A model generated the notes under the pieces. It did not search any database. It was not told where the DNA came from and was given only the letters and a program-made list of their open reading frames with translations. Below, one piece after another: positions 1-64,000 of a DNA stretch of 64,000 nucleotides (within the stretch, counting starts at the first letter, position 1; every line of letters starts with the position of its first letter). The stretch covers positions 2,195 through 66,194 of the forward strand of contig JBEKVC010000001.1 in assembly GCA_049514395.1 (NCBI GenBank). The letters run 5' to 3'. Position numbers and translations under genes: made by a program. Source of the DNA: Terriglobia bacterium (lineage in GTDB: Bacteria; Acidobacteriota; Terriglobia; UBA7540).

Positions 1-154
1 CAATTTTCGAATTCGGGGTTAATACGACCGTCTGCATGAGCTGCCGTTGTCGCTGCTACCGTACCGACGCGTTGCAGCTCATCACAGCGCGGCCAAGGGC
101 GGCCTGAGTGGACGGGGGTGGTTTCACTTCGTGGCTCCGGGTGCCGGCGCGCGC

Positions 155-187
155 CCAAAAAGAAAGCGCCCCGCCGAAGCGGGGCGC
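155..187 (-). terminator. Rho-independent terminator-like hairpin
   Basis: GCGCCCCGC-CGAA-GCGGGGCGC is a perfect 9-bp GC stem (166-187). On the minus strand it is followed by TTTCTTTTTGG (165-155). It lies downstream of the minus-strand receptor relic. Confidence 0.5.
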
Positions 188-253
188 CCCTGATTTCACT
201 CAAGATTGAATCGGCCGGGTATAACCTCACCCGGTTCCTGAATCCAGGAGGAG

Positions 254-577
254 TTAAAACTCGACCCGGAGCCCGAACGTGATCGTCCTGTTTCCACCAT
301 TGTACAAGCTTGGAATGGCGAAGCCGTATTCTTCCTGGAGGACGCCGGCCCCGTCGACGTAGGGGTCCACCGAGTTGAAGTTGGGGTGACTGAACAGGTT
401 GAGGAAGGTGGTGTCGAACCGCACCCTCACGGCGTCGGACACCTTGATGTACTTGTAGAGGGTGAACTTGGCAGTATTGATTTGGTACTCGCGCAGCATG
501 TCGCGGCCTACGTTGCCAAAGGGAGCGCCACGGCGACCCGCCCAAGGGAAAAGTGCATGGGAAATCTGGCGATAGCC
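254..577 (-). pseudogene. C-terminal relic (about 107 codons) of a second TonB-dependent receptor
   Basis: The frame is open from the stop at 578-580 and reads ...GAPFGNVGRDMLRE...RVRFDTTFLNLFSHPNFNS...TFGLRVEF. It aligns with the last roughly 100 aa of the neighbouring 1135-aa receptor (GNAGRNPLRG...RVELRFEFYNLFNHTQFNPS...AAKFYF) and has the terminal aromatic residue typical of OMP barrels. There is no N-terminal part. Confidence 0.6.
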
Positions 578-689
578 TCAGGGAGACAGACTACTCCTGC
601 GGCACAGACGGTCGTAAGGCAGCGGGCCACAAAAAGCAAGGGCGCCTGCCGACGCAGACGCCCTCGGTGCTTGCGGGACTTACGACTGG

Positions 690-3600
690 CTAGAAGTAGA
701 ACTTCGCAGCCAACTGGATCAGCCTCGGGTCTCGAGCAGCCAGGATCCGGCCGAAGTTGCTCGATTGGATGTTGGTGCTGACCCCAGACGGATTGAACTG
801 GGTGTGGTTGAACAGGTTATAGAACTCGAAACGAAGTTCCACCCGGGTGGACTCAGTGATGCGTGTGTCCTTGAAAAAGGCCCAATCGAAGTTGTTGAGT
901 CCGCCCCCCCGCAAGGGGTTGCGCCCGGCATTGCCCTGCACGCCGATAGGCGCGCGGACGAACGTGTTGGGGTTAAACAAGTAGTGACTATTCGCACTGA
1001 GGCCCGACCTGGTGACGGTGTTGGTAAACGAAGAGCTGCGCGGATTGGCGTACTGTGGCGCCGACGCCAAGTCAGGAACATCCCAGCACGCCGTCCAGGT
1101 ATACGCCCAGCAGGTGAGCGAGCGGAAGCTGCTGTCCACCACGTCCAGCGGGAAGCCGGACTGCAAGACGGTGTCGCCACTCATCCGCCAGCCCTCGACG
1201 ATGCGCTTGGCCGCCCAGTTGTTGAAATGAGGGACAGGGATGAGGTAGGTGTAGCTGACCACAAACCGGTGGGTCGCGTCGTACTCGGACGGCCCGTAGT
1301 TGTACAGTGCCTGATTAAAGGGATTGGTAGCCCGGAGGCTGCCGTAGCCGCCGAACCCCCCGCCGCCGAACCCGGAGTTCTCAAACCCCGACCCGTTGTC
1401 CATAGCGTGAGACCAGGTGTAAATGGCATTGAGCGAGAGCCCGTGCGACATGTGCTGGTTGAAGACGACCTGCAAGGCGTTGTAATTCGACATGCCGGTC
1501 GTCTGGTTGTTCCCGATTCCCGCGAAGGTCAAGGGATAATACTGGAAATTCTGAGGATCGTTAAACCCTTGGTAAGTGCGGTTGGCCACGCAATTTGGGT
1601 CGGCCGCGCACCCCGAAGGGTTCAGCCCGGGGTTGAGCTCGCGGAGAATGACCTCCTTGCGTCCCAGGGCTCCGACGTAGGCGGCTGAAAGGATCGTGTT
1701 ACCCGAGAGCTGGCGCTCGACAGTCAGGTTGAAGTTCTGCGAGTACGGAACGGAGGTGTTGGGGTCCACCGCATACGGGAACATCGGCAGGTACGGACTG
1801 AAGTCCACGTTCGAGGGTGGGTTTGAAGGAACGGGAAACGGGTTGGGACACAGGGCGCCGGTCGCAATGTCCGCAAAGGGATTGGCAAAGCTCGGGCTTC
1901 CGCTGCACGCCGCGGCGCCCGTCGAGCTAAGAGAGAAGGGCGGCGCAGCAAGGAACTGCAAGGTCTGCTCTTCCAGCTCCCTGTCGAAGTAAATGCCGTA
2001 GCCGCCGCGGATGGCCCACTTGCCCGCACCGCCGGGGCTCCAGGCAAACCCGATACGAGGGCCGAAATGCCCGTACTTCGTCGTGCCCGTGGCATTCACT
2101 CCCGGATCACCCTGGAACAGGTAATCCTCAGGGGCGTTCGGGAAGATCGTGGACTGCTTGCCCGGCCGGAAGGCCGTCATGGCATGGTTGCTGTGGTAGA
2201 TGTCAATGGTCGGCGTGTCCACCTGCCAGCCCGTGCCGTAAGTGAGCGTCAGGTTCTTCCGGATCTTGAACTGATCCTGGAAATAGAAATAGTACTCCCG
2301 GCCCCTGGCGTTGATGATGTCTCCCCCCCCTTGACCGTAGGTGTCCGGGATGCCTAGGAGGAAATCCGCACCCGGATCTCCGGTCGAATAAACCCCCGTT
2401 CCTCCATAGGTGTAATTCCCGTCGAGCACATTGGCGAAGGGGTTGTAAACCTGGAAGCGGCGCATGTCGAACCCCATCTTGAACGTATGCCGCCCCGAGA
2501 TTCTTGTGAAGTTGTCATCCACCTGATACGTCTGGTCAAGGCGCGGCTGGGGGCCGTTGGTCGAGAACCCCAGGGTGAAGTATCCCGTGACCCCGATGAC
2601 GGGCCAACTGCTTCCCGACGGGTTCTGCGTAGTAATGCCCGTGAATCCCACGGACGACGGGTTTAGGACGTTGACCGGCAACACCGCGCCATAGTTGAAG
2701 CGCGTGTACCCAAATCGCGCCTCGTTGAGCGTACCGCCGCCAAAGGTGTGGTTCCAGGTCAGCGAATAGTTCCCCAAATGGCGCTGGTCCACCTCCGGGA
2801 ATCCCGGCAGGGTGGCGCCCGTGAAGGGCAAGGTATCGGTGGTGGGGTTGCGCTGCCACATCCAGGAGCCCCACAGGGCGTCTTTGGAACTGATGTTTTC
2901 GTCGATGCGCGTGAGGTACTGATCGGTCACTCCCGTGACGACGGGGTTGAAGTCGTATTCAGTCCCGGAGTTGGGCAGGGGAACAAACTTGTTCAGCAGG
3001 CTGACGGAAAGGGAATTGAAGTCGGCGGAGGGAATGGTCCCCGTGGGGAAGAGCGTGGAATAGGGCGTGCCCGCCGGATAGACCGTCCCGTCCTCGCCCG
3101 TCATAGCGTAAGGCGAGGGGACGTCGGAAGCGGCGATGTCGGGGAAGCTCCCGTTGCGCTGGTCCTGCGTAAACACCGTCGTCGTCCCTCCCGCCTGGGG
3201 ACTGCGGTTTCGCGTCCCCTGGTACGAGAAGAAGAAGAAGGTGTGATCCTTCTTGATGGGTCCGCCGATCGTGCCGCCGAATTGGTTCTGGTGGAAAATA
3301 ACGGAGGTCGGCTGGAAGAAATTCCGCGCGTCCAAGCTGGTGTCGCGGAAGAACTCGAAGCCATCGCCGTGGAACCGGTTGGCCCCGCCTTTGGTGACCG
3401 CATTCATAATCGCCCCGGAGTTGCGTCCATACTCGGGATTGATGGTGTTGGTCACCATGCGGACTTCCGCGATGGCGTCCGGGCTGGGGATCACCAGCGG
3501 CGTGTTCAGCGGCAGGTCGTTGCTGTCAATGCCGTTGATCAAGTAACTGTTCTGGTCGGGCTGGCTGCCGTTGGTGGCGTAATTGCCGCGCGCGTCGGCG

Positions 3601-4097
3601 GCCGCCACCACGCCCGGCAGGGTCTGCTGGAGCTGAACCCAATTTCGGCCATTCAGCGGTAAGTCCACGATCTGCGTTCCGGTCAGGGTCGCTCCCAGTT
3701 GCATGCTGGTCTTTTCAACTTGCATGGGGGTAGCTTCGACCGTCACCACCTGGGTGATTGCACCGAGCTCCATCGTGACGTTCAAGACATAAATCTGATT
3801 CAATGCCACAGGGATGTCGTTCACCTCGGCGGTTTTGAATCCCGACCGCGAGGCGGTCACTCTGTAAGTCGTCGGTGTGCGAATCTGAAGGAACTCGTAG
3901 CTCCCATCCGCTTTACTGGTGGTTGAGACGGAGATATTGGTGGCCACGTTTGTCGCCCTCAGCTTGACGTCGGGCATGACGGCGCCCGACTGGTCACTCA
4001 CTATACCGCGAATGCTTCCGAGTTCCTGGGCGAAAATCATGAGCGGCATTAAGAGCACTATAAATATAGGTGCGCAGATGCGCAGAATCTTTTGCAT
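690..4097 (-). CDS. TonB-dependent outer-membrane receptor with an N-terminal carboxypeptidase-regulatory-like domain (1135 aa)
   Basis: Signal peptide MQKILRICAPIFIVLLMPLMIFAQE, then GSIRGIVSDQSGAVMPDVKLRATN...DGSYEF (CarboxypepD_reg-like). The long beta-barrel body ends ...RVELRFEFYNLFNHTQF...LAAKFYF. SD GGAGGAAATGA lies upstream of the ATG. Confidence 0.9.
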   Translation of the reverse strand: MQKILRICAPIFIVLLMPLMIFAQELGSIRGIVSDQSGAVMPDVKLRATNVATNISVSTTSKADGSYEFLQIRTPTTYRVTASRSGFKTAEVNDIPVALNQIYVLNVTMELGAITQVVTVEATPMQVEKTSMQLGATLTGTQIVDLPLNGRNWVQLQQTLPGVVAAADARGNYATNGSQPDQNSYLINGIDSNDLPLNTPLVIPSPDAIAEVRMVTNTINPEYGRNSGAIMNAVTKGGANRFHGDGFEFFRDTSLDARNFFQPTSVIFHQNQFGGTIGGPIKKDHTFFFFSYQGTRNRSPQAGGTTTVFTQDQRNGSFPDIAASDVPSPYAMTGEDGTVYPAGTPYSTLFPTGTIPSADFNSLSVSLLNKFVPLPNSGTEYDFNPVVTGVTDQYLTRIDENISSKDALWGSWMWQRNPTTDTLPFTGATLPGFPEVDQRHLGNYSLTWNHTFGGGTLNEARFGYTRFNYGAVLPVNVLNPSSVGFTGITTQNPSGSSWPVIGVTGYFTLGFSTNGPQPRLDQTYQVDDNFTRISGRHTFKMGFDMRRFQVYNPFANVLDGNYTYGGTGVYSTGDPGADFLLGIPDTYGQGGGDIINARGREYYFYFQDQFKIRKNLTLTYGTGWQVDTPTIDIYHSNHAMTAFRPGKQSTIFPNAPEDYLFQGDPGVNATGTTKYGHFGPRIGFAWSPGGAGKWAIRGGYGIYFDRELEEQTLQFLAAPPFSLSSTGAAACSGSPSFANPFADIATGALCPNPFPVPSNPPSNVDFSPYLPMFPYAVDPNTSVPYSQNFNLTVERQLSGNTILSAAYVGALGRKEVILRELNPGLNPSGCAADPNCVANRTYQGFNDPQNFQYYPLTFAGIGNNQTTGMSNYNALQVVFNQHMSHGLSLNAIYTWSHAMDNGSGFENSGFGGGGFGGYGSLRATNPFNQALYNYGPSEYDATHRFVVSYTYLIPVPHFNNWAAKRIVEGWRMSGDTVLQSGFPLDVVDSSFRSLTCWAYTWTACWDVPDLASAPQYANPRSSSFTNTVTRSGLSANSHYLFNPNTFVRAPIGVQGNAGRNPLRGGGLNNFDWAFFKDTRITESTRVELRFEFYNLFNHTQFNPSGVSTNIQSSNFGRILAARDPRLIQLAAKFYF

Positions 4098-5314
4098 GGG
4101 TCATTTCCTCCTGGTTTGGGAATTTCGGGGTCCTCCACGCTCGCCATTCTCCTCGAACACGGTGGAGTTTGGCAGCAGGAAGGCTCCGGCCGCCGTCCTG
4201 GTTCGAGGTGTTTCCAGCAGCGCTACTTCAGCTATGGTTCGGAGGCTTCTAGTCCTGGAACAATCCAGCCTGGAACGGAAACAGTCACCCTCAAAACCCC
4301 TGTGGTTGTTTCCAAAATTGGTATGAGACGCCTTACCTCCGAACCAGTTGTGAAAAGCGTGATATCGTATTACAGGAGCACTCTTATGTTGCGGCAGTAG
4401 GCAATTTGATGCAGCCCTTGTGAAGGCTTTTGCGCGATTATCGAGCAATTCTCCGAGCCCAAGGCGGCACAAGAGGGTTAACCGTGAGGGATTCCAACCT
4501 TCGGTCATTAAGTCCGCCTCCACCGCTTGGTCTTAAGAGCGATCAGGTCTACAGTCAGGGAAGCTTTCGGTTCGCATCGACTAACCTGCCCACAACTCAA
4601 ATATTCGATAAAGCAATTTGTATTCCAAAGCAGATAGAGCACCTATCTCCATCATTCTAGAAGCGATGCTCCTTCCAGCTAAGTTTCAGTTACACAGTAC
4701 AATTCCAAAAATGGAATATCTGTACAAAAAGCTGTAGGCCTCTCCAAACTCGCGATATTCTCTTATCAGGCCCCGAGCAGCCTGTCTTCCCAATAAAGCC
4801 GAAAGGCCTGGCAGCTTCAAATCCCCGAGATGCCTAAACACTTGAAGTCGGTCGAACGCGTCGCCTCTTGGTTGCATGGGCCAACGTAACCACTATGGGC
4901 CGCTGCCACTCGACTGCCAAACCGCTTTGCGTAGCTGTTATTACTCCGGCCGAAACCAAATGTCAAGGACAAAATACAGCAGGATTAAATAACGGAGCTT
5001 TCCTAATTCTTTCACACCTTCTTGCGCCCTGGGCTAAGTTCTATCGCCCCCTAGGCGCGCTCCCCGCACCACCCTGCCGCTGCCACGGTAAGCTTTCACA
5101 TACATGTCATGCGCCAGCGGCAGGACCCCCACTTCTCTGTCGCACACCCGGGAGAATCGCTCTGCCTATCGAATTCGCCCTTTGTTCTGGATAGGGTTCT
5201 TGTTCATCCAAAGTTCAACAACAGTTCATCCACAGTGCATCGACATCGCAACTGGCCTAGAGCAAGATGGCTACGCAGTAAGAAAGTAGAGTCAAATGAA
5301 AAAGGAGAATCGAA

Positions 5315-5680
5315 ATGAATGTGAACATCAGAAGGTCTCTCGGAACATCGGCTTTGTCAGTGGCGCTGCTTTTGGCCTCCGGCATTCCCGCCTTGGCTAA
5401 GAACTCGCGGACTGTGACCTTTGGCCATGATTTCGTTCTGAACGGGACAACTGTCCCGGCAGGTAAGTGTTCTGTGCAGTGGGAAACCCACAGCCCTGAG
5501 GCAACCGTAGAATTCGTCCAGCACCACAAAGTTGTTCTCTCGACAGAAGGCAGAGTCGAGGAGCGTTCCCAGAGCTACGACCGCGATGCGGTTGTTTACA
5601 ACACCGCTTCGGACGGGACCATGTCTCTCGTTGAGATTCGCTTCGCTGACTCGAACAAGGTCCTCGTTTTCAATCAATAA
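5315..5680 (+). CDS. Small secreted hypothetical protein (121 aa)
   Basis: SD AAAGGAGAATCGAAATG and signal peptide MNVNIRRSLGTSALSVALLLASGIPALA. A hairpin follows at 5723-5750. No recognisable domain. Confidence 0.65.
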   Translation: MNVNIRRSLGTSALSVALLLASGIPALAKNSRTVTFGHDFVLNGTTVPAGKCSVQWETHSPEATVEFVQHHKVVLSTEGRVEERSQSYDRDAVVYNTASDGTMSLVEIRFADSNKVLVFNQ

Positions 5681-5722
5681 TACCTCACACTGAAAGCCGC
5701 CGCTGAGAACTCGGAAACTAAC

Positions 5723-5750
5723 TTGGCGGGCCGCTTTCACGGCCCGCCAA
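5723..5750 (+). terminator. Hairpin downstream of the 121-aa secreted protein gene
   Basis: TTGGCGGGCCG-CTTTCA-CGGCCCGCCAA is an 11-bp perfect stem. The trailing sequence CTATATTC is only weakly T-rich. Confidence 0.4.
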
Positions 5751-6004
5751 CTATATTCGGCAGAAAAATGCGCTTGCCCACTCCTGCTTTTCCCGTGGGT
5801 CCCAGAACCTTCCCCGTGTAAGATAGTGGGCTTATGGTCCCCCTTCAGCGACCACATCCGGCGGCGGAGCTTCTGGTTTGTCACTCTTGCCATCGTCATC
5901 GCGAATGTATGGGTCTTCTTCTTTGAACTTGCGCACGGTCCAAATATTAACTGACTGGTTTTTGTCTTTGGAATCGTCCCGGCGCGACATGTCGCGCGCT
6001 ATGA

Positions 6005-6145
6005 GTTCGCAAACCTGACAGCCGCAGGGTTTCTGATCCCGTCTTCATTTCCATGTTCCTGCACGAGGGATGGCTGCACCTCCTTGGAAACATGCTCTTC
6101 CCCTTCGTGTTCGGGCGGAGGAAACGGCGTGCGCTTCGGCAATAA
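6005..6145 (+). pseudogene. Short remnant of a rhomboid-family intramembrane protease gene
   Basis: The frame reads ...[27 protein letters not shown] then RRKRRALRQ*. FLHxGWxHLxxNMxxLxxxG is the rhomboid TM2 signature. Only about 30 homologous codons are present, bounded by stops at 6002 and 6143. It abuts the REP/RAYT locus. Confidence 0.5.
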
Positions 6146-6239
6146 GCCCGCCGTGGCGGGCGACATCGGTTAGCCCATAGCGTCAGCTATGGGGACGAGG
6201 GACGGCTAAGAAACTGTAAGCCCCGCCAGGGGCGACATC
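6144..6239. repeat. Two REP-like hairpin units upstream of the RAYT gene
   Basis: AAGCCCGCCGTGGCGGGCGACATC (6144-6167) and AAGCCCCGCCAGGGGCGACATC (6218-6239) are separated by the hairpin CCCATAGC-GTCA-GCTATGGG. Same orientation, similar sequence. Confidence 0.6.
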
Positions 6240-6279
6240 AACCGGGTCCCAGGGGAGCGAATGCCACCCATACAGCAGC

Positions 6280-6702
6280 TTGATGATTCACGCCATTTTC
6301 AGCACCAAAGACCGCCGGCCCCTCTTAACGGTTACAATCAGGGAAGAATTGTTTGCCTATATGGGAGGGATCATCGGACGGCTTAAAGGGCATTCAATGC
6401 TTGTAAACGGCCCGAAAGACCATGTTCATTTGTTGTTCGTGCTTCCTGCCGCCCTTTCGCTCTCCGAAATGATGGAGAAGGTGAAAGCCAATTCTTCAAA
6501 GTGGGCGAATGAACGCTGGCCCGCGATCGGATTTGCCTGGCAAATCGGGTATGCCGGCTTCAGCGTGAGCCCGTCGAAAATAGAGGAAGTAAGGAATTAC
6601 ATCCTTAACCAGGAAGCGCATCATCGCAAGCTGACTTACGAAGAAGAGGTTGCTGCCTTGCTCAAAAGGCACGGGGTGGAATTCGACAAGGATTATCTCT
6701 GA
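6280..6702 (+). CDS. REP-associated tyrosine transposase (RAYT) / IS200-like Y1 transposase domain protein (about 140 aa)
   Basis: HAIFSTKDRRPLL N-terminus, HUH motif in DHVHLLF and catalytic-Tyr region VRNYILNQEAHHRK. The start is TTG 6280 or ATG 6283. Flanked by inverted REP-like units. Confidence 0.85.
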   Translation: MMIHAIFSTKDRRPLLTVTIREELFAYMGGIIGRLKGHSMLVNGPKDHVHLLFVLPAALSLSEMMEKVKANSSKWANERWPAIGFAWQIGYAGFSVSPSKIEEVRNYILNQEAHHRKLTYEEEVAALLKRHGVEFDKDYL

Positions 6703-6703
6703 T

Positions 6704-6726
6704 GATGTCACCCCCTGAAGCGGGCT
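6704..6726. repeat. REP-like unit downstream of the RAYT, inverted relative to the upstream units
   Basis: GATGTCACCCCCTGAAGCGGGCT resembles the reverse complement of AAGCCCCGCCAGGGGCGACATC (6218-6239). Confidence 0.55.
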
Positions 6727-6794
6727 GAAACGGGATTGCGGGCGATTCAGTCCCATGGCTCAGAAGGTGTGATAGAATTACGGAACAAACTTCT

Positions 6795-6859
6795 CACCAC
6801 AGAGGCACAGAGGACTGAAAAGAAAGGGGCTTTTCTCCCTGCCTCTGTGTCTCCGTGGT
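6795..6859. repeat. ACCACAGAGxCACAGAGG-family hairpin
   Basis: CACCACAGAGGCACAGAGG (6795-6813) pairs with CCTCTGTGTCTCCGTGGT (6842-6859). The same word family occurs at 32972-32987 (half site) and 58959-59034. Confidence 0.6.
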
Positions 6860-6934
6860 TAATGCAATCGATTTTTTCACGCCTCCTCACGCCCTGGGCT
6901 ATCCGCCTTGCGAGACGCCCGCCGCCTCGAGCAG

Positions 6935-9900
6935 TTAGGAACGCCCGTGGGGAGGACCGCCCAATACCTCTCGCACCTTGTGAGCCAGCGCCTCGGGGGA
7001 AAAAGGCTTTTGCAGGAATGCCACAGCGGAATCGAGCCCGCCTTCGTACCAGACCGCGTTGTCCGCGTAACCCGAGATGTAGAGCACTTTGATCTGCGGG
7101 CGCAAGTTAGCGAGACGGCGGGCGAGTTCGCGTCCACTCATCTGCGGCATAACCACGTCAGTCACCAGCAGATCAATCTGCCCCCAGTACTGTTCTGCGA
7201 GGTCAAGCGCGTCTTGACCGCGGCTGGCTTCCATGACCCTATAACCTCTCTCTTTCAAGACATTTCGCACCAGCGCCCGGACTGCGTCTTCATCCTCCAC
7301 GAGCAAGAGCGTCTCTGTCCCTTGTTGGGCCTCGACTAGACTTCGCCCGGGGCCCGACTCATCAACCTCTTCCGCGGTTCGAGGCAAGTAAATCTTGAAG
7401 GTAGTCCCCTTCCCCACTTCGCTGTAGACCCAAATGTATCCCCCGCTCTGCTTGACGATGCCGTAGACCATTGCCAACCCCAGGCCGGTGCCTTTTCCCT
7501 TATCCTTGGTGGTAAAGAATGGGTCAAAAATGCGGGCTTGTGTCTCGGCATCCATCCCGATGCCGGTGTCATTAAACGCCAGCAGAACATAGGGGCCCGG
7601 GGAGAGAGGAAAGTGGGTCTGGGCAGAAGCGCTGTCCATTTCCACGTTCGCCGTCGTGATGGTTAATACGCCGCCGTTGGGCATGGCATCGCGCGCGTTG
7701 ACGGCCAGATTCAGAAGCACCTGTTCGAGTTGCCCCGGATCGGCCTTGACAGGCCACAAGCTCTCCCCCAGATTCGTGACCAAGTCAACATCCTCCCCAA
7801 TTAACCGCTTCAGCATCTTCTCGATATTGGCGACCACGGCGTTTAGACCCAGAACTCGCGGCGCCAACACCTGCTGCCGGCTGAAGGCAAGAAGCTGGCG
7901 CGTCAGGGAGGCGGCCCGGCCCGAGGCATTCCTGATCTCGTTGACATAGCCCCGCAGCGGTTCGATGGTGCCGGGATGCTCGAGCAGAAGTCCGCCGTAA
8001 CCACTGATAATGGTGAGCAGATTGTTGAAGTCGTGCGCCACCCCGCCCGCCAGCCGCCCCACCGCTTCCATTTTCTGCGCCTGCCGAAGCTGCTGCTCCA
8101 GGCGTTTTCGTTCTGTCACCTCCGCTTTGATAGCAATGAAGTGAGTGATCTCCCCGCGCTGGTTCCGCACCGGCGTGATGGTCATCTCCTCAATGTAGAG
8201 ACCCCCGTCGCTGCGGCGGTTGACGATCTCATCCTGCCAGATTTCGCCGCCCAGGATGGTGGTCCAAAGTTTCCTGTAATAAGCCTCGTCTTGCTTTCCA
8301 GACTTGAGAAGGCGCGGGTTTTTCCCGAGGGCTTCTTCGCGGGAGTAACCCGAAACGCGACTGAAGGCGGGATTGACGTACCGGATGGTACCCGTGGCAT
8401 CGGTGATCACGATCCCTTCCGCCGACTGTTCGATGGCGGTCATCAGAAGCATTCTTTCTGCTTCCGCCGCTTTGCGTTCCGTGATGTCAATCAATGTCGC
8501 CTGAACGATCGCCGGCTGTCCCCGCGGCCCTTCCATCAAGCAGGCATTCATCAGAAGCCATACAACGCTCCCGTCCTTGCGGCGAACCGATTCTTCAAAA
8601 TTGGCCAGCGCCTTTCCCTGGCGCAGGGCCCTCGATAGCTGCTCTCGATCTGCCGGATCAGAGAAGAAATCCGAGAGGTTGCGACCGAGAAGCTCCTGGC
8701 GCGAGTCGTAGCCCAGAATCCGAACCAGCGCGTCGTTACAATCCAGGACGGCGCCGTCCAGATCCGCATAGAAGACCCCGGCGAGGTTTCCGGCAAAAAG
8801 CAACCTGTACTTTTCCTCGGAAGCCCGCAACGCCTCCTCGGCCAGCTTCCCCTTGGTGGAGTCAATGGCCACCCCGCGGAGTTGGATGGGGCGTCCCTCC
8901 GCATCCAAAACCACATGGATTGTATCGTGCAGCCAAACCTGGCGACCGTCCGCCGCCAGCACCCTGTATTCAAGACTGTGATCTCGCCCCTCCGCAATCG
9001 CCTGTCGGCACGCGCCCACAGCCTGTTCGCGATCGAGCGGATGGAGATGCTGCTCCCAGAAATCAGCTTGGCTAAGCCACTGCCCGACAGGATAGCCCAG
9101 GATCTGTTCAGCCCGCTGGCTCACAAAAGTGAATTGATGGGTCTTGGCCTCGGCTTCCCAAACGATCGCGTCAATGCTTTGCACCAGTTCTCGCAGGCGG
9201 CGCCCCGAAGCCTCGGCAGCCGTCCGCAGGCGCTCGCTCTCCGTCAGGTCCTCCACGGTCAGCAAAAGGCGACCCTTGCCCTGCCCGTTTGAGATCTGGG
9301 TCAGAGTGAGCCGGGCGGGCCGGGTACCTATTCCCCCTGGCGCGGCTAGATCCACCAGCACATCATGCGGCCCGCTGCTAGGCCCCGTGGCGCCAGTGAT
9401 CCGGCGTGGCGGCCCTTCTGCTTGTATGACTTCGGGCAGAGACCGCCCTATGGCTTCTTCCGGGCGCAGATGGAACGCTTCGAGAAACGTTCGGTTGGCG
9501 GAAAGCACGTTCAGGTCAGAAGAGAGGATCAGTAAACCCACCGGAACATTGTCCACCATCTGCTGCGCAAACGCCTGGATGGCAAGGATTGCCTGCTGGT
9601 GTTCCACCCTCTCTTCCAGGGCGCGAGCCAGCATCTTCCGCCGGTACCCGACCAACACATAGGCGAAAACCAGAACAATTAACGCTCCCACCATCGCCTC
9701 AAGGCGAGCTCTTTGGTAAAAGTCTTGCAGCGCTTCTTGGCGATCAATCTTTCTCACCAGTGTCCAATCAGTCAGCGGGATACGCCGCTCAGCGCTCACG
9801 ACAGGGACGCCACGATAATCCAACATCTCTCCGCTCAAAGGTCTGTCTTCCCACCCAGCCTTGGCTGTTAACGACGAGAGAGAACGGCGCAAGAAAGCTT

Positions 9901-10759
9901 GGATGAGAGGTGCGCCGCGAAGCGGGGAAAAGAAAATCACGTCGTTCCCTTCGCGTCGCAAGAGCAGCGTTTCAGCGCTACGCGTGGGCACACCCTCCGC
10001 CATCAAGAGTGGAAACAGACTTCTTCTGGGGTCGATTTGCAAGACAAACACGCCCAGGTACGATGGCGAAGGCTTCGCCTCCACCTTGGAGCGCATACCT
10101 GCAAAGACCGGGGAAATGAAATATACAAAACTGTTCGCCGGAGTCTCGCCCACTAGGCCAACCCAAGAGGCGTCGCCCTGCAAGACTTTGCCCGCTCTTT
10201 CAATCACTGCGGGCGACACGCTCTCCGAGCTCCCGGACTGGGCTACCACAAGTCCCTCCGGGCTGATAAGGTAGATGCCCGCGTAGCCGTGTGTGAAAGC
10301 GAACTGGCTCATGAGCATTGAAACGTCTTCCAGTACGCTACTCTGAAAAACGCCACTCGAACCCGACTTCTCAACCGGATGGAGTAGTTGCTGAACGGAA
10401 AGATATGAGGAAAGCAGCCTTGTATCGGCTCGGCGTTCCCCCAGCCAGTTTGAAATCTGACGCGCCCGGTCGTCCACGATGGTCGACTGTTGGTCCTGCC
10501 AATAGGCAATGGCAGCCTTTTCTTTCTCCAAAATATGAAGCGCGGTGAGAGTTCCGACGAGCACCACTCCGGCAAAGAAGGCTAGGATGTACGGCCAGAG
10601 ACGGCCGCGTGCCTCGTCCCGAGGTTGGACGAGGCGGGGTGGGAACTCTTCTGTCGTGTTATTCACTGCCGCAATTCGTTTACGGTCGGAATTCATGCGA
10701 CGGAATGATATCACCTTGCTGGAGAATTTCCAGGCGTTTTTCCGCGAGTCTGTGACCAT
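6935..10759 (-). CDS. Hybrid sensor histidine kinase / response regulator with a periplasmic sensor domain and several PAS domains (up to 1274 aa)
   Basis: N-terminal TM helix, extracytoplasmic segment and second TM, then repeated PAS-like blocks. H-box [12 protein letters not shown], ATPase G-boxes DTGIGMD and [11 protein letters not shown], and a C-terminal receiver ([11 protein letters not shown]...[14 protein letters not shown]). An alternative start at M22 (10696) is possible. Confidence 0.9.
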
Positions 10760-10827
10760 TCATGTGGCGGGCAGAAACTTCGTCATGGCGTCACCTTGCC
10801 CAAAAGCCGAATCAAACGAAGAAGTGG

Positions 10828-10981
10828 AGGAGTCAGAAGTCAGGAGAAGAGTAAGGAGCAGAATTATAAATAGTCAATGGTGAATTGGGGATGCAGAACT
10901 TGCCTTGCGCGCCGTGCCCAGGGCCTCTGACCGCTGCACTCCTTTAATTCACAATTCAGAATTGCCCTGGTCCCCAGCCCC
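10828..10981. repeat. Copy A of a roughly 150-bp repeat, with an inverted partner at 28985-29205
   Basis: GAATTATAAATAGTCAATGGTGAATTGGGGATGCAGAACTTGCCTTGCGCGCCGTGCCCAGGGCCTCTGACCGCTGCACTCCTTTAATTCACAATTCAGAATTGCCCTGGTCCCCAGCCCC matches the reverse complement of 29030-29160 at about 85-90% by eye. Both copies are bordered by GAGTCAGAAGTCAGGAG-type words. Confidence 0.7.
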
Positions 10982-11180
10982 GATTTCTCAACGGCTGATA
11001 GCTGACCCGCCGCGGCGGGAAGGCTGACCCTAACCCCGAGTTGACGGAATGATAATCCCCGGAGTATCTTGCAGCTTTGGGTTTTGCTGCTTGAACAGGA
11101 CGGGAGAATAGTAAGGGCGGGTCATTCTACGGGAAGAAGTCAGGAGTCAGAAGTCAGGCGACTGGAGGAGTTTGAATCCC

Positions 11181-12101
11181 ATGGATTTGCACCATGTAAT
11201 TGAAGCCCAGCAATTCGATGTACCTACGCTTTTGCGTCTCATTGAGACCACTCGAGAAATGGAGCAGGTGGTGGCAGGCGGTGGGACTTCCCAGTTCCAC
11301 GGGCGAATCATGGCCACCCTCTTCTATGAGCCGTCAACCCGGACCCGCTTCTCCTTTGAGACGGCGATGTACCGACTCGGTGGGAGCGTGATTTCCACGG
11401 AAAACGCCGCCGAGTTCTCCTCGGTCGCCAAGGGCGAGACACTCGAGGACACGGTACGAATCTTGAACGGCTACGCGGATGTCCTCGTGCTCCGCCATTA
11501 CGAGGTTGGGTCGGCCAAACGGGCGGCGTCGGTATCGCGCATCCCGGTGATTAACGCTGGAGATGGGGCCGGCCAACATCCCACCCAGGCCCTGCTTGAC
11601 CTCTACACCATTCATAAAGAGATAGGCTCGATTGATGGCTTGCGCATCGCCATGGTAGGAGACCTGGCACAAGGCCGCACCGTTCGCTCGCTTACCTATC
11701 TATTGAGTAAGTTCCAGAACATCAGAATCTATTTCGTCGCTCCTCCTTTGTTGAAAATGAAAGAGGATATCCTTGACCACCTGCGCGAAAAGCAGGTCTG
11801 GTACATGGAAGAAACTGACCTCGATAAAGTCTTGCCCGAGGTGGATGTGGTTTACCAAACGCGGATTCAGAAGGAGCGCTATGGAGACCGAATTGCCGAC
11901 TACGAGCAGTGCCGCGGCGTCTACGTGATCAGTTCAGAATCCCTGCGCTTGATGAAGGCCACAGCCATAGTCATGCATCCGCTTCCCCGCCTCGATGAGA
12001 TCGCGATGGAAGTCGACCGTGATCCGCGGGCCGCCTATTTCCGCCAGGCACAGAATGGCCTCTACGTCAGGATGGCACTACTGAGCATGGTGTTGAAATA
12101 A
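11181..12101 (+). CDS. pyrB: Aspartate carbamoyltransferase catalytic subunit
   Basis: STRTR, HPTQ and HPLPR motifs. SD GGAGGAG lies 10 nt upstream of ATG 11181. The ORF track starts at TTG 11172. Confidence 0.9.
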   Translation: MDLHHVIEAQQFDVPTLLRLIETTREMEQVVAGGGTSQFHGRIMATLFYEPSTRTRFSFETAMYRLGGSVISTENAAEFSSVAKGETLEDTVRILNGYADVLVLRHYEVGSAKRAASVSRIPVINAGDGAGQHPTQALLDLYTIHKEIGSIDGLRIAMVGDLAQGRTVRSLTYLLSKFQNIRIYFVAPPLLKMKEDILDHLREKQVWYMEETDLDKVLPEVDVVYQTRIQKERYGDRIADYEQCRGVYVISSESLRLMKATAIVMHPLPRLDEIAMEVDRDPRAAYFRQAQNGLYVRMALLSMVLK

Positions 12102-12203
12102 CTGGCCGAACCACCCTGCGGCGCCGGATGGAATTTCGCGGCCCCTACGCGCTTTCACGAAATAACTGTTACAGAGTCTGCTGCGTGACCCCCTCACCCC
12201 CAG

Positions 12204-12334
12204 CCCCTCTCCCCCAAGGAGTCTGTGTGAAAACTCGATTTTTCCCCTTTTTCCACAATGTAAGTGACTGATTCTCCGTTGCCGAAAACGCGAAATCTGA
12301 GGTTGTCACACGGACTCCCAAGGGGGAGAGGGGA
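12204..12334. repeat. Long imperfect palindrome (PLSPxGRG-type repeat)
   Basis: CCCCTCTCCCCCAAGGAGTCTGTGTGA (12204-12230) pairs with TCACACGGACTCCCAAGGGGGAGAGGGG (12306-12333). Arms of about 27 nt are separated by about 75 nt. Confidence 0.6.
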
Positions 12335-12632
12335 GGAGAAAATGAAGAATCCGCACCCTCACCCGGTCCCGTCCCTCCGTCTTCCCGTCCCGCCTTGCCG
12401 GAGGACCACCCCCTGTCACCCGCCACTAAGATTGGCGGATCGTAGGCCGCGGGGACAGGAGTAAGGGGGTGCAAGCGAATCGTTCTAAGCGATTAACTGT
12501 GACAAAACACGAGACTTCCGTACCGGTACTTCAGTGCCCTTGCCTTGTCAAACAAAGCCGGCGACAATTTACCATCTTGGATATGGCTGTAAGTAAAATA
12601 CGAGAAGGAAATAATGAAAGAGAGTTAAACCT

Positions 12633-13010
12633 ATGTTAATCGGTTCACGCCTACGGCAGCTTCGCGAGCAGAAGCACATGTCTCAAGGGGATATCGAGGA
12701 TCGCATCGGCTTATTGCGGTGCTACATCTCCCGCGTGGAAAACGGTCACACCGTCCCTTCGCTGGAGACCCTGGAGCGCTTTGCGGCGGTCCTCGATGTC
12801 CCGCTTTATCAGCTCTTTTATTGCGGCGAAGAGACTCCACCCACACCGAGCCTCACGCCCCGGAAGACCTTGGAAGAAATTACGGCAGAGAATGGCGCGA
12901 TGGAGGGGGATGGTCAGTTCCTCGTGAAGCTCACGAACGTCTTGACCCGTCTGGCCGAGCCGGATCGGGATGTCGTGCTCAGTTTGGCCAAGAGATTAGC
13001 CACTCGTTAA
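12633..13010 (+). CDS. XRE-family helix-turn-helix transcriptional regulator (125 aa)
   Basis: IGSRLRQLREQKHMSQGDIEDRIGLLRCYISRVENGHTVPSLETLERFAAVLDVPLYQLF is a canonical HTH_3 / Cro-C1 fold signature. Confidence 0.75.
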   Translation: MLIGSRLRQLREQKHMSQGDIEDRIGLLRCYISRVENGHTVPSLETLERFAAVLDVPLYQLFYCGEETPPTPSLTPRKTLEEITAENGAMEGDGQFLVKLTNVLTRLAEPDRDVVLSLAKRLATR

Positions 13011-13112
13011 CCAAGCCCCTCAAGCAGTTCGGGACTCCCCTTCGGCAACGCCGAGGAGTCCCCACGGCGGAGCGCCCAATACTCGCCTGCGTTCCCATCG
13101 CATTCGGAACAT

Positions 13113-13640
13113 CTATTGTGGAACGAGAATCACGTTTTCGTCGGCGGCTTCCTTCGCCGTCGGCTTGCCAGGGACCTTTCCGCCCAGGGCCCGGAGGTAG
13201 TTCACCAAATTCCATAACTGTGGCTCCGTCATTCGCCCCTTCTGGCTTGGCATCGGATCCTTTCCCATTCCGATAATCGCAAAAAGCTCGCCGTCCGTGC
13301 GCTTGGCCAAGGCGTCGGGTTTCGTGAAGTCAGGGAGGGTCAATGTCATCTCTGTCGCCAAGTCGCCTTTCCCCTCTCCCTTTTCTCCGTGGCACAAGGC
13401 GCACTGGGTCTTATAGACCTTCTTGCCGCGATCCACAGATGCTTCGGTAAACTTGATCGGGTTCTTCCTGGCTGCGTCTTCTGGCGATATTATAGTGTTG
13501 TGCACTGGGGACGGAGTGGCTGCCGTTGAACTCGAGGCGCCGGAGCTTTGCGCCTCTCCTTTCTTCTCTTGCGCCGAGAAGCTCCCCCCCGCCATGCAGA
13601 ATACCAATACTGCCCCTAATGCCTTTACTTTTAGCGACAT
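13113..13640 (-). CDS. Secreted c-type cytochrome (175 aa)
   Basis: Signal peptide MSLKVKALGAVLVFCMAGGSFSA and a single haem-binding CALCHG motif. A distal Met region (MGKDPMP) is typical of class I cytochrome c. Confidence 0.8.
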   Translation of the reverse strand: MSLKVKALGAVLVFCMAGGSFSAQEKKGEAQSSGASSSTAATPSPVHNTIISPEDAARKNPIKFTEASVDRGKKVYKTQCALCHGEKGEGKGDLATEMTLTLPDFTKPDALAKRTDGELFAIIGMGKDPMPSQKGRMTEPQLWNLVNYLRALGGKVPGKPTAKEAADENVILVPQ

Positions 13641-13924
13641 CGCACACCCCGCGGTGGCTCAAGTTGCTTGCCCGTGCCAGACAGGGCAAACTTGACCTCG
13701 CCGGTTCATTTGAGCCACCCTGTTTGACTCACAGCAATTTCCTTACCTGCGCCCCAAGTCTATCACCAAATTCAATCCACAACGCATCAATATCTGGAAA
13801 CAATCTGCTAACCCTATGTCCGCACGGAATCATTGGGGATTCACGAGAGACGTGGTATGCGCCTGCCCCTTTCTCATGCCCTAAACGAGCAGCAGGAAGG
13901 AGCAGGCACGCCCCCATGGGGTTC

Positions 13925-15532
13925 TCATGCGACTTCGAATTCCAGCCAGGAAATCGAGTGGCGCGGGAATTGGTACTCGAAGCGGCTGCCCGAGGCCTCG
14001 AGTTTCACCTCTTGAGTGACCACGTCATGAGGGTTCGCAAAGGTGTTCGTCGCCTCGGGGCTGGCGCCCGTGATCTGGAAAGCGCGGCCGCCGGGCTTGG
14101 CGCGCCGTCCTGCCAGTTCGACACTGCCCGTCATGTCGCCCTCCTTACGGCGATTGACAACCGCAAGCATGACTTTCTGCTGCGCTTCATCGTAGGTTGC
14201 CGCGACGTCAAGATAAGGCTGGTCGGAAAAGCCCTTGGTCTCAAAGCGTGGTGACTGCACCATCACATCCAGGGCGACGTTGCCGGAGCGGCTGGCATAC
14301 AGCTCCACCGGGTAATAGGTCGTCATCAGGAGCAGGCCGGTGGGTGAAGTTTGCATCAGCGCGATATCATTGACGAGCTGCGCGAGATTGGCCATGCGCA
14401 CGGTGCGGCAATGGCGCTGGATGGTATTCAAAGCCGACGCCACCCACAAAGCGTCCCGGAGGTTATAAATGATTTCGAATTTATGAACGTCATCACGCTT
14501 TGATCCGTCTGCCCAGTTGTTGATGATGTTCCACTCGTCGAGGGCGGTCCACACCGGCGTGGCCTTTCGTGCCTGGGCGGAGACGCTCTCGGCTACCAGG
14601 GCCGAGTTGCGTATCGTTTGTTCCATTTGTGCCACCGAACCCAGGATCTCGTAATAATCCTTCAGCTCGTCGGTGACCGAGTAATGGTGCGCGGAGATGT
14701 AGTCCACATGATGGACCATGGATTCGAGCACGGGCTGGTCCCAGCTCGGGTCGCCGGTGCCGCAGGCCACCAGCTTGATGCTGGGGTCTTGCCACTTCAT
14801 CACCTTGGCGAATTCCAGCCCCATTTTGGCGTAGTCCGCGACGTTCTTGTGGCCGATTTGCCAATCGCCGTAAATCTCGTTCCCAATGCCCCAGTACTTC
14901 ACAGCGTAGGGCTCAGGATGGCCATTTTTCTTACGCAAGTCTGAAAAGTAGGTCCCACCCTGCCGGTTGCAGTACTCCACCCAGGAGGAAGCTTCGTCGA
15001 TTGTGCCGGTGCCGATGTTGACGCAAATGTACGGCGCCGCTCCCAGCTTCCGACAAGTCGAAATGAATTCGTCGGTCCCGAAGCGGTTCGATTCGCGCTC
15101 GAACCACGCCAAGTCGTAACGCGCGGGCCGGGCATCCTTGGGGCCGATTCCATCCTGCCAGTGATAATCGGAGCCGAAGTTCCCGCCCGGCCATCGCAAT
15201 TGCGTGACGCGGAGCTTGCGCGCCGCCTCGAGAACGTCCGTGCGGTTCCCGTCGGCGTCGGCCAGAGGCGAGCCCTCATCGTACATCCCGCCATAGATGC
15301 ACCGGCCAAGATGCTCAATAAAGTTCCCGTAAATGTTGGGATCGATTGTGCCCAGACGCCGTTCAAGGTCGATCTTCAGGGTGGCAGGCAAAGGCAGCTC
15401 GCTGGGCCCGCCCAGGGAGCGGGCATAAACCTTCCGCCTCAGAAGTGGCTGTGCCGCCACGCCCAACCCCGCCGCCCGTAAGAAGTCCCGCCTCGTACAA
15501 GAATCGAAGAATTTCCAAGATGCTTCTAGCAT
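13925..15532 (-). CDS. abfA: GH51 alpha-L-arabinofuranosidase with a Tat-type signal
   Basis: Twin-arginine signal TRRDFLRAAGLGVAA. WGIGNEIYGDWQIG carries the GH51 acid/base GNE motif, and a C-terminal beta-sandwich follows. Start chosen at ATG 15532 (SD GGGAGG). The ORF is open to 15598. Confidence 0.85.
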   Translation of the reverse strand: MLEASWKFFDSCTRRDFLRAAGLGVAAQPLLRRKVYARSLGGPSELPLPATLKIDLERRLGTIDPNIYGNFIEHLGRCIYGGMYDEGSPLADADGNRTDVLEAARKLRVTQLRWPGGNFGSDYHWQDGIGPKDARPARYDLAWFERESNRFGTDEFISTCRKLGAAPYICVNIGTGTIDEASSWVEYCNRQGGTYFSDLRKKNGHPEPYAVKYWGIGNEIYGDWQIGHKNVADYAKMGLEFAKVMKWQDPSIKLVACGTGDPSWDQPVLESMVHHVDYISAHHYSVTDELKDYYEILGSVAQMEQTIRNSALVAESVSAQARKATPVWTALDEWNIINNWADGSKRDDVHKFEIIYNLRDALWVASALNTIQRHCRTVRMANLAQLVNDIALMQTSPTGLLLMTTYYPVELYASRSGNVALDVMVQSPRFETKGFSDQPYLDVAATYDEAQQKVMLAVVNRRKEGDMTGSVELAGRRAKPGGRAFQITGASPEATNTFANPHDVVTQEVKLEASGSRFEYQFPRHSISWLEFEVA

Positions 15533-15685
15533 AGAGCCTCCCATGACATGACTGTTTATTGCAGTGCAAAGAATACCGTGGAAGCCGCCGAATGTCACCC
15601 CTCCTTTGGAAAATAGAAATTGGAAAATGGGAACTGGAAATTGGAAAACAAGGTTGCCAGTTTCCAGTTTCCAGTTTCTAATTTC

Positions 15686-15779
15686 GGTAGTGGGCCAGTT
15701 TAATGTAGAGGCGGCTTTACGCCGTCCGCCGCGGCGGACGAGGTAAACTCGCCGCTACGCCTCAAATTGACCCACTACC
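15686..15779. mobile_element. 94-bp palindromic mini-element with GGTAGTG...CACTACC termini, flanked by CTAATTTC
   Basis: GGTAGTGGGCCAGTTTAATGTAGAGGCGG...CCGCTACGCCTCAAATTGACCCACTACC with the central perfect palindrome CGTCCGCCGCGGCGGACG. CTAATTTC lies on both sides (15678-15685 and 15780-15787). Confidence 0.45.
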
Positions 15780-15787
15780 CTAATTTC

Positions 15788-16212
15788 GGTAGTGTCCTAA
15801 ATGCGTGTTGCCAGCTTCTATTTTCCAGTTTCCAGTCTCCGAATCGTACTTATTTGCACCTATTTTTCGCTTTGATTGGGGTTCTTGGCACTGAAAAACC
15901 AGTTCGTTTTTGGCTCCTAAAAACGCTAACTCCTTTGCTTTAAATACATTCTTAGGTTCGTTCCCACGATTTAGTATCTTTTTTCGGTTTCCTGCGCATT
16001 TTCTCTGGCGCCCTGCCCCTGTCTGAACCCCTTCCCCTACTCCCCGGCCTGTTTCCCCACTGGACCACTCACATAGGCTACCATAATTCAGGCCGGGTGT
16101 CAAGAGCAAAGTGCGGGCGTCAGGTGTCGGGCGCCAGGGTTACCTGGCAAGGGGTGGGCGCTGGGGGCCAAGGGATGGTTTTGACCCACCAACACACATC
16201 TAGGACACCACC
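15788..16212. mobile_element. 425-bp MITE-like non-autonomous element related to the adjacent IS1-family element
   Basis: Terminal inverted repeats GGTAGTGTCCTAAATGCGTGTTG (15788-15810) and rc GGTGGTGTCCTAGATGTGTGTTG (16190-16212) match 20/23. They resemble the IS termini at 17/23. No credible ORF. CTAATTTC on both sides. Confidence 0.6.
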
Positions 16213-16267
16213 CTAATTTCGGTAGTGCCTGAATTTTGTGTTGGTGCTGAATAGCTTGAACGAATTC

Positions 16268-16846
16268 TTAGCTATCAAGGATAGTTTCGAATTCTTCTAA
16301 GAAGTGAATGTGTTCATCCGTTTTAAGTGGAGCGGCAGAGAAATATTTATTTTCGGAGAATTGAGCGCCTTCCAAGCGCTCGATTCTCAAGGGCAGCGAG
16401 TAAGAGACTCCTTCTGTAACGTCAAATTGGAAGTTTATTGCAGTCGTTTGAAAATCTAAGTGTTGCTTAGCGTGTCCCGAAACTATTTCTGTTAAGCGAG
16501 CGGCAAGCAAGTGCAGATTTGGATTAAGCGCATCCAAACTTCGTTGACTTCGGAAGTTAACCTGGCTTAGATAAAATCTCCTAGTGATTCCATCAGCAGG
16601 CGGTTGGATTCCAGATAGGGTGCAAAACCAATCCGTAATATCTTTCAGAACTCTTTCTGAGTCATCGGTAGATGATCTCGTATCCACGACTAGTCCTCTT
16701 GGATAAACCGTGTAGCTTTCTATGACGATGTTGCCCATTTTCCCAAGAGTGAATACGGCTCCCGTTGAGGGTTGCCGATACTCGTCTATAGTTGTGGGAA
16801 ATTTCTGGAAACCGTACCGTTCAACCATGCCTTTAACGAAATCCAT
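16268..16846 (-). CDS. Hypothetical protein (about 192 aa), third gene of the toxin-antitoxin-like operon
   Basis: The ORF is open to 16930, but ATG 16846 avoids overlap with the upstream gene (stop at 16857). Protein-like composition, no motif I can name. Confidence 0.6.
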   Translation of the reverse strand: MDFVKGMVERYGFQKFPTTIDEYRQPSTGAVFTLGKMGNIVIESYTVYPRGLVVDTRSSTDDSERVLKDITDWFCTLSGIQPPADGITRRFYLSQVNFRSQRSLDALNPNLHLLAARLTEIVSGHAKQHLDFQTTAINFQFDVTEGVSYSLPLRIERLEGAQFSENKYFSAAPLKTDEHIHFLEEFETILDS

Positions 16847-16856
16847 GGTATGGGTC

Positions 16857-17492
16857 TTACCTCGTGGGTCCCACTCGGGGAGATTCGTCAAAGCGGTTAC
16901 TCTGGCGAGCACGACGGCTAAAATCTCCATGGTAAGGAAAACCTCCAGGATTTAAGTTTGTGACCAAAGCGATAAAGGTGAATCGTGCCTCTTCTCCTTG
17001 TCTGGTACTGGCCCGTTCTATCACAGGATTTGGGGCGTCTTCAGTTCTGTCCTGTATTGCGTCCTCCCCCGATATTTTCTTGGCCAAAGCTGTATCAAGC
17101 TGTTCGTCTTCCGTAGATTTGTGGACAGAGGGTTCGTCAAGAGCTCCACGCTCAAGTTCACTTTGAAAACTAGGAACATCAAGCGTACTCAGACCTAGTC
17201 CAGGATCAACCCTTGGCGTGCCGCTGACCCAATCGACGAGTTGACTGAAAGGCACAAATCGAACAACGAGAGCCACGTCAAACACTGCCGCAACTTTCTT
17301 GAGAGTCGTAAGTGTCTGCTTTCCATAATTGGGATTCTCCAGACGATAAACCGCGTTTTGGTTTGACCCGAGTTTGTCAGCCAATTGCTGTTGACTCCAC
17401 TCTTTCTTATCCCTGAGAGCTTGAGTTTGGAACGCAATACCCTTACTTAAATGTGAATCGACAAACCTGATCCTTGCGTCCTTCCCCTTCAT
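16857..17492 (-). CDS. XRE-family HTH protein (HigA-like antitoxin candidate) with a long acidic C-terminal extension
   Basis: IAFQTQALRDKKEWSQQQLADKLGSNQNAVYRLENPNYGKQTLTTLKKVAAVFDVALVVRF is an HTH_3 signature. ATG 17492 lies 4 nt after the stop of the upstream toxin-like gene. The ORF is open to 17594. Confidence 0.75.
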   Translation of the reverse strand: MKGKDARIRFVDSHLSKGIAFQTQALRDKKEWSQQQLADKLGSNQNAVYRLENPNYGKQTLTTLKKVAAVFDVALVVRFVPFSQLVDWVSGTPRVDPGLGLSTLDVPSFQSELERGALDEPSVHKSTEDEQLDTALAKKISGEDAIQDRTEDAPNPVIERASTRQGEEARFTFIALVTNLNPGGFPYHGDFSRRARQSNRFDESPRVGPTR

Positions 17493-17496
17493 CAAT

Positions 17497-17937
17497 CTAC
17501 GAATCAGACCATTCTTGGAACTCGCAGACAGTCGCTTCTCTTCGCTCGATTTGCCTGAGACGTTCTTTTGCGATCCGTTTGCCATCTTTGTCATTCCTCA
17601 CATTCTTGTCATTAGCGTGTAGAAAAGTATATGAATGCTTGAATTCCTTGGGTCCGCGGAATCCATAAATCCGGTATGTGTATGTCTTGATAACTCCGCT
17701 TTCTTCACGCGAGATTTTGCCCGCCCTCAGTTCTGATATTCCACCTTCCCCTTTAAGAGGGTCAAAAGTGGGTTTTCTCCATTTACTCTTCGTCTTGACC
17801 CGCAAGTATTGAAGGAGATCACATATTTCATCTCGCACGTCATCTGGCAGACCATCAAACCAGCCCTGAACTGGACAGCCCTCTTGTTCCGATTTGAAAC
17901 AAAGGAACTTCCATTGCCATTTCGCCTTTGCACTCAT
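17497..17937 (-). CDS. Gp49 / HigB-like (RelE superfamily) toxin candidate
   Basis: The pattern ...LKGEGGISELRAGK...YRIYGFRGP...YTFLHANDKNVRNDKDGKRIAKERL resembles phage Gp49-like / HigB toxins, which pair with XRE antitoxins. Start uncertain: ATG 17937, or TTG 17964 in the ORF track. Confidence 0.65.
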   Translation of the reverse strand: MSAKAKWQWKFLCFKSEQEGCPVQGWFDGLPDDVRDEICDLLQYLRVKTKSKWRKPTFDPLKGEGGISELRAGKISREESGVIKTYTYRIYGFRGPKEFKHSYTFLHANDKNVRNDKDGKRIAKERLRQIERREATVCEFQEWSDS

Positions 17938-17947
17938 AGGATACCAC

Positions 17948-18002
17948 AAAAATGATGTTGTCAAACTTTTTTTAGTTTCCCTATTGACACAACATCATTT
18001 TT
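17948..18002. promoter_or_regulatory. Inverted repeat spanning divergent -35 boxes (candidate operator)
   Basis: AAAAATGATGTTGTCAA (17948-17964) and TTGACACAACATCATTTTT (17984-18002) are reverse complements apart from a 2-nt CA insertion. Each arm contains a TTGACA facing outward. Confidence 0.5.
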
Positions 18003-18012
18003 GATGTATGAT
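17984..18012 (+). promoter_or_regulatory. Near-consensus sigma70-type promoter driving the transposase leader
   Basis: TTGACA (17984-17989), a 17-nt spacer, then TATGAT (18007-18012). The predicted start is around 18019. Confidence 0.55.
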
Positions 18013-18018
18013 GTCTGT

Positions 18019-18286
18019 ATGATGATTAAAACAAAAGGCCAGCGAAACAATCAGGGTTTGACTGAATCGCTGGCCTTGTATCTTACGGGCCTGTGGGACG
18101 GTTCCCGCCTAAGCATGCTGGGTGCCCATAGCAGAGGGTTCAACTCCCTCCAGGTCCAATTTGAAATTAGCCCCACGAATAGCTGTAACTATCCGTGGGG
18201 CACATCCTCAGGCCGAAGCCGAAAGGACGGGGTTTCTAGGCCCTCCGTCATTTTCGCTCTAGGCCCCGGAGAAAGCAAGGGAGAAA
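18019..18286 (+). ncRNA. Candidate structured leader / ncRNA upstream of the IS1 transposase, including a tRNA-like acceptor/T-arm minihelix
   Basis: 11-bp hairpin at 18035-18077. Minihelix at 18087-18158: GGGCCTG pairs with CAGGTCC, with the T-arm GAGGG-TTCAACT-CCCTC. 8-bp hairpin at 18170-18201, a GGC-CGAA-GCC hairpin at 18211-18220 and a 7-bp hairpin at 18226-18249. SD AAGGGAG lies just before ATG 18287. Confidence 0.3.
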
Positions 18287-19237
18287 ATGACTTGCCACAA
18301 CTGCCGGATCGAATGCCGGAAATTTGGGAAGACTCGGAAGGGTCAGCAACGGTATCGTTGCTGCCAATGCTATAAAACGTATTCCGATCCTCGTAACGAG
18401 CACCTGGGCGGCATGTACACTGCCCCCGAGAAAGTGGAACGCGTTATCAATCTCCTGGTCGAGGGTTGCTCTATCCGTTCGATCCAGAGGCTCACTGGGA
18501 TTGACCAGAACACGATCATGAAGATTTTGGCGCTCGCCGGAAATCGCTGCCAGAGACTACTTGAGAGTAAGTGCCGAAACGTGCCTGTGTCCGATGTTCA
18601 ATGCGATGAAATCTGGGGCTTCGTGGGTTGCAAGGAAAAGCGCAATCAAACAGGTAATCCAGACTTTGGAGACGCCTACTGCTTTGTCGCTTTTGAGCGG
18701 GCCACTAAGATGGTGCTGACTTGGCATCTCGGACGAAGAACTGCTAACGACACAGAATATTTTGTGGAGAAGTTGAATGAAGCGACCACCGGAAAATTCC
18801 AAGTGACGACGGACGGATTCGCACCCTATTTCGACGCGATTCACACGTCTGTCGGAACACGGGTTGATTATGCGCAACTCATAAAAGTCTATGCCGCTCC
18901 CACTGACGAAGAACATCGCTATTCACCAGCCAGCGTGGTAGATGCCATTGCAAAGCCACTATGGGGCCAGCCCGACCCCGAGAGGATTTGTACATCACAC
19001 GTCGAGCGACAGAATTTGACGATGCGAATGCAGATTCGTAGGTTAACTCGCCTTACGAACGCGTTCTCGAAAAAGCGGGCTAACCTGTGGGCCGGTCTCG
19101 CCCTGTACTTTGCTTGGTACGATTTCTGCCGGATTCACCGTTCGATTCGCGTTACCCCCGCAATGGAAGCGGGGATCACGGATCACGTTTGGAGGGTGCA
19201 AGAGATGCTCGAATCAGTTTTGGGAGTCAAATCTTAG
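18287..19237 (+). CDS. IS1-family transposase, single-ORF type (316 aa)
   Basis: N-terminal zinc ribbon CHNC...CCQC, HTH SIRSIQRLTGIDQNTIMKIL and DDE blocks DEIWGFVGCKEK, TTDGFAPY and HVERQNLTMRMQIRRLTRLTNAFSKK (IS1 InsB signature). Confidence 0.9.
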   Translation: MTCHNCRIECRKFGKTRKGQQRYRCCQCYKTYSDPRNEHLGGMYTAPEKVERVINLLVEGCSIRSIQRLTGIDQNTIMKILALAGNRCQRLLESKCRNVPVSDVQCDEIWGFVGCKEKRNQTGNPDFGDAYCFVAFERATKMVLTWHLGRRTANDTEYFVEKLNEATTGKFQVTTDGFAPYFDAIHTSVGTRVDYAQLIKVYAAPTDEEHRYSPASVVDAIAKPLWGQPDPERICTSHVERQNLTMRMQIRRLTRLTNAFSKKRANLWAGLALYFAWYDFCRIHRSIRVTPAMEAGITDHVWRVQEMLESVLGVKS

Positions 19238-19255
19238 AAAGGAGGCAAGAACCGC

Positions 19256-19489
19256 ATGGCCTTTTCAGAAGATACAAAGGATGCAGCATGGCGGAGAGCA
19301 GGCGGTAAATGCGAATGCACTCGCAGTGTCTGCTCTCACCATGCTGGTCGCTGCAACGAATCGCTAACCGCTGGGAACTGGCACGCTCATCATAAGACCG
19401 CCGAGATCATCGGCGGAAGCGACAATCTATCTAACTGCGAAGCTCTCTGCATTCGGTGTCACAAGAACACCCGAACGTATGGTGCTTAG
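19256..19489 (+). CDS. Small HNH endonuclease-domain protein (77 aa)
   Basis: SD AAGGAGG upstream. Motif NWHAHHKTAEIIGGSDNLSNCEALCIRCHKNT gives the H-N-H arrangement with flanking Cys pairs. Confidence 0.7.
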   Translation: MAFSEDTKDAAWRRAGGKCECTRSVCSHHAGRCNESLTAGNWHAHHKTAEIIGGSDNLSNCEALCIRCHKNTRTYGA

Positions 19490-19817
19490 CCAAAACTCGC
19501 TTTAGGGCAGAGAAGGCTCTACCAGAGTCCTCTGCCCTAGAGCTTATTTTCCCCATCGCATCACTGCCGTTAAAAACCTCAACGGAAACGGAGTATTCCC
19601 CCACAGAACGTAAAGCTGGCTCAATAATCTCGAACAAAAAATTCCCAACAGTCTGCCATCCGTCAAGCTGGAAATACACGTAGGCTTCACCCGGATCGCC
19701 TTGGCAACTGCCAACCGTCTGAAGGTGAGGCAGAGTATTCAGCAGTTCTACTATCTCGGCCATACGCTCATCGACGTGTGCGTTGACCTTGACCCAAGTT
19801 TGCGGATGACTAGACAC
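19431..19817 (-). CDS. Hypothetical protein (128 aa) inside the IS right arm
   Basis: GTG start with GGAG 7 nt upstream and protein-like composition. Its 3' end overlaps the HNH gene convergently by 59 nt, which lowers confidence. Confidence 0.45.
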   Translation of the reverse strand: MSSHPQTWVKVNAHVDERMAEIVELLNTLPHLQTVGSCQGDPGEAYVYFQLDGWQTVGNFLFEIIEPALRSVGEYSVSVEVFNGSDAMGKISSRAEDSGRAFSALKRVLAKHHTFGCSCDTECRELRS

Positions 19818-19968
19818 CTTACCGCTCCAGAGATTATTGATAGAGCAAGAAAAACTTCACAGAGATCAACACAAATTTCAGGCACCACCCTAATTTCCAG
19901 TTTCTTGACTTGCTTCGCGCGGGTACCTAGAATTGACAGTTTGCATCACTGACAGGCAGGCTGACTGT

Positions 19969-21492
19969 ATGCCGTTCCGCATCTACAACACACTGAGCGG
20001 GCAAATCGAAGAGTTCAAGCCGCTCCACGACAATAAGGTCGGCATGTATACCTGCGGGCCCACTGTTTACGATTTCCCCCACATCGGCAATTACCGGACC
20101 TTCGTGTTCCAGGACATCCTGCGACGCTGGCTGAAGTACCGGGGATACACGCTCCGGCACGTCATGAACCTGACGGATGTGGACGACAACACCATCCGCA
20201 ATTCCCAAGCCGCGGGCGTGTCGTTGCGCGAGTACACAGAGAAATACGTCGAAGCCTTCCAAATGGATCGCCAACTCTTGAGCCTCGAGGATCCTGAAAT
20301 CGTAGTGCGCGCCACGGACTCGATCGCTGACATGGTGAAGGTGATCCAGACGCTGGTTGAAAAAGGTTACGCCTACGCGAGTGAGGGCTCGATCTACTTC
20401 CGGGTGGCCGCATTCAAGAATTATGGCCAACTGTCCAAGATCGACCTTTCGGGCATCCGCGACGGGGCACGGATTGATACGGACAAGTACGACAAGAACG
20501 ACGCCCGCGACTTTGCGCTCTGGAAGGCGCCGAAGGAAGGCGAGCCCTTTTGGGAGACGCCGCTCGGCCCCGGGCGGCCCGGCTGGCACATCGAGTGCTC
20601 GGTGATGTCCATGAAATTCCTGGGCGAGACTTTTGACATCCACTCCGGAGGCGTCGATCTTATCTTCCCCCATCACGAGAACGAGATTGCGCAGAGCGAG
20701 GCGGCCACGGGCAAGCCCTTCGTGCGCTACTGGCTGCACGCCGAGCATCTAATCGTCAACGGCGAGAAGATGTCGAAGTCACTGGGCAATTTCTATACGC
20801 TGCGCGACCTTTTAGCCAAGGGTTACAAGCCCTCGGCGATCCGATACTTGCTGGCCTCTGTCCCTTACCGCCGGCATTTGAACTTCACCTTTGATGGCCT
20901 GCACCAGGCGCAACAATCCATCGACCGGCTCAGGAATTTCCGCTTCCGGCTTACCCAAGAGTCATTCTCTGCGGGGGAGAATGCCGCTTTGCAGGATCGT
21001 GCCCGCGCCGCCTGCCAGGCGTTTGAAGATGCCATGGACGACAACTTGAACACCGCCGAAGCCCTCGGCGCCGTCTTCGCCATGGTGCGGGATGGAAACA
21101 CAGCCATGGACCAGGGCGAATTCCGCACGGGTGATCGCGCTGCCTTCCTGGACACGCTGGAGCGCTGGGACCGCATCTTCTGCGTTCTCGACGACAATGA
21201 CCACGAAAAGCTGGTGAAATTTGGTTTCATCAAATCCCGCGATTCAAGCCTGGGCGCTCTCGTCTCTCCGCCGCCTGCGGACGTCGGACAGCCGGCAATT
21301 GGGAATGGGCACACCGGCGCGGTGGCGATGGAGTCGCTGAGCAACGAGGAAATCGAGAGATGGGTTGCGGAACGTGACGAGGCGCGTCGCAAGGGCAGTT
21401 TTACCCGCGCCGATGAAATTCGCCAGAATCTTCAGAAGGTCGGTGTTATACTAGAGGATAGCAAGCTCGGAACTCGTTGGAAGCGGGAGTAG
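19969..21492 (+). CDS. cysS: Cysteine--tRNA ligase
   Basis: MPFRIYNTLSG start, HIGH-type motif PHIGNYRT and KMSKS motif. The ORF-track TTG at 19933 is more likely part of a TTGACA box. Confidence 0.92.
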   Translation: MPFRIYNTLSGQIEEFKPLHDNKVGMYTCGPTVYDFPHIGNYRTFVFQDILRRWLKYRGYTLRHVMNLTDVDDNTIRNSQAAGVSLREYTEKYVEAFQMDRQLLSLEDPEIVVRATDSIADMVKVIQTLVEKGYAYASEGSIYFRVAAFKNYGQLSKIDLSGIRDGARIDTDKYDKNDARDFALWKAPKEGEPFWETPLGPGRPGWHIECSVMSMKFLGETFDIHSGGVDLIFPHHENEIAQSEAATGKPFVRYWLHAEHLIVNGEKMSKSLGNFYTLRDLLAKGYKPSAIRYLLASVPYRRHLNFTFDGLHQAQQSIDRLRNFRFRLTQESFSAGENAALQDRARAACQAFEDAMDDNLNTAEALGAVFAMVRDGNTAMDQGEFRTGDRAAFLDTLERWDRIFCVLDDNDHEKLVKFGFIKSRDSSLGALVSPPPADVGQPAIGNGHTGAVAMESLSNEEIERWVAERDEARRKGSFTRADEIRQNLQKVGVILEDSKLGTRWKRE

Positions 21493-21707
21493 TCATGTCC
21501 ACTCTGCGGCTTACACTTCCTTTATTGGCACGACCCAACCTTTTTGGCGGGGACTAATCCCTCACAACGCAGAGTGGCCGGGGCCGCAGCCAAATGCGTA
21601 GGGGCCAGCGGCGCTGGCCCAAGGCCGAACGCCGTTCGGCCCTACGAAATCCCCAAAACGTTTGCTAGGAAAGCGCCAGCCAGAAGGCAGCGCAGAGGAG
21701 GATTCAC

Positions 21708-23045
21708 ATGGAAAAGAAGGTCCCTTCAATCAAAACGCCTCTCCCCGGTCCGGAAGCTCAGAAGGTCCTGGCACTCGACCGCCAATTCATCTCGCCTTCG
21801 TATACGCGGGACTACCCCATGGTCGCCCAACGGGGCGAAGGCGTGGGCGTCGAAGACGTGGATGGGAATCTGTTTCTGGATTTCGCGGCGGGCATCGCTG
21901 TGGTATCCACGGGCCATTGTCACCCAGATGTGGTGCGCGCCATTCAGCGCCAAGCGGAAACGCTGATTCACATGTCCGGCACGGATTTCTACTATCCCCT
22001 GCTGGTTCAACTCGCGGAGAAACTGGCGGCCATAACTCCGGGCAAATTCCCCAAGCGGGTGGTATTCGGGAATTCCGGCACCGAGGCCATTGAAGCCGCC
22101 ATAAAGATGGCACGCTACCACACCAAGCGCCATCGCTTGATTGCGTTTATGGGCGCGTTCCACGGCCGAACCTTGGGCGCGCTTTCCCTGACCGCGAGCA
22201 AACCCGTCCAGCGCCGTGGTTTTGGCCCCTTGCTTTCCGGAGTGGCGCACGCTCCGTACCCGAACCCCTATCGATGCCCCGCCGGGCATCGCGCGCCGGA
22301 GTGCCTTTGCGATTGCGTCTGCACAGAGTTCATCGAGAAACAGCTCTTCAGGACGGTCGTTCCTCCGGATGAAGTGGCGGCGATTGTGGTGGAGCCGATC
22401 CAGGGCGAAGGCGGATACATCGTGCCTCCTCCCAGCTTTCTGGTCAGGCTGCGGCAGATGGCCGATCGGTACGGCATCCTGCTGATTTTCGATGAAGTCC
22501 AGTGCGGAATGGGGCGCACCGGAAAGATGTGGGCCTGCGAACATTCCGGCGTTGTACCTGACATCCTGGTGACGGCGAAGGGCATCGCTTCCGGCCTGCC
22601 ACTCGGCGCAGCGGTAGCTCGCGCGGAGTTGATGGATTGGGGTCCGGGTGCGCATGCCTCCACTTTCGGAGGGAACCCAGTGGCTTGCGCGGCGGCGCTG
22701 GAAACTATTCGCCTGCTGGAAGAAAAGTATGTTGCGAACGCCGCGCGCATGGGAGAATACATCATGGGCCGGCTTGCGGACTGGCCACACAAGCACCCCC
22801 TGGTGGGCCACGTGCGGGGGCGCGGCCTGATGATCGGAATTGAGTTAGTCAAGAACCAGGAAACACGTGAGCCTGACCCGGAGGCGCGCCACAAGGTCAT
22901 CGAGAGGGCATTCCATCAGGGCCTGCTCGTCCTGGGCTGCGGCGAGAGCACCGTGCGCCTGATGCCACCCTTGATCATCGAGCGGGAGCACGCGGATATC
23001 GCGCTCGAAATCCTCGACGCTTGCCTTTCCGAGGTCGAGAAATAG
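21708..23045 (+). CDS. Class-III PLP-dependent aminotransferase (GabT / acetylornithine aminotransferase-like, 445 aa)
   Basis: GNSGTEAIEAAIKMAR and FDEVQCGMGRTGKMWA motifs. SD GAGGAGG upstream. Confidence 0.88.
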   Translation: MEKKVPSIKTPLPGPEAQKVLALDRQFISPSYTRDYPMVAQRGEGVGVEDVDGNLFLDFAAGIAVVSTGHCHPDVVRAIQRQAETLIHMSGTDFYYPLLVQLAEKLAAITPGKFPKRVVFGNSGTEAIEAAIKMARYHTKRHRLIAFMGAFHGRTLGALSLTASKPVQRRGFGPLLSGVAHAPYPNPYRCPAGHRAPECLCDCVCTEFIEKQLFRTVVPPDEVAAIVVEPIQGEGGYIVPPPSFLVRLRQMADRYGILLIFDEVQCGMGRTGKMWACEHSGVVPDILVTAKGIASGLPLGAAVARAELMDWGPGAHASTFGGNPVACAAALETIRLLEEKYVANAARMGEYIMGRLADWPHKHPLVGHVRGRGLMIGIELVKNQETREPDPEARHKVIERAFHQGLLVLGCGESTVRLMPPLIIEREHADIALEILDACLSEVEK

Positions 23046-23171
23046 CTCGGGCAATGGACGCATCGGCGCGCGAATTTTTGTCCTTGGCTGAGACGTTCGT
23101 GACCTGTCAAAGTCGCGGATTGAGCGCTGAGCCCAGGCATTACCTGTCACACGGCGCGGGTCGCTATTACG

Positions 23172-23636
23172 ATGGGTTTGTTGGCACGGTTGATGTATCG
23201 CGCGCTGGCATGGAAAGAGCGGCAGCGCGCGCAAAGGGCGGCCTTATTACAGCAGGAAGAGCGGGGCGAATCCGAAATTCCGGACCTCGGTGTGCGCGGG
23301 GAAACTCTGGCCTATTGGTATCTGCGCCAAGCAGGATATACTGTAGTGGCGCGAAACTGGCGTGCTCGTTCAGGCGCCGGAGAGCTCGACTTGGTGGGGT
23401 GGGATGGGCCCATCCTGGTCTTTGTGGAAGTGAAGGCTCGGACCTCCGAGGCAGCGGGCCCGCCCGAGGCAGCGGTTTCCCCGAACAAACAAAAGCGGGT
23501 GATCAGAGCAGCCCAGGAATACTTGCGGCAACTCGGACGGAAACCCATAAACTGCCGCTTTGATGTGGTGAGCGTGTCATTGAACCCGGAGGAGGGCTTG
23601 CAAGTTCGGCTGCTCAAGGATGCTTTCAAAGCTTGA
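23172..23636 (+). CDS. YraN-family (UPF0102) endonuclease-like protein
   Basis: GETLAYWYLRQAGYTVVARNWR...GELDLVGWDGPILVFVEVKAR...RFDVVSV is the UPF0102 pattern. Confidence 0.8.
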   Translation: MGLLARLMYRALAWKERQRAQRAALLQQEERGESEIPDLGVRGETLAYWYLRQAGYTVVARNWRARSGAGELDLVGWDGPILVFVEVKARTSEAAGPPEAAVSPNKQKRVIRAAQEYLRQLGRKPINCRFDVVSVSLNPEEGLQVRLLKDAFKA

Positions 23637-23681
23637 CTGGCCGCTCCCCTTCGGGGTTTAGCCGTAGAAGGAGTAAAACCT

Positions 23682-24725
23682 TTGCCTGAACTAAGAAGAG
23701 ACCCCATCACCGGGCGGTGGGTCATCATTTCTACTGACCGAGCCATAAGGCCAACGGATTTCGTCCGGGACAAAGTTCAGATTCGTGGCTCGGGCTTCTG
23801 TCCATTCTGCCCTGGCAACGAAAAGAAAACGCCGCCGGAAATTCATGCTTACCGCAACGGTAGCGCACGGGATACCCCCGGCTGGTCGCTGCGCATTGTG
23901 CCGAACAAGTTCCCGGCCCTGGGTATCGAGGGAACACTCAACCGGCAGGGTGAAGGCCTTTACGACAAAATGAATGGCATCGGAGCGCACGAGGTCATTA
24001 TCGAGACGCCGGAGCACAACCTGACCTTGGCCACCATGCCCACGCGCAAAGTCGAGGACGTGCTTTGGGCTTACCGCGACCGCATTCGGGACCTCAAGAA
24101 AGACCGGCGCTTCAAATACATCCTGATCTTCAAGAACCACGGTGAGGCTGCGGGCGCCTCGCTCGAGCATACCCACTCCCAGCTCATCGCTCTGCCCGTT
24201 GTGCCGAAGCGCGTCCGCGAAGAGGTGGACGGCGCGCGTGAACACTACAACTTCAAAGAGCGCTGCATCTTTTGCGATATCATCCGCCAGGAGATGGAAA
24301 AGAGTGCGCGCCTGATTGCGGATAATCAGGCCTTCGTGGTTCTGGCGCCCTTTGCTCCAAGATTCCCCTTTGAGATATGGATCATCCCCAAGACCCACCA
24401 ATGTGCCTTCGAGGAATCCCAGAAAGCTGAATTCGAGCAACTCGCTCCGATTCTGAAGGATATGCTGTCGCGTCTGGACCGCGTGCTGGAGTGGCCTGCT
24501 TACAACTACATCATTCACACCGCGCCCATCGGGGAATCCACAGAGGATTACTACCACTGGCACCTGGAGATCATGCCAAAACTGACCAAAGTCGCCGGCT
24601 TTGAATGGGGCACGGGCTTCTACATCAATCCCACACCGCCGGAGGAGTCCGCAAAGTTCTTGCGCGAGGCGGCCCAGCCCCCAGAAGCTCCCACGGACGC
24701 ATCGCAGAAGGGCGGGCTGGGGTAG
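23682..24725 (+). CDS. galT: Galactose-1-phosphate uridylyltransferase-like HIT-family nucleotidyltransferase (347 aa)
   Basis: RRDPITGRWVIISTDR, zinc motif CPFCPGNE and the active-site histidine triad variant SLEHTHSQLIA. TTG start. Confidence 0.85.
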   Translation: MPELRRDPITGRWVIISTDRAIRPTDFVRDKVQIRGSGFCPFCPGNEKKTPPEIHAYRNGSARDTPGWSLRIVPNKFPALGIEGTLNRQGEGLYDKMNGIGAHEVIIETPEHNLTLATMPTRKVEDVLWAYRDRIRDLKKDRRFKYILIFKNHGEAAGASLEHTHSQLIALPVVPKRVREEVDGAREHYNFKERCIFCDIIRQEMEKSARLIADNQAFVVLAPFAPRFPFEIWIIPKTHQCAFEESQKAEFEQLAPILKDMLSRLDRVLEWPAYNYIIHTAPIGESTEDYYHWHLEIMPKLTKVAGFEWGTGFYINPTPPEESAKFLREAAQPPEAPTDASQKGGLG

Positions 24726-24828
24726 TGTTTTAATATGCGACGTAGGGCCGGGGCTTGCTTGCCCTAGCCTGGCCGCCCCAAGGGGCGGCCCGACATTCTA
24801 ATTAGGACACTCCCCGGGCTGAACCGGC

Positions 24829-24858
24829 TTGACTTTACGAATCACCGCTTCCTATAAT
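24829..24858 (+). promoter_or_regulatory. Consensus-like promoter for the tRNA-Gly/tRNA-Cys pair
   Basis: TTGACT (24829-24834), an 18-nt spacer, then TATAAT (24853-24858). It lies 30 nt upstream of tRNA-Gly. Confidence 0.55.
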
Positions 24859-24888
24859 CACTTGACGAGAGGTAAGGTTTGTGCCCAA

Positions 24889-24963
24889 GCGGGAATAACT
24901 CAGTGGTAGAGTGCGACCTTGCCAAGGTCGAAGTCGCGGGTTCGAATCCCGTTTCCCGCTCCA
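24889..24963 (+). tRNA. tRNA-Gly (anticodon GCC), CCA encoded
   Basis: Cloverleaf by eye: acceptor GCGGGAA/TTCCCGC, anticodon arm CGACC-TTGCCAA-GGTCG, T-arm GCGGG-TTCGAAT-CCCGT, then T-CCA. Confidence 0.9.
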
Positions 24964-25053
24964 AGAACTTCAGTGGCCAGTGGTTAGTGGCGAGGGGTGA
25001 GTGGTTAGCGAGGCAACTGACTAGCCACTAACCACTAGCAACTGTTCTCAGAC

Positions 25054-25128
25054 GGCGCGGTACCCAAGTGGTAAGGGAGAGGTCTGCAAAACCTTTATGC
25101 GTGAGTTCGATTCTCACCCGCGCCTCCA
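25054..25128 (+). tRNA. tRNA-Cys (anticodon GCA), CCA encoded
   Basis: Acceptor GGCGCGG/CCGCGCC, anticodon arm GAGGT-CTGCAAA-ACCTT, T-arm GTGAG-TTCGATT-CTCAC, then T-CCA. Confidence 0.9.
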
Positions 25129-25236
25129 ACATTCCCAGGCGAGCCGCATCTGACAGGATAATTTAAACAATCTTGCAAGCTGTGCGCCCGGCAGGTACAA
25201 TGCCGCCGCAGTGAATCAACCGGAGGAAAATGGCGA

Positions 25237-25572
25237 GTGCCGGAGAAACTGCCTTACGTACGAACTCTCATCTATGCGCTGAGGATCGTGGCTGGCACCT
25301 TCATTATTGCCTTGCTCCTTTACGCCGCCAGTCGCACAACCCGCGACTGCGCGGTTGGCCTTTATGTTTTCGACCTCTGTTCCTGGGTTTGGCTGCGCGA
25401 GCAATTGGGCCTTCCCTCCAGTAAGTTCCTCCGCGCGGTCTTCCTCGAACTCGTGGGACTGACGCTGACAGCAGGAATTTTCTTGACCATCCGGTTCGTG
25501 TTCCCCTTCTGGAGAACAAGCACAACCTCCAGCAGGGAGGGGGAAAATTCCCGGAACTCCGGTTCCCTGTAG
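25237..25572 (+). CDS. Small integral membrane protein (111 aa, about 3 TM helices)
   Basis: Hydrophobic segments LIYALRIVAGTFIIALLLYAA, AVGLYVFDLCSWVWL and LELVGLTLTAGIFLTIRFVFPFW. GTG start with GGAGG 10 nt upstream. A competing 64-aa ATG ORF at 25230 looks less protein-like. Confidence 0.45.
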   Translation: MPEKLPYVRTLIYALRIVAGTFIIALLLYAASRTTRDCAVGLYVFDLCSWVWLREQLGLPSSKFLRAVFLELVGLTLTAGIFLTIRFVFPFWRTSTTSSREGENSRNSGSL

Positions 25573-25622
25573 CAGGTTGATGAGAAAATGCAATCTGCTG
25601 TCCTCGTGAGCGCCCCCTCGCT

Positions 25623-25718
25623 GTCATGCTGAGTCCGCCGCGGCGGACGAAGCATCTCGCCCTGCTGTTTGTCGGTGGAAAAGTCCAGAGCGAGATTCTT
25701 CGCTACGCTCAGAATGAC
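25623..25718. repeat. GTCATKCTGAG...GAATGAC palindromic element (copy 1)
   Basis: GTCATGCTGAGTCCGCCGCGGCGGACGAAGCATCTCG...CGAGATTCTTCGCTACGCTCAGAATGAC. The arms are imperfectly complementary, and the left arm carries the GTCCGCCGCGGCGGAC palindrome. Confidence 0.65.
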
Positions 25719-25830
25719 ACACTCGATTTGCATGGGGATTTGATAGAATAGCGCACGCCCGGATCGGGCGCGTAAGATAGAACTGCTGAAAACGGCAAGC
25801 CAAGCGGTCCAGACCAATCCTGGAGGCAAG

Positions 25831-28014
25831 ATGAACAGACGAATCTTGCTCGGAGTGCTGGCGGTGCTGGTGCCTTTCGGCATCAACGTCAGCGCTCAGA
25901 CTTACCAATCTCGCATCGAACATCCCATCGTCCGCTACCAGATTTCAGCCCAATTCGATCCGGCCACGAAGAAGGTCGCGGGCCACTACAACCTTACTTG
26001 GTGGAACCACACTGAGGATTCTATTTCGGACCTATATTTCCACTTATATCTCAATGCGTTCAAAAACATGGATAGCACATTCCTGCGGGAGGCTTCCATC
26101 AGCAGACGCCGCAGTCTGCTGAAGGAATGGAAAGCCGAGCCGGAAGGACAAAAGTGGGGATGGGTGGACGTCAACAAACTTCAGATTGTAGGCGGCGCAG
26201 ATCTGACATCGGCGATGACGTTCGCGCACCCCGACGACGAGAATGCCGCCGATCAGAGCGTAATCCGAGTGCCGCTACCGCAGCCCGTTCCACCTCACGG
26301 CAGCATTGAGCTCTCGGTCGATTTCACTTCGAAGCTCCCGCGCGCCTTGGCACGCACGGGCTATGACGACGATTACATCCTGGTTGGACAGTGGTTCCCC
26401 AAGATCGGCGTGTACGAAGCAGCGGGCGAGCGTGGCCGCAAGCAAGGTGGCTGGAATTGCCACCAATTCCACGCCAACACCGAGTTTTTTGCGGATTACG
26501 GAGCCTGGGACGTTGAGCTGACTGTCCCCTCGAATTATATCTTGGGTGCAACGGGGTTTTTGCGCCGCCACCAAAGCAATCCTGACCGGACTACCACCTA
26601 CTACTTCCACCAGGCGGACGTTCACGATTTTGCCTGGACCGCCAGCCCGCATTTTATCAAGCTCACCCGCACCTTCGACTGGGGCCATGAAGTACGCGGC
26701 GACGAACTCGCGAGCTGGGCCCGATTCCTTGACCTGCCCGCTGACCAGGTTGCCCTCCGCGACGTGTCGGTTACGCTTTTGCTCCAGCCCGATCACCGCA
26801 GCCTTGCGGACCGCTATTTCCGCGCCGTCTTCAACGGGCTCAAATATTTCGGTTTGTGGTACGGCCAGTACCCTTACGATACGTTGACGGTGGTCGATCC
26901 CCGACGCGGCTCGAACACCGGCGGCATGGAGTATCCCACGTTCATTACATGTGGCGCCTACTTCTGGCCAGGCGAGCATTCCTTTTCCCCCGAGGGCGTC
27001 ACCGTCCATGAGTTTGGACACCAGTTTTGGTATGGCATGGTGGGGAACAATGAATTCGAGGAAGCATGGCTCGACGAAGGGTTCAACACTTACTCAACCG
27101 GCAAAGTCCTTGAAACCGCTTATGGCCAGGGATGCAGTTATCAACAGGTTTTCGGTATGCCTTTCCTAATTCACCCGTGGTTCAATGTCGAGTTGCCACA
27201 GTTCCCCTTCGCGGGGGTCGGAAACATCCCGCTGGGTACTTACTTTGGGTGTGTCGGAACCCCGGAACGCACTGGCGGTCGCCTTGGATACCTCGAGGAT
27301 GCCAAGGATGACGAACTGGTTCGGAACGGATGGCAATATCTGGACGGTAGAAGTTATGGGGTTAATTCTTACACCCGGCCGGCACTCGCGCTCCGAACCC
27401 TGGAAAGTTATTTGGGCCCGGAAATCATGGCGCGCGTCATGCGTACCTATCAACAACGCTGGCGCTATCGTCATCCGGCCACTCGGGACTTTGTCGACGT
27501 CGTGAACGAGGTCTCCGGACAAAACATGAACTGGTTTTTCGAGCAGTTCTTTTACGGCTCAAACGTTGCCGACTATGAAGTCAGTGACCTTAGAAGCGAA
27601 CCCCTCGAGGGCAAAGTCGGGGTATACGACGAAAATGGAAAGAGGAACACCTACCTCGAACAGGACGCTGCCAAGCTCGCTGAGAAAAGTAAGAGCAAAC
27701 TCTATCGGTCTACGGTCGTCGTGCGTCGTCTGGGCGAAGCCCTTGCGCCTGTGGATGTGGTGATTCGCTTCGATAATGGTGAGACCGTCGAAAGAAACTG
27801 GGACGGAAAGTATCGATGGGTGAAGTTTGTTTTCGAGAAACCCTCCAAAGTGACGTCGGCAGAAGTGGACCCTCAGCGAAAGCTGGCGCTGGAAGCGAAC
27901 TTCACCAATAACAGCCGGCTGGCCGAGCCAGACAACCGCGCCGTAGCCAAATGGTACATCCGTTGGATTTTCTGGCTTGAGAATCTGTTCTTCGCCGCAG
28001 GTTTTTTCAGTTGA
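25831..28014 (+). CDS. Secreted M1-family zinc metallopeptidase (727 aa)
   Basis: Signal peptide MNRRILLGVLAVLVPFGINVSAQ and gluzincin motif HEFGHQFWYG...NEFEEAWLDEGF (HExxH plus the downstream E). Confidence 0.9.
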   Translation: MNRRILLGVLAVLVPFGINVSAQTYQSRIEHPIVRYQISAQFDPATKKVAGHYNLTWWNHTEDSISDLYFHLYLNAFKNMDSTFLREASISRRRSLLKEWKAEPEGQKWGWVDVNKLQIVGGADLTSAMTFAHPDDENAADQSVIRVPLPQPVPPHGSIELSVDFTSKLPRALARTGYDDDYILVGQWFPKIGVYEAAGERGRKQGGWNCHQFHANTEFFADYGAWDVELTVPSNYILGATGFLRRHQSNPDRTTTYYFHQADVHDFAWTASPHFIKLTRTFDWGHEVRGDELASWARFLDLPADQVALRDVSVTLLLQPDHRSLADRYFRAVFNGLKYFGLWYGQYPYDTLTVVDPRRGSNTGGMEYPTFITCGAYFWPGEHSFSPEGVTVHEFGHQFWYGMVGNNEFEEAWLDEGFNTYSTGKVLETAYGQGCSYQQVFGMPFLIHPWFNVELPQFPFAGVGNIPLGTYFGCVGTPERTGGRLGYLEDAKDDELVRNGWQYLDGRSYGVNSYTRPALALRTLESYLGPEIMARVMRTYQQRWRYRHPATRDFVDVVNEVSGQNMNWFFEQFFYGSNVADYEVSDLRSEPLEGKVGVYDENGKRNTYLEQDAAKLAEKSKSKLYRSTVVVRRLGEALAPVDVVIRFDNGETVERNWDGKYRWVKFVFEKPSKVTSAEVDPQRKLALEANFTNNSRLAEPDNRAVAKWYIRWIFWLENLFFAAGFFS

Positions 28015-28066
28015 GGCCTGCGGCGTCGCTGAATGACTTACTGATGTGTGTGAAATGAGGATCAAG

Positions 28067-28984
28067 ATGAGTGTCGGGGCATCCGTTCGGCAGGGACTCT
28101 CCATCGCACGCCGCACCGGGTCGGCAGTCGGGATTCTGTTCCTTGCTAATCTCACCATTGCCGCGCTCGCCGGATTTCCTATCTATCGTGGTATCCAGCG
28201 TTTCACCGGGCACAGCCTTATGGGCCGGGAACTGGCGCGTGGCTTCTCAGTTGATTGGTTAACAGATTTCGCCTTCAACAATCCGGGCAGCTTCGATCGT
28301 TATGCGACGGTGATTGTTTACATGGGCTTCGTCTCGTTGGCGCTGAACTCGATTCTGGCCGGGGGCGTGTTGACTCGCTTTAAGGCGCCTGACCTGAAGT
28401 ATTCGCTCGGAGATTTCTTTCGCCACACCGGACACTACGCATGGCGTTTGCTGCGTCTCCTGGTCATCGGTCTCATTTGCTATTGGATCATCTTCAAGCT
28501 CCTGAATGAAAAATTGGGCCAGTTGGTGGATCACTGGGTGGGCAACTGGGCCGACGACCGCGCGGTTTTCTCGGCTCGCCTCGCAGTCTCATTGCTCGTG
28601 GTGCTGGGCCTGGGTTTTGTCAACTTGGTCATGGACTATGCACGCGTCCGGCTGGTGCTGGAAGAGGGTACGGGCGCGATCCAAGCCTTCCTCGCTTCGC
28701 TGGGTTTTTCTCTCGGCCGGCTTAGGAGAGCAATAGGAGTCTATGTCGTGCCTTCATGCTTCGGCTTGGCGCTCCTGGGAGTTTACCGGCTGCTGCTCCC
28801 ATGGGGATTCGTCAATTCAACCATCGCCGGCGGGCCGCACGTTCGTGAACTCCTGGCGCTGGCCAGCCTTTTTGTTGTTCAACAAGCCATTATGTTCGGC
28901 CGTTACTGGTTCCGCGTGGCCACCTGGGCCAGCGAGTGGTCCTACTACTCCAGCACAAGACAGCCGCTGGAGACTCGGGGCTAG
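28067..28984 (+). CDS. Multi-pass membrane protein of unknown function (about 305 aa)
   Basis: At least 6 hydrophobic helices. Start chosen at ATG 28067 after GAGGA. The ORF is open from GTG 28046. Confidence 0.7.
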   Translation: MSVGASVRQGLSIARRTGSAVGILFLANLTIAALAGFPIYRGIQRFTGHSLMGRELARGFSVDWLTDFAFNNPGSFDRYATVIVYMGFVSLALNSILAGGVLTRFKAPDLKYSLGDFFRHTGHYAWRLLRLLVIGLICYWIIFKLLNEKLGQLVDHWVGNWADDRAVFSARLAVSLLVVLGLGFVNLVMDYARVRLVLEEGTGAIQAFLASLGFSLGRLRRAIGVYVVPSCFGLALLGVYRLLLPWGFVNSTIAGGPHVRELLALASLFVVQQAIMFGRYWFRVATWASEWSYYSSTRQPLETRG

Positions 28985-29205
28985 GGACTAGGGGCTGGGG
29001 GCTGGGAACTAGGGGCTGGGGGCTGGGGAGCAGGGCAATTCTGAATGGTGAATTCTGAATGATGAATTGAAGAAGCGCAGCGGTCAGAGGCCCGGGGCGC
29101 GGCGCGCAAAGCAAGTTCTGCATCCCCAATTCACCATTCACTATTCACTATTCATAATTCCGCTTCCTGCTCTTCTTCTGACTCCTGACTTCTGACTCCT
29201 GTCTT
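28985..29205. repeat. Copy B (inverted) of the 10828-10981 repeat, with GGGGCTGGGG and GACTCCTGACTTCTGA word tracts
   Basis: The reverse complement of 29030-29160 aligns with 10861-10981. It lies between two convergent genes. Confidence 0.7.
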
Positions 29206-29207
29206 CC

Positions 29208-30635
29208 TCACTTGAAAATTTCCGTGAGGGGCGGTCGATCACCGAATTTCGGGTCGTCGATCCCCATCGCTTTCAAGATGGTGGGAGCGATTTCCGTCAT
29301 CCGAATCGTGTGCAGGTCCACTCCGGCCCTGATATCCGGTCCCCACGCGATGAACGATGCTTCAAGTTCTTGGCGAAAAGGCAAGTATCCGTGCGTCCCT
29401 GTCGTACTTTTTCCCTTCGCCAGCAGGTCGCCAGCCGCGCCGCTGCGGAAAGCGTAGCCCGTCGGTGCTTCCAGCGCCATCTGCGCGGCAGGCTCCGCAG
29501 CCAATTCTTTCAAAGCTGCGCGGTCGAGGACGGCCCACAGCACCCCTTGGTCACGCAGGGGTTTCAAGGCTTCGTTCACCTTGGAGCGAAGGTCCTCCGA
29601 TTCCGGCCAATAAATAAAGAATGAGCCGTCATTGGCGACAGTGGCGATTCTTCCTCCCGTAACATTCCCTTCCTCGTCTGCGGTCAACAGCCCCGCCTTC
29701 ACGAACAGCACGTTCGGCTTGATTACCGCTTCAACGGGTAGAAAACCGTGGTCGGAAACAATGAAGACATCGGTGGAATCAGCCAGCCCGGCGGCCTGGT
29801 CGGCGGCCAGCAATTCACCGATGTGACCATCAATCTTCTCCAGGGTTGCGGCGGCCTGGGGGCTGTCCGGACCGAATTGGTGCTCCTCCTCGTCCAGGTC
29901 GACCAGGTGAACCAGGAGGAGGTCCGGCTTGTGCTTCTTTAGGATGAACGTCGCCAGGCGAGTCCGCGTCACATCAAGTTCCTGCCCGGGTTGCGGCGGG
30001 CCGATTTCCAATAAAGCTTCAAACAGCAGGCCGGGCGTAGCGTACTTCGCGACGTATGTGGGATCTACCATCAGGGACTTCTGGGGGTCCCAGATTTCCG
30101 GCACGTCCCAATCAATCGGCGCGCCTGCCGCCACCGGCCAGAAAACCGCACCCGAGGTCATACGGTGCGCGCGCGCCTCATCCCAGAGCGTTGGCACTTT
30201 GATGGCATTCGCGAACCAGAACCAGTCTCCAAGGTTCTTGCCCGGCTCGCGCGACGACAAGTTGGAGTAGATACCGTGCTCCGCGGGCATCCGCCCTGTG
30301 ACGATGGTCGTATGCGAAGGGTACGTCAAGGTAGGGTAGACACCCACCACCCCTTCTGCGTAACTTCCCTCCCTCCGCAGTCTCGGCAGATTGGAAATGT
30401 GAATCTTCGCGGCAAGACGGTCATAGAGGCTGGCTCCCAGTCCGTCCACGGAAATGACCAGCACATGCCGCTCCTGCGCAGGCCTCGGGGACGGCGCCCC
30501 CTGCGCGCGAAAGCAGGGCGGAAGAATTAGCGCGACCAACCCAACCAGTCCGGCCACCATCAGAAGAAGAGCCTGTCGCATTTTCGTTCTTTGGCCGGGT
30601 TGACGTAGAATGAGTGTGGGAATTCTCATGAGCAC
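29208..30635 (-). CDS. Nucleotide pyrophosphatase/phosphodiesterase (ENPP / alkaline-phosphatase superfamily)
   Basis: VLVISVDGL, YPTLTYPSHTTIVTG, SDHGF and GTHGY metal-ligand blocks of type I phosphodiesterases. A signal-anchor follows the alternative start M19 (30581). Confidence 0.85.
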   Translation of the reverse strand: MLMRIPTLILRQPGQRTKMRQALLLMVAGLVGLVALILPPCFRAQGAPSPRPAQERHVLVISVDGLGASLYDRLAAKIHISNLPRLRREGSYAEGVVGVYPTLTYPSHTTIVTGRMPAEHGIYSNLSSREPGKNLGDWFWFANAIKVPTLWDEARAHRMTSGAVFWPVAAGAPIDWDVPEIWDPQKSLMVDPTYVAKYATPGLLFEALLEIGPPQPGQELDVTRTRLATFILKKHKPDLLLVHLVDLDEEEHQFGPDSPQAAATLEKIDGHIGELLAADQAAGLADSTDVFIVSDHGFLPVEAVIKPNVLFVKAGLLTADEEGNVTGGRIATVANDGSFFIYWPESEDLRSKVNEALKPLRDQGVLWAVLDRAALKELAAEPAAQMALEAPTGYAFRSGAAGDLLAKGKSTTGTHGYLPFRQELEASFIAWGPDIRAGVDLHTIRMTEIAPTILKAMGIDDPKFGDRPPLTEIFK

Positions 30636-31314
30636 GGTAACCTCAGTCGATGAGATTAAGGCGGGAAGTGCCTCGCATTCCTGGTCGCCAATCTATTCCG
30701 CCCTGGAAGTAATACTGGTGTACGCTGGCATTGTAACTTACATCTGGCGCTGGCGGTCCACATATCCTCACTTCTGGATGGCGCTCTTGGGCGTCGTGCT
30801 TGTCAGCCACTTTCTGCACCGCGATACGTTCCGGACTCTTGGCCTCTCATTTACCGGAATGCGGGCCAACGCTCAGGTCGTATTGCCTATCGCCCTGGCC
30901 TTTTACATTCCTCTTCTCGTATTCGGTTTAGCGCGGCATGCCCTGACGTTTGTGCCCGTGAACGGGCACGCTACTGCTTCACTGCTGGGCTACGGCATCT
31001 GGTGTGCTTTTCAGCAGTATCTCGCCCAATCTTATTTTAATAATCGCCTGATGGGAGTCGTCCGCAACCGCCACCTGAGCTCCCTCCTGGTGGGGATCAT
31101 CTTCGGCTCGGCGCACATCCCCAATCTAATCCTCATGGTCGCCACCACCGTGGCCGGCTTTGTCTTTGCCGAGGTCTTCGCGCGGCATCGAAACATCTGG
31201 CCGATTGCGCTGGCCCAGGCAGTGGGGGGATTGCTCATCGCCGCCGTCTCGCCAACCTCGCTTATCCATAACATGCGAGTGGGGCCCGGATACCTCTTCT
31301 ATGGGCTCCGCTGA
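30610..31314 (+). CDS. CPBP (CAAX protease / Abi)-like membrane protein, with catalytic residues apparently substituted
   Basis: Overall topology and the block LLVGIIFGSAHIPN resemble CPBP motif 2. The position of the EExxxR motif reads FQQYLAQSYFNNR, and the third motif reads LAQAVGG instead of HxxxN. Confidence 0.55.
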   Translation: MSVGILMSTVTSVDEIKAGSASHSWSPIYSALEVILVYAGIVTYIWRWRSTYPHFWMALLGVVLVSHFLHRDTFRTLGLSFTGMRANAQVVLPIALAFYIPLLVFGLARHALTFVPVNGHATASLLGYGIWCAFQQYLAQSYFNNRLMGVVRNRHLSSLLVGIIFGSAHIPNLILMVATTVAGFVFAEVFARHRNIWPIALAQAVGGLLIAAVSPTSLIHNMRVGPGYLFYGLR

Positions 31315-31326
31315 GGCGGCCCCCCT

Positions 31327-31444
31327 GTCATTCCGAGCGCAGCGAGGAATCTCGCTCTGCGATGAGCTGGATCGGAGCTCAAGGCGGACCAGGGGCCATC
31401 GAAGAAAGAACCACCGCGAGATTCCTCGCTGCGCTCGGAATGAC
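31327..31444. repeat. GTCATKCTGAG...GAATGAC palindromic element (copy 2)
   Basis: GTCATTCCGAGCGCAGCGAGGAATCTCGC...GCGAGATTCCTCGCTGCGCTCGGAATGAC has near-perfect 29-nt arms. Confidence 0.75.
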
Positions 31445-31574
31445 ATCCACTCAGAGGTTGTTCAGCGGCCAATCCAATGGTTCTTTCGTTACGACTCTTG
31501 AGGGATGATCGCAGAGGGCCGATTTCGCACCGTACGGCCTTCAAATTCACAACCCGCTGTGGTCTTCAGCGGCG

Positions 31575-32699
31575 CTAGGCGCTAAAGGGATTTGACCGCC
31601 TCCGGAATCGAGGCAGGTAGGGAACGTCGGCAATCTGGCCTTGAAAATCCGCCGCCCAACGCCCCGGGATGGCAGCGCCGCAGCCGGGGCAGGAACCCGT
31701 TGCGGTGAGCCGGTAATCGAGGACGTGGAAGCCGAGGCGTTCGACAAGGAGCTCGTGGCAGTTGGGGCAATAGGTGTTCTCGAGCTCCCCCGTCCGGCCG
31801 GCTAGGTTCCCGGCATAGACGAAGCGCAACCCCGCCGCCTTGCCGATCCCGGCTGCTCGCACCAGCGTTTGCGAGCTGGTACTCTCCAGCTCCGTCATCT
31901 TGTAGTCCTGGTGAAAGGCTGTGACGTGCCAGGGGATGTCTGGCGAAACGCCTACCAGGAATCCCGCCATGCGTTTCAGTTCGTCGTCCGAATCGTTGAA
32001 TCCCGGAACAATCAAGGTGACGATTTCCACCCAGAATCCCATTTCGTGCAGCTTGCGGATAGTATCCAGGATGGGCTGAATTCGCCCGCCGAGTTGGCGA
32101 TAATGCCGGTCGTCAAAACTCTTCAGGTCCACCTTGTAAAGGTCTACCCAGGGCCGCAGGTATTCCAGCACCTGCGGCGTGCCGTTGCCATTGGAAACAT
32201 ATCCCGTGCTGAGCCCCGCCGCGCGGGCTTGCTTGAAAACTGCCACCGCCCATTCGCTGGTGATGAGCGGTTCATTGTAAGTGCTCACCACGACCTTCGC
32301 CCCCTGTTGCACCGCCTCCTGGACCAGCTCTTCTGGCGTCATGGGCACGGGCGGCGAAACTGCGTTCAGGTCGCGCAAGGCCTGTGAGGTGACCCAGTTC
32401 TGGCAATAGCTACAGTGCAGATCGCAACCCAGCATCCCAAAGCTATAGGCCAGCGCGCCAGGGTAGGCGTGATAGAAAGGCTTCTTTTCGATGGGATCGC
32501 ACTGCGCGCTGGCGACATAGCCCCAGGGCACAAAGAGCTCACCGCCCTCGTTGTACCGGACCTTGCAAACTCCCGGTTGCCCATCCGGTATTCGGCAGCA
32601 ATGCCCGCACGCGTAACAGCGCACGAAGCCGCCCTCGAGCTTCTCGTAAAGCTCACCCTCGCGGACGGCTTTCTGTAACACTTCTTGCAGACTAGCCAT
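31575..32699 (-). CDS. AmmeMemoRadiSam-system-type radical SAM enzyme
   Basis: DPIEKKPFYHAYPG, radical-SAM cluster motif GCDLHCSYCQNW and a C-terminal CPNC...CPGC ribbon. Start taken at ATG 32699 (MASLQEV). The ORF is open to 32723. Confidence 0.8.
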   Translation of the reverse strand: MASLQEVLQKAVREGELYEKLEGGFVRCYACGHCCRIPDGQPGVCKVRYNEGGELFVPWGYVASAQCDPIEKKPFYHAYPGALAYSFGMLGCDLHCSYCQNWVTSQALRDLNAVSPPVPMTPEELVQEAVQQGAKVVVSTYNEPLITSEWAVAVFKQARAAGLSTGYVSNGNGTPQVLEYLRPWVDLYKVDLKSFDDRHYRQLGGRIQPILDTIRKLHEMGFWVEIVTLIVPGFNDSDDELKRMAGFLVGVSPDIPWHVTAFHQDYKMTELESTSSQTLVRAAGIGKAAGLRFVYAGNLAGRTGELENTYCPNCHELLVERLGFHVLDYRLTATGSCPGCGAAIPGRWAADFQGQIADVPYLPRFRRRSNPFSA

Positions 32700-33126
32700 G
32701 ACTGCACTCCCCGGCCCCACCAAGTCAGGCGATTGCGCCCACTACTACTATCTTACTCCACAAGGCCACCTCAATACAGGTGCTCAGTTGTCAGTCGTCA
32801 GTTGTCAGTCGTCGGTTGTCAGTGGTTGTCAGTGGTAAGTGGTCAGTGGTCGTTTGCCCTGCTTCAGCACTCAGCTATCCCGCCGCGGCGGGTCAGCTTC
32901 CGGCCTTTGAAAGAAGGTGGGTGGCGCGTATATCGTTTTGAGGCTATGAATGAATTCCGGAAGGACCTTCTCACCACAGAGACGCAGCGCGGTAGGTGGT
33001 AGGTCGGGGAAACAACGCCTGCCAGCCACTGCTTTCCGCCTGCTGCTTACTGCCCACTGCCTACTGCCAACTGCCCTTCCCAAGCCCCCAGGCCCCAGCC
33101 CCTAGCCCCTGCCTAACACCTACCGA

Positions 33127-34128
33127 CTACTGACCCAGTATCGGGGAACAACACGGCTTCTCGACTGGTTTGGGCTCCATCAATTCCGCCCGCGTGTAGT
33201 CGGGATCGTAAAGGTTCAATTGCCACTTGCCGTCCCGGCCGATCTTGGGTTGTTCGACCTTATACCCTCGGTCAACCACAGTCTTATAGGCTGCTTCAAC
33301 ACTTGGAACACCGAGTGCCAGGTGGTGCATCACACCGAGGGTTCGTGGCGTGGGATTGCGAACGTTCAGCATGTACTCGAGCCAATCGCTGCCTTCGGGG
33401 ACACGCATACAGACCCAGTCCACACGGTCGTCGCTCATGCCGCCGTACCACTGCAACTGGAAGCCGAGAATATCCTTGTAGAAGCGATCCGCGGAAGCGC
33501 GGTCAAGGACTGTGACCCCAACGTGGATGATGCGCTGTGAAATGCGAGTGCCCGGAAGGAATTTGCCAAAATTCCGGCTGTGGAGCGAGCCGGGCAAGTA
33601 TTGCACGAATTCGACGGAGTGCCCCTCCGGATCTTTTACCATGAAGCTCAGATTGCCGTCGGGCCCGGGCCTCAGCGTATTGGGCACTGTCACGCCACGT
33701 TCGGCAAGGTAGCCGCGCAGTGCTTGGGCATCCGTGGTCTCGAAAGCAATGTGCGAAAGCCTGTCTTCGGTGGGGCTGGCCAGATTGGGGAAAAGCTCGA
33801 TATATTGGTGGTCGTTCACTTTAAAATAAGTCAGCATCAGGCCGCCGGTGGGTTTATCTACGGTGAACGGTTCCTGGAATCCCAGGGTGTGTCCATAGAA
33901 TTCACGCGCCCCTGCAAGGTTGTCGGTCTTCAGCCCGATATGCGCGATCCCAACAATGGGCGGGCGACGCGTCACAGGCTTGCCGGCGCCCACAGCTCCG
34001 AACAACCCCGCAACAACGCCAAGACCAATCATAACGGGCAAGGCGCTGAGCTTTAAAGAGACGAAAAACCCGCCAAGTGACTTTCGAGCTCCGGCATCTC
34101 TTATCGTTTCAAATGCTTTCAAGGCCAT
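33127..34128 (-). CDS. Two-domain VOC (glyoxalase / bleomycin resistance / extradiol dioxygenase) family protein with an N-terminal membrane anchor
   Basis: Two repeats of the VOC pattern (IAHIGLKTDNLAGAREFYGHTLGF... and IIHVGVTVLDRASADRFYKDILGF...) follow a hydrophobic helix. Confidence 0.8.
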   Translation of the reverse strand: MALKAFETIRDAGARKSLGGFFVSLKLSALPVMIGLGVVAGLFGAVGAGKPVTRRPPIVGIAHIGLKTDNLAGAREFYGHTLGFQEPFTVDKPTGGLMLTYFKVNDHQYIELFPNLASPTEDRLSHIAFETTDAQALRGYLAERGVTVPNTLRPGPDGNLSFMVKDPEGHSVEFVQYLPGSLHSRNFGKFLPGTRISQRIIHVGVTVLDRASADRFYKDILGFQLQWYGGMSDDRVDWVCMRVPEGSDWLEYMLNVRNPTPRTLGVMHHLALGVPSVEAAYKTVVDRGYKVEQPKIGRDGKWQLNLYDPDYTRAELMEPKPVEKPCCSPILGQ

Positions 34129-34346
34129 ACCTCCGACGTGCAGCGGCTCCTCTGAAATCTGGAATCCGCCCTCTCATACCAAGGTGCATTCAAACGGACA
34201 CTGATCATATCATAAGCTTTTTGATGGGTTCCAATTCGGGTGCGTTCTCTGTTCCGCGCAGTGGCAAAAGCAAAGCGGACCCTGCCTTTTGGCGCCGCCA
34301 AGGGCTGCATTGTATCAATTTGAATGCATCTTCGTATTGATGGGAT

Positions 34347-34432
34347 GCGCAGACCTGTTCTTCAAGGTCTGCGGCTTTTCTCACCGACCGCGCCCAAGGG
34401 CCGCGGACCTTACTATAACAGGTTCGCGCTAC
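34347..34432. repeat. Roughly 85-bp repeat, copy 1 (direct partner at 35623-35705)
   Basis: GCGCAGACCTGTTCTTCAAGGTCTGCGGCTTTTCTCACCGACCGCGCCCAAGGGCCGCGGACCTTACTATAACAGGTTCGCGCTAC contains the internal hairpin GCAGACC/GGTCTGC. Confidence 0.7.
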
Positions 34433-34522
34433 TCGCTCAGTAATCACCCTGACCAATGCCCAGGCGGCCCGTGGTAGTGCCGACGTGTGTTAGAATTGGA
34501 ACTGTCGCTTGGGAGCCGAACC

Positions 34523-34804
34523 ATGCCAAAGGGAAAGCGTCAGGAAAGGGTCGCGCCGGTGGACGAAGTTCCGATTCGGTTGCGCATTGAATCGCTCGAG
34601 GAAGGCGGCTACGTGGCAACGAGCCCCGATGTGCCCGGCTTGGTCGCCGAAGGGCGCAGCGTCACGGAAGCGGTTGAGATTGCCCAGGGACTGGCGCGAA
34701 GGATCGTCGAGTCCTGCCTCGATCACGGCGACCCACTTCCTCCCGCATTCAAAAAATCACACCCAGTCCTGCGCGACTTCGTTGTGCCCGTGGGCATCAG
34801 CTAA
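34523..34804 (+). CDS. hicB: HicB-family antitoxin
   Basis: RLRIESLEEGGYVATSPDVPGLVAEGRSVTEAVEIAQGLARRIVE is the HicB N-terminal (UPF0150) pattern. GGGAG SD precedes ATG 34523. The stop overlaps the hicA ATG (TAATG). Confidence 0.8.
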   Translation: MPKGKRQERVAPVDEVPIRLRIESLEEGGYVATSPDVPGLVAEGRSVTEAVEIAQGLARRIVESCLDHGDPLPPAFKKSHPVLRDFVVPVGIS

Positions 34805-35028
34805 TGGGTCGCCTCGCTGGGTTCAAGTATCGCGAAGTGGCCCGCAAGCTGCGCGCCTTCGGGTTCACCTTTGACCGCCCCGGTCCGGGTAGTTATGAGA
34901 TCTGGCGGCACGCTGTCACGGGCCGCAAAGTTACCCTGCCCCACCATGCGCGCGATATGGCAGAGCGCACGCTTCGCGCCGTCCTGCGCGAAGCCCGCAT
35001 CGACGTTTCTGAATTCTTGAAAACATAG
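34804..35028 (+). CDS. hicA: HicA-family mRNA interferase toxin (74 aa)
   Basis: YREVARKLRAFGFTFDRPGPGSYEIWRH...VTLPHHARDMAERTLRAVLREARI is the HicA/YcfA fold pattern. The usual GSH triplet reads GSY here. Confidence 0.8.
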   Translation: MGRLAGFKYREVARKLRAFGFTFDRPGPGSYEIWRHAVTGRKVTLPHHARDMAERTLRAVLREARIDVSEFLKT

Positions 35029-35287
35029 TAGGAACCTGCCCGTCCGGGTACCCAGCGGGTAGCGACGGTGTCGCCGCGGCGACCTCTCGTGACCGTAGGC
35101 TTTTCCTTCGATGACGAACCCACGGTCAATTCCAAAGACGCATTGACCGTGACTACCCCCGGGTCACACAACCTCAGGCGTCGTTCGGACTGTAATCTCT
35201 GCGCTTGTAGCTTCCCACCTTGGGCAACTCGATCACCAAGCGTAAGGCGTCGTTAATGGCTCTTTCACTGCGCCGGCCATCGGCTCA

Positions 35288-35524
35288 TTAGGCGACGCCC
35301 TGCAAGGCGAGAATCCTTTTCTTCACACTGGGTGGAAAATCCACAAACAAGAAATAGCTTTGGTGATAGAGGTAATCCTCGCCACTCTCGTCGACAATCC
35401 GCACCAGATCATCCTTGGCCGCCACCGGATCGGCAAGAATCCGATAAACCTTGCCGGGAATGAGCGACGCCTGATAGTCGGTATTGTCGATGCAAAGAGC
35501 GAACGGTTTCGTTGGTGTTTTCAT
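35288..35524 (-). CDS. Small conserved hypothetical protein (78 aa)
   Basis: The pattern KVYRILADPVAAKDDLVRIVDESGEDYLYHQSYFLFVDFP resembles a widespread small protein family that I cannot name. No SD was checked. Confidence 0.55.
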   Translation of the reverse strand: MKTPTKPFALCIDNTDYQASLIPGKVYRILADPVAAKDDLVRIVDESGEDYLYHQSYFLFVDFPPSVKKRILALQGVA

Positions 35525-35622
35525 GATTCATCCAAGTAGCGCTGACCCCGCAAAGCGGGGTCAGCAGGTCGGGCACTCGCGGAAAATGCCGACCTGAAGG
35601 TCGGCGCTACAAAGTCTGGCGG

Positions 35623-35705
35623 CGCGGACCTGTTTTTCAAGGTCTGCGGCTCTTCTCGCCGACCACGCCCAAGAGCCGCGGACCTACAAAACGGGTCCGT
35701 GCTAC
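35623..35705. repeat. Roughly 85-bp repeat, copy 2
   Basis: GCGCGGACCTGTTTTTCAAGGTCTGCGGCTCTTCTCGCCGACCACGCCCAAGAGCCGCGGACCTACAAAACGGGTCCGTGCTAC is about 85% identical to 34347-34432 and in the same orientation. Confidence 0.7.
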
Positions 35706-35737
35706 CCGCATTTGACTGTGGACTGTTGACTGTCGAC

Positions 35738-36628
35738 TTAGTGGCCCGCCTTGGCCACTCGCGCCATGGCAGCGATATGCTCAGGCGTGGTGCCGCAGCA
35801 GCCTCCGATGATTTGCGCCCCAGCTTTAATGAGCTCCGGTACTTTGGAAGCCATGAATTCCGGCGTCTCTTTGAACACCGTCTTCTCCCCTTCCAGGACC
35901 GGCATGCCTGCGTTGGCGTTAATAAGGATGGGCGTACTCGGCTGCGCAGCCCGCATCTGGCGCGTAATCTCGATCATGTTCACGATGCCGTTGCCGCAAT
36001 TGGCGCCCACGATGTCCGCGCCGGCCGCCACCGCCTCCCGCGCCGCGCGTTCCGGCGTCACACCCATCATGGTGCGAAAACCACGCGCGCCGGCTTCAAA
36101 GGTGAAGGTGCAGATGACCGGGAGCTTGGTATTTTCCTTGGCAGCCTTGATCGCCTGCACCGCTTCGCTGAGGGATGCCATGGTCTCAATGCACAGGGCA
36201 TCCGCGCCGCCCTCCTCCAAAGCCACCACTTGCTCCTTGAAAGCCTTGTAGAGGTCTTGCGGCGTCACATCGCCGCCCTCGTCCTCCACGATGTGCCCGG
36301 TGGGGCCAACCGAAGCGGCGATGTAACCCTTGCCTGCCATGGCCTGTTTGGCGAGTGCAACAGCAGCCTGGTTCAACTCGCTCACTTTGTCCGCGAGCCC
36401 ATAGGGCTTCAGCTTGTAACAAGTGCCGCCAAACGAATTCGTCTCCACGATGTCAGCACCCGCGGCGATGTAATCCTCGTGAATCCCTTTAACCACGTTC
36501 GGGTGAGAAACACACCACGATTCCATGCACTCGCCTGGTTTCAAGCCCTTGGCTTGCAGATAGGTGCCCATGGCTCCGTCGGAAATCAGAATGTCCCCTT
36601 GCGCCACTCTTTCTTTGAAAGTCTTCAT
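35738..36628 (-). CDS. Stand-alone homocysteine S-methyltransferase-domain protein (MetH N-terminal module-like)
   Basis: ILISDGAMGT, VETNSFG and the C-terminal zinc ligands GANCG...IIGGCCGTTPEHI are typical of Pfam S-methyl_trans. Start taken at ATG 36628 (MKTFKERV). The ORF is open to 36658. Confidence 0.85.
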   Translation of the reverse strand: MKTFKERVAQGDILISDGAMGTYLQAKGLKPGECMESWCVSHPNVVKGIHEDYIAAGADIVETNSFGGTCYKLKPYGLADKVSELNQAAVALAKQAMAGKGYIAASVGPTGHIVEDEGGDVTPQDLYKAFKEQVVALEEGGADALCIETMASLSEAVQAIKAAKENTKLPVICTFTFEAGARGFRTMMGVTPERAAREAVAAGADIVGANCGNGIVNMIEITRQMRAAQPSTPILINANAGMPVLEGEKTVFKETPEFMASKVPELIKAGAQIIGGCCGTTPEHIAAMARVAKAGH

Positions 36629-37186
36629 ATGAATCTCTTCTTTCATCCTCTTGAGCAAGCTGTGAAATCAATTGCTCGTGTATTTGTGTCTTAGAAGCCG
36701 TGAAATAATCCCTGGATGACCAAAAGAATTTCATCCCGCAAGGCGGGACAAAGTCGTAGAAGGCGCAAAGAAAACAAAACCGTTGTTCTTTGCGAGTCTT
36801 TGCGCCTTGGCGTCTTTGCGTGAGATTGTTTATTCTTCCACAGCTTCTTAGCATAGTGCTCAGCTTAACACATTGCCGCAGGTTTCAGGTGTCAGGCGCC
36901 TGGGGCTCAAGCAGGAGTCAGGGAAAAAGCGAGAGGCTCTCCCGAATCCTTCCCGCCCCACGGGACCAGATTATGCTCTTAGGGATACTGCACTTTCGCT
37001 CTTGACACAAGGCTTGAGATTTGATAGCCTACTCTGGTTGACCTATGGAATACGCGGCCACGGAGCGCTGGAAGGGAGTTCAGGACTGGGCGTCGGTTTG
37101 GGCAAGCGCCCACGCTACGCCGCGTCCATTCGACAAATCGTCATGGTGATGAGAGGCGTAGTAACTTTAGTTTTTGAACGAACAAC

Positions 37187-37304
37187 GCAGGAATGTTGTT
37201 GAAAACAAAGGACCGGTCTTGAATGCCGCAGGCCAAAGCGGGAATGTTATTGATAATAAAGGAGATTCGAGCAGAAAGCGGGAATGTTGTTGAAAAGAAA
37301 GGAG
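37187..37304 (+). repeat. Three direct copies of a roughly 27-nt motif
   Basis: GCAGGAATGTTGTTGAAAACAAAGGA (37187-37212), GCGGGAATGTTATTGATAATAAAGGAG (37238-37264) and GCGGGAATGTTGTTGAAAAGAAAGGAG (37278-37304). Confidence 0.7.
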
Positions 37305-37474
37305 GTAGGTGGTGGGTCGCAGGTGGTACGTGGGGAAGAACAGGTTGCAGATGCCAGATCAGGATTCAGGAGTCAGGAGCCAGGAGTCAGAAGATAGGCA
37401 GTAAGCAGAAGGCAGGAAAAGCAAGAATAGATGACGGAGCCTGGCAAACCTCCCCTGATACTACTTTCGGGTCT

Positions 37475-37594
37475 GTCGTGCTGAGTCCGTCGGCCTAGGC
37501 CGAACGAAGCATCCCGGCAGTTTGTCGCTGGATGCTGAGCGCAAAAGACAACTGCATAGATCCTTCGTCCGTCAGCTGACGGACTCAGGATGAC
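37475..37594. repeat. GTCATKCTGAG...GAATGAC palindromic element (copy 3, diverged)
   Basis: GTCGTGCTGAGTCCGTCGGCC...GTCAGCTGACGGACTCAGGATGAC. Confidence 0.6.
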
Positions 37595-37750
37595 AGACGA
37601 GTCCAAGTTCGAAATTCGGGTTCAACTGACCACGGACCCGCCATGGCGGGACCCCGACAAAGAGCTCGTTAAACAAACTTCGGGTCTCGAATTCCCATTT
37701 TCGGTTGTTGGGTTTCTAGTTTCTGCTTTCTAATTTCTGCTTTCTAATTT

Positions 37751-38695
37751 CTATTTTGGTGTCTCGACATGCACGCCTGCACCGCGGCGCAGGCGCGCGG
37801 CGCGGACGGTATTGGACATCAACATGGCGATGGTCAACGGCCCCACGCCCCCCGGCACCGGCGTATAAGCGGCCGCCTTTTCCTTCACGTCTTCAGGCTG
37901 CACGTCCCCCACTAGGACGGAACCTTTAGCCTCGAGGTCCTTGAGCGGACGTGAGGGATCATGAAAGATTCGACGAATTTCCTCGGGGGTGGTCAGGCGG
38001 TTGATGCCGACGTCGATCACCACAGCGCCGGGCTTGATGAAATCGCCTGTCACAAAGGCCGGCTTGCCCATGGCCGCCACCAGGATATCGCCCTCGCGAG
38101 CCACCGCCGGCAGGTCGCGCGTCCTCGAATGGCAAATGGTCAGCGTGGCATGTTGATGAAGCAGCAGCATGGCCACCGGCTTTCCCACGATGTCACTCCG
38201 TCCCACCACCACGGCCCGCGCGCCTTTAATGGGAATCTGGCTGCGGACCAGAATTTCAATGATTCCCGCCGGAGTGCAGGGAACCAGGCCCGGCGTCCCA
38301 CTCACCAGGTGTCCGACGTTGATAGGGTGGAACCCGTCCACGTCCTTGGCCGGGTCCACAGCCTCGAGCACGCGCTTGGAATCAATTTGCGGCGGCAGAG
38401 GTAGCTGAATCAGAATGCCGTCAATTTCATCGCGGCGATTGAGCGATTCAACGAGCGCCAGCAGCCGCTCCTGGGAGGTGTCTGCGGGCAAGTCAATTTT
38501 CTCGCTGTAGACCCCTAAGGATTCACAGGTCTTCACCTTGGTGCGCACGTAGATTTGCGAGGCAGGATTCTCACCCACCAGGACCGCTGCCAGTCCCGGC
38601 GTGATGCCAGCGCTCTTCAAGTCCTGAATCTCGACGGCGAGCTCCGCCTTGATTTGGTCGCGGATCTTATTACCATCCAAAATAGTTGCTGCCAC
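37751..38695 (-). CDS. folD: Bifunctional methylenetetrahydrofolate dehydrogenase / methenyl-THF cyclohydrolase
   Basis: ILDGNKIRDQIKAEL...PGLAAVLVGENPASQIYVRTKVK...VVVGRSDIVGKP...PVPGGVGPLTIAML are canonical FolD blocks. Confidence 0.92.
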   Translation of the reverse strand: MAATILDGNKIRDQIKAELAVEIQDLKSAGITPGLAAVLVGENPASQIYVRTKVKTCESLGVYSEKIDLPADTSQERLLALVESLNRRDEIDGILIQLPLPPQIDSKRVLEAVDPAKDVDGFHPINVGHLVSGTPGLVPCTPAGIIEILVRSQIPIKGARAVVVGRSDIVGKPVAMLLLHQHATLTICHSRTRDLPAVAREGDILVAAMGKPAFVTGDFIKPGAVVIDVGINRLTTPEEIRRIFHDPSRPLKDLEAKGSVLVGDVQPEDVKEKAAAYTPVPGGVGPLTIAMLMSNTVRAARLRRGAGVHVETPK

Positions 38696-38717
38696 GATGG
38701 TTCTCCTTGGTACAAAA

Positions 38718-38758
38718 GCTCTCAGCTCTCAGCTCTCAGCTCTCAGCTCTCAGCTCTC
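38718..38758. repeat. Heptanucleotide tandem repeat (CTCAGCT), about 6 units
   Basis: GCTCTCAGCTCTCAGCTCTCAGCTCTCAGCTCTCAGCTCTC lies immediately upstream of folD. It is followed by CCCGCCGCGGCGGGTCAGCTTC, a word also present at 32879-32900. Confidence 0.8.
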
Positions 38759-39134
38759 CCGCCGCGGCGGGTCAGCTTCGGGCCTTCCTGCCTAGTCCCA
38801 CCGCCTTCGCTGCTCACTGCCTGCTGCCTACGCCCTACCTTTTGTCTTCTCGCTTCTGGCTTCTGGTCGGCAGACCCAGCGGCGCAGCGATAAACCCATC
38901 GCCCCGGTAGTGGCGTAACAGTGTGCACGGTTGAAGGTTCTTTCGCCCCTTCCGGGGCTCACTCCGGTGGGGCGGCCCCAACCCAGGGCTTGCGCCCTGG
39001 GCTAAATTCTACCGCCCCTAACGGGGCTAGGCTTTACTACTGCCTTCTGCTTACTGCCTTCTGCCTTCTACTTTCTGCTTTCTGCTTACTGCTTACTGCC
39101 TTCTACTTTCTGCTTTCTGCCTTCTACTTTCCGC

Positions 39135-39929
39135 CTACTGCCCCAACTTTCCTTCACGAAAGGCCTGGATGTAGTTTGCACAATACTCGTCGCGCCCCAG
39201 CAAGGCTTCAGCCGCCCGGATATTCATCATCAATTGCGGGTCGCACGGATCGACGATCGCGGCGTCCAGGCCTTGCGCCATCAGCAGGAGAAGAAGGACC
39301 TCGTTGAGCAGCTTGCGCACGGGAAGTCCAAACGAAACGTTGCTGATGCCCGCGCTGACATGAACGCCAGGATACCGAGCCTTGATCTGTCTAGTGGCAT
39401 CCACCAGTGCTTTGCCATGTTCCGGGCCCGTGCTGATGGGAAGTACGCAGGGATCAACGTAAATATCGTCCAGGACGAATCCTTCCGCCATGAGCCGATC
39501 GACGAGGTGGCTCGCGGTCGCGACGCGCTCTGCGGCCGTGTTGGGCGGCCCCGCCTCGCCCAGGCAGAGGGCGATCACTTTGGGGCGGAACTCCTTCAAG
39601 AGAGGAAGCAGCGCCTGCATGCGCGCCGGCTCATCGGTGATGGAATTGATCATCGCCCGCTGTTGGCAAAGCGGGAGGGCGCCTCGCAGCGCTGCGGGGT
39701 CTGCGCTGTCCAGGCAGAGCGGGGTGGCGAGGGTTTCCTGCACGATGGTCACGAGCCATGGCAGAACTTCCGTCTCCTGACCAGGCAGGCCGCCATTCAC
39801 GTCCAGCATGTCCGCGCCGGCATTGGCTTGTTTGCGGGCGATTTCCTTGAAAAAATCCACGTCTCTCTTTTGGGCCGCTTCTCCGACCTTCTTCCGGGTG
39901 CAATTAATCAGTTCGCCGATAATGAGCAC
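39135..39929 (-). CDS. Pterin-binding-domain methyltransferase (methyl-THF:corrinoid methyltransferase AcsE / MetH module 2-like, 264 aa)
   Basis: [12 protein letters not shown]...[10 protein letters not shown]...[10 protein letters not shown]...INSIT...[15 protein letters not shown] is the dihydropteroate-synthase-like pterin-binding barrel pattern. Confidence 0.85.
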
Positions 39930-39934
39930 GGAAT

Positions 39935-41530
39935 TTAACTCCCCGCTTGCTGGCTATTCGCCAGAGGTTCTAGCAGATCTTTCCTCTTGCAGACGTTGTC
40001 CAACCCGGCCATTCGATTGGCCAAGGCATTCGTGCCGTCCAGGCACCAGTCGCGCGGCGGGATCAGGGTGTGTGCGAACTTCCGGGGATCATCTCCCACC
40101 GCCAGCGCGCCGCGATAGATCACGTTCCAGATGCAAAGCTGTTCGGGGCGAGCCTCGCAGGTTCCGTCAACCCTCGAGCCTCCGCAGGGCCCGTTACGAA
40201 GCTCCTTGTAACACCATCGCATCGAGCAGCCCGCGTAGTCGAAGTGGTCCTGAACACAATCGCCGCAACTCTTACATCCCAGAGTGGCTTTTCGGTAGAG
40301 CGTGGAAGGCTCCAGCAGCCAGTACCACAACCCATGACGCCAGGAATTCCCCACCGCCCCGTCCCCATTCGCCTTCAGCCGGGCGCTGAAGAAGCGCGCA
40401 CCGAAAGAATCCGTGGCGATCAGGTGGCGGTGTACCAGCTTGGAAAGCCATTGGACAAAGGTCGCGTGCGGTTTCTTACGGCTGAGCTGGTAACTGCCTG
40501 CGCCATCAGGTAAGCCATCTTCACCCCGCGGCAGCAGGTAAAACTCGTTTGCATAGGGGAAGATCAGCTCGTCCATCTTGCTGCGCCAGTCGCTCGCGAG
40601 CGCCGCAGCACGTTCGGCAATGGTCATGAAATCTCGATGCGTGAGGCCAAATCCGCCGACGTGCGCTCCCGCAAAGCCGAGAGCCTTCGCCGCCGCCACC
40701 ATGAGCGCGGCGCGCTCCAAGCGTTGGGGTTTCTTCTCCTTTTCGAGCCGCCGGATGAGCTCGTCCGGAATGACGCAGCCCGCCACTTCACCGGCTTGCA
40801 TCATCTGCGCAATCTTGGCCGTGGGAACATAGACATTGGCGAGAACAGGGACGTGTCCCAGGCCCTCGCGGGTCAAGTAGTGCTTCAGTTCGCAGAGTTT
40901 TCGGAGGTTGTACCCCAACTGCGTGATGATGAACTGCGCTCCAACCGCGATCTTCAGTTGCAGCTTGTAAAACTGCATCATCTGGTCGGACTCGTGAACC
41001 TTGTAGGGGTTCACAACAGCGCCCGCAAAGAAATCGAAAGGCGTGCTGTGAACCGTCCGCGGCCCCAGCCGGTACTCGATGCCCGCCCGCATGGCCTGAA
41101 TCAGCCAGAGGAGGAGCACGGAGTCCAGGTCGTAAACAGGCTTGGATCTTCCGCCGAAGCCCTCCTTTTGAGCATCGCCCGTCAAAGCCAGAACGTTCTC
41201 GACTCCCTCGCGCGCCAGACCGTGAAGGCGGCCTTCCAGGAAGGAACGGTTTCCATCCTTGGCGGTGAGATGAGCAATGGGTGTCAGGCCCCGTTCCTTG
41301 ATGAACGAGACAAAGGCTTCAGGGGGCAGCGCCGGGTTGCCGCTCGGCAGGTCGGTCACACTGATGACCTTAATCCCGTCCGGCTGCGACGCCGCTTCTT
41401 GGACGAAGGTCTCCGCTTCGGCCATGTTGTGATCGCGGCCCAGGACCAGCTCCGCGGTGCAGAAAAACTCTTTTTTTTCGAGCGCCAGCCTCAAATGGTT
41501 CTGAGTCAGAGCCTCTCCATCCCCAGTCAT
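39935..41530 (-). CDS. metF: Methylenetetrahydrofolate reductase fused to a Cys-rich MTHFR C-terminal (MetV-like) domain (531 aa)
   Basis: The N-terminal roughly 300 aa form an MTHFR barrel (FFCTAELVLGRD...VISVTDLPSGNP...IAHLTAKD...VLALTGD). The C-terminal part carries CKSCGDCVQD...CSMRWCYKELRNGPCGG...CEA cysteine clusters. Confidence 0.85.
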   Translation of the reverse strand: MTGDGEALTQNHLRLALEKKEFFCTAELVLGRDHNMAEAETFVQEAASQPDGIKVISVTDLPSGNPALPPEAFVSFIKERGLTPIAHLTAKDGNRSFLEGRLHGLAREGVENVLALTGDAQKEGFGGRSKPVYDLDSVLLLWLIQAMRAGIEYRLGPRTVHSTPFDFFAGAVVNPYKVHESDQMMQFYKLQLKIAVGAQFIITQLGYNLRKLCELKHYLTREGLGHVPVLANVYVPTAKIAQMMQAGEVAGCVIPDELIRRLEKEKKPQRLERAALMVAAAKALGFAGAHVGGFGLTHRDFMTIAERAAALASDWRSKMDELIFPYANEFYLLPRGEDGLPDGAGSYQLSRKKPHATFVQWLSKLVHRHLIATDSFGARFFSARLKANGDGAVGNSWRHGLWYWLLEPSTLYRKATLGCKSCGDCVQDHFDYAGCSMRWCYKELRNGPCGGSRVDGTCEARPEQLCIWNVIYRGALAVGDDPRKFAHTLIPPRDWCLDGTNALANRMAGLDNVCKRKDLLEPLANSQQAGS

Positions 41531-41544
41531 GTGCCACTCCTTTT

Positions 41545-42000
41545 CTACCCGTAAGAACGTGGTTCTTGTATCCCGTGTGCCGCCGAAGTCGCCCTGTAAC
41601 TATCAACCAGGCGACGCCCGATTAGCGCGGCAAGGTGCTTGAAGAAAGTCATTCCGCTCACTGGGTCCGCGTGCAGGATCTGATCCAACTGGTACTTTTC
41701 GATCTTTGAGACCTTGACTGGACCCAGGCATTCGGCGGAAGCCGTGTAAGTGTTGTTCCCCACCAGACTGGACCAACCGATCACATCGCCCGGGTCGCTG
41801 GCCACGTGGGCCAAGAGCCCTTGGGGTCCCACGCTAACCCGCACCCGCCCTTCCGAGAGAATATAAAAATTGCGGGCGGGATCGTCTTGGTGGAAAAGAA
41901 AATCCCCCTGCGCGTGCGATTCCTCGATAGCGCTTTCCAGGATCTTCTTTCGAGTTTCATCGTGCATTCCCTCGAAAAGATAAGCCTTATCAATGTACAT
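41545..42000 (-). CDS. Cyclic-nucleotide-binding-domain protein (about 151 aa)
   Basis: LFEGMHDETRKKILESAIEESHAQGDFLFHQDDPARNFYILSEGRVRV is the cNMP_binding beta-roll pattern. ATG 42000 is preceded by AGGAG. The ORF-track start at 42174 would overlap fhs. Confidence 0.75.
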   Translation of the reverse strand: MYIDKAYLFEGMHDETRKKILESAIEESHAQGDFLFHQDDPARNFYILSEGRVRVSVGPQGLLAHVASDPGDVIGWSSLVGNNTYTASAECLGPVKVSKIEKYQLDQILHADPVSGMTFFKHLAALIGRRLVDSYRATSAAHGIQEPRSYG

Positions 42001-42014
42001 CGTTTGCTCCTGTC

Positions 42015-43781
42015 TCAAAACAGTCCCGATACTTTTCCGGTCTTCACATCCACATCCACCCGGCGGAAACCGGGGTTGGAAGACGTCCCAGGCATCAAGC
42101 TGATGATGCCCGCGCACGGGCAGAGGAACTTCGCGCCCGAGTACACCAAAACGTCCCGAATGGGCAGAATCCAACCTTGCGGAACGCCCTTGAGCGTTGG
42201 GTCGTGGCTTAAGCTCAAGTGTGTCTTCACCATCATCGTGGCGTAATCGGCGAATTTAGGATCGGACTCGAGCTGCTTGGACTTGGCTTCCGCCTCCGGC
42301 GCCCACGACACTCCATCCGCGCCGTAAACGACTTTGGCGATAAGTTCCACGCGGTCTCGCAGCTTCATCTCGAGTGGGTACAGGTGTTGAAAGTGGGCTT
42401 CGTCCTTGCAGGCGTCCATCACTGTATCCGCCAGCTCCAGGGCTCCTTCGCCGCCCTTGGCCCAGTGTTCGGAGGCTGCGCACCGAGCCCCGGTAGCTTC
42501 CACAGCCTTGCGCACCAGGGCGACCTCCTCCGGCGTGTCGGTATGGAAACGGTTGATGCAGACCACCGGATTGATCCCCGACCGACGAATGATTTTGAGG
42601 TGGTGCAGCAGGTTGGGAATCCCCTTTTCGAGGAGCTTCAGATTCTCCTTGGTGTAATCCTCGGGGAGAGGCAAACCCGGCACCACCCTGGGACCGCCCC
42701 CGTGCATCTTGAGAGCGCGGATCGTGGCAGTCAGGATGGAGACGTTCGGCTTCAGGCCGCTGTAACGACACTTGACGTTCCAGAACTTTTCGAAACCAAT
42801 GTCCGCCGCAAAGCCGCTCTCCGTGACGTGATAATCGAACATCTTCAGGCCGAGCCGGTCGGCGATGATGGAGGACTGTCCCACGGCGATGTTGGCGAAG
42901 GGGCCGGCATGCACCATGCAGGGCTGGTATTCCGCAGTCGAGCAAAGTGTGGGGTTAATGGTGTTCCGCATCCAGGCCGCCATAGCTCCCGCAACATCCA
43001 AGTCGGTTGTGGTGATCGGATTCCCCTTCTTATCATAAGCAACGGTAATCTCCCCGAGGCGCTTTCTCAGGTCGGCCAGATCGGTGACAATGGACAGAAT
43101 GGCCATCAGCTCGGAACTGACGGCGATGCCGAACTTGGACTGCATCATGAAGCCGTCCTGCTTGCCGCCGATCCCGATGATGATGTTGCGCAGCGTCTGC
43201 GCGCAGAAATCCATGACCCAGCCCATTTCCACGCGCGTGGGGTCGATATCCAGGCGGCGCATTATGCTGTGCTGCTGTAGTTGCTCGTCGTTATAATAGT
43301 TTCGCTCGTGCTGCATGCGAGCGGTAAGCGCCACCATGGCCAGATTGTGGGCGCGCTCGATGTCGTTGATGTCGCCCGTAAGACCCAGGGAGAACTCGGT
43401 CATGGGGATCAGCAGGGCGTTTCCTCCGCCGGCGGCCGTGCCCTTGATGTTCATAGTCGGACCGCCTGAAGGCTGCCGCAGGCACCCGCCAACATTCTTC
43501 CCGCGCTTGCCCAAACCCTCCATCAAACCGAGGGAAGTTGTGCTTTTTCCCTCACCTAAGGGGGTGGGGGTAATAGCTGTGACTTCAATATACTTCCCGT
43601 CAGGACGACCCTTTAGTCGTTCAATAATCTTGAGAAAATCCAGTTTCGCGAGCCGTCCCATGGGGATCACTTCATCTTGTTGCAGCCCCAATCTTTCCTG
43701 CCATTCGCGGGGACTGGGCATCCCCTGTTCGGCTGCTTCTGAAATCTGCCAGTCTTGCATTTTTGTCGCGTCGTACGCCAT
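42015..43781 (-). CDS. fhs: Formate--tetrahydrofolate ligase
   Basis: [16 protein letters not shown]-loop region, with full-length FTHFS similarity read by eye (588 aa). Confidence 0.93.
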
Positions 43782-43808
43782 CCTTTGGCCTCCAGAATCT
43801 CGATAGGA

Positions 43809-44434
43809 TTAACGACTCAACATCATGGCGAAGCGGCGAATGCCGAGGTTTGCTGACCTCTTCCGGATGCGTTGGGCTGTCTCCACACTTCGCTCCCCGA
43901 GTTTGTGCACCGCCAGCATTAAGTCAACGTCCATGGGAGTCCCGCGGCTGAGATGCTCGGTCCCGGCTTCCATATCCAGAATGACCACCTCATCGCCTTT
44001 TCGAACCAGACACCCCACCATGGACTTGTGGAGAACACTTCTCGGGCTAGGACAACCGCCGCCAGCGCATTGGGCAGTTCCGAGCACAGGGAACTCCACG
44101 CCGGCGCATCTTGCGCGTAATGCTATGTTATTCCCTGTTCCTTGCAATCTAACTTGAAAATCTGGGCAAATTGCCGAACCTTGGCACCCCTCCGCGCCTC
44201 GATTAGCTTCCGGTCCTCGGCAATTGTATGAACAGAGGCGCGCAACTCCGTAGCGAGACCAAGAGCCGATGCGGAATTCACGTCCGGGTTAGCGTCGATG
44301 GGCACGGCCTTTAGATGATCGGTTGCATGCAGGCGAGCAAGAGTGCCGGCTAACGTGGACCTCTCCACCCCACCTTCCCCGGACACAGCGACTTTGAGTG
44401 CCACGTCCTGTATTTCCAGCAGGTTACGTGCCAT
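43809..44434 (-). pseudogene. cooC: Decayed CooC/AcsF-type nickel-insertion ATPase gene (frameshifted, motifs destroyed)
   Basis: Two overlapping ORFs (44123-44434 and 43809-44147) together align to CooC. KVAVSGEGGVERSTLAGTLARL stands in place of the GKGGVGKT Walker A. PIDANPDVNSASALGL is conserved. GGGCPSP stands in place of the CxC nickel motif. DEVVILDMEAGTEHLSRGT is retained. Confidence 0.65.
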
Positions 44435-44968
44435 ACCCGAGCCTCTTCACCAATTTCAGGGCCTGGATATGCATTCGTTTGACAAGTGATTTAAGAGAGT
44501 TAGATATAACCGGAGCAGGTCAACTGGTGAGATGGAAATGAACCCTAAGCTGATCGCGCAGCAAATGGGGAGTTTGGCACTCTTTATTAGGACAAATCAC
44601 GTTTGCTGGGAAAAACGCACAGTTGACGGTTTTTTCGCCCCTCGGCCATGATGCCCGATTCTCTGCGAAGCTTGCCTTTTCGACTGTCAGATGGGTTTCC
44701 ACCTGAGCCGTGGGTTTTCCTTATCTTTTATGGCATTTGAGGGCAGCGATTGGGCGGTGCTCATGGATGCGGCGAGCGGTCGCCGAAGCATACCGCTGGG
44801 CTTTTTCGACTTCCTATTCAACTGCCCATCTGGGTTGCCCGCAACAACCCCTTGCCTATACTCTTCAGTCGGCTTGGAAAGACGGTTGGGGAGGAGTCTC
44901 ACCGATGGGTTTGTGGGGTATTCTGGCTACAGGCCGTGTTGGGCATTCCAGTCACTATAAATAACGGC

Positions 44969-46594
44969 CTAATTCAACCGCACAACGAATGTGTCCGTCG
45001 CCAAGTTCGCCCTGCGGAGGCTTTTTGCCAGCGCGCACGCAGCGTCTTCGGTGCTCTCGTGACCAACGCGGACGCGGCAAAAGAGGCCGCCGCCGCGTTC
45101 GAAGTCCTGAATGATGACCGGCCCGAATTGAGATTCGATACGCTCCTTCAACCGCTCAGCGTTGCTCCGGTCTCTAAAGGCTCCCACCTGTACGGCGAAA
45201 ATTCCTTGGATCGCGCCGCCCGCCCCAAATTCCATAATCTCCTGGAGTACCTGTGCAGTGGATGGCATGTGCATGGCCTGAGCTGCCGCAGAAGAAGCTG
45301 TGACTTGCAAGGCTCCGTGCTTCCCGGCGAACGACTCACCCTCGTGCACCAAATACACCTGACCGAGCACTTCGACGATGGCTTCCTTCTCCCCGCCAGC
45401 CTTCTCCACATACCCGAGGGTACTGACTCCCGACTGAGTTCCCCTCCCGTCCGAAGGAAGAGTGGGTCCAACAGCGGGCGAGGTGGGCACAACGGCTTGC
45501 GGTATCTTCACTTCAAACCGACCGCCTGAGTAGTCAGCCAGGGGTTCGGGCTGCATGATACCGAACTGCTTAGACTCCAACTCTCCATTGTTAACACGGA
45601 TTCCTTGCAATTTGGCCACGGTGGAAGACTCAGACCCTGAAGCCACCAGAGGTGGCACGCCAGCCTCTCGAGTGGACGAGCTTGTCTGAAGGGGTTGGGA
45701 TTCGTGGCCAAATGAATCGGGCGGATTGATTGGAGCGGGTAACGCGTTCGCTACCTCGAGGTTGGCCGGGGTGGGCGCCGGGGCGCGGAAACTATTTGCG
45801 AACGACTTGGTCCCCGGGGCGAGGCGAACATGCTCCCCCTCGGCAAGGATTGCTTCAACCCGACCATCCGCTCTCTCCACATAGCCTAATTCCTGGCCGA
45901 CGGATGGTTCTGAAACGCTGGCAGCAGAACCGACAGCGATTCGGCGATTTGCGCCGGGGTTTGAAAGTACCACGGGAGTAGGCCGGGGGTGCACCTGCGG
46001 CGCCTTGTTAGCGGGGGCCTGCGCCACACCTCGTCCGATCTCCGCCACGAGGTGGGGCTCTGCGGCCGGGGCTGAGTTCTCTACAAGCTCCACAGTGGAG
46101 GAAGAGATCCTCGCGACCCTGAAATTGACTGCAAAGGTCTCGCCCTCATGCACAACCTGGACGCGCTGCCCCAGAGAGATGGTCGCCTCGACACGGCCAT
46201 CGGCTTTCTCGACATAGCTAAGAGGTTCCAGCTTGATCGTTTTGGGCTGGGGTGGAGCGATCGCCTGTGGGTGCGCCTCGGCGGGAGGCATGGAGACGAG
46301 GCGCTTTGCTTGCTCAGACTCGAAGAGATGCGGTGCGGCTTGAGCCAGCAGGTGCAGCCTGCTCATTGTCGCCGCAGTTGGACTCACCGCTGCCTCAGCG
46401 CGGCGCGGCTCGTTCTGTTCGCGGGAAGAGGCTGGAGGGTGTTCGCCTAATGAAACGGATCGAGCCGGGTCCACGCCGACGAGCCTCAGGGTTGGCTCTT
46501 TCCGAAACTGTCGGACCAGGACGTCTGGAAGCAACAGACACACTACAAGCACGATGCCGCTGATCCAGACTCCAAGGCGCCTGCTTCTGTTCAT
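44969..46594 (-). CDS. SPOR-domain (peptidoglycan-binding) protein with three internal repeats (541 aa)
   Basis: N-terminal TM anchor, then three LxYVEKADGRVEA...VHEGExF modules. The C-terminal SPOR domain reads FAVQVGAFRDRSNAERLKERI...FCRVRVGHESTEDAACALAKSL. Confidence 0.8.
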   Translation of the reverse strand: MNRSRRLGVWISGIVLVVCLLLPDVLVRQFRKEPTLRLVGVDPARSVSLGEHPPASSREQNEPRRAEAAVSPTAATMSRLHLLAQAAPHLFESEQAKRLVSMPPAEAHPQAIAPPQPKTIKLEPLSYVEKADGRVEATISLGQRVQVVHEGETFAVNFRVARISSSTVELVENSAPAAEPHLVAEIGRGVAQAPANKAPQVHPRPTPVVLSNPGANRRIAVGSAASVSEPSVGQELGYVERADGRVEAILAEGEHVRLAPGTKSFANSFRAPAPTPANLEVANALPAPINPPDSFGHESQPLQTSSSTREAGVPPLVASGSESSTVAKLQGIRVNNGELESKQFGIMQPEPLADYSGGRFEVKIPQAVVPTSPAVGPTLPSDGRGTQSGVSTLGYVEKAGGEKEAIVEVLGQVYLVHEGESFAGKHGALQVTASSAAAQAMHMPSTAQVLQEIMEFGAGGAIQGIFAVQVGAFRDRSNAERLKERIESQFGPVIIQDFERGGGLFCRVRVGHESTEDAACALAKSLRRANLATDTFVVRLN

Positions 46595-46755
46595 CGCATC
46601 AGTCCGGACTCAACTTTCAACCCGGAACTGGAAGAGAAACGACAATTTTATCATGCGACGGAGGCGATGTCAACAACAATCATGCCCGCTTCAACGACGA
46701 CCCACCTCGAATTCAGGCACAGACCGCAGACCCGAGGACAGTTCTCAAAAGCATT

Positions 46756-48039
46756 TCATCTCTGCACGGGAGTAAGCCGGACGTCATCCAGCCAAACCTT
46801 CCCCGAAATGAGATTGTCGAACTTCTTGCTTGGCAAGCGGACAAGCTTAACCACGATCAATTCGGTCTTTGGCCCGGTCGCGAAATCCAGGAGCAAAGAG
46901 GTCCATCCGTCGCTCCTGCCGGTCAAATCGTCAGTTAATTTGTCCAAGGCTGCAACATTGTAAGGATCGTACACTTCCAGGCGAAGGCCGCTGTCGGTTG
47001 TAATGTCTTCGGTTTTCATGAAGGCCTGAAGGCGGTAGGATTGCCCGGGTGATACTTTTACGTACTGGTAAAGGTGCTGGTACAGCAGGTTCTGCTTACC
47101 CGGGAATTGAACCAAGAGGGCGTGACTGGGCGAGTGATAGGTCGAGGTATCCAGACCCGCATAGACACCTTCAACCGAAATGATTCTCCAGTCAAAGCCC
47201 ATATTCAACAATTCGTCCTCGAAATCGCCGTTGGAGAGGAGATTCTTTTCGGATGGCAACGACGAGTATCGAATGAGCCCCTTTTTCTGGAGGTCAGTCC
47301 AAACCTGGTACGCCTCGTCCGCCCGTTGAGCGCCGATAAGGCTGTCGATGTATGGGGAACTCTGGCCGGGAGAAAATGCCTCTCGCCCGGCCACAATTCG
47401 TTTCCAGACGGCCTGTGCCTCATTCAAGCGACGCCCGGCGACCAGAAAATTCAAATAACTGAATTCGGTGGTGACTCGCTCAGGAATCAGTTGCTGAAGA
47501 ATCTTCCCAGCATCGTCGGTAGCCTTCCAAGCCAAGCCAAAGACATTGCTGTCATATTGAGAGGTACCGGCAAGCACAACCCTGAAATGCCGGAAAGCTT
47601 CGTCGATACTGCCCTGCAACAAGTAGAAATTAGCAATTGGCCATTGATAAGCAGGGAGATTTGGCGCCAGGAGATCCACCTGACGCAGGCAGGCTCCTGC
47701 CTCCGCTATTCGGCCCTGGAGCTCCAGCGCGGCCGCCAATTCGAGCCAAGTTTGAGGGTCATAGGAATCAAGATGCGCAGCGCGGCGAAGATGGTCCTCG
47801 GCCTTTTCAAGTTGCAGATTCGAGGGGCTGTACTCGTAAAGACCACCCAATCGCATATGGTAGTCGGCATTGCTCGGGTCGAGTTTGACTGCACGCTCGA
47901 GGTTGCCCACTGTCGGCCTACTCGCCAGCTCATATGCGAGGTAGGCCTTACCCACCCAGCCTGTCAGCAGCAGGAGCATTGCAGCCTCTACACTGACCAG
48001 CAACGCCCGTGCAGGTTTCGTTTTTATGGCAATTTGCAT
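46756..48039 (-). CDS. TPR-repeat protein with a C-terminal carbohydrate-binding-like beta-sandwich
   Basis: TM anchor and several TPR-like helical pairs (AVKLDPSNADYHMRLGGLYE, AAHLDSYDPQTWLELAAALE). The C-terminal roughly 150 aa begins NGDFED, which is typical of CBM4_9-type modules. Start at ATG 48039. The ORF is open to 48135. Confidence 0.7.
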   Translation of the reverse strand: MQIAIKTKPARALLVSVEAAMLLLLTGWVGKAYLAYELASRPTVGNLERAVKLDPSNADYHMRLGGLYEYSPSNLQLEKAEDHLRRAAHLDSYDPQTWLELAAALELQGRIAEAGACLRQVDLLAPNLPAYQWPIANFYLLQGSIDEAFRHFRVVLAGTSQYDSNVFGLAWKATDDAGKILQQLIPERVTTEFSYLNFLVAGRRLNEAQAVWKRIVAGREAFSPGQSSPYIDSLIGAQRADEAYQVWTDLQKKGLIRYSSLPSEKNLLSNGDFEDELLNMGFDWRIISVEGVYAGLDTSTYHSPSHALLVQFPGKQNLLYQHLYQYVKVSPGQSYRLQAFMKTEDITTDSGLRLEVYDPYNVAALDKLTDDLTGRSDGWTSLLLDFATGPKTELIVVKLVRLPSKKFDNLISGKVWLDDVRLTPVQR

Positions 48040-48541
48040 ACTCTCCGTCCCACTTGAGTTGGTAAGATCCGAATCCTGGCGCAGCTTGGGCAGCTTGACG
48101 CGCGCCTCCCGCGGTGTACAAACCCCATCCGGCATCCTCCCGCGAGGGCGCTACAGGGAGGGGAAATCCCTCATCGCCCTGGCCGGTAAGTGAAAACCTG
48201 CCGCTCACGCGGGGTCGCCTCCAATAACTAGAAATTGCGACTCTATTATACGATAGAAGTTCGGGAAACCAAGCATAGTTGATAGTTGGGTGGGAGCGAG
48301 TGCCCGAGATAGAGGTGATTCCCTGCACGGCTTTGCAGGAGTCAGGGAAAAACCACAAGCGGGTTTCCCTGAATCCCGAACATCAATACCCTTTTTCTGC
48401 GACCCGCCGGAAGCCCTTTCGCAACCGCACTCTCTCGAATCTCTTCCCCTAATATCAGGCTTGCAGATCACTGAACAACTTTGCAGCTTGTTGAAAGGCG
48501 CTGCAGCGGAGCAACTGGAGGTGTGTGAAGTTCATTTTAGA

Positions 48542-48570
48542 TTGACATTGTCTTGGCGCGCAGGTAGACT
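48542..48570 (+). promoter_or_regulatory. Candidate promoter of the EPS export operon
   Basis: TTGACA (48542-48547), a 17-nt spacer, then TAGACT (48565-48570). It lies 87 nt upstream of the wza-like ATG. Confidence 0.4.
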
Positions 48571-48656
48571 ATTCGCTTCAAGGTTTCACGCGCGAATCTC
48601 CTCACCGACTTGCTCACAGCGAGGCGCCGAGAGATGCAATCAATATCGAGGCGGAA

Positions 48657-49739
48657 ATGAAGGGTCTTCTGGAACGTGTATTTTGGGGGCTCACCGTTTT
48701 TCTGTGGCCCGTGTTTCTCCTTACCTTGCCACAATTGCGCGCGCAGGATGCCCAGGATAAGCCTCCTTCCCAGGACATCCAAGGGATTCAAGATTCCACG
48801 GACAACGCGGATACAACAGAGCGAAAGACGCAAGAAAATTCTGACCAGCACTTCGGTGGCCCCATCGGTTCCAATTACATACTGGGACCTGAGGACGTGA
48901 TCAATATCGAGGTCTTTAACGTTCCTGAATTGTCAAAAATCGTTCGAGTTGCCAACGATGGGATGATTTCCCTCCCCTTAATCGGCCGCGTCCAAGCGGC
49001 CGGTTTGACCGCGGAGCAGCTCCGGAAAGAGCTGGAGGACAAATGGGGTGAGAATTACCTCCAGGACCCTCAGGTAACGGTTTTTGTTAACCAATTCAAG
49101 GCCAAGCCTGTATCCGTCATTGGGGCAGTGGAAAAGCCTGGGCTTTATCCCCTTACTGGCCGGCGCACCCTGATTGAAATGCTCTCGATGGCGGGTGGTT
49201 TCGGCAAGCGCGGCACATCGGCGGCGGGACGCACAGTTCTGGTCACGCGCAAGAGTGGCTTTGGCGATTTGCAGCCGGTGGATGGAATGCACATTCGCGG
49301 GCCGGACCAAGTTGAAATCGACCTCAACAGGCTCCTCTACACGAAGGATGAAGCCCTCAACATTGAGATGAAGCCTCTCGACATCATCTCCGTAAGCAAG
49401 GCCGAGGTTGTTTATGTGACAGGGGCGGTGAAGCGGCCAGGGGGGTTTGTCCTTGAAGATCGCCCCAGCTTGACGGTTCTCCAGGCAGTCGCAATGGCGG
49501 AAGGGTTTACGTCAACTGCGGGAAAGAAATCCGCTCGTATTTTGAGAACTAACCAGGATGGGTCAAAGACAGAAGTTCCTATTGACCTGGCGAAGATTAT
49601 AAAAGGAAAGGCACAGGACACGACGCTGGCGGCGAATGACATCCTCTTTGTTCCCGACAGCAAGCAGAAAATCGTGGGCCAACGGGCTATCGACGCCAGT
49701 GTATCCACTTTCTCGGGATGGCTCATTTGGGCCCATTAA
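48657..49739 (+). CDS. wza: Polysaccharide export outer-membrane protein (Wza-like: Poly_export plus SLBB domains)
   Basis: YILGPEDVINIEVF...ISLPLIGRVQAAGLTAEQL and the repeated SLBB-like GAVKRPGGF block. Signal peptide present. Confidence 0.88.
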   Translation: MKGLLERVFWGLTVFLWPVFLLTLPQLRAQDAQDKPPSQDIQGIQDSTDNADTTERKTQENSDQHFGGPIGSNYILGPEDVINIEVFNVPELSKIVRVANDGMISLPLIGRVQAAGLTAEQLRKELEDKWGENYLQDPQVTVFVNQFKAKPVSVIGAVEKPGLYPLTGRRTLIEMLSMAGGFGKRGTSAAGRTVLVTRKSGFGDLQPVDGMHIRGPDQVEIDLNRLLYTKDEALNIEMKPLDIISVSKAEVVYVTGAVKRPGGFVLEDRPSLTVLQAVAMAEGFTSTAGKKSARILRTNQDGSKTEVPIDLAKIIKGKAQDTTLAANDILFVPDSKQKIVGQRAIDASVSTFSGWLIWAH

Positions 49740-49770
49740 GATGGGTGACCCAGCTTCGACTTGGTGATTA

Positions 49771-52086
49771 ATGGCCAACGCAGAAGTCCCCACTACCGAC
49801 CCCGCTCAGAGCTTGGTTCTTTCAGGCCCCCAGAGTTTGCGACAACCTATTGTGGCGTTGGATGTCTCGGCCGAAGAACTCCCGCACCTGCTTGATTATT
49901 TGCACGTCATTCTCAAACGGCGGTGGGTGGTTTTATCCTGCCTATTAATTGTCTTCACGACGGTGGCCATCGGTACGCTCAAGAAGAAGCCTATCTACGA
50001 GGGGAAAGTCTTAATCGAGATTAACCCTGAGCAGCCGAACGTTTTGAACTTCCAGGAAGTTCTCCAACTCACTTCCGTGGATATTGAAAGTTACCGGGAG
50101 ACTCAATACAAGGTTTTGCAAAGCCGAACCCTCGCCGAGCATGTGATCGATGACCTGAAACTGTGCCGCTACCCCGAATTCTACAAGGGGAGCTTGCTGT
50201 TCGGCTTGTTCCAGGTCGTCCCTGATAAGATTCCGAGTGCCTCAGACCCCGAACCTCCGGACCGCTCGATGGATGCCTACCGCAACACCGTGAGCCATTT
50301 CATAGACAACATCGACGTGAGTCCGGTTCGACGCAGTAACCTTGTCGAGTTATCCTTTTACTCGGAAAATGCTGAATTGGCGGCGCGCATCGCGAACCAG
50401 CTTTCTACGGAGTACATCGATCAAAACCTTCAGGTGAAGTGGGATGAGGCCAACAAGGCGTCGGAGTGGCTTTCAGGAAAACTCGTGGGGCTCAAGGCCA
50501 AGCTTGAAAAGTCCGATGATGCCTTGCAGTCCTACGCGCGAGCCAACTCCATCATATTTGTTGAAGAGAAGCAGAATCTCGTCAACGAACGGCTCAAGCA
50601 GCTTCAGGAAGAATATACGAAAGCCCAAGCCCTGCGTTTTCAAAAGGAATCGCTTTATAACTTGGTGCAGGCCGGCAGGGTTCAGGATCTGCCGGGCGTT
50701 CTATCAAATGGTCTGATCCAAAATCTGGCCACCCGCTTGGCAGAACTGGAGCGCGATTACGCCCAACTGACGGCCACAGTGAAACCTGAATACCCTAAAG
50801 CCATAGCTTTGAAAAAGCAAATCGATGCGATGCAGGCATCCCTTGACCGTCAGAAGAAGGCCCTGGGCGAAAACATTGTGGATGACTATCGGTCCGCGTT
50901 GGCCAACGAGAAGTATTTGGCTCAAGCCCTGGACGAGCAGAAAAAGGAAGTGAATGATGTTGCTGAGAAATCCATCCAATACAATATCCTGAAGCGCGAG
51001 GTGGATGCCAACAAGCAGCTTTACGAAGGCCTCCTGACGCGCATGAAGGAGGCTACGGTCTCGGCCGGACTGACAGCCAGCAACGTTCGGATCGTGGACA
51101 CCGCTCAGGTACCCAAAGCCCCCGTGAAGCCAAGAGTAGCCCTCAACTTGGCGCTGGGCATCGTTCTAGGTGCTGCCTTTGGCGTCGGGCTGGCTTTCTT
51201 GCAGGAATACCTCGACAATACACTCAAAACACCCGATGAAGTGGAGAGGTTGTTGCGCTTGCCATCGCTCGGCCTCCTTCCGGACTATAGCCCCGACGGC
51301 ACAGGCAAGGGCAGCGATAAGGGACTGGCCACGGTAAAGCACGGTAGCGACGGCGCCATTGCCCCGGCAGTTCAGACCGGACGTGAGGCTGTAGAGGCCT
51401 ATCGCTCGCTTCGCACTTCGATTCTGCTTTCTGCCCACCCTGTGCCGAAGATGCTTCTGATTACAAGCGCCGTGCCGTCTGAAGGCAAGACTACCATAAC
51501 GGTCAACCTGGGAGCTATGCTCGCCAGCCTGGGAAGCAAGGTGGTGATTGTTGATTGCGACATGCGGAAGCCTTCCTGCCACCGGTCGACAGGCGTGGAA
51601 AACAAACCGGGCTTTGTCCAGTGCCTCACGGGCCACGTTGAGCTGGCCGATGCCATCCTGCCGGTGCCCGGCGTTCCGAACTTAAGCGTGATTCCTTGCG
51701 GGCCCATTCCGCCCAACCCGGCAGAAGTTCTTTCCTCGCCCGTCACGCCGGAATTGTTAAACAAGCTGCGGTCGCAGTTTGAATACGTGCTTGTCGATTC
51801 TCCACCTTTGCTGACCGTCTCCGACAGCCGAATACTTTCCACTCTTACCGACGCAGTGGTGCTAGTAACAAGGGCCTACGGTACGCCTTACGACGTCGTC
51901 CGCCGCGCCCGAGAATTACTTTACCATACCGGCGCCCGCATTCTCGGCGTGGCGTTGAACAGTGTTGACGTGCACAAGCAAGGCGGCTACGGGTATGGCA
52001 ATGGGTATGGCTATTACCGCTACGGGTACGGGTATGGGTACGGGCAGGACACCAACGAGGATTCCGCCAGCCAATCTGAATCGTAG
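49771..52086 (+). CDS. Polysaccharide co-polymerase / tyrosine autokinase (Wzc/GumC-like, 771 aa)
   Basis: Wzz-type N-terminal TM plus coiled-coil, then a second TM. Walker A is SAVPSEGKTTITVNLG, followed by VIVDCDMRKP and VLVDSPPLL. C-terminal Tyr cluster GGYGYGNGYGYYRYGYGYGYG. Confidence 0.9.
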   Translation: MANAEVPTTDPAQSLVLSGPQSLRQPIVALDVSAEELPHLLDYLHVILKRRWVVLSCLLIVFTTVAIGTLKKKPIYEGKVLIEINPEQPNVLNFQEVLQLTSVDIESYRETQYKVLQSRTLAEHVIDDLKLCRYPEFYKGSLLFGLFQVVPDKIPSASDPEPPDRSMDAYRNTVSHFIDNIDVSPVRRSNLVELSFYSENAELAARIANQLSTEYIDQNLQVKWDEANKASEWLSGKLVGLKAKLEKSDDALQSYARANSIIFVEEKQNLVNERLKQLQEEYTKAQALRFQKESLYNLVQAGRVQDLPGVLSNGLIQNLATRLAELERDYAQLTATVKPEYPKAIALKKQIDAMQASLDRQKKALGENIVDDYRSALANEKYLAQALDEQKKEVNDVAEKSIQYNILKREVDANKQLYEGLLTRMKEATVSAGLTASNVRIVDTAQVPKAPVKPRVALNLALGIVLGAAFGVGLAFLQEYLDNTLKTPDEVERLLRLPSLGLLPDYSPDGTGKGSDKGLATVKHGSDGAIAPAVQTGREAVEAYRSLRTSILLSAHPVPKMLLITSAVPSEGKTTITVNLGAMLASLGSKVVIVDCDMRKPSCHRSTGVENKPGFVQCLTGHVELADAILPVPGVPNLSVIPCGPIPPNPAEVLSSPVTPELLNKLRSQFEYVLVDSPPLLTVSDSRILSTLTDAVVLVTRAYGTPYDVVRRARELLYHTGARILGVALNSVDVHKQGGYGYGNGYGYYRYGYGYGYGQDTNEDSASQSES

Positions 52087-52242
52087 GAGTCAGGCGCTAC
52101 AAGGCTGGGAAGTTGCGACCGGCGGCTGCAGGTCAGGCAAGATTGCTTCCAACTCGAACCGAACCTCGAGTAATGCCTCTCAGGTTAGCAGGGCAATTCC
52201 GACGCTCCTAAACCCAGTCAGCGGGGGAATTTTCAAGACGAC

Positions 52243-53028
52243 ATGAAAGCTAAAGTTGTGATTCTCTGTGGTGGTATGGGAACCCGCCTCCGGGAGGAAA
52301 CGGAGTACCGCCCCAAGCCGCTTGTTGAGATCGGAGGTAAACCCGTCCTCTGGCACATTATGAAGATCTATGCCCATTACGGGTTTAATGATTTCATACT
52401 GTGCTTGGGGTACAAGGGCGCGATGATCAAAGAGTACTTTTTGAATTACCGCCTCATGAACAGTGACTTTACTTTGCGCCTCAACTCTCAAGAGGATCCT
52501 GAATTCCACGGGACCGAGATGCAAGACCAGTGGTCAATCACCTTTGCGGACACCGGAGCCGAAGCGATGACCGGCGCCCGGGTCAAGCGCATTGAGCGGT
52601 ACGTTACCGAAGACCACTTCATGATGACTTACGGTGACGGCGTAACAGACCTCGATATCTGTAAGCTATGGGAATTCCACCTTGGCCACGGCAAGATCGG
52701 GACAGTGACTGGCGTTCATCCGCTCTCCCGCTACGGCGAATTATCCCTGCAAGGTTCACAGGTGAACGAATTTAACGAAAAGCCCTTGGATCAGAGCGGA
52801 TTTATCAGCGGCGGCTTTTTTGTCTTTCAGCGCAAGTTCTTTGATTATCTCACCGACGACGACAGTTGCGTTCTTGAAGGAGAGCCGCTGGAGCGACTGA
52901 CACGGGAAGGCCAGTTCGTTGGTTATCTCCATCATGGATTCTGGCACTGCATGGATACCTACCGGGACTTTCTTGCCTTGAACGAGTCCTGGAAGAAAGG
53001 TGCTCCGTGGCAAGTGTGGGCAGACTGA
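52243..53028 (+). CDS. rfbF: Glucose-1-phosphate cytidylyltransferase
   Basis: KVVILCGGMGTRLREETEYRPKPLVEIGGKPVLWHIMKIYAHYGFNDFILCLGYKG is the canonical RfbF N-terminus. Confidence 0.92.
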   Translation: MKAKVVILCGGMGTRLREETEYRPKPLVEIGGKPVLWHIMKIYAHYGFNDFILCLGYKGAMIKEYFLNYRLMNSDFTLRLNSQEDPEFHGTEMQDQWSITFADTGAEAMTGARVKRIERYVTEDHFMMTYGDGVTDLDICKLWEFHLGHGKIGTVTGVHPLSRYGELSLQGSQVNEFNEKPLDQSGFISGGFFVFQRKFFDYLTDDDSCVLEGEPLERLTREGQFVGYLHHGFWHCMDTYRDFLALNESWKKGAPWQVWAD

Positions 53029-53048
53029 GTACGGCTCACAGGGAATGA

Positions 53049-54077
53049 TTGTTGAGAGTTCTACTAACAGGTGACCGAGGCTACCTCGGCACAGTGATGG
53101 TTCAATATTTGCGGAACTTGGGACACCAGGTCACCGGGCTGGACACCGATTACTACTTTGACGGCGACCTGGTCAAGCCGCCGGAAGATTATCCCCGTCT
53201 CAAGACGGACATTCGTGACGTGACTGGCGAGGAACTGAAGGGCTTTGATGCGGTAATACATCTAGCCGCCCTGTCGAATGACCCTTTGGGTGATCTGAGA
53301 CCGGAGTGGACATACGACATCAACTACAACGCTTCCGTGCGGCTGGGTGAGCAGGCCAAGGAAGCAGGAGTGCGGCGTTTCTTGTACGCTTCTTCTTGTA
53401 GTTTGTACGGGGCGGCAGGCGAGGAAACACTCAAAGAGGATGCCCCGATGCGTCCCCTGACTCCGTACGCGAAGTCCAAAGTTCGAACCGAAGAGGCGCT
53501 TTCTGCGCTCGCTGATAGCCACTTTGCTCCCACGTTTTTGCGGAATGCAACTGTTTATGGAGTTTCGCCGCGCCTTCGTTTGGACATTGTCCTTAACAAT
53601 CTCGTAGGTTGGGCGGTGACTGTCGGAAAGATCCAGATAATGTCTGATGGCTCTCCTTGGCGTCCCATCGTCCACGTCCAGGATGTCGCCCAGGCTTTCG
53701 CCTGTGTGCTCCAGGCTCCCCTGGAACTCGTTTGCAACCACGCTTTCAATGTGGGCGTGAATAGCGAAAACTATCAGGTACGGGAGCTTGCAGCAATCGT
53801 CCAGCAGGTTGCCCCCACCTGTTCCATCGAGTACAGCGGAAAGGCGGGCCCCGATCCTCGCAATTACCGAGTGGATTTTAGCAAGCTGGAACGAGCCTTT
53901 CCTGCCTTCCGTCCCAACTGGAACGCATTGCAAGGGGCCCGCGAGCTTTACGCAGCCTATCGCGCCGCGGGCATGACAGCGGAGGACTTCCACGGCCGTA
54001 AGTTCACGCGATTAAAACAACTGACGTACTTGCTCGAGACCGGACGACTGGACGATTCCTTGCGCTGGAAGCGGTAG
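53049..54077 (+). CDS. NAD-dependent epimerase/dehydratase (extended SDR), candidate CDP-hexose dehydratase/epimerase
   Basis: [12 protein letters not shown] Rossmann motif, SSCSLYG and catalytic YAKSK. TTG start. Confidence 0.85.
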
Positions 54078-54084
54078 AACTCAA

Positions 54085-55317
54085 ATGCCCAGCCCAATTT
54101 CATGCCGATCCTGTGGTAGCGCCCGGCTCGAGATCATTCTTCGGCTCGGCCAGATGCCTCTGGCGAACGCCTACCTAACCCGTGAGGAGCTTGCCCGTCC
54201 GGAGCAAAGGTATCCGTTGGACTTGGCTTTCTGTCCCTCCTGTTCGCTGGTTCAAATCACAGAAACCGTGCCTCCCGACGTGCTGTTTCGTGAATATCTT
54301 TATTTTTCTTCATACTCCGACACGGTAGTCCGGAACGCCGAAGAAATCGTCACGCGTCTCATCGCTTCCCGAAATCTGAACGGCAACAGCCTCGCGGGGG
54401 AGATTGCCAGTAACGATGGCTACCTGCTGCAGTTTTACGAGCGTGCTGGCATACCGGTCCTGGGTATCGAACCCGCGGCAAACATCGCAAAGGTGGCGGT
54501 CGAAGAGCGGGGCATTCGCACCTTATGCGACTTCTTTGGTGCAGATTTGGCCCGGAGACTCCGGGATCAGGGCGAATGTGTTGACGTGCTGCATGGCAAT
54601 AATGTACTGGCCCACGTTGCCGGCCTCAACGGGTTCGTCGCTGGCATCCAGTTGCTTCTGAAGGACGAGGGAGTTGCGGTCATCGAAGTTCCTTATCTTA
54701 TGGAAATGATCGATTGCTGCGAGTTCGACACAATCTACCACGAACACTTGTGCTACTTCTCGGTAACCGCACTGCAGAACCTCTTCCGGCGGCATCAACT
54801 GGAGATTCAAGACGTGGAGAGGCTGCCAATCCACGGCGGCTCAATTCGATTGTTTCTTAGACACCGCGATGCCGTTGATCCAACGCCCGCCGTGTCGCAA
54901 CTGCTCGATCAGGAAGCTTCCTGGGGTGTCAACAAGTTTGGCTTTTACAGCGGTTTCGCGGACCGTGTCGAGCAGGTCAAGGGCTCGCTTTGCCGTTTTC
55001 TCACGGATTTGAAGGGCAAGGGGGCCCGAGTGGCCGCATACGGCGCAGCCGCCAAGGGCAGCACGCTCCTGAATTACTGCGGCATCGGTCAGGAATGGTT
55101 GGATTTCGTGGTCGATCGAAGTCCGTACAAGCAGGGGCGATACATGCCCGGCGTCCATCTTCCCATCTATCCGCCACAGAAGCTCCTGGAGGCAATGCCG
55201 GATTACACGCTTCTGCTGACCTGGAACTTCGCTGACGAAATTCTGGCGCAACAGGCGGAATACCGGCAGCGAGGTGGCAAGTTCATCATCCCGATTCCGG
55301 AAGTCCGCATCGTCTAG
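54085..55317 (+). CDS. NDP-hexose C-methyltransferase-type class I SAM methyltransferase (zinc ribbon + MTase + C-methyltransferase C-terminal domain)
   Basis: N-terminal CRSCGS...CPSCSL, SAM region [10 protein letters not shown] and a C-terminal Rossmann-like block [18 protein letters not shown], as in TylCIII-type enzymes. Confidence 0.8.
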
Positions 55318-55375
55318 AGTGGACAGCGGAGCCGTAGCTGCCGGCCGACCGGAAGCTTTCAGTAAGGGGACTACC

Positions 55376-55825
55376 ATGATTGAGGGAGTACGGGTTGTGC
55401 CATTAAAGCGTATCCCCGATGAGCGCGGGACCATATTTCATATGTTGAAGTGCACGGATGCACACTTCCGGCAGTTCGGAGAGATTTACTTTACGACGAT
55501 TTATCGTGGGGTAATCAAGGGTTGGCACAAACATCGGGAAATGACCCTGAACTACGCCTGCATCGAGGGTCGAATCAAGCTCGTCCTGTATGATGATCGA
55601 ACGAACTCCCCGACCCGAAATGAGCTTATGGAGGTTTTTCTGGGGCCGGATAATTATTCCCTGGTCGTCATTCCTCCCGAAGTTTGGAATGGTATGAAGG
55701 GGATGAGTGCACCGTATGCTATTGTGGCAAACTGCGCTACCCACACACACGACCCTTCCAGAACCACACGTCTTGACCCCTCCAGTGACACCATTCCCTA
55801 CAAGTGGGAAGTCAAAAACTTTTAG
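55376..55825 (+). CDS. RmlC-like cupin (NDP-4-keto-6-deoxyhexose 3,5-epimerase family, about 149 aa)
   Basis: PLKRIPDERGTIFHMLK...GEIYFTTIYRGVIKGWHKH. Start at ATG 55376 after AAGGGGA. The ORF is open from 55274. Confidence 0.8.
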   Translation: MIEGVRVVPLKRIPDERGTIFHMLKCTDAHFRQFGEIYFTTIYRGVIKGWHKHREMTLNYACIEGRIKLVLYDDRTNSPTRNELMEVFLGPDNYSLVVIPPEVWNGMKGMSAPYAIVANCATHTHDPSRTTRLDPSSDTIPYKWEVKNF

Positions 55826-55837
55826 CCGGATGGTCCG

Positions 55838-56761
55838 ATGAGGGTTCTCATTACTGGAGCAGGTGGATTCATCGGATCCCAAGTGGTCCGAAAAGTCCTC
55901 CAGGACGGGCATACCGTTGTAGCTGTGCTCAGGCCGGGAGAATCTCCTGCGCGCCTAATCGACTGCCTGGATTCCGTTTCTCTGGTTCATTGCGATTTGA
56001 GTGATGGCGACGCTGTGCGAAGGTTGGTCAGTGGGACTCGACCTGAAAACGCCATACACCTCGCTTGGTATGTGGAGCCGGGCAAGTACTGGCAGGCAAG
56101 TGAGAATCTGGATTGTGTGAGGATGAGTCTTTCCTTAGCGCGAGCGCTTAGAGAGGCAGGCTGTTCCCGAGTCGTGGGCGCCGGAACTTGTGCAGAATAT
56201 GACTGGGATTATGGATTCTTCTCGGAGATGGTGACGCCCTTGAAGCCCCGTTCCTTGTATGGCATATGCAAGAATGCGACGCGGGAGATCCTGCAAGCTT
56301 TTTGCGCCCAGGCGGGAATGGGTTTTGCCTGGACGCGCTTCTTCTACCTCTACGGGCCCACGGAGGCTAAGGAGCGATTGATCCCCTACGTGGTTCTGAC
56401 CTTGCTAAAAGGGGAGGTGGCCAAATGCACCAGTGGGGAACAGATCCGAGATTTCCTCCATGTGGAGGACGCGGCATCTGCGGTGTGGGCGGTAGCGAAA
56501 AGTGACCTTTCCGGTCCGGTGAATATCGGCTCGGGGCAACCGACAAAGGTGCGGACGATTGTTCAAACCATTGCGCAACATCTGCAAAGGGAAGAGAATC
56601 TTGTACTTGGAGCTTTGCCCACCGATCCTCAGGAACCGCTGGTGTTGTTGGCGGACGTTCGAAGGCTGGCAAGTGTGGTCGGGTGGAAGCCTTCCCTAAC
56701 CCTCAAGGAGGGGGTGGCAAAGACATGTGAATGGTGGAGGTCAACGATACACGGGACATGA
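55838..56761 (+). CDS. NAD(P)-dependent epimerase/dehydratase/reductase (SDR, 307 aa)
   Basis: VLITGAGGFIGS Rossmann motif and catalytic YGICK. Confidence 0.85.
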   Translation: MRVLITGAGGFIGSQVVRKVLQDGHTVVAVLRPGESPARLIDCLDSVSLVHCDLSDGDAVRRLVSGTRPENAIHLAWYVEPGKYWQASENLDCVRMSLSLARALREAGCSRVVGAGTCAEYDWDYGFFSEMVTPLKPRSLYGICKNATREILQAFCAQAGMGFAWTRFFYLYGPTEAKERLIPYVVLTLLKGEVAKCTSGEQIRDFLHVEDAASAVWAVAKSDLSGPVNIGSGQPTKVRTIVQTIAQHLQREENLVLGALPTDPQEPLVLLADVRRLASVVGWKPSLTLKEGVAKTCEWWRSTIHGT

Positions 56762-57936
56762 TAAAGCGCCTTTGCCCACTTTGTGCGAGCCCTTCCCCAC
56801 AGGTCTTCTTCCAACGCAGGAACGTGCCTGTCCACCAGAACGTGGTGTGTGCGAGCGCTGAGGAGGCACGCCAGTTTACTCGTGGGGACCTCCTGCTGGC
56901 CTTCTGTAGAACGTGCGGTTTTGTCTTTAACGCAGCATTCGACCCCAACAGCCTCCGATACTCTGCTGCCTATGAAAACACCCAGAGCTGCTCTCCCTAC
57001 TTCAAGCATTACCTCACAGAGCTGGGGGAGTCTCTCCTTAGCAAATACCGTCTTCACGATAAGGTGGTTATTGAAGTGGGCTGCGGGAAGGGGGAATTCC
57101 TCCGACTGCTTTGCAAAGACGGAAGAAACCGAGGCATTGGATTCGATCCCAGCTACGTCGGCCCTGACACCGCTGAGCAAGGGGCAGTGCGCTTTATCCG
57201 TGCATTTTATGATTCACAGCACACCCAATTTGCCCCTGATTTCGTCTGTTGCCGTCATGTCATCGAGCATGTGCAATCCCCTTTGGAAATGCTCCATGCG
57301 GTTCGACAAGCAATCGGGAACGGGATGGACTCATTTGTATACTTTGAGACTCCAGCGCTACCCTGGATCCTCGATACGGTGACATTCTGGGATTTCTTTT
57401 ATGAGCATTGCTCGTATCTCACGGCAGAGAATCTTACCTGGGCATTCGAACAGACGGGATTTCAGGTCCTCGAGACGCACTTGGCCTTCGACGAGCAATA
57501 CCTGTGCATAGAAGCCAAGCCTGCCATGGCCGGCAGCACACCCGGAGCACTTCGGCCAAGGCCCACCCCGAATCTCTGGTGGAAGATCCAATCTTTCCTG
57601 GCGAGACTCCAGGGACGAATGGAAGCGTGCGAAGAAAAAATCGACGCTTTCGACAGAGCAGGGGGCTGCGCGATATGGGGGGCGGCAGCTAAAGGGACAA
57701 CCTTAGTGAACACGATTGACCCCGAGAATCGTCGCATTCGGTTCCTCATCGATATTAATCCCGCCAAGCACGGGAAATATGTTCTCGGCACTGGGCATCA
57801 GATCGTGTCACCCAGCTACGTCCGGGAGCAAAGGAGTCGCATCGCGGGTATCGTAAACATGAACCCCAATTACCTGGAAGAAAACCGATCGATACTATCG
57901 CAAATGTCGCTTGAAATCCCCATCGTCCAGTTGTAG
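56758..57936 (+). CDS. Second C-methyltransferase-type SAM methyltransferase
   Basis: CPLC...CRTCG zinc ribbon, SAM motif VIEVGCGKGEFL and C-terminal CAIWGAAAKGTTLVN. ATG 56758 overlaps the upstream stop (ATGA). The ORF is open from 56731. Confidence 0.8.
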   Translation: MIKRLCPLCASPSPQVFFQRRNVPVHQNVVCASAEEARQFTRGDLLLAFCRTCGFVFNAAFDPNSLRYSAAYENTQSCSPYFKHYLTELGESLLSKYRLHDKVVIEVGCGKGEFLRLLCKDGRNRGIGFDPSYVGPDTAEQGAVRFIRAFYDSQHTQFAPDFVCCRHVIEHVQSPLEMLHAVRQAIGNGMDSFVYFETPALPWILDTVTFWDFFYEHCSYLTAENLTWAFEQTGFQVLETHLAFDEQYLCIEAKPAMAGSTPGALRPRPTPNLWWKIQSFLARLQGRMEACEEKIDAFDRAGGCAIWGAAAKGTTLVNTIDPENRRIRFLIDINPAKHGKYVLGTGHQIVSPSYVREQRSRIAGIVNMNPNYLEENRSILSQMSLEIPIVQL

Positions 57937-57978
57937 GGTGCTCGTGTCATTTGCGAAAAATGGGCGTTGCAAGTCGCA

Positions 57979-58014
57979 GTCATTCCCGTCCCGCCATGGC
58001 GGGACGGGAATGAC
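57979..58014. repeat. Perfect 36-nt palindrome with GTCATTC...GAATGAC ends inside the sugar operon
   Basis: GTCATTCCCGTCCCGCC-AT-GGCGGGACGGGAATGAC has 17-nt perfectly complementary arms. Confidence 0.85.
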
Positions 58015-58074
58015 TGGCGTTTCGAAAGGGATACCATCCCAGATGACACCAACACGCGTTGTAAAGGAGGCTCG

Positions 58075-58833
58075 TTGAAGAGAATTCGCAACCTGATAGT
58101 TGATATGGTGAGCCAGACTCTATCCGTCACGTACGCTGACAATGAATTATCCACTTTCCCTCTTTATACCCCCGAAGCATTCCAAGCCATTTCCCGATTG
58201 TGGATAAAGACGGGCTGGGCCGCGAAATATTCTTATAACTTCTCCTGGATGGGGCGACCCGTCATTCAATTGCCTGAGGACTTGGTCATAGTGCAGGAGC
58301 TGATCCATAAGGTTCAGCCGCAGGTCATCATTGAAACCGGTATTGCGCACGGTGGATCCAGCGTGTTCTATGCGAGTCTATTTGAAATTTTGGGACGGGG
58401 TCGTGTGATATCCATCGACATTGAAATCAGGCCGCATAACCGTAAGGCAATCGAAGGGCACCCGCTCAAGAAGCGGATAACCTTGATCGAGCGAAGCTCC
58501 ATTGCGCCCGAAACGCTCGAGGAGGTCCGGAACCTGATTTCTCCGAATGAAGAGGTGATGGTCGTTCTGGATTCAAACCACACCAGAGAGCATGTCCGGA
58601 AAGAACTTGAGCTTTACGGTCCGCTCGTGACTTCCGGGAGCTATATCGTGGCCGCCGACGGCATCATGGAGGACCTCGACGATGTGCCGGGTGGGAAGGC
58701 AGAATGGACGCGAGATAACCCCAGGGCCGCGGTCCACGAATTTTTGGCCTCACATCCTGAATTTGAAATTGACCCGGAACCTACCCGTTCAGGGGTCACC
58801 TATTGGCCGGATGCGTACTTACGCCGCAAATAA
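58075..58833 (+). CDS. Cephalosporin-hydroxylase (CmcI)-family methyltransferase-fold protein
   Basis: W(M)GRPVIQLPEDLVIVQELI...VIIETGIAHGGSSVFYA is the CmcI family pattern. The start is TTG 58075 (AAGGAGG 4 nt upstream) or ATG 58105. The ORF-track start at 57967 would run through the palindrome. Confidence 0.8.
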   Translation: MKRIRNLIVDMVSQTLSVTYADNELSTFPLYTPEAFQAISRLWIKTGWAAKYSYNFSWMGRPVIQLPEDLVIVQELIHKVQPQVIIETGIAHGGSSVFYASLFEILGRGRVISIDIEIRPHNRKAIEGHPLKKRITLIERSSIAPETLEEVRNLISPNEEVMVVLDSNHTREHVRKELELYGPLVTSGSYIVAADGIMEDLDDVPGGKAEWTRDNPRAAVHEFLASHPEFEIDPEPTRSGVTYWPDAYLRRK

Positions 58834-58958
58834 CCGCTTCGGCTTTTCTCTCTGTCAGCTCGCATTATTTATGAAAGCAGCCACGCTGCATAGAGAGGGG
58901 TACGGGTTTAAGAACCTTTAACACAGCGCTCCTGTTGGCCGCAACCCAAGAACGGTTT

Positions 58959-59034
58959 CACCACAGAGACCACAGAGGTCACGGAGAAGCGACTCTGGGC
59001 ATTTCTCTCTGTGGTCTCTGTGCGCTCTGTGGTA
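58959..59034. repeat. ACCACAGAG-family hairpin between the CmcI-like and flippase genes
   Basis: CACCACAGAGACCACAGAGGTCACGGAG pairs with CTCTCTGTGGTCTCTGTGCGCTCTGTGGT. Confidence 0.65.
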
Positions 59035-59085
59035 GATCCTTTTTGTGCCCCCCGTGGTAGACTCTCTTTCGGGTTTTGAGGTCGG

Positions 59086-60603
59086 ATGTCAAGACTTTCA
59101 AAGAACATTCTTTATAACCTGTTTGGCCAGGGACTGCTTGTCATCCTAGGGTTCGTAGCGGTGAAGTTCATTTTCAAGCAGTTGGGCCAGGACGCGCTCG
59201 GGATTATCTATTTCACCCTCACGCTGAACGCCCTGCTCACCGCGCTTCTGGCTCTGGGAATAAATGAAACCACCGTCCGCGAAGTCGCGGCCTTTCACGA
59301 AGATGATCCAACTTACATAACGAAGCTGCTGCAAACCGCATCGTTTTTTTACTGGGGTCTTTATGTCCTGACCGCAGTTGGCCTCTATGCGAGTGCTCCT
59401 TGGCTGGTCACCAAGTGGATCAACCTGGATACTCTCAATCCTTTCACTGCGACGCGGATTCTGCGTGTGCTCGGAATCGCATCGCTCCTTGCCCTGCCTC
59501 GCTCCTTTTATATGAGCATTCTGCGGGGAATTCAGCGCATGGAATTCACCAACCTCATTGATGTAGGGACCAGCGCCTTACAGCAGTTCGGCACCATCGG
59601 TATTCTCTTCCTGGGTGGCGGCTTGATTCAGGTTACCCACTGGATGGCTGGCTGCTATCTATTAGGCCTTGCCGTTTACCTAACGGTGTGCGCTCATTTT
59701 TTCGGCTTTAAGGTATTTGTCCCCAGGATTTCGACTTCGGTGATCGACCGGAATGCCGGATATACGTTCAGGCTGGCCGGGATCACGGTCTTTTCTATCA
59801 TTCACACGCAATCCGACAAAGCAATAGTGAGTAAGCTTCTATCGCTCGGCGTTTTTGGATACTACGGTATGGCTTACAACGCCGTGTCGCGGGGGATGCT
59901 GGTGTCAACCTCGGTTTCCCAGGCGGTTTTCCCTTCTTTTTCCGCTTTGTACAAGCAGGGCGACCGTGATGGGCTCATGTGCCAGTATAGGAAGCTGCAG
60001 GATCTTCTGTGCTATGCGGTCATACCCATGTTCGCTGCCATTCCCTTTGCAGCGCGTCCTCTCTTCACTTTCGTGCTGAATGCGGAAGGGGCGCGAATGC
60101 TCCTTTGGCCGGTCACATTCTTGTCTATCGGTTTTTGTATGAACGGAACGATGAGTATCCCCTATGTCTTCTCCCTGGCGGTGGGTAAGCCTGAAATCGC
60201 GGCCCGCACAAACTTCTATGCGCTGTTCGCGGTTTTGCCCGTGACCCTTTTGCTCGTGTACCGATTCGGGATTGCCGGGGCTGGATTCTCCTGGGTCTTC
60301 TACCACCTTTTCGCCTATGGCTATATGATGCCGCGCACCTGTTCTGAATGCCTGGATATGCCTGTCTGGAAATGGTACTTCCATGTATTCAAGGTCTTTG
60401 TACTGGCAGGCTTGACCTACGGTGGGGCTTGGGCTATTGTTATGTTAGTTGGGTCTTTTTCGGTCCTGTCGTTAGCCTTGGGCTACGCCTTTGCTTCCAT
60501 TGCGTTTGTGGCGGCAGCTTATCGACTGATTGGTAACGAGTTACGCGAGACACTGCGCCGGCTGACTTTCCTCAAGCCAGCACCGGCGAGCGTAGTGCCC
60601 TAA
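59086..60603 (+). CDS. Polysaccharide flippase (Wzx/MOP superfamily, 505 aa)
   Basis: About 12-14 hydrophobic helices. N-terminus LSKNILYNLFGQGLLVILGFVAVKFI is typical of PST-family flippases. Confidence 0.85.
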   Translation: MSRLSKNILYNLFGQGLLVILGFVAVKFIFKQLGQDALGIIYFTLTLNALLTALLALGINETTVREVAAFHEDDPTYITKLLQTASFFYWGLYVLTAVGLYASAPWLVTKWINLDTLNPFTATRILRVLGIASLLALPRSFYMSILRGIQRMEFTNLIDVGTSALQQFGTIGILFLGGGLIQVTHWMAGCYLLGLAVYLTVCAHFFGFKVFVPRISTSVIDRNAGYTFRLAGITVFSIIHTQSDKAIVSKLLSLGVFGYYGMAYNAVSRGMLVSTSVSQAVFPSFSALYKQGDRDGLMCQYRKLQDLLCYAVIPMFAAIPFAARPLFTFVLNAEGARMLLWPVTFLSIGFCMNGTMSIPYVFSLAVGKPEIAARTNFYALFAVLPVTLLLVYRFGIAGAGFSWVFYHLFAYGYMMPRTCSECLDMPVWKWYFHVFKVFVLAGLTYGGAWAIVMLVGSFSVLSLALGYAFASIAFVAAAYRLIGNELRETLRRLTFLKPAPASVVP

Positions 60604-60628
60604 CAATTGACGGAGGACGTGGCCAGAG

Positions 60629-61795
60629 GTGAACAACCGTACCAATCCGTTGCTCTCGGTCATCATCCCCACGCGGGAGCGCCCTGAGACGTTGCAATAT
60701 ACACTCAGAACGGCGCTCGACCAGACCAGCAAGAACTTTGAAGTCATCGTCAGCGATAATTTCAGCCAGGACAATACAGCGGAAGTTGTGAGGAGTCTTT
60801 CCGACCCGCGATTGCGATTGATTAATCCCGGTCGACGCCTCTCCATGTGTGACAATTGGGACTTCGCTCTCCTTCACGCGGCAGGCGATTATGTCATGTT
60901 CATCGGGGACGACGACGCGGTCATCCCCGGTGCCCTCGACAAATTGGAGGCGTCCATCCAGACCACGCACCGCCTTGCCTATCGCTGGCCAAGACCTGTT
61001 TACAATTGGCCCGTGGATGGCAAACCGGCCCGTGTGGACTATCTTCCCCCCACAACTCAAGCCTCAGAGGTTGATCTGGAGAATTTAGCCAGGCTGGTCG
61101 TCTCCATGGGAGGCTGGAGGTGGCCCCTGATCCCGTGTATGTATCACTCAGCAGTTGCTAAGCGCATTCCTGACTCCATTCGAGAGAAGACTGGCAGAGT
61201 CTTCCATTCCATGGCGCCCGATGCTTTCATGTCAATGGCAGTGCCTGTTTTCGCTAAGACAGCTATGGATTTGGGCTATTACGTTTCGGTCGCGGGAAAC
61301 TCGCAGAAATCTAATAGCGGAATCATTGGGAGGCCGGATCGGCATGAGTATTTCGATAGATTTATTCAGGAATACGGCGACTACAAGATTCATCCGACCC
61401 TTTTCCCCGGGATCCCCATAGCTTTTAGTTTGATTTCAGATAGCATCTTGGTGGCGATGGACAAGTTCCCCGGTTTCTATGGCGGAATGAAATTCAACTA
61501 TGACGCTATGTGGGCCTTTCTCTTCCGACTCGATTCAGTTATGTTCGCGTACGACCTGCGTAGGTTGGATATCATTCGGAAAAGGCGGCAAATCCGGCGC
61601 TATCATCCTTTCGATGTAGGCCGTTTCCTGCTGTATTCAGCATTCCACCAATCAGTGGTGTTGCGAAGCCGGATACTTTCGAGGATTCTCACGTTCCGTG
61701 GGGCAGCCGACCACCCACCCGACAACATCCGTGATTTCGTCAGGGTACTCTCTGGCCGGAACCGTGCTCAAAATGGCGTGGGTGGCTCAAAATGA
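60629..61795 (+). CDS. Family 2 glycosyltransferase (388 aa)
   Basis: LSVIIPTRERPETL, VSDNFSQDNT and DxD in FIGDDDAV. Confidence 0.85.
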   Translation: MNNRTNPLLSVIIPTRERPETLQYTLRTALDQTSKNFEVIVSDNFSQDNTAEVVRSLSDPRLRLINPGRRLSMCDNWDFALLHAAGDYVMFIGDDDAVIPGALDKLEASIQTTHRLAYRWPRPVYNWPVDGKPARVDYLPPTTQASEVDLENLARLVVSMGGWRWPLIPCMYHSAVAKRIPDSIREKTGRVFHSMAPDAFMSMAVPVFAKTAMDLGYYVSVAGNSQKSNSGIIGRPDRHEYFDRFIQEYGDYKIHPTLFPGIPIAFSLISDSILVAMDKFPGFYGGMKFNYDAMWAFLFRLDSVMFAYDLRRLDIIRKRRQIRRYHPFDVGRFLLYSAFHQSVVLRSRILSRILTFRGAADHPPDNIRDFVRVLSGRNRAQNGVGGSK

Positions 61796-61850
61796 ACCGT
61801 AAGTTGCAGTAGAATCTATCGAATTTCAACCCAGTGGGAGGCTTGTTCCC

Positions 61851-62594
61851 ATGGCAAAACAAGGAGAAATCGATTATCTAAAGAACGCCGGAATCGGCGA
61901 GATTAACCACGCGGTCAATAAGCCGTTTTCGGACGAGTACTGCGCGGGATACCTTATGGAAGTGGGCGCCATCATGTCTCTCCTCCCTCCGCCGCCGGCA
62001 AGGCTTTTGGACTTAGGGTGCGGCACAGGATGGACAAGTTGTTTCTACGCGAGGAGAGGATACGAGGTTACAGGCCAAGACATTGCAGAAGATATGATTT
62101 ATAACGCAAACGAAAAAAAGAACAGAGAGGGAGTCAATAACGTCCGCTTCGTCGTCTGCGACTATGAGAACATGGGTTTCGAAAGTGAATTTGACTGTGC
62201 AGTTTTTTTCGATGCTCTACACCACTCTATTAACGAAGAAGACGCCATTCGCATGGTTTATAAGGCGCTTAAACGTGGTGGAATCTGCATAGCCTCAGAA
62301 CCCGGGATCGGTCACGCCAACATGCCGAGATCGATCGACGCAGTAAGGAAGTACAATGTCACTGAAAAGGACATGCCGCCCGGAAGGATTATAAAGGCAG
62401 GGAGAAAAGCTGGCTTCAGGGTATTTAAAGTATACCCACATACCATGCACCTCGAGAAGACCATCTACGCCGGACGGACTGATCGGCGGTGGGTGAATAA
62501 GCTGTTCAGGTGGCGCTTCCTCCGAACTCTTACCGCAATCTTCGTAATGACACTTTATAAGCGACGCGCCGGGATTGTTTTGATGATCAAATAA
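61851..62594 (+). CDS. Class I SAM-dependent methyltransferase (247 aa)
   Basis: SAM motif I RLLDLGCGTGW, plus downstream FDCAVFFDALHH. Confidence 0.8.
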   Translation: MAKQGEIDYLKNAGIGEINHAVNKPFSDEYCAGYLMEVGAIMSLLPPPPARLLDLGCGTGWTSCFYARRGYEVTGQDIAEDMIYNANEKKNREGVNNVRFVVCDYENMGFESEFDCAVFFDALHHSINEEDAIRMVYKALKRGGICIASEPGIGHANMPRSIDAVRKYNVTEKDMPPGRIIKAGRKAGFRVFKVYPHTMHLEKTIYAGRTDRRWVNKLFRWRFLRTLTAIFVMTLYKRRAGIVLMIK

Positions 62595-62877
62595 ACCTAC
62601 GTCACATGTGGACAATTGCGCACGGCCCTCTTCCCCAAAGACGTGACCCATGTTTGCTGAAGCTCAGCGGTTGGAAGACCTCTACTACCAGCTTGCGAAT
62701 TCGGGTGAATAGATCTCTGCGCAGACCTGAAAAGATGCGCCTCGACATCCCAGGACGAAAGCCCACGGTTTGTCTTTACTAATTTGGGGAATGGCCGATG
62801 CGGGAAAACCTGTGGGACTGAGAGAGAGGCCCGAAGGCCGCGGGTTCCGGGGAGTTTAGTTCAAGCGGAGAGGAGTA

Positions 62878-64000
62878 ATGAGGATAGGTATCGACGCATG
62901 CGCTCTTTCGACATGGCGTGCGGGAACAACACGAGCCGTCGAAAACGTCGTGCGGGAACTCGTACGCGTTGATGAACACAATGAGTACTTTCTTTATTCT
63001 AATCATGACTTTGCCCTTCCAGTAGAGAACGGTAGATGGCAAAAAAGGATTGATTCGCGGTTCGGTTTCCTACCCGGCGCGATCTGGATTCAAACCCGGG
63101 GCAAGAAAATGATTTTGGGTGACCGGGTGAACGCTTTTTGGGCGACTGCCCACATACTGCCCCTCGGCCTTCCGCCTGCCATCCGGAAAGTCCTAACGGT
63201 GCATGATGTTGTATGGGTTCGCTACCCGGAAACAATGGCCACTTACACCAGGATGGTACACCGGCTTCTAGCCGGTCGCTCAGTGGGCGAGGCAGAAACA
63301 ATCATCGCAGCATCCGAATCGACGAAACGAGACCTTGTGGCCCTTCTCAATGTTCCCGCACATAAGGTTAAGACGATCTATCACGGTGTCAGTTCCCTCT
63401 TTCGTCCCCACGATGTGGTGGTGGCGCGGAAATATATCGCGGCCAAATATGGAGTCTCAGAAACTTATATCTGTGCCGTTGGGACCGTCGAACCGCGTAA
63501 GAATCTCTCCACGCTGGTGGAAGCTGTGGGAATTCTCCGCAAACGAGCATACTTCCCCTTTCAATTGGTAATCGCGGGTGGAAAAGGCTGGAAGAATTCG
63601 GGTGTGCACCGCTCTGTTGCCCGAGCCGGGCTCAGCGAGGATGATGTGAAGTCCCTCGGATTTGTTCCCGAAGAGGACCTGCCTTTGCTCTATTCGGGGG
63701 CTTCCGTTTTCGTTTTCCCTTCAATCTACGAGGGGTTTGGACTCCCCCTAGTGGAGGCGATGGCCTGCGGGGTTCCCATCGTAGCATCAGACGTTTCGTC
63801 GATTCCCGAAGTGGTCCTTGATGCTGGTCTGCTTGTTCCGCCTCATGAGCCCGAGGCTTTCGCCGAGGCCATTCTTCGCGCGATGAATGACTGTAACCTG
63901 CGCAGCAGCCTTATAACGAAAGGGATTGAAAGAGCTCGTCTTTTTCGATGGGATAAGGCAGCCCGTGAGGTGCTGCAAGTCTTCAATCAGCTTGTGTCGC
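62878..64000 (+). CDS. Family 4 (GT-B) glycosyltransferase, 3' end outside the window
   Basis: My own translation from ATG 62878 (SD GGAGAGGAG) is open to the window end: MRIGIDACAL...VFVFPSIYEGFGLPLVEAMACGVPIVASDVSSIPEVV (the EX7E region). It is absent from the ORF track because no stop is reached. Confidence 0.8.
   Translation, partial: MRIGIDACALSTWRAGTTRAVENVVRELVRVDEHNEYFLYSNHDFALPVENGRWQKRIDSRFGFLPGAIWIQTRGKKMILGDRVNAFWATAHILPLGLPPAIRKVLTVHDVVWVRYPETMATYTRMVHRLLAGRSVGEAETIIAASESTKRDLVALLNVPAHKVKTIYHGVSSLFRPHDVVVARKYIAAKYGVSETYICAVGTVEPRKNLSTLVEAVGILRKRAYFPFQLVIAGGKGWKNSGVHRSVARAGLSEDDVKSLGFVPEEDLPLLYSGASVFVFPSIYEGFGLPLVEAMACGVPIVASDVSSIPEVVLDAGLLVPPHEPEAFAEAILRAMNDCNLRSSLITKGIERARLFRWDKAAREVLQVFNQLVS

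Follow-up and report, generated by a model that had tools for sequence, protein, structure and literature searches.

Three IS1-family elements stacked in one 8-bp target beside the cysS promoter, and a possible promoter-anchored choice of target

Results

Three different elements occupy a single target upstream of cysS

The divergent GH51-cysS intergenic region of a Terriglobia bacterium carries three different IS1-family elements, arranged head to tail in a single 8-bp target. We consider it probable, though not settled, that they inserted successively into the same 8 bp, and that this target was reused through a one-sided, promoter-anchored choice of site. The window analyzed here is a stretch of 64,000 nucleotides, and its features are collected in Table 1. 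The 8-mer CTAATTTC on the + strand marks the four junctions of the array; the whole window contains 8 copies against 1.3 expected by chance, and CTAATTTCGGTAGTG has exactly three copies (15678, 15780 and 16213). The intervals between the junction copies measure 94, 425 and 3669 bp (U94, U425 and U3669), and all three start with GGTAGTG and end with CAC(T/C)ACC. A recount bore out the original prediction on the positions of the 8-mer, on the sizes and ends of the units and on the likeness of the U425 and U3669 termini (17/23). Beyond the tips, the three units have nothing in common. The outer flanks of the stack join into a single CCAGTTT-type heptamer tract, which had been described correctly as a continuous CAGTTTC-type tract. 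The arms of the left flank, (TTGGAAA)n at 15606-15647 and (GTTTCCA)n at 15653-15685, form an inverted repeat that is 84% complementary.

The 94-bp unit had been predicted to be palindromic and indeed folds as one long hairpin (DNA MFE -26.8 kcal/mol, z = -4.85). It fulfills the criteria for a MITE, being short and non-coding, with inverted repeats (IRs), a duplication and copies elsewhere. A 97-bp MITE of the same family lies at a different locus in a relative (L148, 8352-8448) between perfect 8-bp duplications, CGGGCTGG. U425, a putative MITE whose termini are complementary at 20/23 positions as predicted, has a heptamer tract at 15807-15840 that opens its interior. A variant of its left end is joined to unrelated DNA in the contig L103 (a second copy or a chimera), and L147 holds a U425-like remnant, 78% similar, at the same locus.

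Table 1. Positions of the array, its neighbors and the second site within the window.
Feature	Position	Strand	Basis
Host left flank, inverted arms of 7-bp repeats	15606..15685	.	tandem-repeat rows, inverted repeat
Target-site duplication copy 1, CTAATTTC	15678..15685	+	
U94, palindromic MITE, GGTAGTGGG tips, GC-rich hairpin core	15686..15779	.	fold and family copy
Target-site duplication copy 2, CTAATTTC	15780..15787	+	
U425, non-coding IR-bounded element, GGTAGTGTCCTAAATG...CATCTAGGACACCACC	15788..16212	+	
Target-site duplication copy 3, CTAATTTC	16213..16220	+	
U3669, IS1-family element with passenger genes (transporter IS)	16221..19889	+	IRs, profiles
Passenger ORF, function unknown, 220 aa (192 aa as called in L001)	16268..16930	-	
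Passenger HTH_3 ORF	16857-17594	-	HTH_3 38.7 bits
Passenger Gp49/HigB-like ORF	17497-17964	-	Gp49 19.6 bits, below cut-off
Single-ORF IS1-family transposase, 316 aa, intact	18287..19237	+	
Possible HNH protein, 77 aa	19256-19489	+	HNH 25.2 bits vs cut-off 21.4
Passenger ORF, function unknown, 128 aa	19431-19817	-	110-aa call in L001 matches
Target-site duplication copy 4, CTAATTTC, promoter-adjoining	19890..19897	+	
cysS promoter, TTGACT 19905-19910, N17, TAGAAT 19928-19933	19905..19933	+	promoter scan 10/12
Second site, MITE and tRNA promoter	24713..24858	+	

The largest unit encodes an IS1-family transposase and passenger genes

The ends of U3669 are IRL (16221-16243) and IRR (19867-19889), GGTAGTGCCTGAATTTTGTGTTG and GGTGGTGCCTGAAATTTGTGTTG, complementary at 21/23 positions (22/25, as predicted). 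Judged by its sequence, its transposase belongs to the IS1 family. It matches Pfam PF03400 with 33.3 bits (cut-off 24.1) and falls just under the cut-off of the NCBIfam IS1 model NF033558 (94.7 bits, cut-off 100). Homologues of 308-313 aa number in the thousands in Terriglobia, the close ones being named 'IS1 family transposase' in their sources, and the predicted link to a family with 8-9 bp duplications held, since the transposase profile matches and relatives duplicate 8 bp. The candidate DDE residues D107, D176 and E240 are invariant in an alignment of 26 homologues; in a putative N-terminal CxxC...CxxC zinc ribbon, C3, C6 and C25 do not vary, and C28 is almost invariant. The score against the zinc-motif/HTH model NF050000 was 19.1 bits, below the cut-off of 28. 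A putative HTH spans about residues 47-96, with modeled helices at 47-58, 63-70 and 74-96 (pLDDT 70-82); its match to Sigma70_r4_2 stayed below threshold (E = 0.037), and a structure search was uninformative. The insA/insB' organization of classical IS1, with a programmed -1 frameshift, is absent, the transposase being one 316-aa ORF. Single-ORF members of the IS1 family exist, and the frameshift is not known to define the family as a whole.

At least five ORFs lie within 16221-19889, that is, there are non-transposition genes inside the IRs. The HTH_3 and Gp49/HigB-like pair (16857..17964) is probably a toxin-antitoxin module; it also occurs in related elements of L002 and L166-L175. More generally, the cargo of related elements elsewhere overlaps that of U3669, and 225-aa homologues of the ORF at 16268..16930 are found in the P0017 element. 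In L001 and L103, U3669 is 99.97-100% identical, passenger set included.

Empty sites in close relatives identify the target

In these two independent metagenome contigs, the order U425, CTAATTTC, U3669, CTAATTTC, cysS recurs with 99.5-99.8% identity over the shared region, while the U94-U425 junction and the leftmost junction are seen in the window only. Close relatives, with 95-97% nucleotide identity over cysS, have an empty site with a single 8-mer (CTGATTTC in L146, CTAATTTC in L148), and there the heptamer tract between the GH51 gene and cysS runs uninterrupted. As this observed empty site holds one 8-mer, the four copies of CTAATTTC are target-site duplications. The original prediction of three successive insertions, each regenerating one target, is thus supported; nor do the other copies refute it, as they carry flanking duplications, and CTAATTTC-GGTAGTG, for which a host origin had been considered, is not a host REP unit. 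No intermediate haplotype with U94 and U425 and without U3669 was found.

TTGAC stands in a fixed register outside the duplicated bases

The cysS -35 box begins 16 nt from the IRR tip of U3669, and the ATG of cysS is at 19972. We observed the same position in other elements of the clade: of 52 unique non-junction flanks, 8 have the first base of TTGAC at outward position 16, whereas the other 55 positions together yield 3 hits (P about 1e-15). By spacing, CACYACC-N15-TTGAC has 10 unique cases over 1.32 Mb, with 0-3 for any other spacing. A TAnnnT box follows 16-18 nt downstream of the in-register TTGAC at 6/10 independent sites, compared with 9% of background TTGAC. T occupies outward position 17 in 28/50 flanks (P = 5e-6), an enrichment that persists without the TTGAC subset. 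In 6/7 cases the transposase gene has its 3' end toward the promoter.

The window contains a second instance. Upstream of a tRNA promoter (TTGACT 24829-24834, N18, TATAAT 24853-24858), a 94-bp IS1-type MITE at 24721-24814 lies in the same register as at the cysS site, so that a fixed distance from a feature outside the duplication is found at two window promoters. Its flanks are CGGGCTGG at 24713-24720 and CGGGCTG at 24815-24821, followed by AACCGGC, and two tRNA genes lie downstream (24889-24960 and 25054-25125). The site is empty in L146, and its 8-mer CGGGCTGG holds one MITE in the window and another in L148, the latter being the U94-family copy. This second site was not used in forming the promoter-landmark idea.

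Part of the data behind these counts is also where the motif and its register were first noticed, and the independent confirmations are few (L015, L025, L017, L169, L190, the second window site and L148), each improbable by chance. The hexamer is visible in only about 15% of flanks, roughly 30% of insertions, and TTGAC therefore cannot be the sole determinant; two complete stacks, L118 and L042, have none on either side. Selection could enrich promoter-proximal insertions, but it would not account for a register of a single nucleotide.

Duplications of other sequences and stacks at other loci

Clean 8-bp duplications of unrelated sequence flank other elements of the clade (GGCTGGCG, TGGCTGAA, TAACTCTC, CGGGCTGG and others). 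The duplication is 8 bp long in L017, L022, L053, L055, L115, L131, L147 and L148, and 9 bp in L070. As these sequences are unrelated, the repeated 8-mer is itself not recognized. The strict sequence or structure targeting proposed originally is supported in modified form, with a -35-like TTGAC 7 nt beyond the 8-mer in place of the 8-mer.

Stacking is not peculiar to cysS. In metagenomes from soil and peat we counted 14 or more independent stacks, each with its own 8-mer repeated at every junction, inner and outer (three copies in L131, L042 and L143, and three at the junctions of L118); in L070 a 9-mer occurs twice, implying at least three elements. Stacked neighbors usually differ in their IR interiors. 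Of about 35 loci with abutted ends that visual inspection accepted as genuine, most have an 8-bp spacer, and about 30 ends taken from an unbiased genome scan included no stacked one. Two-tip palindromes of 28-39 bp adjoin larger elements. Some of the metagenome contigs that surround these elements are chimeric.

Discussion

A one-sided target next to a promoter

On the reading that we favor, three different members of one IS1-family clade would have inserted successively into the same 8 bp, each insertion duplicating them, to give the four identical copies of CTAATTTC. The machinery would insert with the tip of the element 15 nt upstream of a -35 hexamer of the sigma-70 type (TTGAC), the target being laid out as duplicated 8-mer, 7 nt and hexamer, with the recognized information entirely on the promoter side of the cut. 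Because nothing on the other side would be read, the promoter-proximal 8-mer and the promoter would again make up a full target, and the next element would land at this copy, building a head-to-tail stack with the same 8-mer at all junctions. The arrival order inferred from such a landmark is U94, U425, U3669, the newest adjoining the promoter; mobilization of the MITEs in trans is likewise an inference. The core promoter would be left intact, and the essential gene would therefore keep functioning. Recognition of the hexamer, or of bound RNA polymerase, is inferred without experimental data, and the HTH profile and structure searches gave no evidence of hexamer recognition by the transposase or RNA polymerase. 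More tentatively, and with slightly less than even confidence, we suggest that the whole Acidobacteriota IS1-family clade may pick its targets by reading the sigma-70 promoter, through HTH-hexamer recognition or RNA polymerase contact. Such a clade would span autonomous elements, cargo-carrying derivatives and MITEs with differing IR interiors, mostly co-oriented with the downstream gene.

Other routes to a shared 8-mer

The stacks could also have been built from resident ends, as had been suggested originally, if a transposase bound at an existing IR steered the next element into the abutting 8 bp and the promoter mattered for the first insertion only, or never. Ends abutted at exactly one duplication length are common in the clade, in 14 stacks the spacer is identical to the outer duplication, and IS30, when it targets IRs, creates IR-IR junctions whose spacing matches its 2-bp duplication (PMC9333248). 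In U425 and U3669 the A-type and G-type tips have the same orientation, which fits IR targeting and a landmark alike. We find this account rather unlikely, although it stays a live rival that is not excluded and is still required for some stacks without a landmark (L118 and L042). It leaves unexplained the fixed TTGAC distance of single elements, and the different elements with different 8-mers at the same promoter position across lineages. The absence of stacked ends from the unbiased scan counts against it too, and with IR interiors matching at 17/23 or less, only the 7-bp tip would be left for cross-recognition.

It is improbable that an AT-rich heptamer hairpin, as a cruciform or bent DNA, draws insertions regardless of promoters or resident ends. 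Classical IS1 is said to prefer AT-rich DNA, and the heptamers here form a long imperfect inverted array, one arm of which contains the site. The clade's other duplications, however, are GC-rich (59% GC) and outside repeats. The cysS promoter, conserved in L146, L147, L148 and L150, has different elements and different local 8-mers at the same position in the window, L147 and L150, yet no heptamer tract lies upstream in the latter two; the tRNA-promoter site has no heptamers either, and a diffuse preference would not hit the same 8 bp three times.

That the insertions were not independent, the array having arisen by in-place tandem dimerization and decay, by an CTAATTTC owned by the elements or by faulty assembly, is very improbable: IS30 dimers with a flank-derived spacer are known (PMC9333248), contigs of this kind can be chimeric and the two-tip palindromes could be decay products or excision scars, but the three units share only tips, relatives of each type are found elsewhere with other flanks, the 8-mer is present in the empty site, the U425-U3669-cysS junctions are reproduced in two independent contigs, and a k-mer assembler cannot join units sharing only 7-23 bp.

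What promoter-anchored insertion would mean

Most bacterial insertion sequences are thought to pick targets loosely, and the precise bacterial cases known to us so far involve repeats, the ends of other transposons, guide RNAs or dedicated targeting proteins. If promoter-anchored insertion is true, target choice by a plain DDE element at a set spacing from -35 boxes would be of a new kind, and Ty and TRE elements, whose integration is directed to promoters and tRNA genes, would have a bacterial DDE equivalent. The persistence of the elements beside essential genes such as cysS and tRNA operons without host death would be accounted for, and so would their piling up in arrays that share one duplication: one-sided recognition without immunity would make self-renewing hot spots, which could seed local rearrangements and cargo capture. 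Promoter-proximal DNA would then be a recurrent rearrangement site in soil Acidobacteriota. If the recognition is portable, it might serve as a tool for promoter-directed insertion.

Comparison with known systems

The clade resembles IS1 in its IS1-type DDE catalytic domain, its derived MITEs and its terminal inverted repeats of about 23 bp beginning GGT, and the putative zinc ribbon and HTH may be a further likeness; the GGT-starting ends of U3669 were compared with GGTGATG, which we take to be the IS1 tip. It differs in that the transposase is one uninterrupted ORF, whereas IS1 has insA/insB' with a frameshift, and in that U3669 is 3.7 kb long with at least five passenger ORFs in a Terriglobia host, compared with 768 bp for IS1. 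To our knowledge, neither promoter-anchored target choice nor stacking has been described for IS1. In the length of the target duplication the two agree, with 8-9 bp for IS1 (PMC12428005) and 8 bp here.

The ends of IS30 act as preferred targets (PMC9333248). IR targeting by IS30, and the use of IR-like sequences by IS911, are similar to the stacks in that a new element abuts a resident end one duplication length away, a likeness that is structural only. IS30 and the IS3-family element IS911 use copy-out-paste-in transposition via circles and dimers, with reactive, unstable junctions and no promoter landmark; here, heterologous elements abut one another, and independent environmental contigs show the stack conserved. 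Arrays built by tandem accretion at att sites are likewise graded in size, mix autonomous with non-autonomous elements and carry the same short repeat at all junctions, since in both cases each integration regenerates the target. The enzymes of att accretion are tyrosine or serine recombinases, and its att core is sequence-specific; this clade has a DDE transposase, staggered-cut duplications and a repeated 8-mer that varies by site.

Integration directed by a landmark is known from Tn7 (TnsD at attTn7), yeast Ty3 and Ty1, and Dictyostelium TRE upstream of tRNA genes. The present elements are like them in inserting at a set distance from a feature that lies outside the duplicated bases, in preferring one orientation and in using a safe haven that spares genes; one of the two window sites is a tRNA promoter. 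The known systems rely on dedicated targeting proteins or Pol III contacts, whereas no extra targeting gene is known here. Target immunity blocks a second insertion of Tn7; this clade has none, as a single site can accumulate two to three or more elements in a stack. In place of the landmarks read by Tn7, Ty and TRE, the landmark here is a bacterial -35 hexamer.

Three heterologous IS1-type elements share one target upstream of cysS

The stack occupies the intergenic region separating a minus-strand GH51 arabinofuranosidase gene from plus-strand cysS. We re-examined its sequence, and all the sequence statements of the original prediction proved correct: the 8-mer CTAATTTC, claimed as the junction repeat, occurs four times on the plus strand, and the three intervals between its copies (94, 425 and 3669 bp) all start with GGTAGTG and end with CAC(T/C)ACC. 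Terminal complementarity is 20/23 in the 425-bp unit and 21/23 (22/25) in the 3669-bp unit, and the termini of these two units match each other at 17/23 positions. The 94-bp unit is a single long hairpin (z = -4.85), and the 15-mer CTAATTTCGGTAGTG has exactly three occurrences in the window. The part running from the 425-bp unit through the 3669-bp unit to cysS, with the 8-mer at both junctions, is reproduced in two metagenome contigs at 99.5-99.8% identity.

Contigs of relatives at this locus were retrieved via their CysRS proteins. In L146 (97% nucleotide identity over cysS), the GH51 gene is next to cysS, and ...gttgccagtttccagattCTGATTTCcagtttccagtttcttgacttgc is the sequence of the heptamer tract; the corresponding sequence in L148 and L149 (95% over cysS) is ...cccagtttCTAATTTCcac... 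With the 8-mer present only once, all three contigs represent the empty site, and the window's four copies are therefore target-site duplications. Heptamer copy number at the cysS locus varies among close relatives, and the intergenic regions of the window are rich in short tandem arrays of 7-bp units, often with inverted arms, in which the unit sequence varies by place.

One 8-bp target thus holds three heterologous elements of the IS1 clade with their duplications intact. Neither small unit has a credible ORF. Their likeness to the large element is confined to the tips, for which reason a decayed tandem dimer was rejected. The tip types GGTAGTGGGC, GGTAGTGTCCTAA and GGTAGTGCCTGAA recur elsewhere in different autonomous and non-autonomous elements, indicating that the stack contains three sub-families and not derivatives of one element. 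An Rfam search of 15300-20300 gave only chance sub-threshold matches, and the 425-bp and 94-bp units are therefore not explained by an RNA gene. The 94-bp unit is a member of a mobile family, one relative of which, 97 bp long, lies at another locus of a related genome (L148, 8352-8448) within its own perfect 8-bp duplication. For further copies of the 425-bp unit, the evidence is indirect.

The interior of the 425-bp unit opens with a heptamer tract (15807-15840) that is 82% identical to the host flank, and the remainder has 78% similarity to the corresponding locus of L147 (596-905), where recognisable inverted repeats (IRs) are absent; either this locus received insertions of the family on two occasions, or local intergenic sequence was taken up by the unit. 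Palindromes of 28-39 bp, scarcely more than two IR tips, were also observed (L042 1132-1199, L046, L060, L072 2397-2435, L118 1377-1414, L128). Their flanking duplication is identical to that of the larger neighbour. They may represent MITEs of minimal size, or scars left where excision was almost precise.

Features of the window (bare coordinates) and of stacks on metagenome or related-genome contigs (L-numbers)
Feature	Location	Composition	Remarks
8-mer CTAATTTC	15678, 15780, 16213, 19890	target-site duplication	
94-bp unit	15686-15779		
425-bp unit	15788-16212		
3669-bp unit	16221-19889	IS with passenger genes	single-ORF transposase and cargo ORFs
Transposase	18287-19237	316 aa, single ORF	matches to IS1 profiles
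Internal promoter	17984-18012	TTGACA-N17-TATGAT	near-consensus
Inverted repeat	18027-18085	27 nt	after the internal promoter
tRNA-like Rfam match	18087-18158		25.2 bits, gathering score 29
cysS promoter	19905-19933	TTGACT (19905-19910), N17, TAGAAT	
Second site	24721-24814 (region 24713-24858)	94-bp IS1-type MITE	flanks CGGGCTGG and CGGGCTG
Heptamer arrays (examples)	28966-29206, 32784-33113, 37713-37757, 38717-38758, 39040-39142		
Stack	L131	flank, 152-bp MITE, 3511-bp element, flank	AAATGTTA three times
Stacks	L118, L042, L143/L083		three junction copies apiece
Stack	L070	at least three elements, given another tip after the second junction	9-mer at two junctions
Further stacks	L053, L055, L061, L072, L113, L115, L037, L046		spacer equals duplication

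The large element and its transposase

The transposase scored above threshold against PF03400, the IS1 catalytic domain (33.3 bits), and slightly under the cut-off of 100 against the NCBI IS1 model (94.7 bits). An exact look-up of the protein gave no match. Its homologues of 308-313 aa number thousands and are labelled by their sources as IS1-family transposases from Terriglobia; in 26 homologues, D107, D176 and E240 are invariant together with C3, C6 and C25 of the N-terminal zinc ribbon, and C28 is nearly so. The element is considered an IS with passenger genes because it encloses a Gp49/HigB-like ORF beside an HTH_3 ORF, a 220-aa ORF, a small HNH ORF and a 128-aa ORF, and related elements carry overlapping cargo. 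A link of the transposase HTH to sigma-70 region 4 was sought by profile, model and structure search without success: the likeness did not reach threshold (E = 0.037), the AlphaFold model had a mean pLDDT of 58 and was poor beyond residues 1-100, and Foldseek with this model found no match in the PDB below E = 0.3.

Upstream of the transposase, the element contains a promoter followed by an inverted repeat and a sub-threshold tRNA-like match. The closest transposase relative found in multiple samples, P0002 (87% identical; L156-L165), is surrounded by a DNA methyltransferase fragment, a group II intron reverse transcriptase, a resolvase and integrases, apparently forming a nest of mobile elements. 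In the related element of L002 (transposase 86% identical; segments 8314-8344 and 11381-11419), the first seven bases of the left IR are GGGAGCG. There GGGAGCGC, present at the left tip, recurs after the right-hand duplication, giving a direct repeat of ~14 bp (ATCACTGGGAGCGC), as though flank sequence had taken the place of the left tip.

Stacking recurs across the clade on unrelated 8-mers

One result that would have refuted the original prediction, IR copies elsewhere that lacked flanking duplications, is not what we found. Scanning one genome per species for the IR of the large element gave 28 loci, none of them in the source genome and most of them in MAGs of Terriglobia and other Acidobacteriota. 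At loci with both ends, every duplication measures 8 bp and no two are alike (for example GGCTGGCG and TGGCTGAA). The flanks of the 28 loci are mutually unrelated and mostly GC-rich, ruling out the 8-mer as a recognised target; the clade duplicates 8 bp of any sequence. No stacking occurred among these 28 loci.

Metagenomes were scanned for an end of the large element followed 6-10 bp on by any GGTRGTG tip. Many of the 115 loci obtained are unrelated coding sequences, and about 35 are genuine abutted ends, mostly with an 8-bp spacer. The spacer is identical to the outer duplication in 14 independent stacks, a real test since the search pattern did not include this comparison. Stack neighbours usually differ in their IR interiors. 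Successive junctions have different spacers in the complex arrays L069, L108, L122 and L043, which are unresolved.

Turnover inside stacks is pointed to by two pairs of contigs: an identical stretch of 39 bp (IR, 8-mer, next tip) is common to L102 and L113, which then continue into different elements, and L083 and L143, one locus in two samples, have the same flank and 8-mer (CGAAAAAT) and a different outermost element. Left and right flanks of different copies are combined in the contigs of transposase group P0017 (L166-L175) and in L103, with three types of left flank and three of right flank variously paired, so that flank pairing is untrustworthy in metagenome contigs spanning these 4-kb elements. 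The P0017 contigs are chimeric between copies, and the left part of L103 is likely to be so too. The multi-contig transposase groups P0002, P0039 and P0050 mostly represent one locus sampled repeatedly and added few independent sites.

Insertions are enriched in register with promoter -35 boxes

In two relatives, the cysS position is filled by other elements: a 1754-bp non-autonomous element with the duplication TAACTCTC in L147, and, in L150, a CACTACC end with CTCGCTGC after it. The tips of both are as far from the conserved sequence TTTCTTGAC as the tip in the window, and a positional test was therefore run. TTGAC starts at outward position 16 (8-mer, 7 nt, hexamer) in 8 of 52 unique non-junction flanks, against 3 matches over 55 other positions combined (binomial P about 1e-15). 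Over 1.32 Mb, CACYACC is followed by TTGAC at a spacing of 15 in 10 unique cases and at any other spacing in 0-3. A TAnnnT box lies 16-18 nt past the hexamer at 6/10 independent sites, compared with 9% of background TTGAC, and the hexamers are therefore mostly real -35 boxes. Tips of elements are strongly enriched at 15 nt upstream of such hexamers. Position 17 is T in 28/50 flanks (P = 5e-6), an enrichment that persists without the TTGAC subset, and the transposase 3' end points toward the promoter in 6 of the 7 cases with known orientation.

The landmark in the window is the cysS promoter. At the second site, an independent case in which the right-hand duplication is one G short, the MITE is followed by AACCGGC and TTGACT-N18-TATAAT, with 15 nt from MITE to -35, upstream of two tRNA genes; this site is empty in L146, and in L148 the same 8-mer holds a different MITE, of the 94-bp unit's family. 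The two window promoters and their homologues in relatives have thus received independent insertions by different elements.

Several caveats apply: only a minority of flanks contain the hexamer, the ~50 flanks come largely from metagenome contigs, some of them chimeric, and the -35 motif was first spotted in part of the data that later tested it. The idea that the hexamer mimics an inner IR motif was not supported, as the CCTGAA of the IR is one base off register in 8-bp stacks; only T17/G18 coincide with the motif at IR positions 16-21, and the idea remains speculation.

In L150, GH51 and cysS have a GH3 glycosidase gene (838 aa) between them (~3020-5922), on a segment bounded on the right by the IS1-type tip and its flank and on the left by CTCGCGGC and then GGTGTGG. 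This segment, whose left IR is weak, may be an IS1-tipped element with cargo, inserted at the promoter landmark.

A proposed model of promoter-anchored insertion

From these patterns, and without experiment, we infer that the promoter defines the target from one side, through the hexamer itself or through RNA polymerase bound there. The promoter-proximal 8-mer and the promoter would survive insertion as a complete target, which the next element could enter. Such a model predicts identical junction 8-mers, head-to-tail order, the newest element at the promoter and an unrecognised 8-mer; the window agrees with all of these, the order of arrival being untested. Insertion at about -51 would spare the core promoter, and such sites would be tolerable beside essential genes.

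Resident-end targeting of the IS30 and IS911 kind would give the same product, and the complete stacks without a hexamer (L118 and L042) need it or some other determinant, but it leaves unexplained both the single elements that lie in register with promoters and the independent insertions in different lineages. A hot spot formed by heptamer hairpins is unlikely, given that heptamers are absent from L147, L150 and the tRNA site. Three further readings conflict with the empty sites, with interiors that are unrelated and with the independent contigs: an origin in place, an 8-mer carried by the elements, and an artefact of assembly.

Comparison with known systems

A literature search for IS1-family stacking or -35-anchored insertion found nothing, which is weak evidence given its incomplete coverage, and to our knowledge neither has been described for these elements. 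We assign the elements to the IS1 family as new members: they show each defining feature for which the analysis gave a clear outcome, the one exception being the insA/insB' frameshift found in classical IS1. IS30-type IR-targeting (PMC9333248) is directed at resident ends and leaves abutted ends one duplication length apart, an arrangement also seen in this clade. With Tn7, Ty and TRE elements, the clade has the landmark logic in common, but it is without immunity.

Follow-up and report, generated by a model that had tools for sequence, protein, structure and literature searches.

Within the 64,000-nt stretch of Terriglobia bacterium DNA that we analysed (the window), an IS1-family transposon of 3,669 bp spans positions 16221-19889 and encloses a leader, a transposase gene and passenger genes (Table 1). 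The element is bounded by terminal inverted repeats (TIRs) that begin GGTRGTGCCTGAA... and by a perfect 8-bp target-site duplication (TSD), CTAATTTC, and a low-GC island coincides with positions 16200-19900. TIRs that start GGT..TG and target duplications of 8-9 bp are the IS1-defining features known from ISfinder, and the element has both. About 50 related elements have a GGTAGTG... consensus at each end, and in 45 of 49 related elements the 8-bp duplication is perfect. The original prediction had placed the leader beside an IS1 transposase; it does lie upstream of that gene, but it lies 1.8 kb inside the 3.67-kb element and not at the edge of an IS.

Table 1. Features of the IS1-family transposon and of its leader, in window coordinates.
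Feature	Position	Strand	Remarks
Left TSD copy, CTAATTTC	16213-16220	.	Identical 8-mer at 19890-19897
Left TIR, GGTAGTGCCTGAATTTTGTGTTGG	16221-16244	+	22/30 positions match the right end
Passenger orf220	16268-16930	-	No family match; probable start near 16846
Passenger XRE/HTH_3 regulator, 245 aa	16857-17594	-	HigA/HipB-like antitoxin candidate
Passenger Gp49/HigB-like toxin candidate	17497-17937	-	Weak PF05973 match, E = 9e-4, below cut-off
Two palindromic operator-like sites (ACAYCA-N4-TGRTGT)	17941-18009	.	Divergent promoter region; 21-nt arms, 90% complementary
Sigma-70-type promoter, TTGACA-17-TATGAT	17984-18012	+	11/12 consensus positions
Hairpin 1	18035-18077	+	11-bp GGCCAGC-type stem, variable loop; tRNA-like 5' end follows after 9 nt
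tRNA-like RNA, 72 nt	18087-18158	+	Acceptor, D arm, anticodon-like arm, T arm, A
Acceptor stem	18087-18093/18151-18157	+	G3·U70
D arm	18095-18106	+	4 bp and tetraloop
Extended anticodon-like arm	18107-18132	+	Loop UGCUGGG (relatives UUCUGGG)
T arm	18134-18150	+
Discriminator A	18158	+	CCA not encoded (A-ATT)
Hairpin 2	18170-18201	+	Four pairs with compensatory changes
Two small hairpins	18211-18249	+	GGC-CGAA-GCC at 18211-18220; GACGG...CCGTC at 18226-18249
Stem GTCATTTTCGCTCT (18247-18260) with AGGGAGAAAATGAC (18278-18291)	18247-18291	+	Buries the transposase Shine-Dalgarno and AUG
Single-ORF IS1-family transposase, 316 aa, intact	18287-19237	+	PF03400, 33.3 bits (>24.1)
Passenger small HNH endonuclease-like protein, 77 aa	19256-19489	+
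Passenger ORF, 128 aa	19431-19817	-
Right TIR (reverse complement GGTGGTGCCTGAAATTTGTGTTGA)	19866-19889	-
Right TSD copy, CTAATTTC	19890-19897	.

The transposase is a DDE enzyme of the IS1 type with an N-terminal zinc finger. It matched NF033558 with 94.7 bits (E = 7e-27), slightly below the 100-bit cut-off, and the IS1/IS1595 zinc domain with 19.1 bits, below the cut-off of 28. The insA/insB' pair with -1 frameshifting that is typical of classical IS1 was not found in the element, which instead carries one uninterrupted ORF of 316 codons. With its single ORF, the element, which carries passenger genes, matches the single-ORF, ISMhu11-like subgroup; the name ISMhu11 gave no result in a literature search. 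The transposase protein was absent from the records in an exact-protein look-up, and a blastn search of a plasmid collection gave no match. Among the passengers, orf220 had no match in Pfam, NCBIfam, PADLOC or PHROGs, its 45 homologues are every one annotated as hypothetical, and its AF2 model (pLDDT 89) had no fold match in the PDB (best E = 0.39). Homologues of the toxin candidate occur in the related loci L003, L006 and L072, and the trio of passenger genes is also found without any IS or tRNA-like element.

The near-consensus promoter that had been predicted ahead of the leader proved to be the best promoter-like site within positions 16100-20000, and a matching TTGACA...TAnnnT is present at the same position in L001-L003, L010, L026, L069, L083, L086, L087 and L120. 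The promoter is predicted to drive the tRNA-like RNA, the rest of the leader and the transposase gene. The second operator-like palindrome sits in the spacer of this promoter, a palindrome of this kind also occurs in L003 and L006, and the palindromes are candidate operators.

Folding of the 288-nt leader gives -110 kcal/mol (z = -3.39), a value that none of 200 dinucleotide shuffles reaches. The original prediction had described dense secondary structure here, and all five hairpins lie where it had placed them, among them an 11-bp hairpin (AAGGCCAGCGA at 18035-18045 with TCGCTGGCCTT at 18067-18077) and three further hairpins downstream. In relatives the stem of hairpin 1 is kept and its loop varies, and hairpin 2 is kept even in related leaders that have no tRNA-like element. 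The leader had also been said to contain no credible ORF. A mechanical ORF of 124 aa (18001-18375) does span it and remains open in 11 relatives, but its variable columns are spread over the three codon positions as 67/59/61, compared with 78/47/172 in the transposase gene. A protein-coding leader was rejected on the grounds that there was neither codon periodicity nor an excess of synonymous changes in any frame, and with this caveat the statement holds.

A stem in the 3' part of the leader buries the transposase Shine-Dalgarno sequence together with the start codon, AUG. In the alignment of this stem, the pair of columns 108-136 swaps from C-G to G-C (8 versus 8 sequences), and the AUG is paired in 19 of 19 sequences. 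Burial of the start site is the usual means by which insertion sequences limit translation of their transposases, and the fold-back inhibition of IS10 and the stem-loop in the 5'-UTR of IS200 likewise place the transposase Shine-Dalgarno and AUG in a stem. Those leaders have no tRNA-like module, however, and in the element described here the anti-Shine-Dalgarno strand is part of a leader that has its own promoter inside the element.

Between hairpins 1 and 2 lies the 72-nt segment, which has the predicted 7-bp acceptor stem (GGGCCTG/CAGGTCC, one G-U pair), the predicted T arm (GAGGG-TTCAACT-CCCTC) and a discriminator A. The 7-bp acceptor and the 5-bp T stem with its UUCRANY loop are those of a canonical tRNA; the core, with a 4-bp D arm and tetraloop, an anticodon helix of 3+5 bp and a variable region of 1 nt, is not. 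The original prediction could fold no canonical D and anticodon arms from the internal 40 nt; relatives clearly have a small D arm and an extended anticodon arm in this interval. The acceptor, D and T arms are kept in the window copy, but its anticodon arm has degenerated, with G in place of U33 and mismatches at three positions of the stem. Because of this degeneracy, a decoding role has probably been lost in the window copy.

ARAGORN names the segment tRNA-Gln(CTG). The Rfam tRNA model (RF00005) gave 25.2 bits, under its 29-bit gathering score (E = 0.0054 in a search of 501 nt), with the acceptor and T arms alone aligning. An Rfam search of the whole window at the gathering score did not find the segment, and the search of the leader returned, besides tRNA and mascRNA, chance-level matches only. 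The genuine tRNA-Gly and tRNA-Cys genes of the window encode CCA, unlike the tRNA-like segment. The original prediction would have been refuted had the segment been a 3' fragment captured from a host tRNA gene; this was ruled out, since the segment has its full length and lies within the element. Note that a direct repeat (17879-17899/18146-18166, 81% over 21 nt) was considered as an att-site duplication of a host tRNA; this was rejected because the repeat falls within a passenger ORF and because the full-length segment lies inside the IS.

We examined 150 related transposase loci, among more than 1,100 transposase matches; all genome loci derive from Acidobacteriota and related MAGs. In 41 of the 150 loci, the transposase gene is preceded, at a distance of no more than 600 nt, by a gene for a tRNA or tRNA-like RNA. 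The 3' ends of these genes cluster at -118 to -139 from the ATG, and leaders of type A keep a fixed distance to the AUG (-200 to -129). None of 34 ARAGORN calls (30 loci) was on the strand opposite to the transposase gene; the minihelix scan that we added covered the transposase strand only. Elements of the window type occur in 10 loci (the window and nine others), where they scored 84-103 bits with a covariance model built from seven of these. At the equivalent position, L007, L022, L016 and L031 carry bona fide tRNAs (55-63 bits). Furthermore, tRNAs that have a UUA or CUA anticodon and a long variable arm occur in ten related loci, L028a, L031a and L089 combine a UGC anticodon with a non-alanine acceptor, and a stemless D loop and a long helix are seen in L059, L114 and L054. 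In a second type of leader (L016, L071, L031 and others) the tRNAs lie upstream of the transposase promoter, and processing of the leader is therefore not the sole reason for the linkage. Strings of the form '...GGCCACCA' upstream of other family members were considered as CCA ends and rejected, because they encode part of a small ORF product that has an IRGPP motif. About a quarter of the family carries an element and about 73% lacks one, including L081 and L084, whose transposases are 86-87% identical to that of the window; the element is thus dispensable for transposition.

Because MAFFT alignment of the mixed tRNA-like classes was structurally unreliable, covariation was assessed with the covariance model and with minihelix strings of fixed length. 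In the window type (10 loci), 96.3% of cells are paired, five pairs show double changes, compensatory changes preserve all four helices, and the covariation score exceeds those of all 500 shuffles. Among 18 distinct minihelices, 99.5% of cells are paired and seven of 12 pairs are compensatory. No part of the leader is better conserved than the segment (0.87 identity, compared with 0.31-0.46 for the spacers and the hairpin-1 loop), and the anticodon loop UUCUGGG is identical in nine of 10 window-type copies, the stems of which vary. The original prediction had named a lack of conservation and covariation in other copies as grounds for its own rejection, and nine other loci with compensatory changes speak in its favour. 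The segment is a genuine tRNA-like element, conserved and structured, that lies between a conserved promoter and an IS1-family transposase gene.

These data bear on the possibility that the segment is a hitch-hiking relic, that is, a captured tRNA-Ala-like or tmRNA-like gene in decay, the window copy of which is merely transcribed through. The change of U33 to G and the three mismatches in the anticodon arm of the window copy are what such decay might leave, as are its score under the Rfam tRNA threshold and its lack of an encoded CCA; the element is missing in L081, L084 and most of the family; and an allo-tRNA pseudogene overlapping a transposon-related ORF has been described by Mukai et al. 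(2017, PMC5389517). Against decay argue the conservation of the segment above all other parts of the leader, the compensatory changes that keep all four helices in relatives, the identity of the UUCUGGG loop between varying stems, and the retention of G3·U70 in 17 of 18 minihelices even though a single U-to-C change would strengthen the helix. On balance, a relic appears unlikely.

The acceptor end of the window segment has G1-C72, G2-C71, G3·U70 and A73, which by sequence is the identity set that AlaRS recognizes in tRNA-Ala and tmRNA. Among the 18 minihelices, G1-C72 and G2-C71 are present in 18 and G3·U70 and A73 in 17, and the neighbouring 4-69 pair flips from C-G to G-C (9 versus 9). Because G3·U70 and A73 are invariant in a stem that covaries, alanylation by AlaRS is predicted. 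In line with this, alanine insertion in E. coli has been reported for irregular tRNAs of acidobacteria that have G3:U70 (PMC5389517). CCA is encoded after A73 in six of 22 relatives (L139, L071a, L072, L026, L018 and L120), and the base preceding G1 is U in 17 of 22 elements. With these conserved features in place, the acceptor/T-arm minihelix could recruit RNase P and the CCA-adding enzyme.

The 3' string of the acceptor/T arm, GGTTCRAYTCCCYCCAGGTCCA, occurs exactly in phage tmRNAs and in phage tRNA-Ala(UGC). The segment has in common with the tRNA-Ala minihelix and the tRNA-like domain of tmRNA the pairs G1-C72, G2-C71 and G3·U70, A73 and a UUCRAYU T loop, and the stemless D loop and long helix of L059, L114 and L054 resemble the tmRNA domain further. 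It differs from tRNA-Ala in having no UGC or GGC alanine anticodon, and from tmRNA in its length of 72 nt and in having no mRNA-like domain, tag reading frame or pseudoknots; only 40 nt separate the 5' strand of the acceptor from the T arm, and ARAGORN called no tmRNA in the window or in 80 loci.

We consider it most likely that the 270-nt leader is part of the transposase transcription unit and has a transposon-carried tRNA-like RNA gene embedded in it. More specifically, we favour the reading, with a probability of roughly 55%, that the tRNA-like RNA is a co-transcribed cargo RNA of the transposon that is excised by tRNA-processing enzymes and is probably alanylated. After the conserved sigma-70-type promoter come hairpin 1 and the 72-nt RNA with its four-way junction. 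According to this model, the divergent HTH passenger protein would control the promoter through the palindromes in the promoter spacer. RNase P would cut the primary transcript at G18087 and a 3' tRNA-processing nuclease would cut after A18158, whereupon the excised RNA would gain CCA and then alanine via AlaRS. The leftover transposase mRNA would begin about 11 nt before hairpin 2 and would be poorly translated because its start site is sequestered.

There are precedents for tRNA-shaped units within longer transcripts. In the E. coli thrU-tyrU-glyT-thrT-tufB operon and in mitochondrial tRNA punctuation, tRNA-shaped units likewise lie upstream of a coding region in one transcript, from which the tRNAs are released by RNase P and 3' nucleases; the tRNAs of that operon, however, are canonical decoding tRNAs in a housekeeping setting, whereas a non-canonical RNA in a mobile element is found here. 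The mascRNA/MEN-beta family (RF01684) is likewise a tRNA-like cloverleaf within a longer transcript, from which RNase P and RNase Z release mascRNA, to which a CCA tail is then added. L026 scored 44.9 bits with this model (gathering score 42.5) and the window 25.0. Since mascRNA belongs to a eukaryotic nuclear lncRNA, the resemblance is one of structural analogy and not of homology; moreover, the window element lies 5' of an mRNA and not at a 3' end.

The leader might instead be a purely cis-acting structure, in which the tRNA shape would serve as a platform for a protein or the ribosome and would tune transposase translation or mRNA stability, being neither excised nor charged. That the segment shares a transcript with the stem around the transposase start site, and that type-A leaders keep their distance to the AUG, would fit such a role. 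It would leave unexplained the AlaRS identity set and the CCA encoded in relatives, the tRNAs that lie upstream of the promoter in the other leader type, and the bona fide tRNAs of L007, L022, L016 and L031, and we regard it as quite improbable.

We give almost no credence to a guide or bridge RNA for target or donor recognition, the analogy with IS110 and IS200/IS605 that the original prediction had drawn. Apart from general precedent, what recommends it is that the TSD CTAATTTC recurs in reverse complement over 8 nt at 18163-18170 (GAAATTAG), a match equalled by 34 of 200 shuffles and without a counterpart in nine other elements. When leaders of 265 nt from 10 elements were compared with reconstructed target sites and with element ends, complementarity was at chance level, and the target duplications of different copies are unrelated in sequence. 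Furthermore, the enzyme is a DDE transposase of the IS1 type that acts with classical inverted repeats and 8-bp duplications, and most family members, all but about a quarter, have no such RNA. The guide-RNA reading was rejected. No RNA component of IS1-type elements is described in the literature that we searched.

Irregular tRNAs, including allo-tRNAs and 'polycistrons of irregular tRNAs', have been found in Acidobacteriota near toxin-antitoxin genes and a transposon-related ORF, and some of them pair G3:U70 alanine identity with non-alanine or stop anticodons (Mukai et al. 2017, PMC5389517). The element of the window shares with them the phylum, a non-canonical tRNA-like gene and linkage to toxin-antitoxin and transposon genes, in that a HigB-like/HTH pair adjoins the segment inside an IS of acidobacterial origin. 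Allo-tRNAs have a long variable arm, a long D stem that ends in a tetraloop and a lengthened anticodon stem (PMC5389517); the window element has a variable region of 1 nt, a D arm of 4 bp that likewise ends in a tetraloop, and an extended anticodon helix. It is smaller, and its 12-bp acceptor/T branch is split 7/5, as in all class I relatives, not the 8/4 or 9/3 by which allo-tRNAs are defined in that report (PMC5389517). Its place is defined as well, with the promoter on one side and the transposase gene on the other, in a transposon of the IS1 family; the main text of Mukai et al. (PMC5389517) ties such tRNAs to no particular transposase family, position or orientation and describes no covariation of an alanine-type minihelix. 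The UUA and CUA tRNAs with long variable arms in related loci are probably of the same kind as the irregular tRNAs of that report, and the locus extends that set (PMC5389517).

This kinship raises the possibility of a translationally active mistranslating or suppressor tRNA, one with alanine identity and a CUG anticodon in intact relatives (so that the glutamine codon CAG would be read as alanine) and with UUA or CUA anticodons elsewhere, which might, for instance, be toxic or act conditionally as an effector that a repressor controls, and which would be weakened in the window copy. A 7-nt loop, U33 and a purine at position 37 are kept in nine of 10 copies, with covariation in the stem; UUA/CUA tRNAs with long arms are found in ten related loci; and anticodon and identity are mismatched in both directions, as with UGC on a non-alanine acceptor. 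In addition, acidobacterial G3:U70 allo-tRNAs led to alanine insertion in E. coli, and induction of certain irregular tRNAs proved lethal (PMC5389517). The non-canonical core (4-bp D stem and tetraloop, 8-bp anticodon helix, 1-nt variable region) and the loss of U33 in the window copy count against active decoding, and several such tRNAs were reported to be charged yet unused in translation (PMC5389517). Nor are transposase stop codons linked to suppressor anticodons: the idea that suppressor tRNAs are needed to read the transposase gene found no support, as the stops are TGA, TAG and TAA in 51, 50 and 50 cases and are unrelated to the neighbouring anticodon. A tRNA of this kind is, in our view, unlikely. 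(Note that a few transposase copies without a suppressor have single in-frame TAG codons.)

As a tentative extension, which we hold to be less likely than not, alanine-chargeable tRNA-like RNAs (mimics of a minihelix or of the tmRNA domain, some with glutamine or stop anticodons) may be a working part of acidobacterial IS1-family transposons, released from the leader under a cargo repressor and acting on the translation apparatus. In that case the charged RNA might act through deliberate mistranslation or stop-codon read-through, through interference with tmRNA/SmpB rescue, or as a charged/uncharged sensor by which transposase expression would follow the translational state of the cell.

The irregular tRNAs of Acidobacteriota, which since 2017 have been known only as 'near' toxin-antitoxin and transposon genes, to judge from the main text of that report, are now given a precise setting. 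They lie inside a defined family of active IS1-type transposons, directly upstream of the transposase gene and, as far as the ARAGORN calls go, always in the same orientation as that gene, and in one lineage the tRNA-like RNA is within the transposase leader itself. If the RNA is merely a processing signal, the arrangement would be a bacterial counterpart of mascRNA/MALAT1. If the RNA is charged and active, the biology of these transposons would be linked to translation quality control or to deliberate mistranslation. Were such RNAs indeed a working part of the transposons, they would be RNA effectors of a kind that is new among DNA transposons.

The acceptor-like stem, T arm and discriminator A that the original prediction placed in a 72-nt segment of the transposase leader are all present (features are collected in the table), and the tRNA searches that it suggested gave a divided result: ARAGORN calls the segment tRNA-Gln(CTG), while the Rfam tRNA model scores it at 25.2 bits, short of the 29 bits that the model requires, with an alignment confined to the acceptor and T arms. 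Seven copies of the window type served to build a covariance model (its E-values are rough), which matched ten loci at 84-103 bits, namely the window and the related loci L001, L002, L003, L006, L010, L012, L082, L086 and L139, and found no second copy in the window. All ten elements are 72 nt long. The acceptor (7 bp) is joined by a single linker base to a D stem of 4 bp capped by a tetraloop; the anticodon helix that comes next is extended (3 + 5 bp) and ends in a 7-nt loop, and one further base leads into the T arm. The anticodon loop of the type, UUCUGGG, presents anticodon CUG with U33 and G37. Across these loci 96.3% of cells are paired and five pairs show double-sided changes, including A12-U17 to C-G, U23-A44 to C-G, A29-U37 to G-C and G49-C63 to A-U. 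None of the 500 shuffles, which ignore phylogeny, reaches the covariation score, nor does any slid-partner control, in which phylogeny is kept; the covariation and the conservation in other copies on which the original prediction had staked its reading were thus both found. Moreover, mean pairwise identity within the leader is highest in the tRNA-like segment (0.87), compared to 0.43-0.46 in the flanking spacers and 0.31 in the loop of hairpin 1. The window copy is the most deviant of the ten, with the loop UGCUGGG (U33 lost) and three mismatched anticodon-helix pairs; the acceptor, D arm and T arm of this copy remain intact. That it is a decaying relic is, in our estimation, somewhat unlikely.

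Features of the window element and its leader, with the three-gene module in two other loci
Feature	Coordinates	Strand	Remarks
Terminal inverted repeats (TIRs)	16221-16244 and 19866-19889		GGTAGTG... repeats
Three-gene module	16268-17937	-	Gp49/HigB-like, long HTH_3 protein, conserved 190-220-aa protein
Same module, locus L224	3009-4678		
Same module, locus L228	3588-4681		
Gp49/HigB-like gene			passenger, in window element
HTH_3 gene and orf220		-	passengers, upstream of leader
Palindrome, 16 bp, two copies	17943-17958 and 17992-18007		ACAYCA-N4-TGRTGT; divergent promoter region, second copy within leader promoter spacer
Leader promoter	17984-18012		TTGACA-17-TATGAT, 11/12 consensus positions
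Hairpin 1	18035-18045/18067-18077		11 bp
tRNA-like segment	18087-18158		72 nt; acceptor GGGCCTG/CAGGTCC (7 bp, G·U third pair), T arm GAGGG-TTCAACT-CCCTC, discriminator A
Hairpin 2	18170-18201		
Small hairpins	18211-18220 and 18226-18249		
Transposase gene	18287-19237		IS1 type, 316 aa, one ORF
Small HNH gene and 128-aa ORF			passengers, downstream

The window type falls within class I, whose members have a tRNA-like shape and a non-canonical core. Weaker covariance-model matches and a simple acceptor-plus-T-arm scan added further class I elements (L026, L060, L072, L120, L018, L109, L054, L071a, L059, L114, L087 and L083), and reducing the whole class to the 12-bp acceptor/T stack gave 18 distinct minihelices. 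In these, 99.5% of cells are paired, 7 of the 12 pairs show compensatory changes, and the score exceeds that of every shuffle (shuffles here, too, ignore phylogeny); pair 4-69 divides evenly between C-G and G-C (nine each), and at pair 7-66 eleven sequences have G-C and seven have A-U. G1-C72 and G2-C71 are invariant, and G3·U70 and the discriminator A each occur in 17 of the 18. According to Hou and Schimmel and to Francklyn and Schimmel, G3·U70, A73 and G2-C71 reportedly form the identity set of alanyl-tRNA synthetase (AlaRS). This set acts on minihelices whatever the anticodon and is common to tmRNA. Three observations fit alanine identity: exact IMG/VR matches to the 3' string of the window type are mostly in phage tmRNAs and phage tRNA-Ala(UGC); the L018 and L072 acceptor is that of classical tRNA-Ala (GGGGCUA/UAGCUCC-A-CCA); and L059, L114 and L054 have a stemless D loop with GG followed by a long helix, as in the tRNA-like domain of tmRNA. 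CCA is encoded after A73 in 6 of 22 elements, the window-type copy of L139 among them, the base preceding G1 is U in 17 of 22, and L026 exceeds the Rfam mascRNA threshold (44.9 against 42.5). (Note that two IMG/VR viral contigs, L162 at ~6216-6292 and L215 at ~8325-8403, carry RNAs of about 77-79 nt that resemble an isolated tmRNA tRNA-like domain, GGGCCUG-AAUGGUUUCG..., a capped helix, a T arm and CAGGUCCA, with no nearby transposase.)

That G3·U70 stays fixed speaks for the importance of charging, and therefore against the element being merely a processing signal; a leader structure acting purely in cis seems to us quite improbable. The conserved UUCUGGG loop argues that in intact copies the anticodon arm matters too, and we consider it unlikely that the intact relatives are active mistranslating or suppressor tRNAs.

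The rest of the leader bears out what had been claimed for it. The near-consensus promoter is the top promoter-like site between 16100 and 20000, the 11-bp hairpin and the three later hairpins match their descriptions, and the dense secondary structure is reflected in a folding energy of -110 kcal/mol for the 288-nt leader (z = -3.39), with 0 of 200 shuffles folding as well. The leader was also said to hold no credible ORF. A 124-codon ORF (18001-18375) does run across it mechanically and is open in 11 relatives, but we reject it as protein-coding because it lacks codon periodicity (67/59/61 variable columns by codon position, compared to 78/47/172 in the transposase gene) and its synonymous fractions are similar in all three frames.

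Two leader types occur in this transposase family. In type A, that of the window, the order is promoter, 5' hairpin, optional tRNA-like element, hairpin 2, small hairpins, and a stem pairing GUCAUUUUCGCUC with GGGAGAAAAUGAC; in type B, the gene is immediately preceded by a promoter that has a palindromic operator, and tRNAs, if any, lie upstream of that promoter. (Type-B leaders, e.g. L034, L040, L051, L061, L094 and L098, also have a conserved small ORF upstream of the transposase promoter, at ~-250 to -150, which ends in an ...IRGPP... motif and whose DNA, …GAGGGCCACCA…, superficially resembles a tRNA 3' end.) In an alignment of 19 type-A leaders, four compensatory pairs back hairpin 2, and the last stem of the series, which sequesters the start site, is backed as well: one of its pairs is C-G in eight and G-C in eight, with the AUG paired in 19 of 19. 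Some leaders have no tRNA-like element, and there the transcript appears to begin right before hairpin 2; a similar 5' end would be restored if the tRNA-like RNA were excised from a window-type transcript. The divergently encoded HTH protein (the HTH_3 passenger) probably has its operator in the 16-bp palindromes, and since one of these lies within the leader promoter spacer, a passenger-encoded repressor probably controls both the tRNA-like RNA and the transposase gene.

The transposase matches PF03400 above the cut-off and NCBIfam transpos_IS1 (E = 7e-27). As judged from same-genome copies of relatives (L073/L074 and L077/L079), the mobile unit is far larger than this gene and ends in GGTAGTG... 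inverted repeats; in the window these are bordered by a perfect 8-bp duplication, CTAATTTC, and enclose 3,669 bp coinciding with a low-GC island. Because the TIRs are the boundaries of the element, the tRNA-like leader sits 1.8 kb within it, in a divergent control region between cargo and transposase. TIR pairs were found in 49 related loci, 45 of them with a perfect 8-bp duplication whose sequence differs each time. The family consists of recently mobile IS1-family transposons of 2.0-5.9 kb that carry passenger genes and lack target specificity. An analogy with transposon-encoded guide RNAs had been suggested; we reject it because the target duplications are unrelated between copies and, in the ten elements compared, the leaders are no more complementary to targets or ends than chance predicts, which makes a guide RNA highly improbable.

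The window element carries five passenger genes. Among the 160 loci, homologues of the HTH protein and orf220 occur only where a tRNA or tRNA-like gene is present; the gene trio is also found elsewhere without IS and without tRNA-like element. Searches assigned the 190-220-aa protein of the module to no known family or fold (AF2 pLDDT 89; best PDB match E = 0.39). The module occurs as IS cargo beside the tRNA-like element or stand-alone on the chromosome, where it once adjoins a solo Cas1. Two short, MITE-like, TIR-bounded derivatives of the same IS family (15686-15779, 94 bp, and 15788-16212, 425 bp; within 15678-16220) lie head-to-tail with the full IS, every junction being the same CTAATTTC; another 94-bp copy (24720-24814) lies directly upstream of a tRNA-Gly. 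Inverted runs of GGAAA(T/C)TGGAAA / CCAGTTTCC repeats lie on either side of this insertion hot spot (15600-15685 and 15815-15845), and an Rfam Acido-Lenti-1 RNA match lies at 38982-39028 (+; 47.8 bits, gathering score 37), consistent with the window being of acidobacterial origin.

The relatives comprise 80 genome loci (all from MAGs, nearly all Acidobacteriota: Terriglobia, Bryobacterales and Blastocatellia) and 80 metagenome loci, a few of them duplicates of one another; all are MAG or metagenome contigs, some redundant. Of the 150 loci whose upstream sequence reaches 450 nt or more, 41 carry a tRNA or tRNA-like gene no further than 600 nt 5' of the transposase start, mostly with its 3' end 118-139 nt before the ATG, and all 34 ARAGORN calls (30 loci) are on the transposase strand. 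Leader modules reassort with transposase genes: L081 and L084 lack the tRNA-like element despite 86-87% transposase identity, L083 (86%) carries a class I element of another kind, and L139 (55%) has the window type. Class II elements have good tRNA scores (32.5-62.8 bits; L007, L022, L031, L016, L034, L071, L028 and L059) and odd anticodons: stop (UUA or CUA) on long-variable-arm tRNAs in ten loci, ACU, GCU without a long arm, and UGC on a non-alanine acceptor.

The stop-anticodon tRNAs (L028, L031, L034, L107, L111, L122, L135, L145, L146 and L159; UUA in nine, CUA in one) lie at ~-260 to -120 from the ATG, often preceded by a second irregular tRNA to give a dicistron upstream of the transposase promoter. 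The tRNAs with the UGC (alanine) anticodon on a non-alanine acceptor (C3-G70, U73; L028 3671-3744, L031 3659-3730, L089 -279 to -204) mirror the window type, in which an alanine acceptor is joined to a non-alanine anticodon. Some otherwise full-length transposase ORFs contain a lone in-frame stop, always TAG (L030/L115 codon 48, L068 codon 32, L084 codon 131, L083 codon 202), which could be simple C-to-T pseudogenisation or a hint of amber read-through.

These comparative and computational data, the whole of our evidence, show a conserved, covarying, predicted tRNA-shaped RNA with an alanine-type acceptor, inside a mobile IS1-family element, where it follows a conserved promoter and shares the strand of the transposase gene. 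As the most likely reading (probability roughly 0.55), the tRNA-like RNA and the transposase gene would share one transcript, from which RNase P and a 3' tRNA nuclease would cut out the tRNA-like RNA; the released RNA would receive CCA and be charged by AlaRS, and the remaining transposase mRNA would be translated poorly because its start site is sequestered.

The original prediction knew of no guide or regulatory RNA described for IS1, and our literature searches on IS1 together with tRNA-like RNA returned nothing. According to the available text of Mukai et al. 2017 (PMC5389517; reviewed in PMC7609411), acidobacterial genomes contain "allo-tRNAs" as well as polycistrons of irregular tRNAs; some have G3:U70 and lead to alanine insertion in E. 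coli, stop anticodons occur in some, toxin-antitoxin genes are often close by, and a transposon-related ORF is overlapped by one pseudogene. Judged against the same text, the window element is not an allo-tRNA, because it has neither the defining 8/4 or 9/3 feature nor the long variable arm, though it forms part of the same broader phenomenon. Relative to what that text describes, four points are new here: the carrier is identified as an IS1-family transposon, which has inverted repeats and 8-bp duplications; the tRNA-like element has a fixed position upstream of the transposase gene and is co-oriented with it; minihelices of the 7/5 alanine type form a class that covaries strongly; and the element is located in a promoter-driven transposase leader that sequesters the start site.
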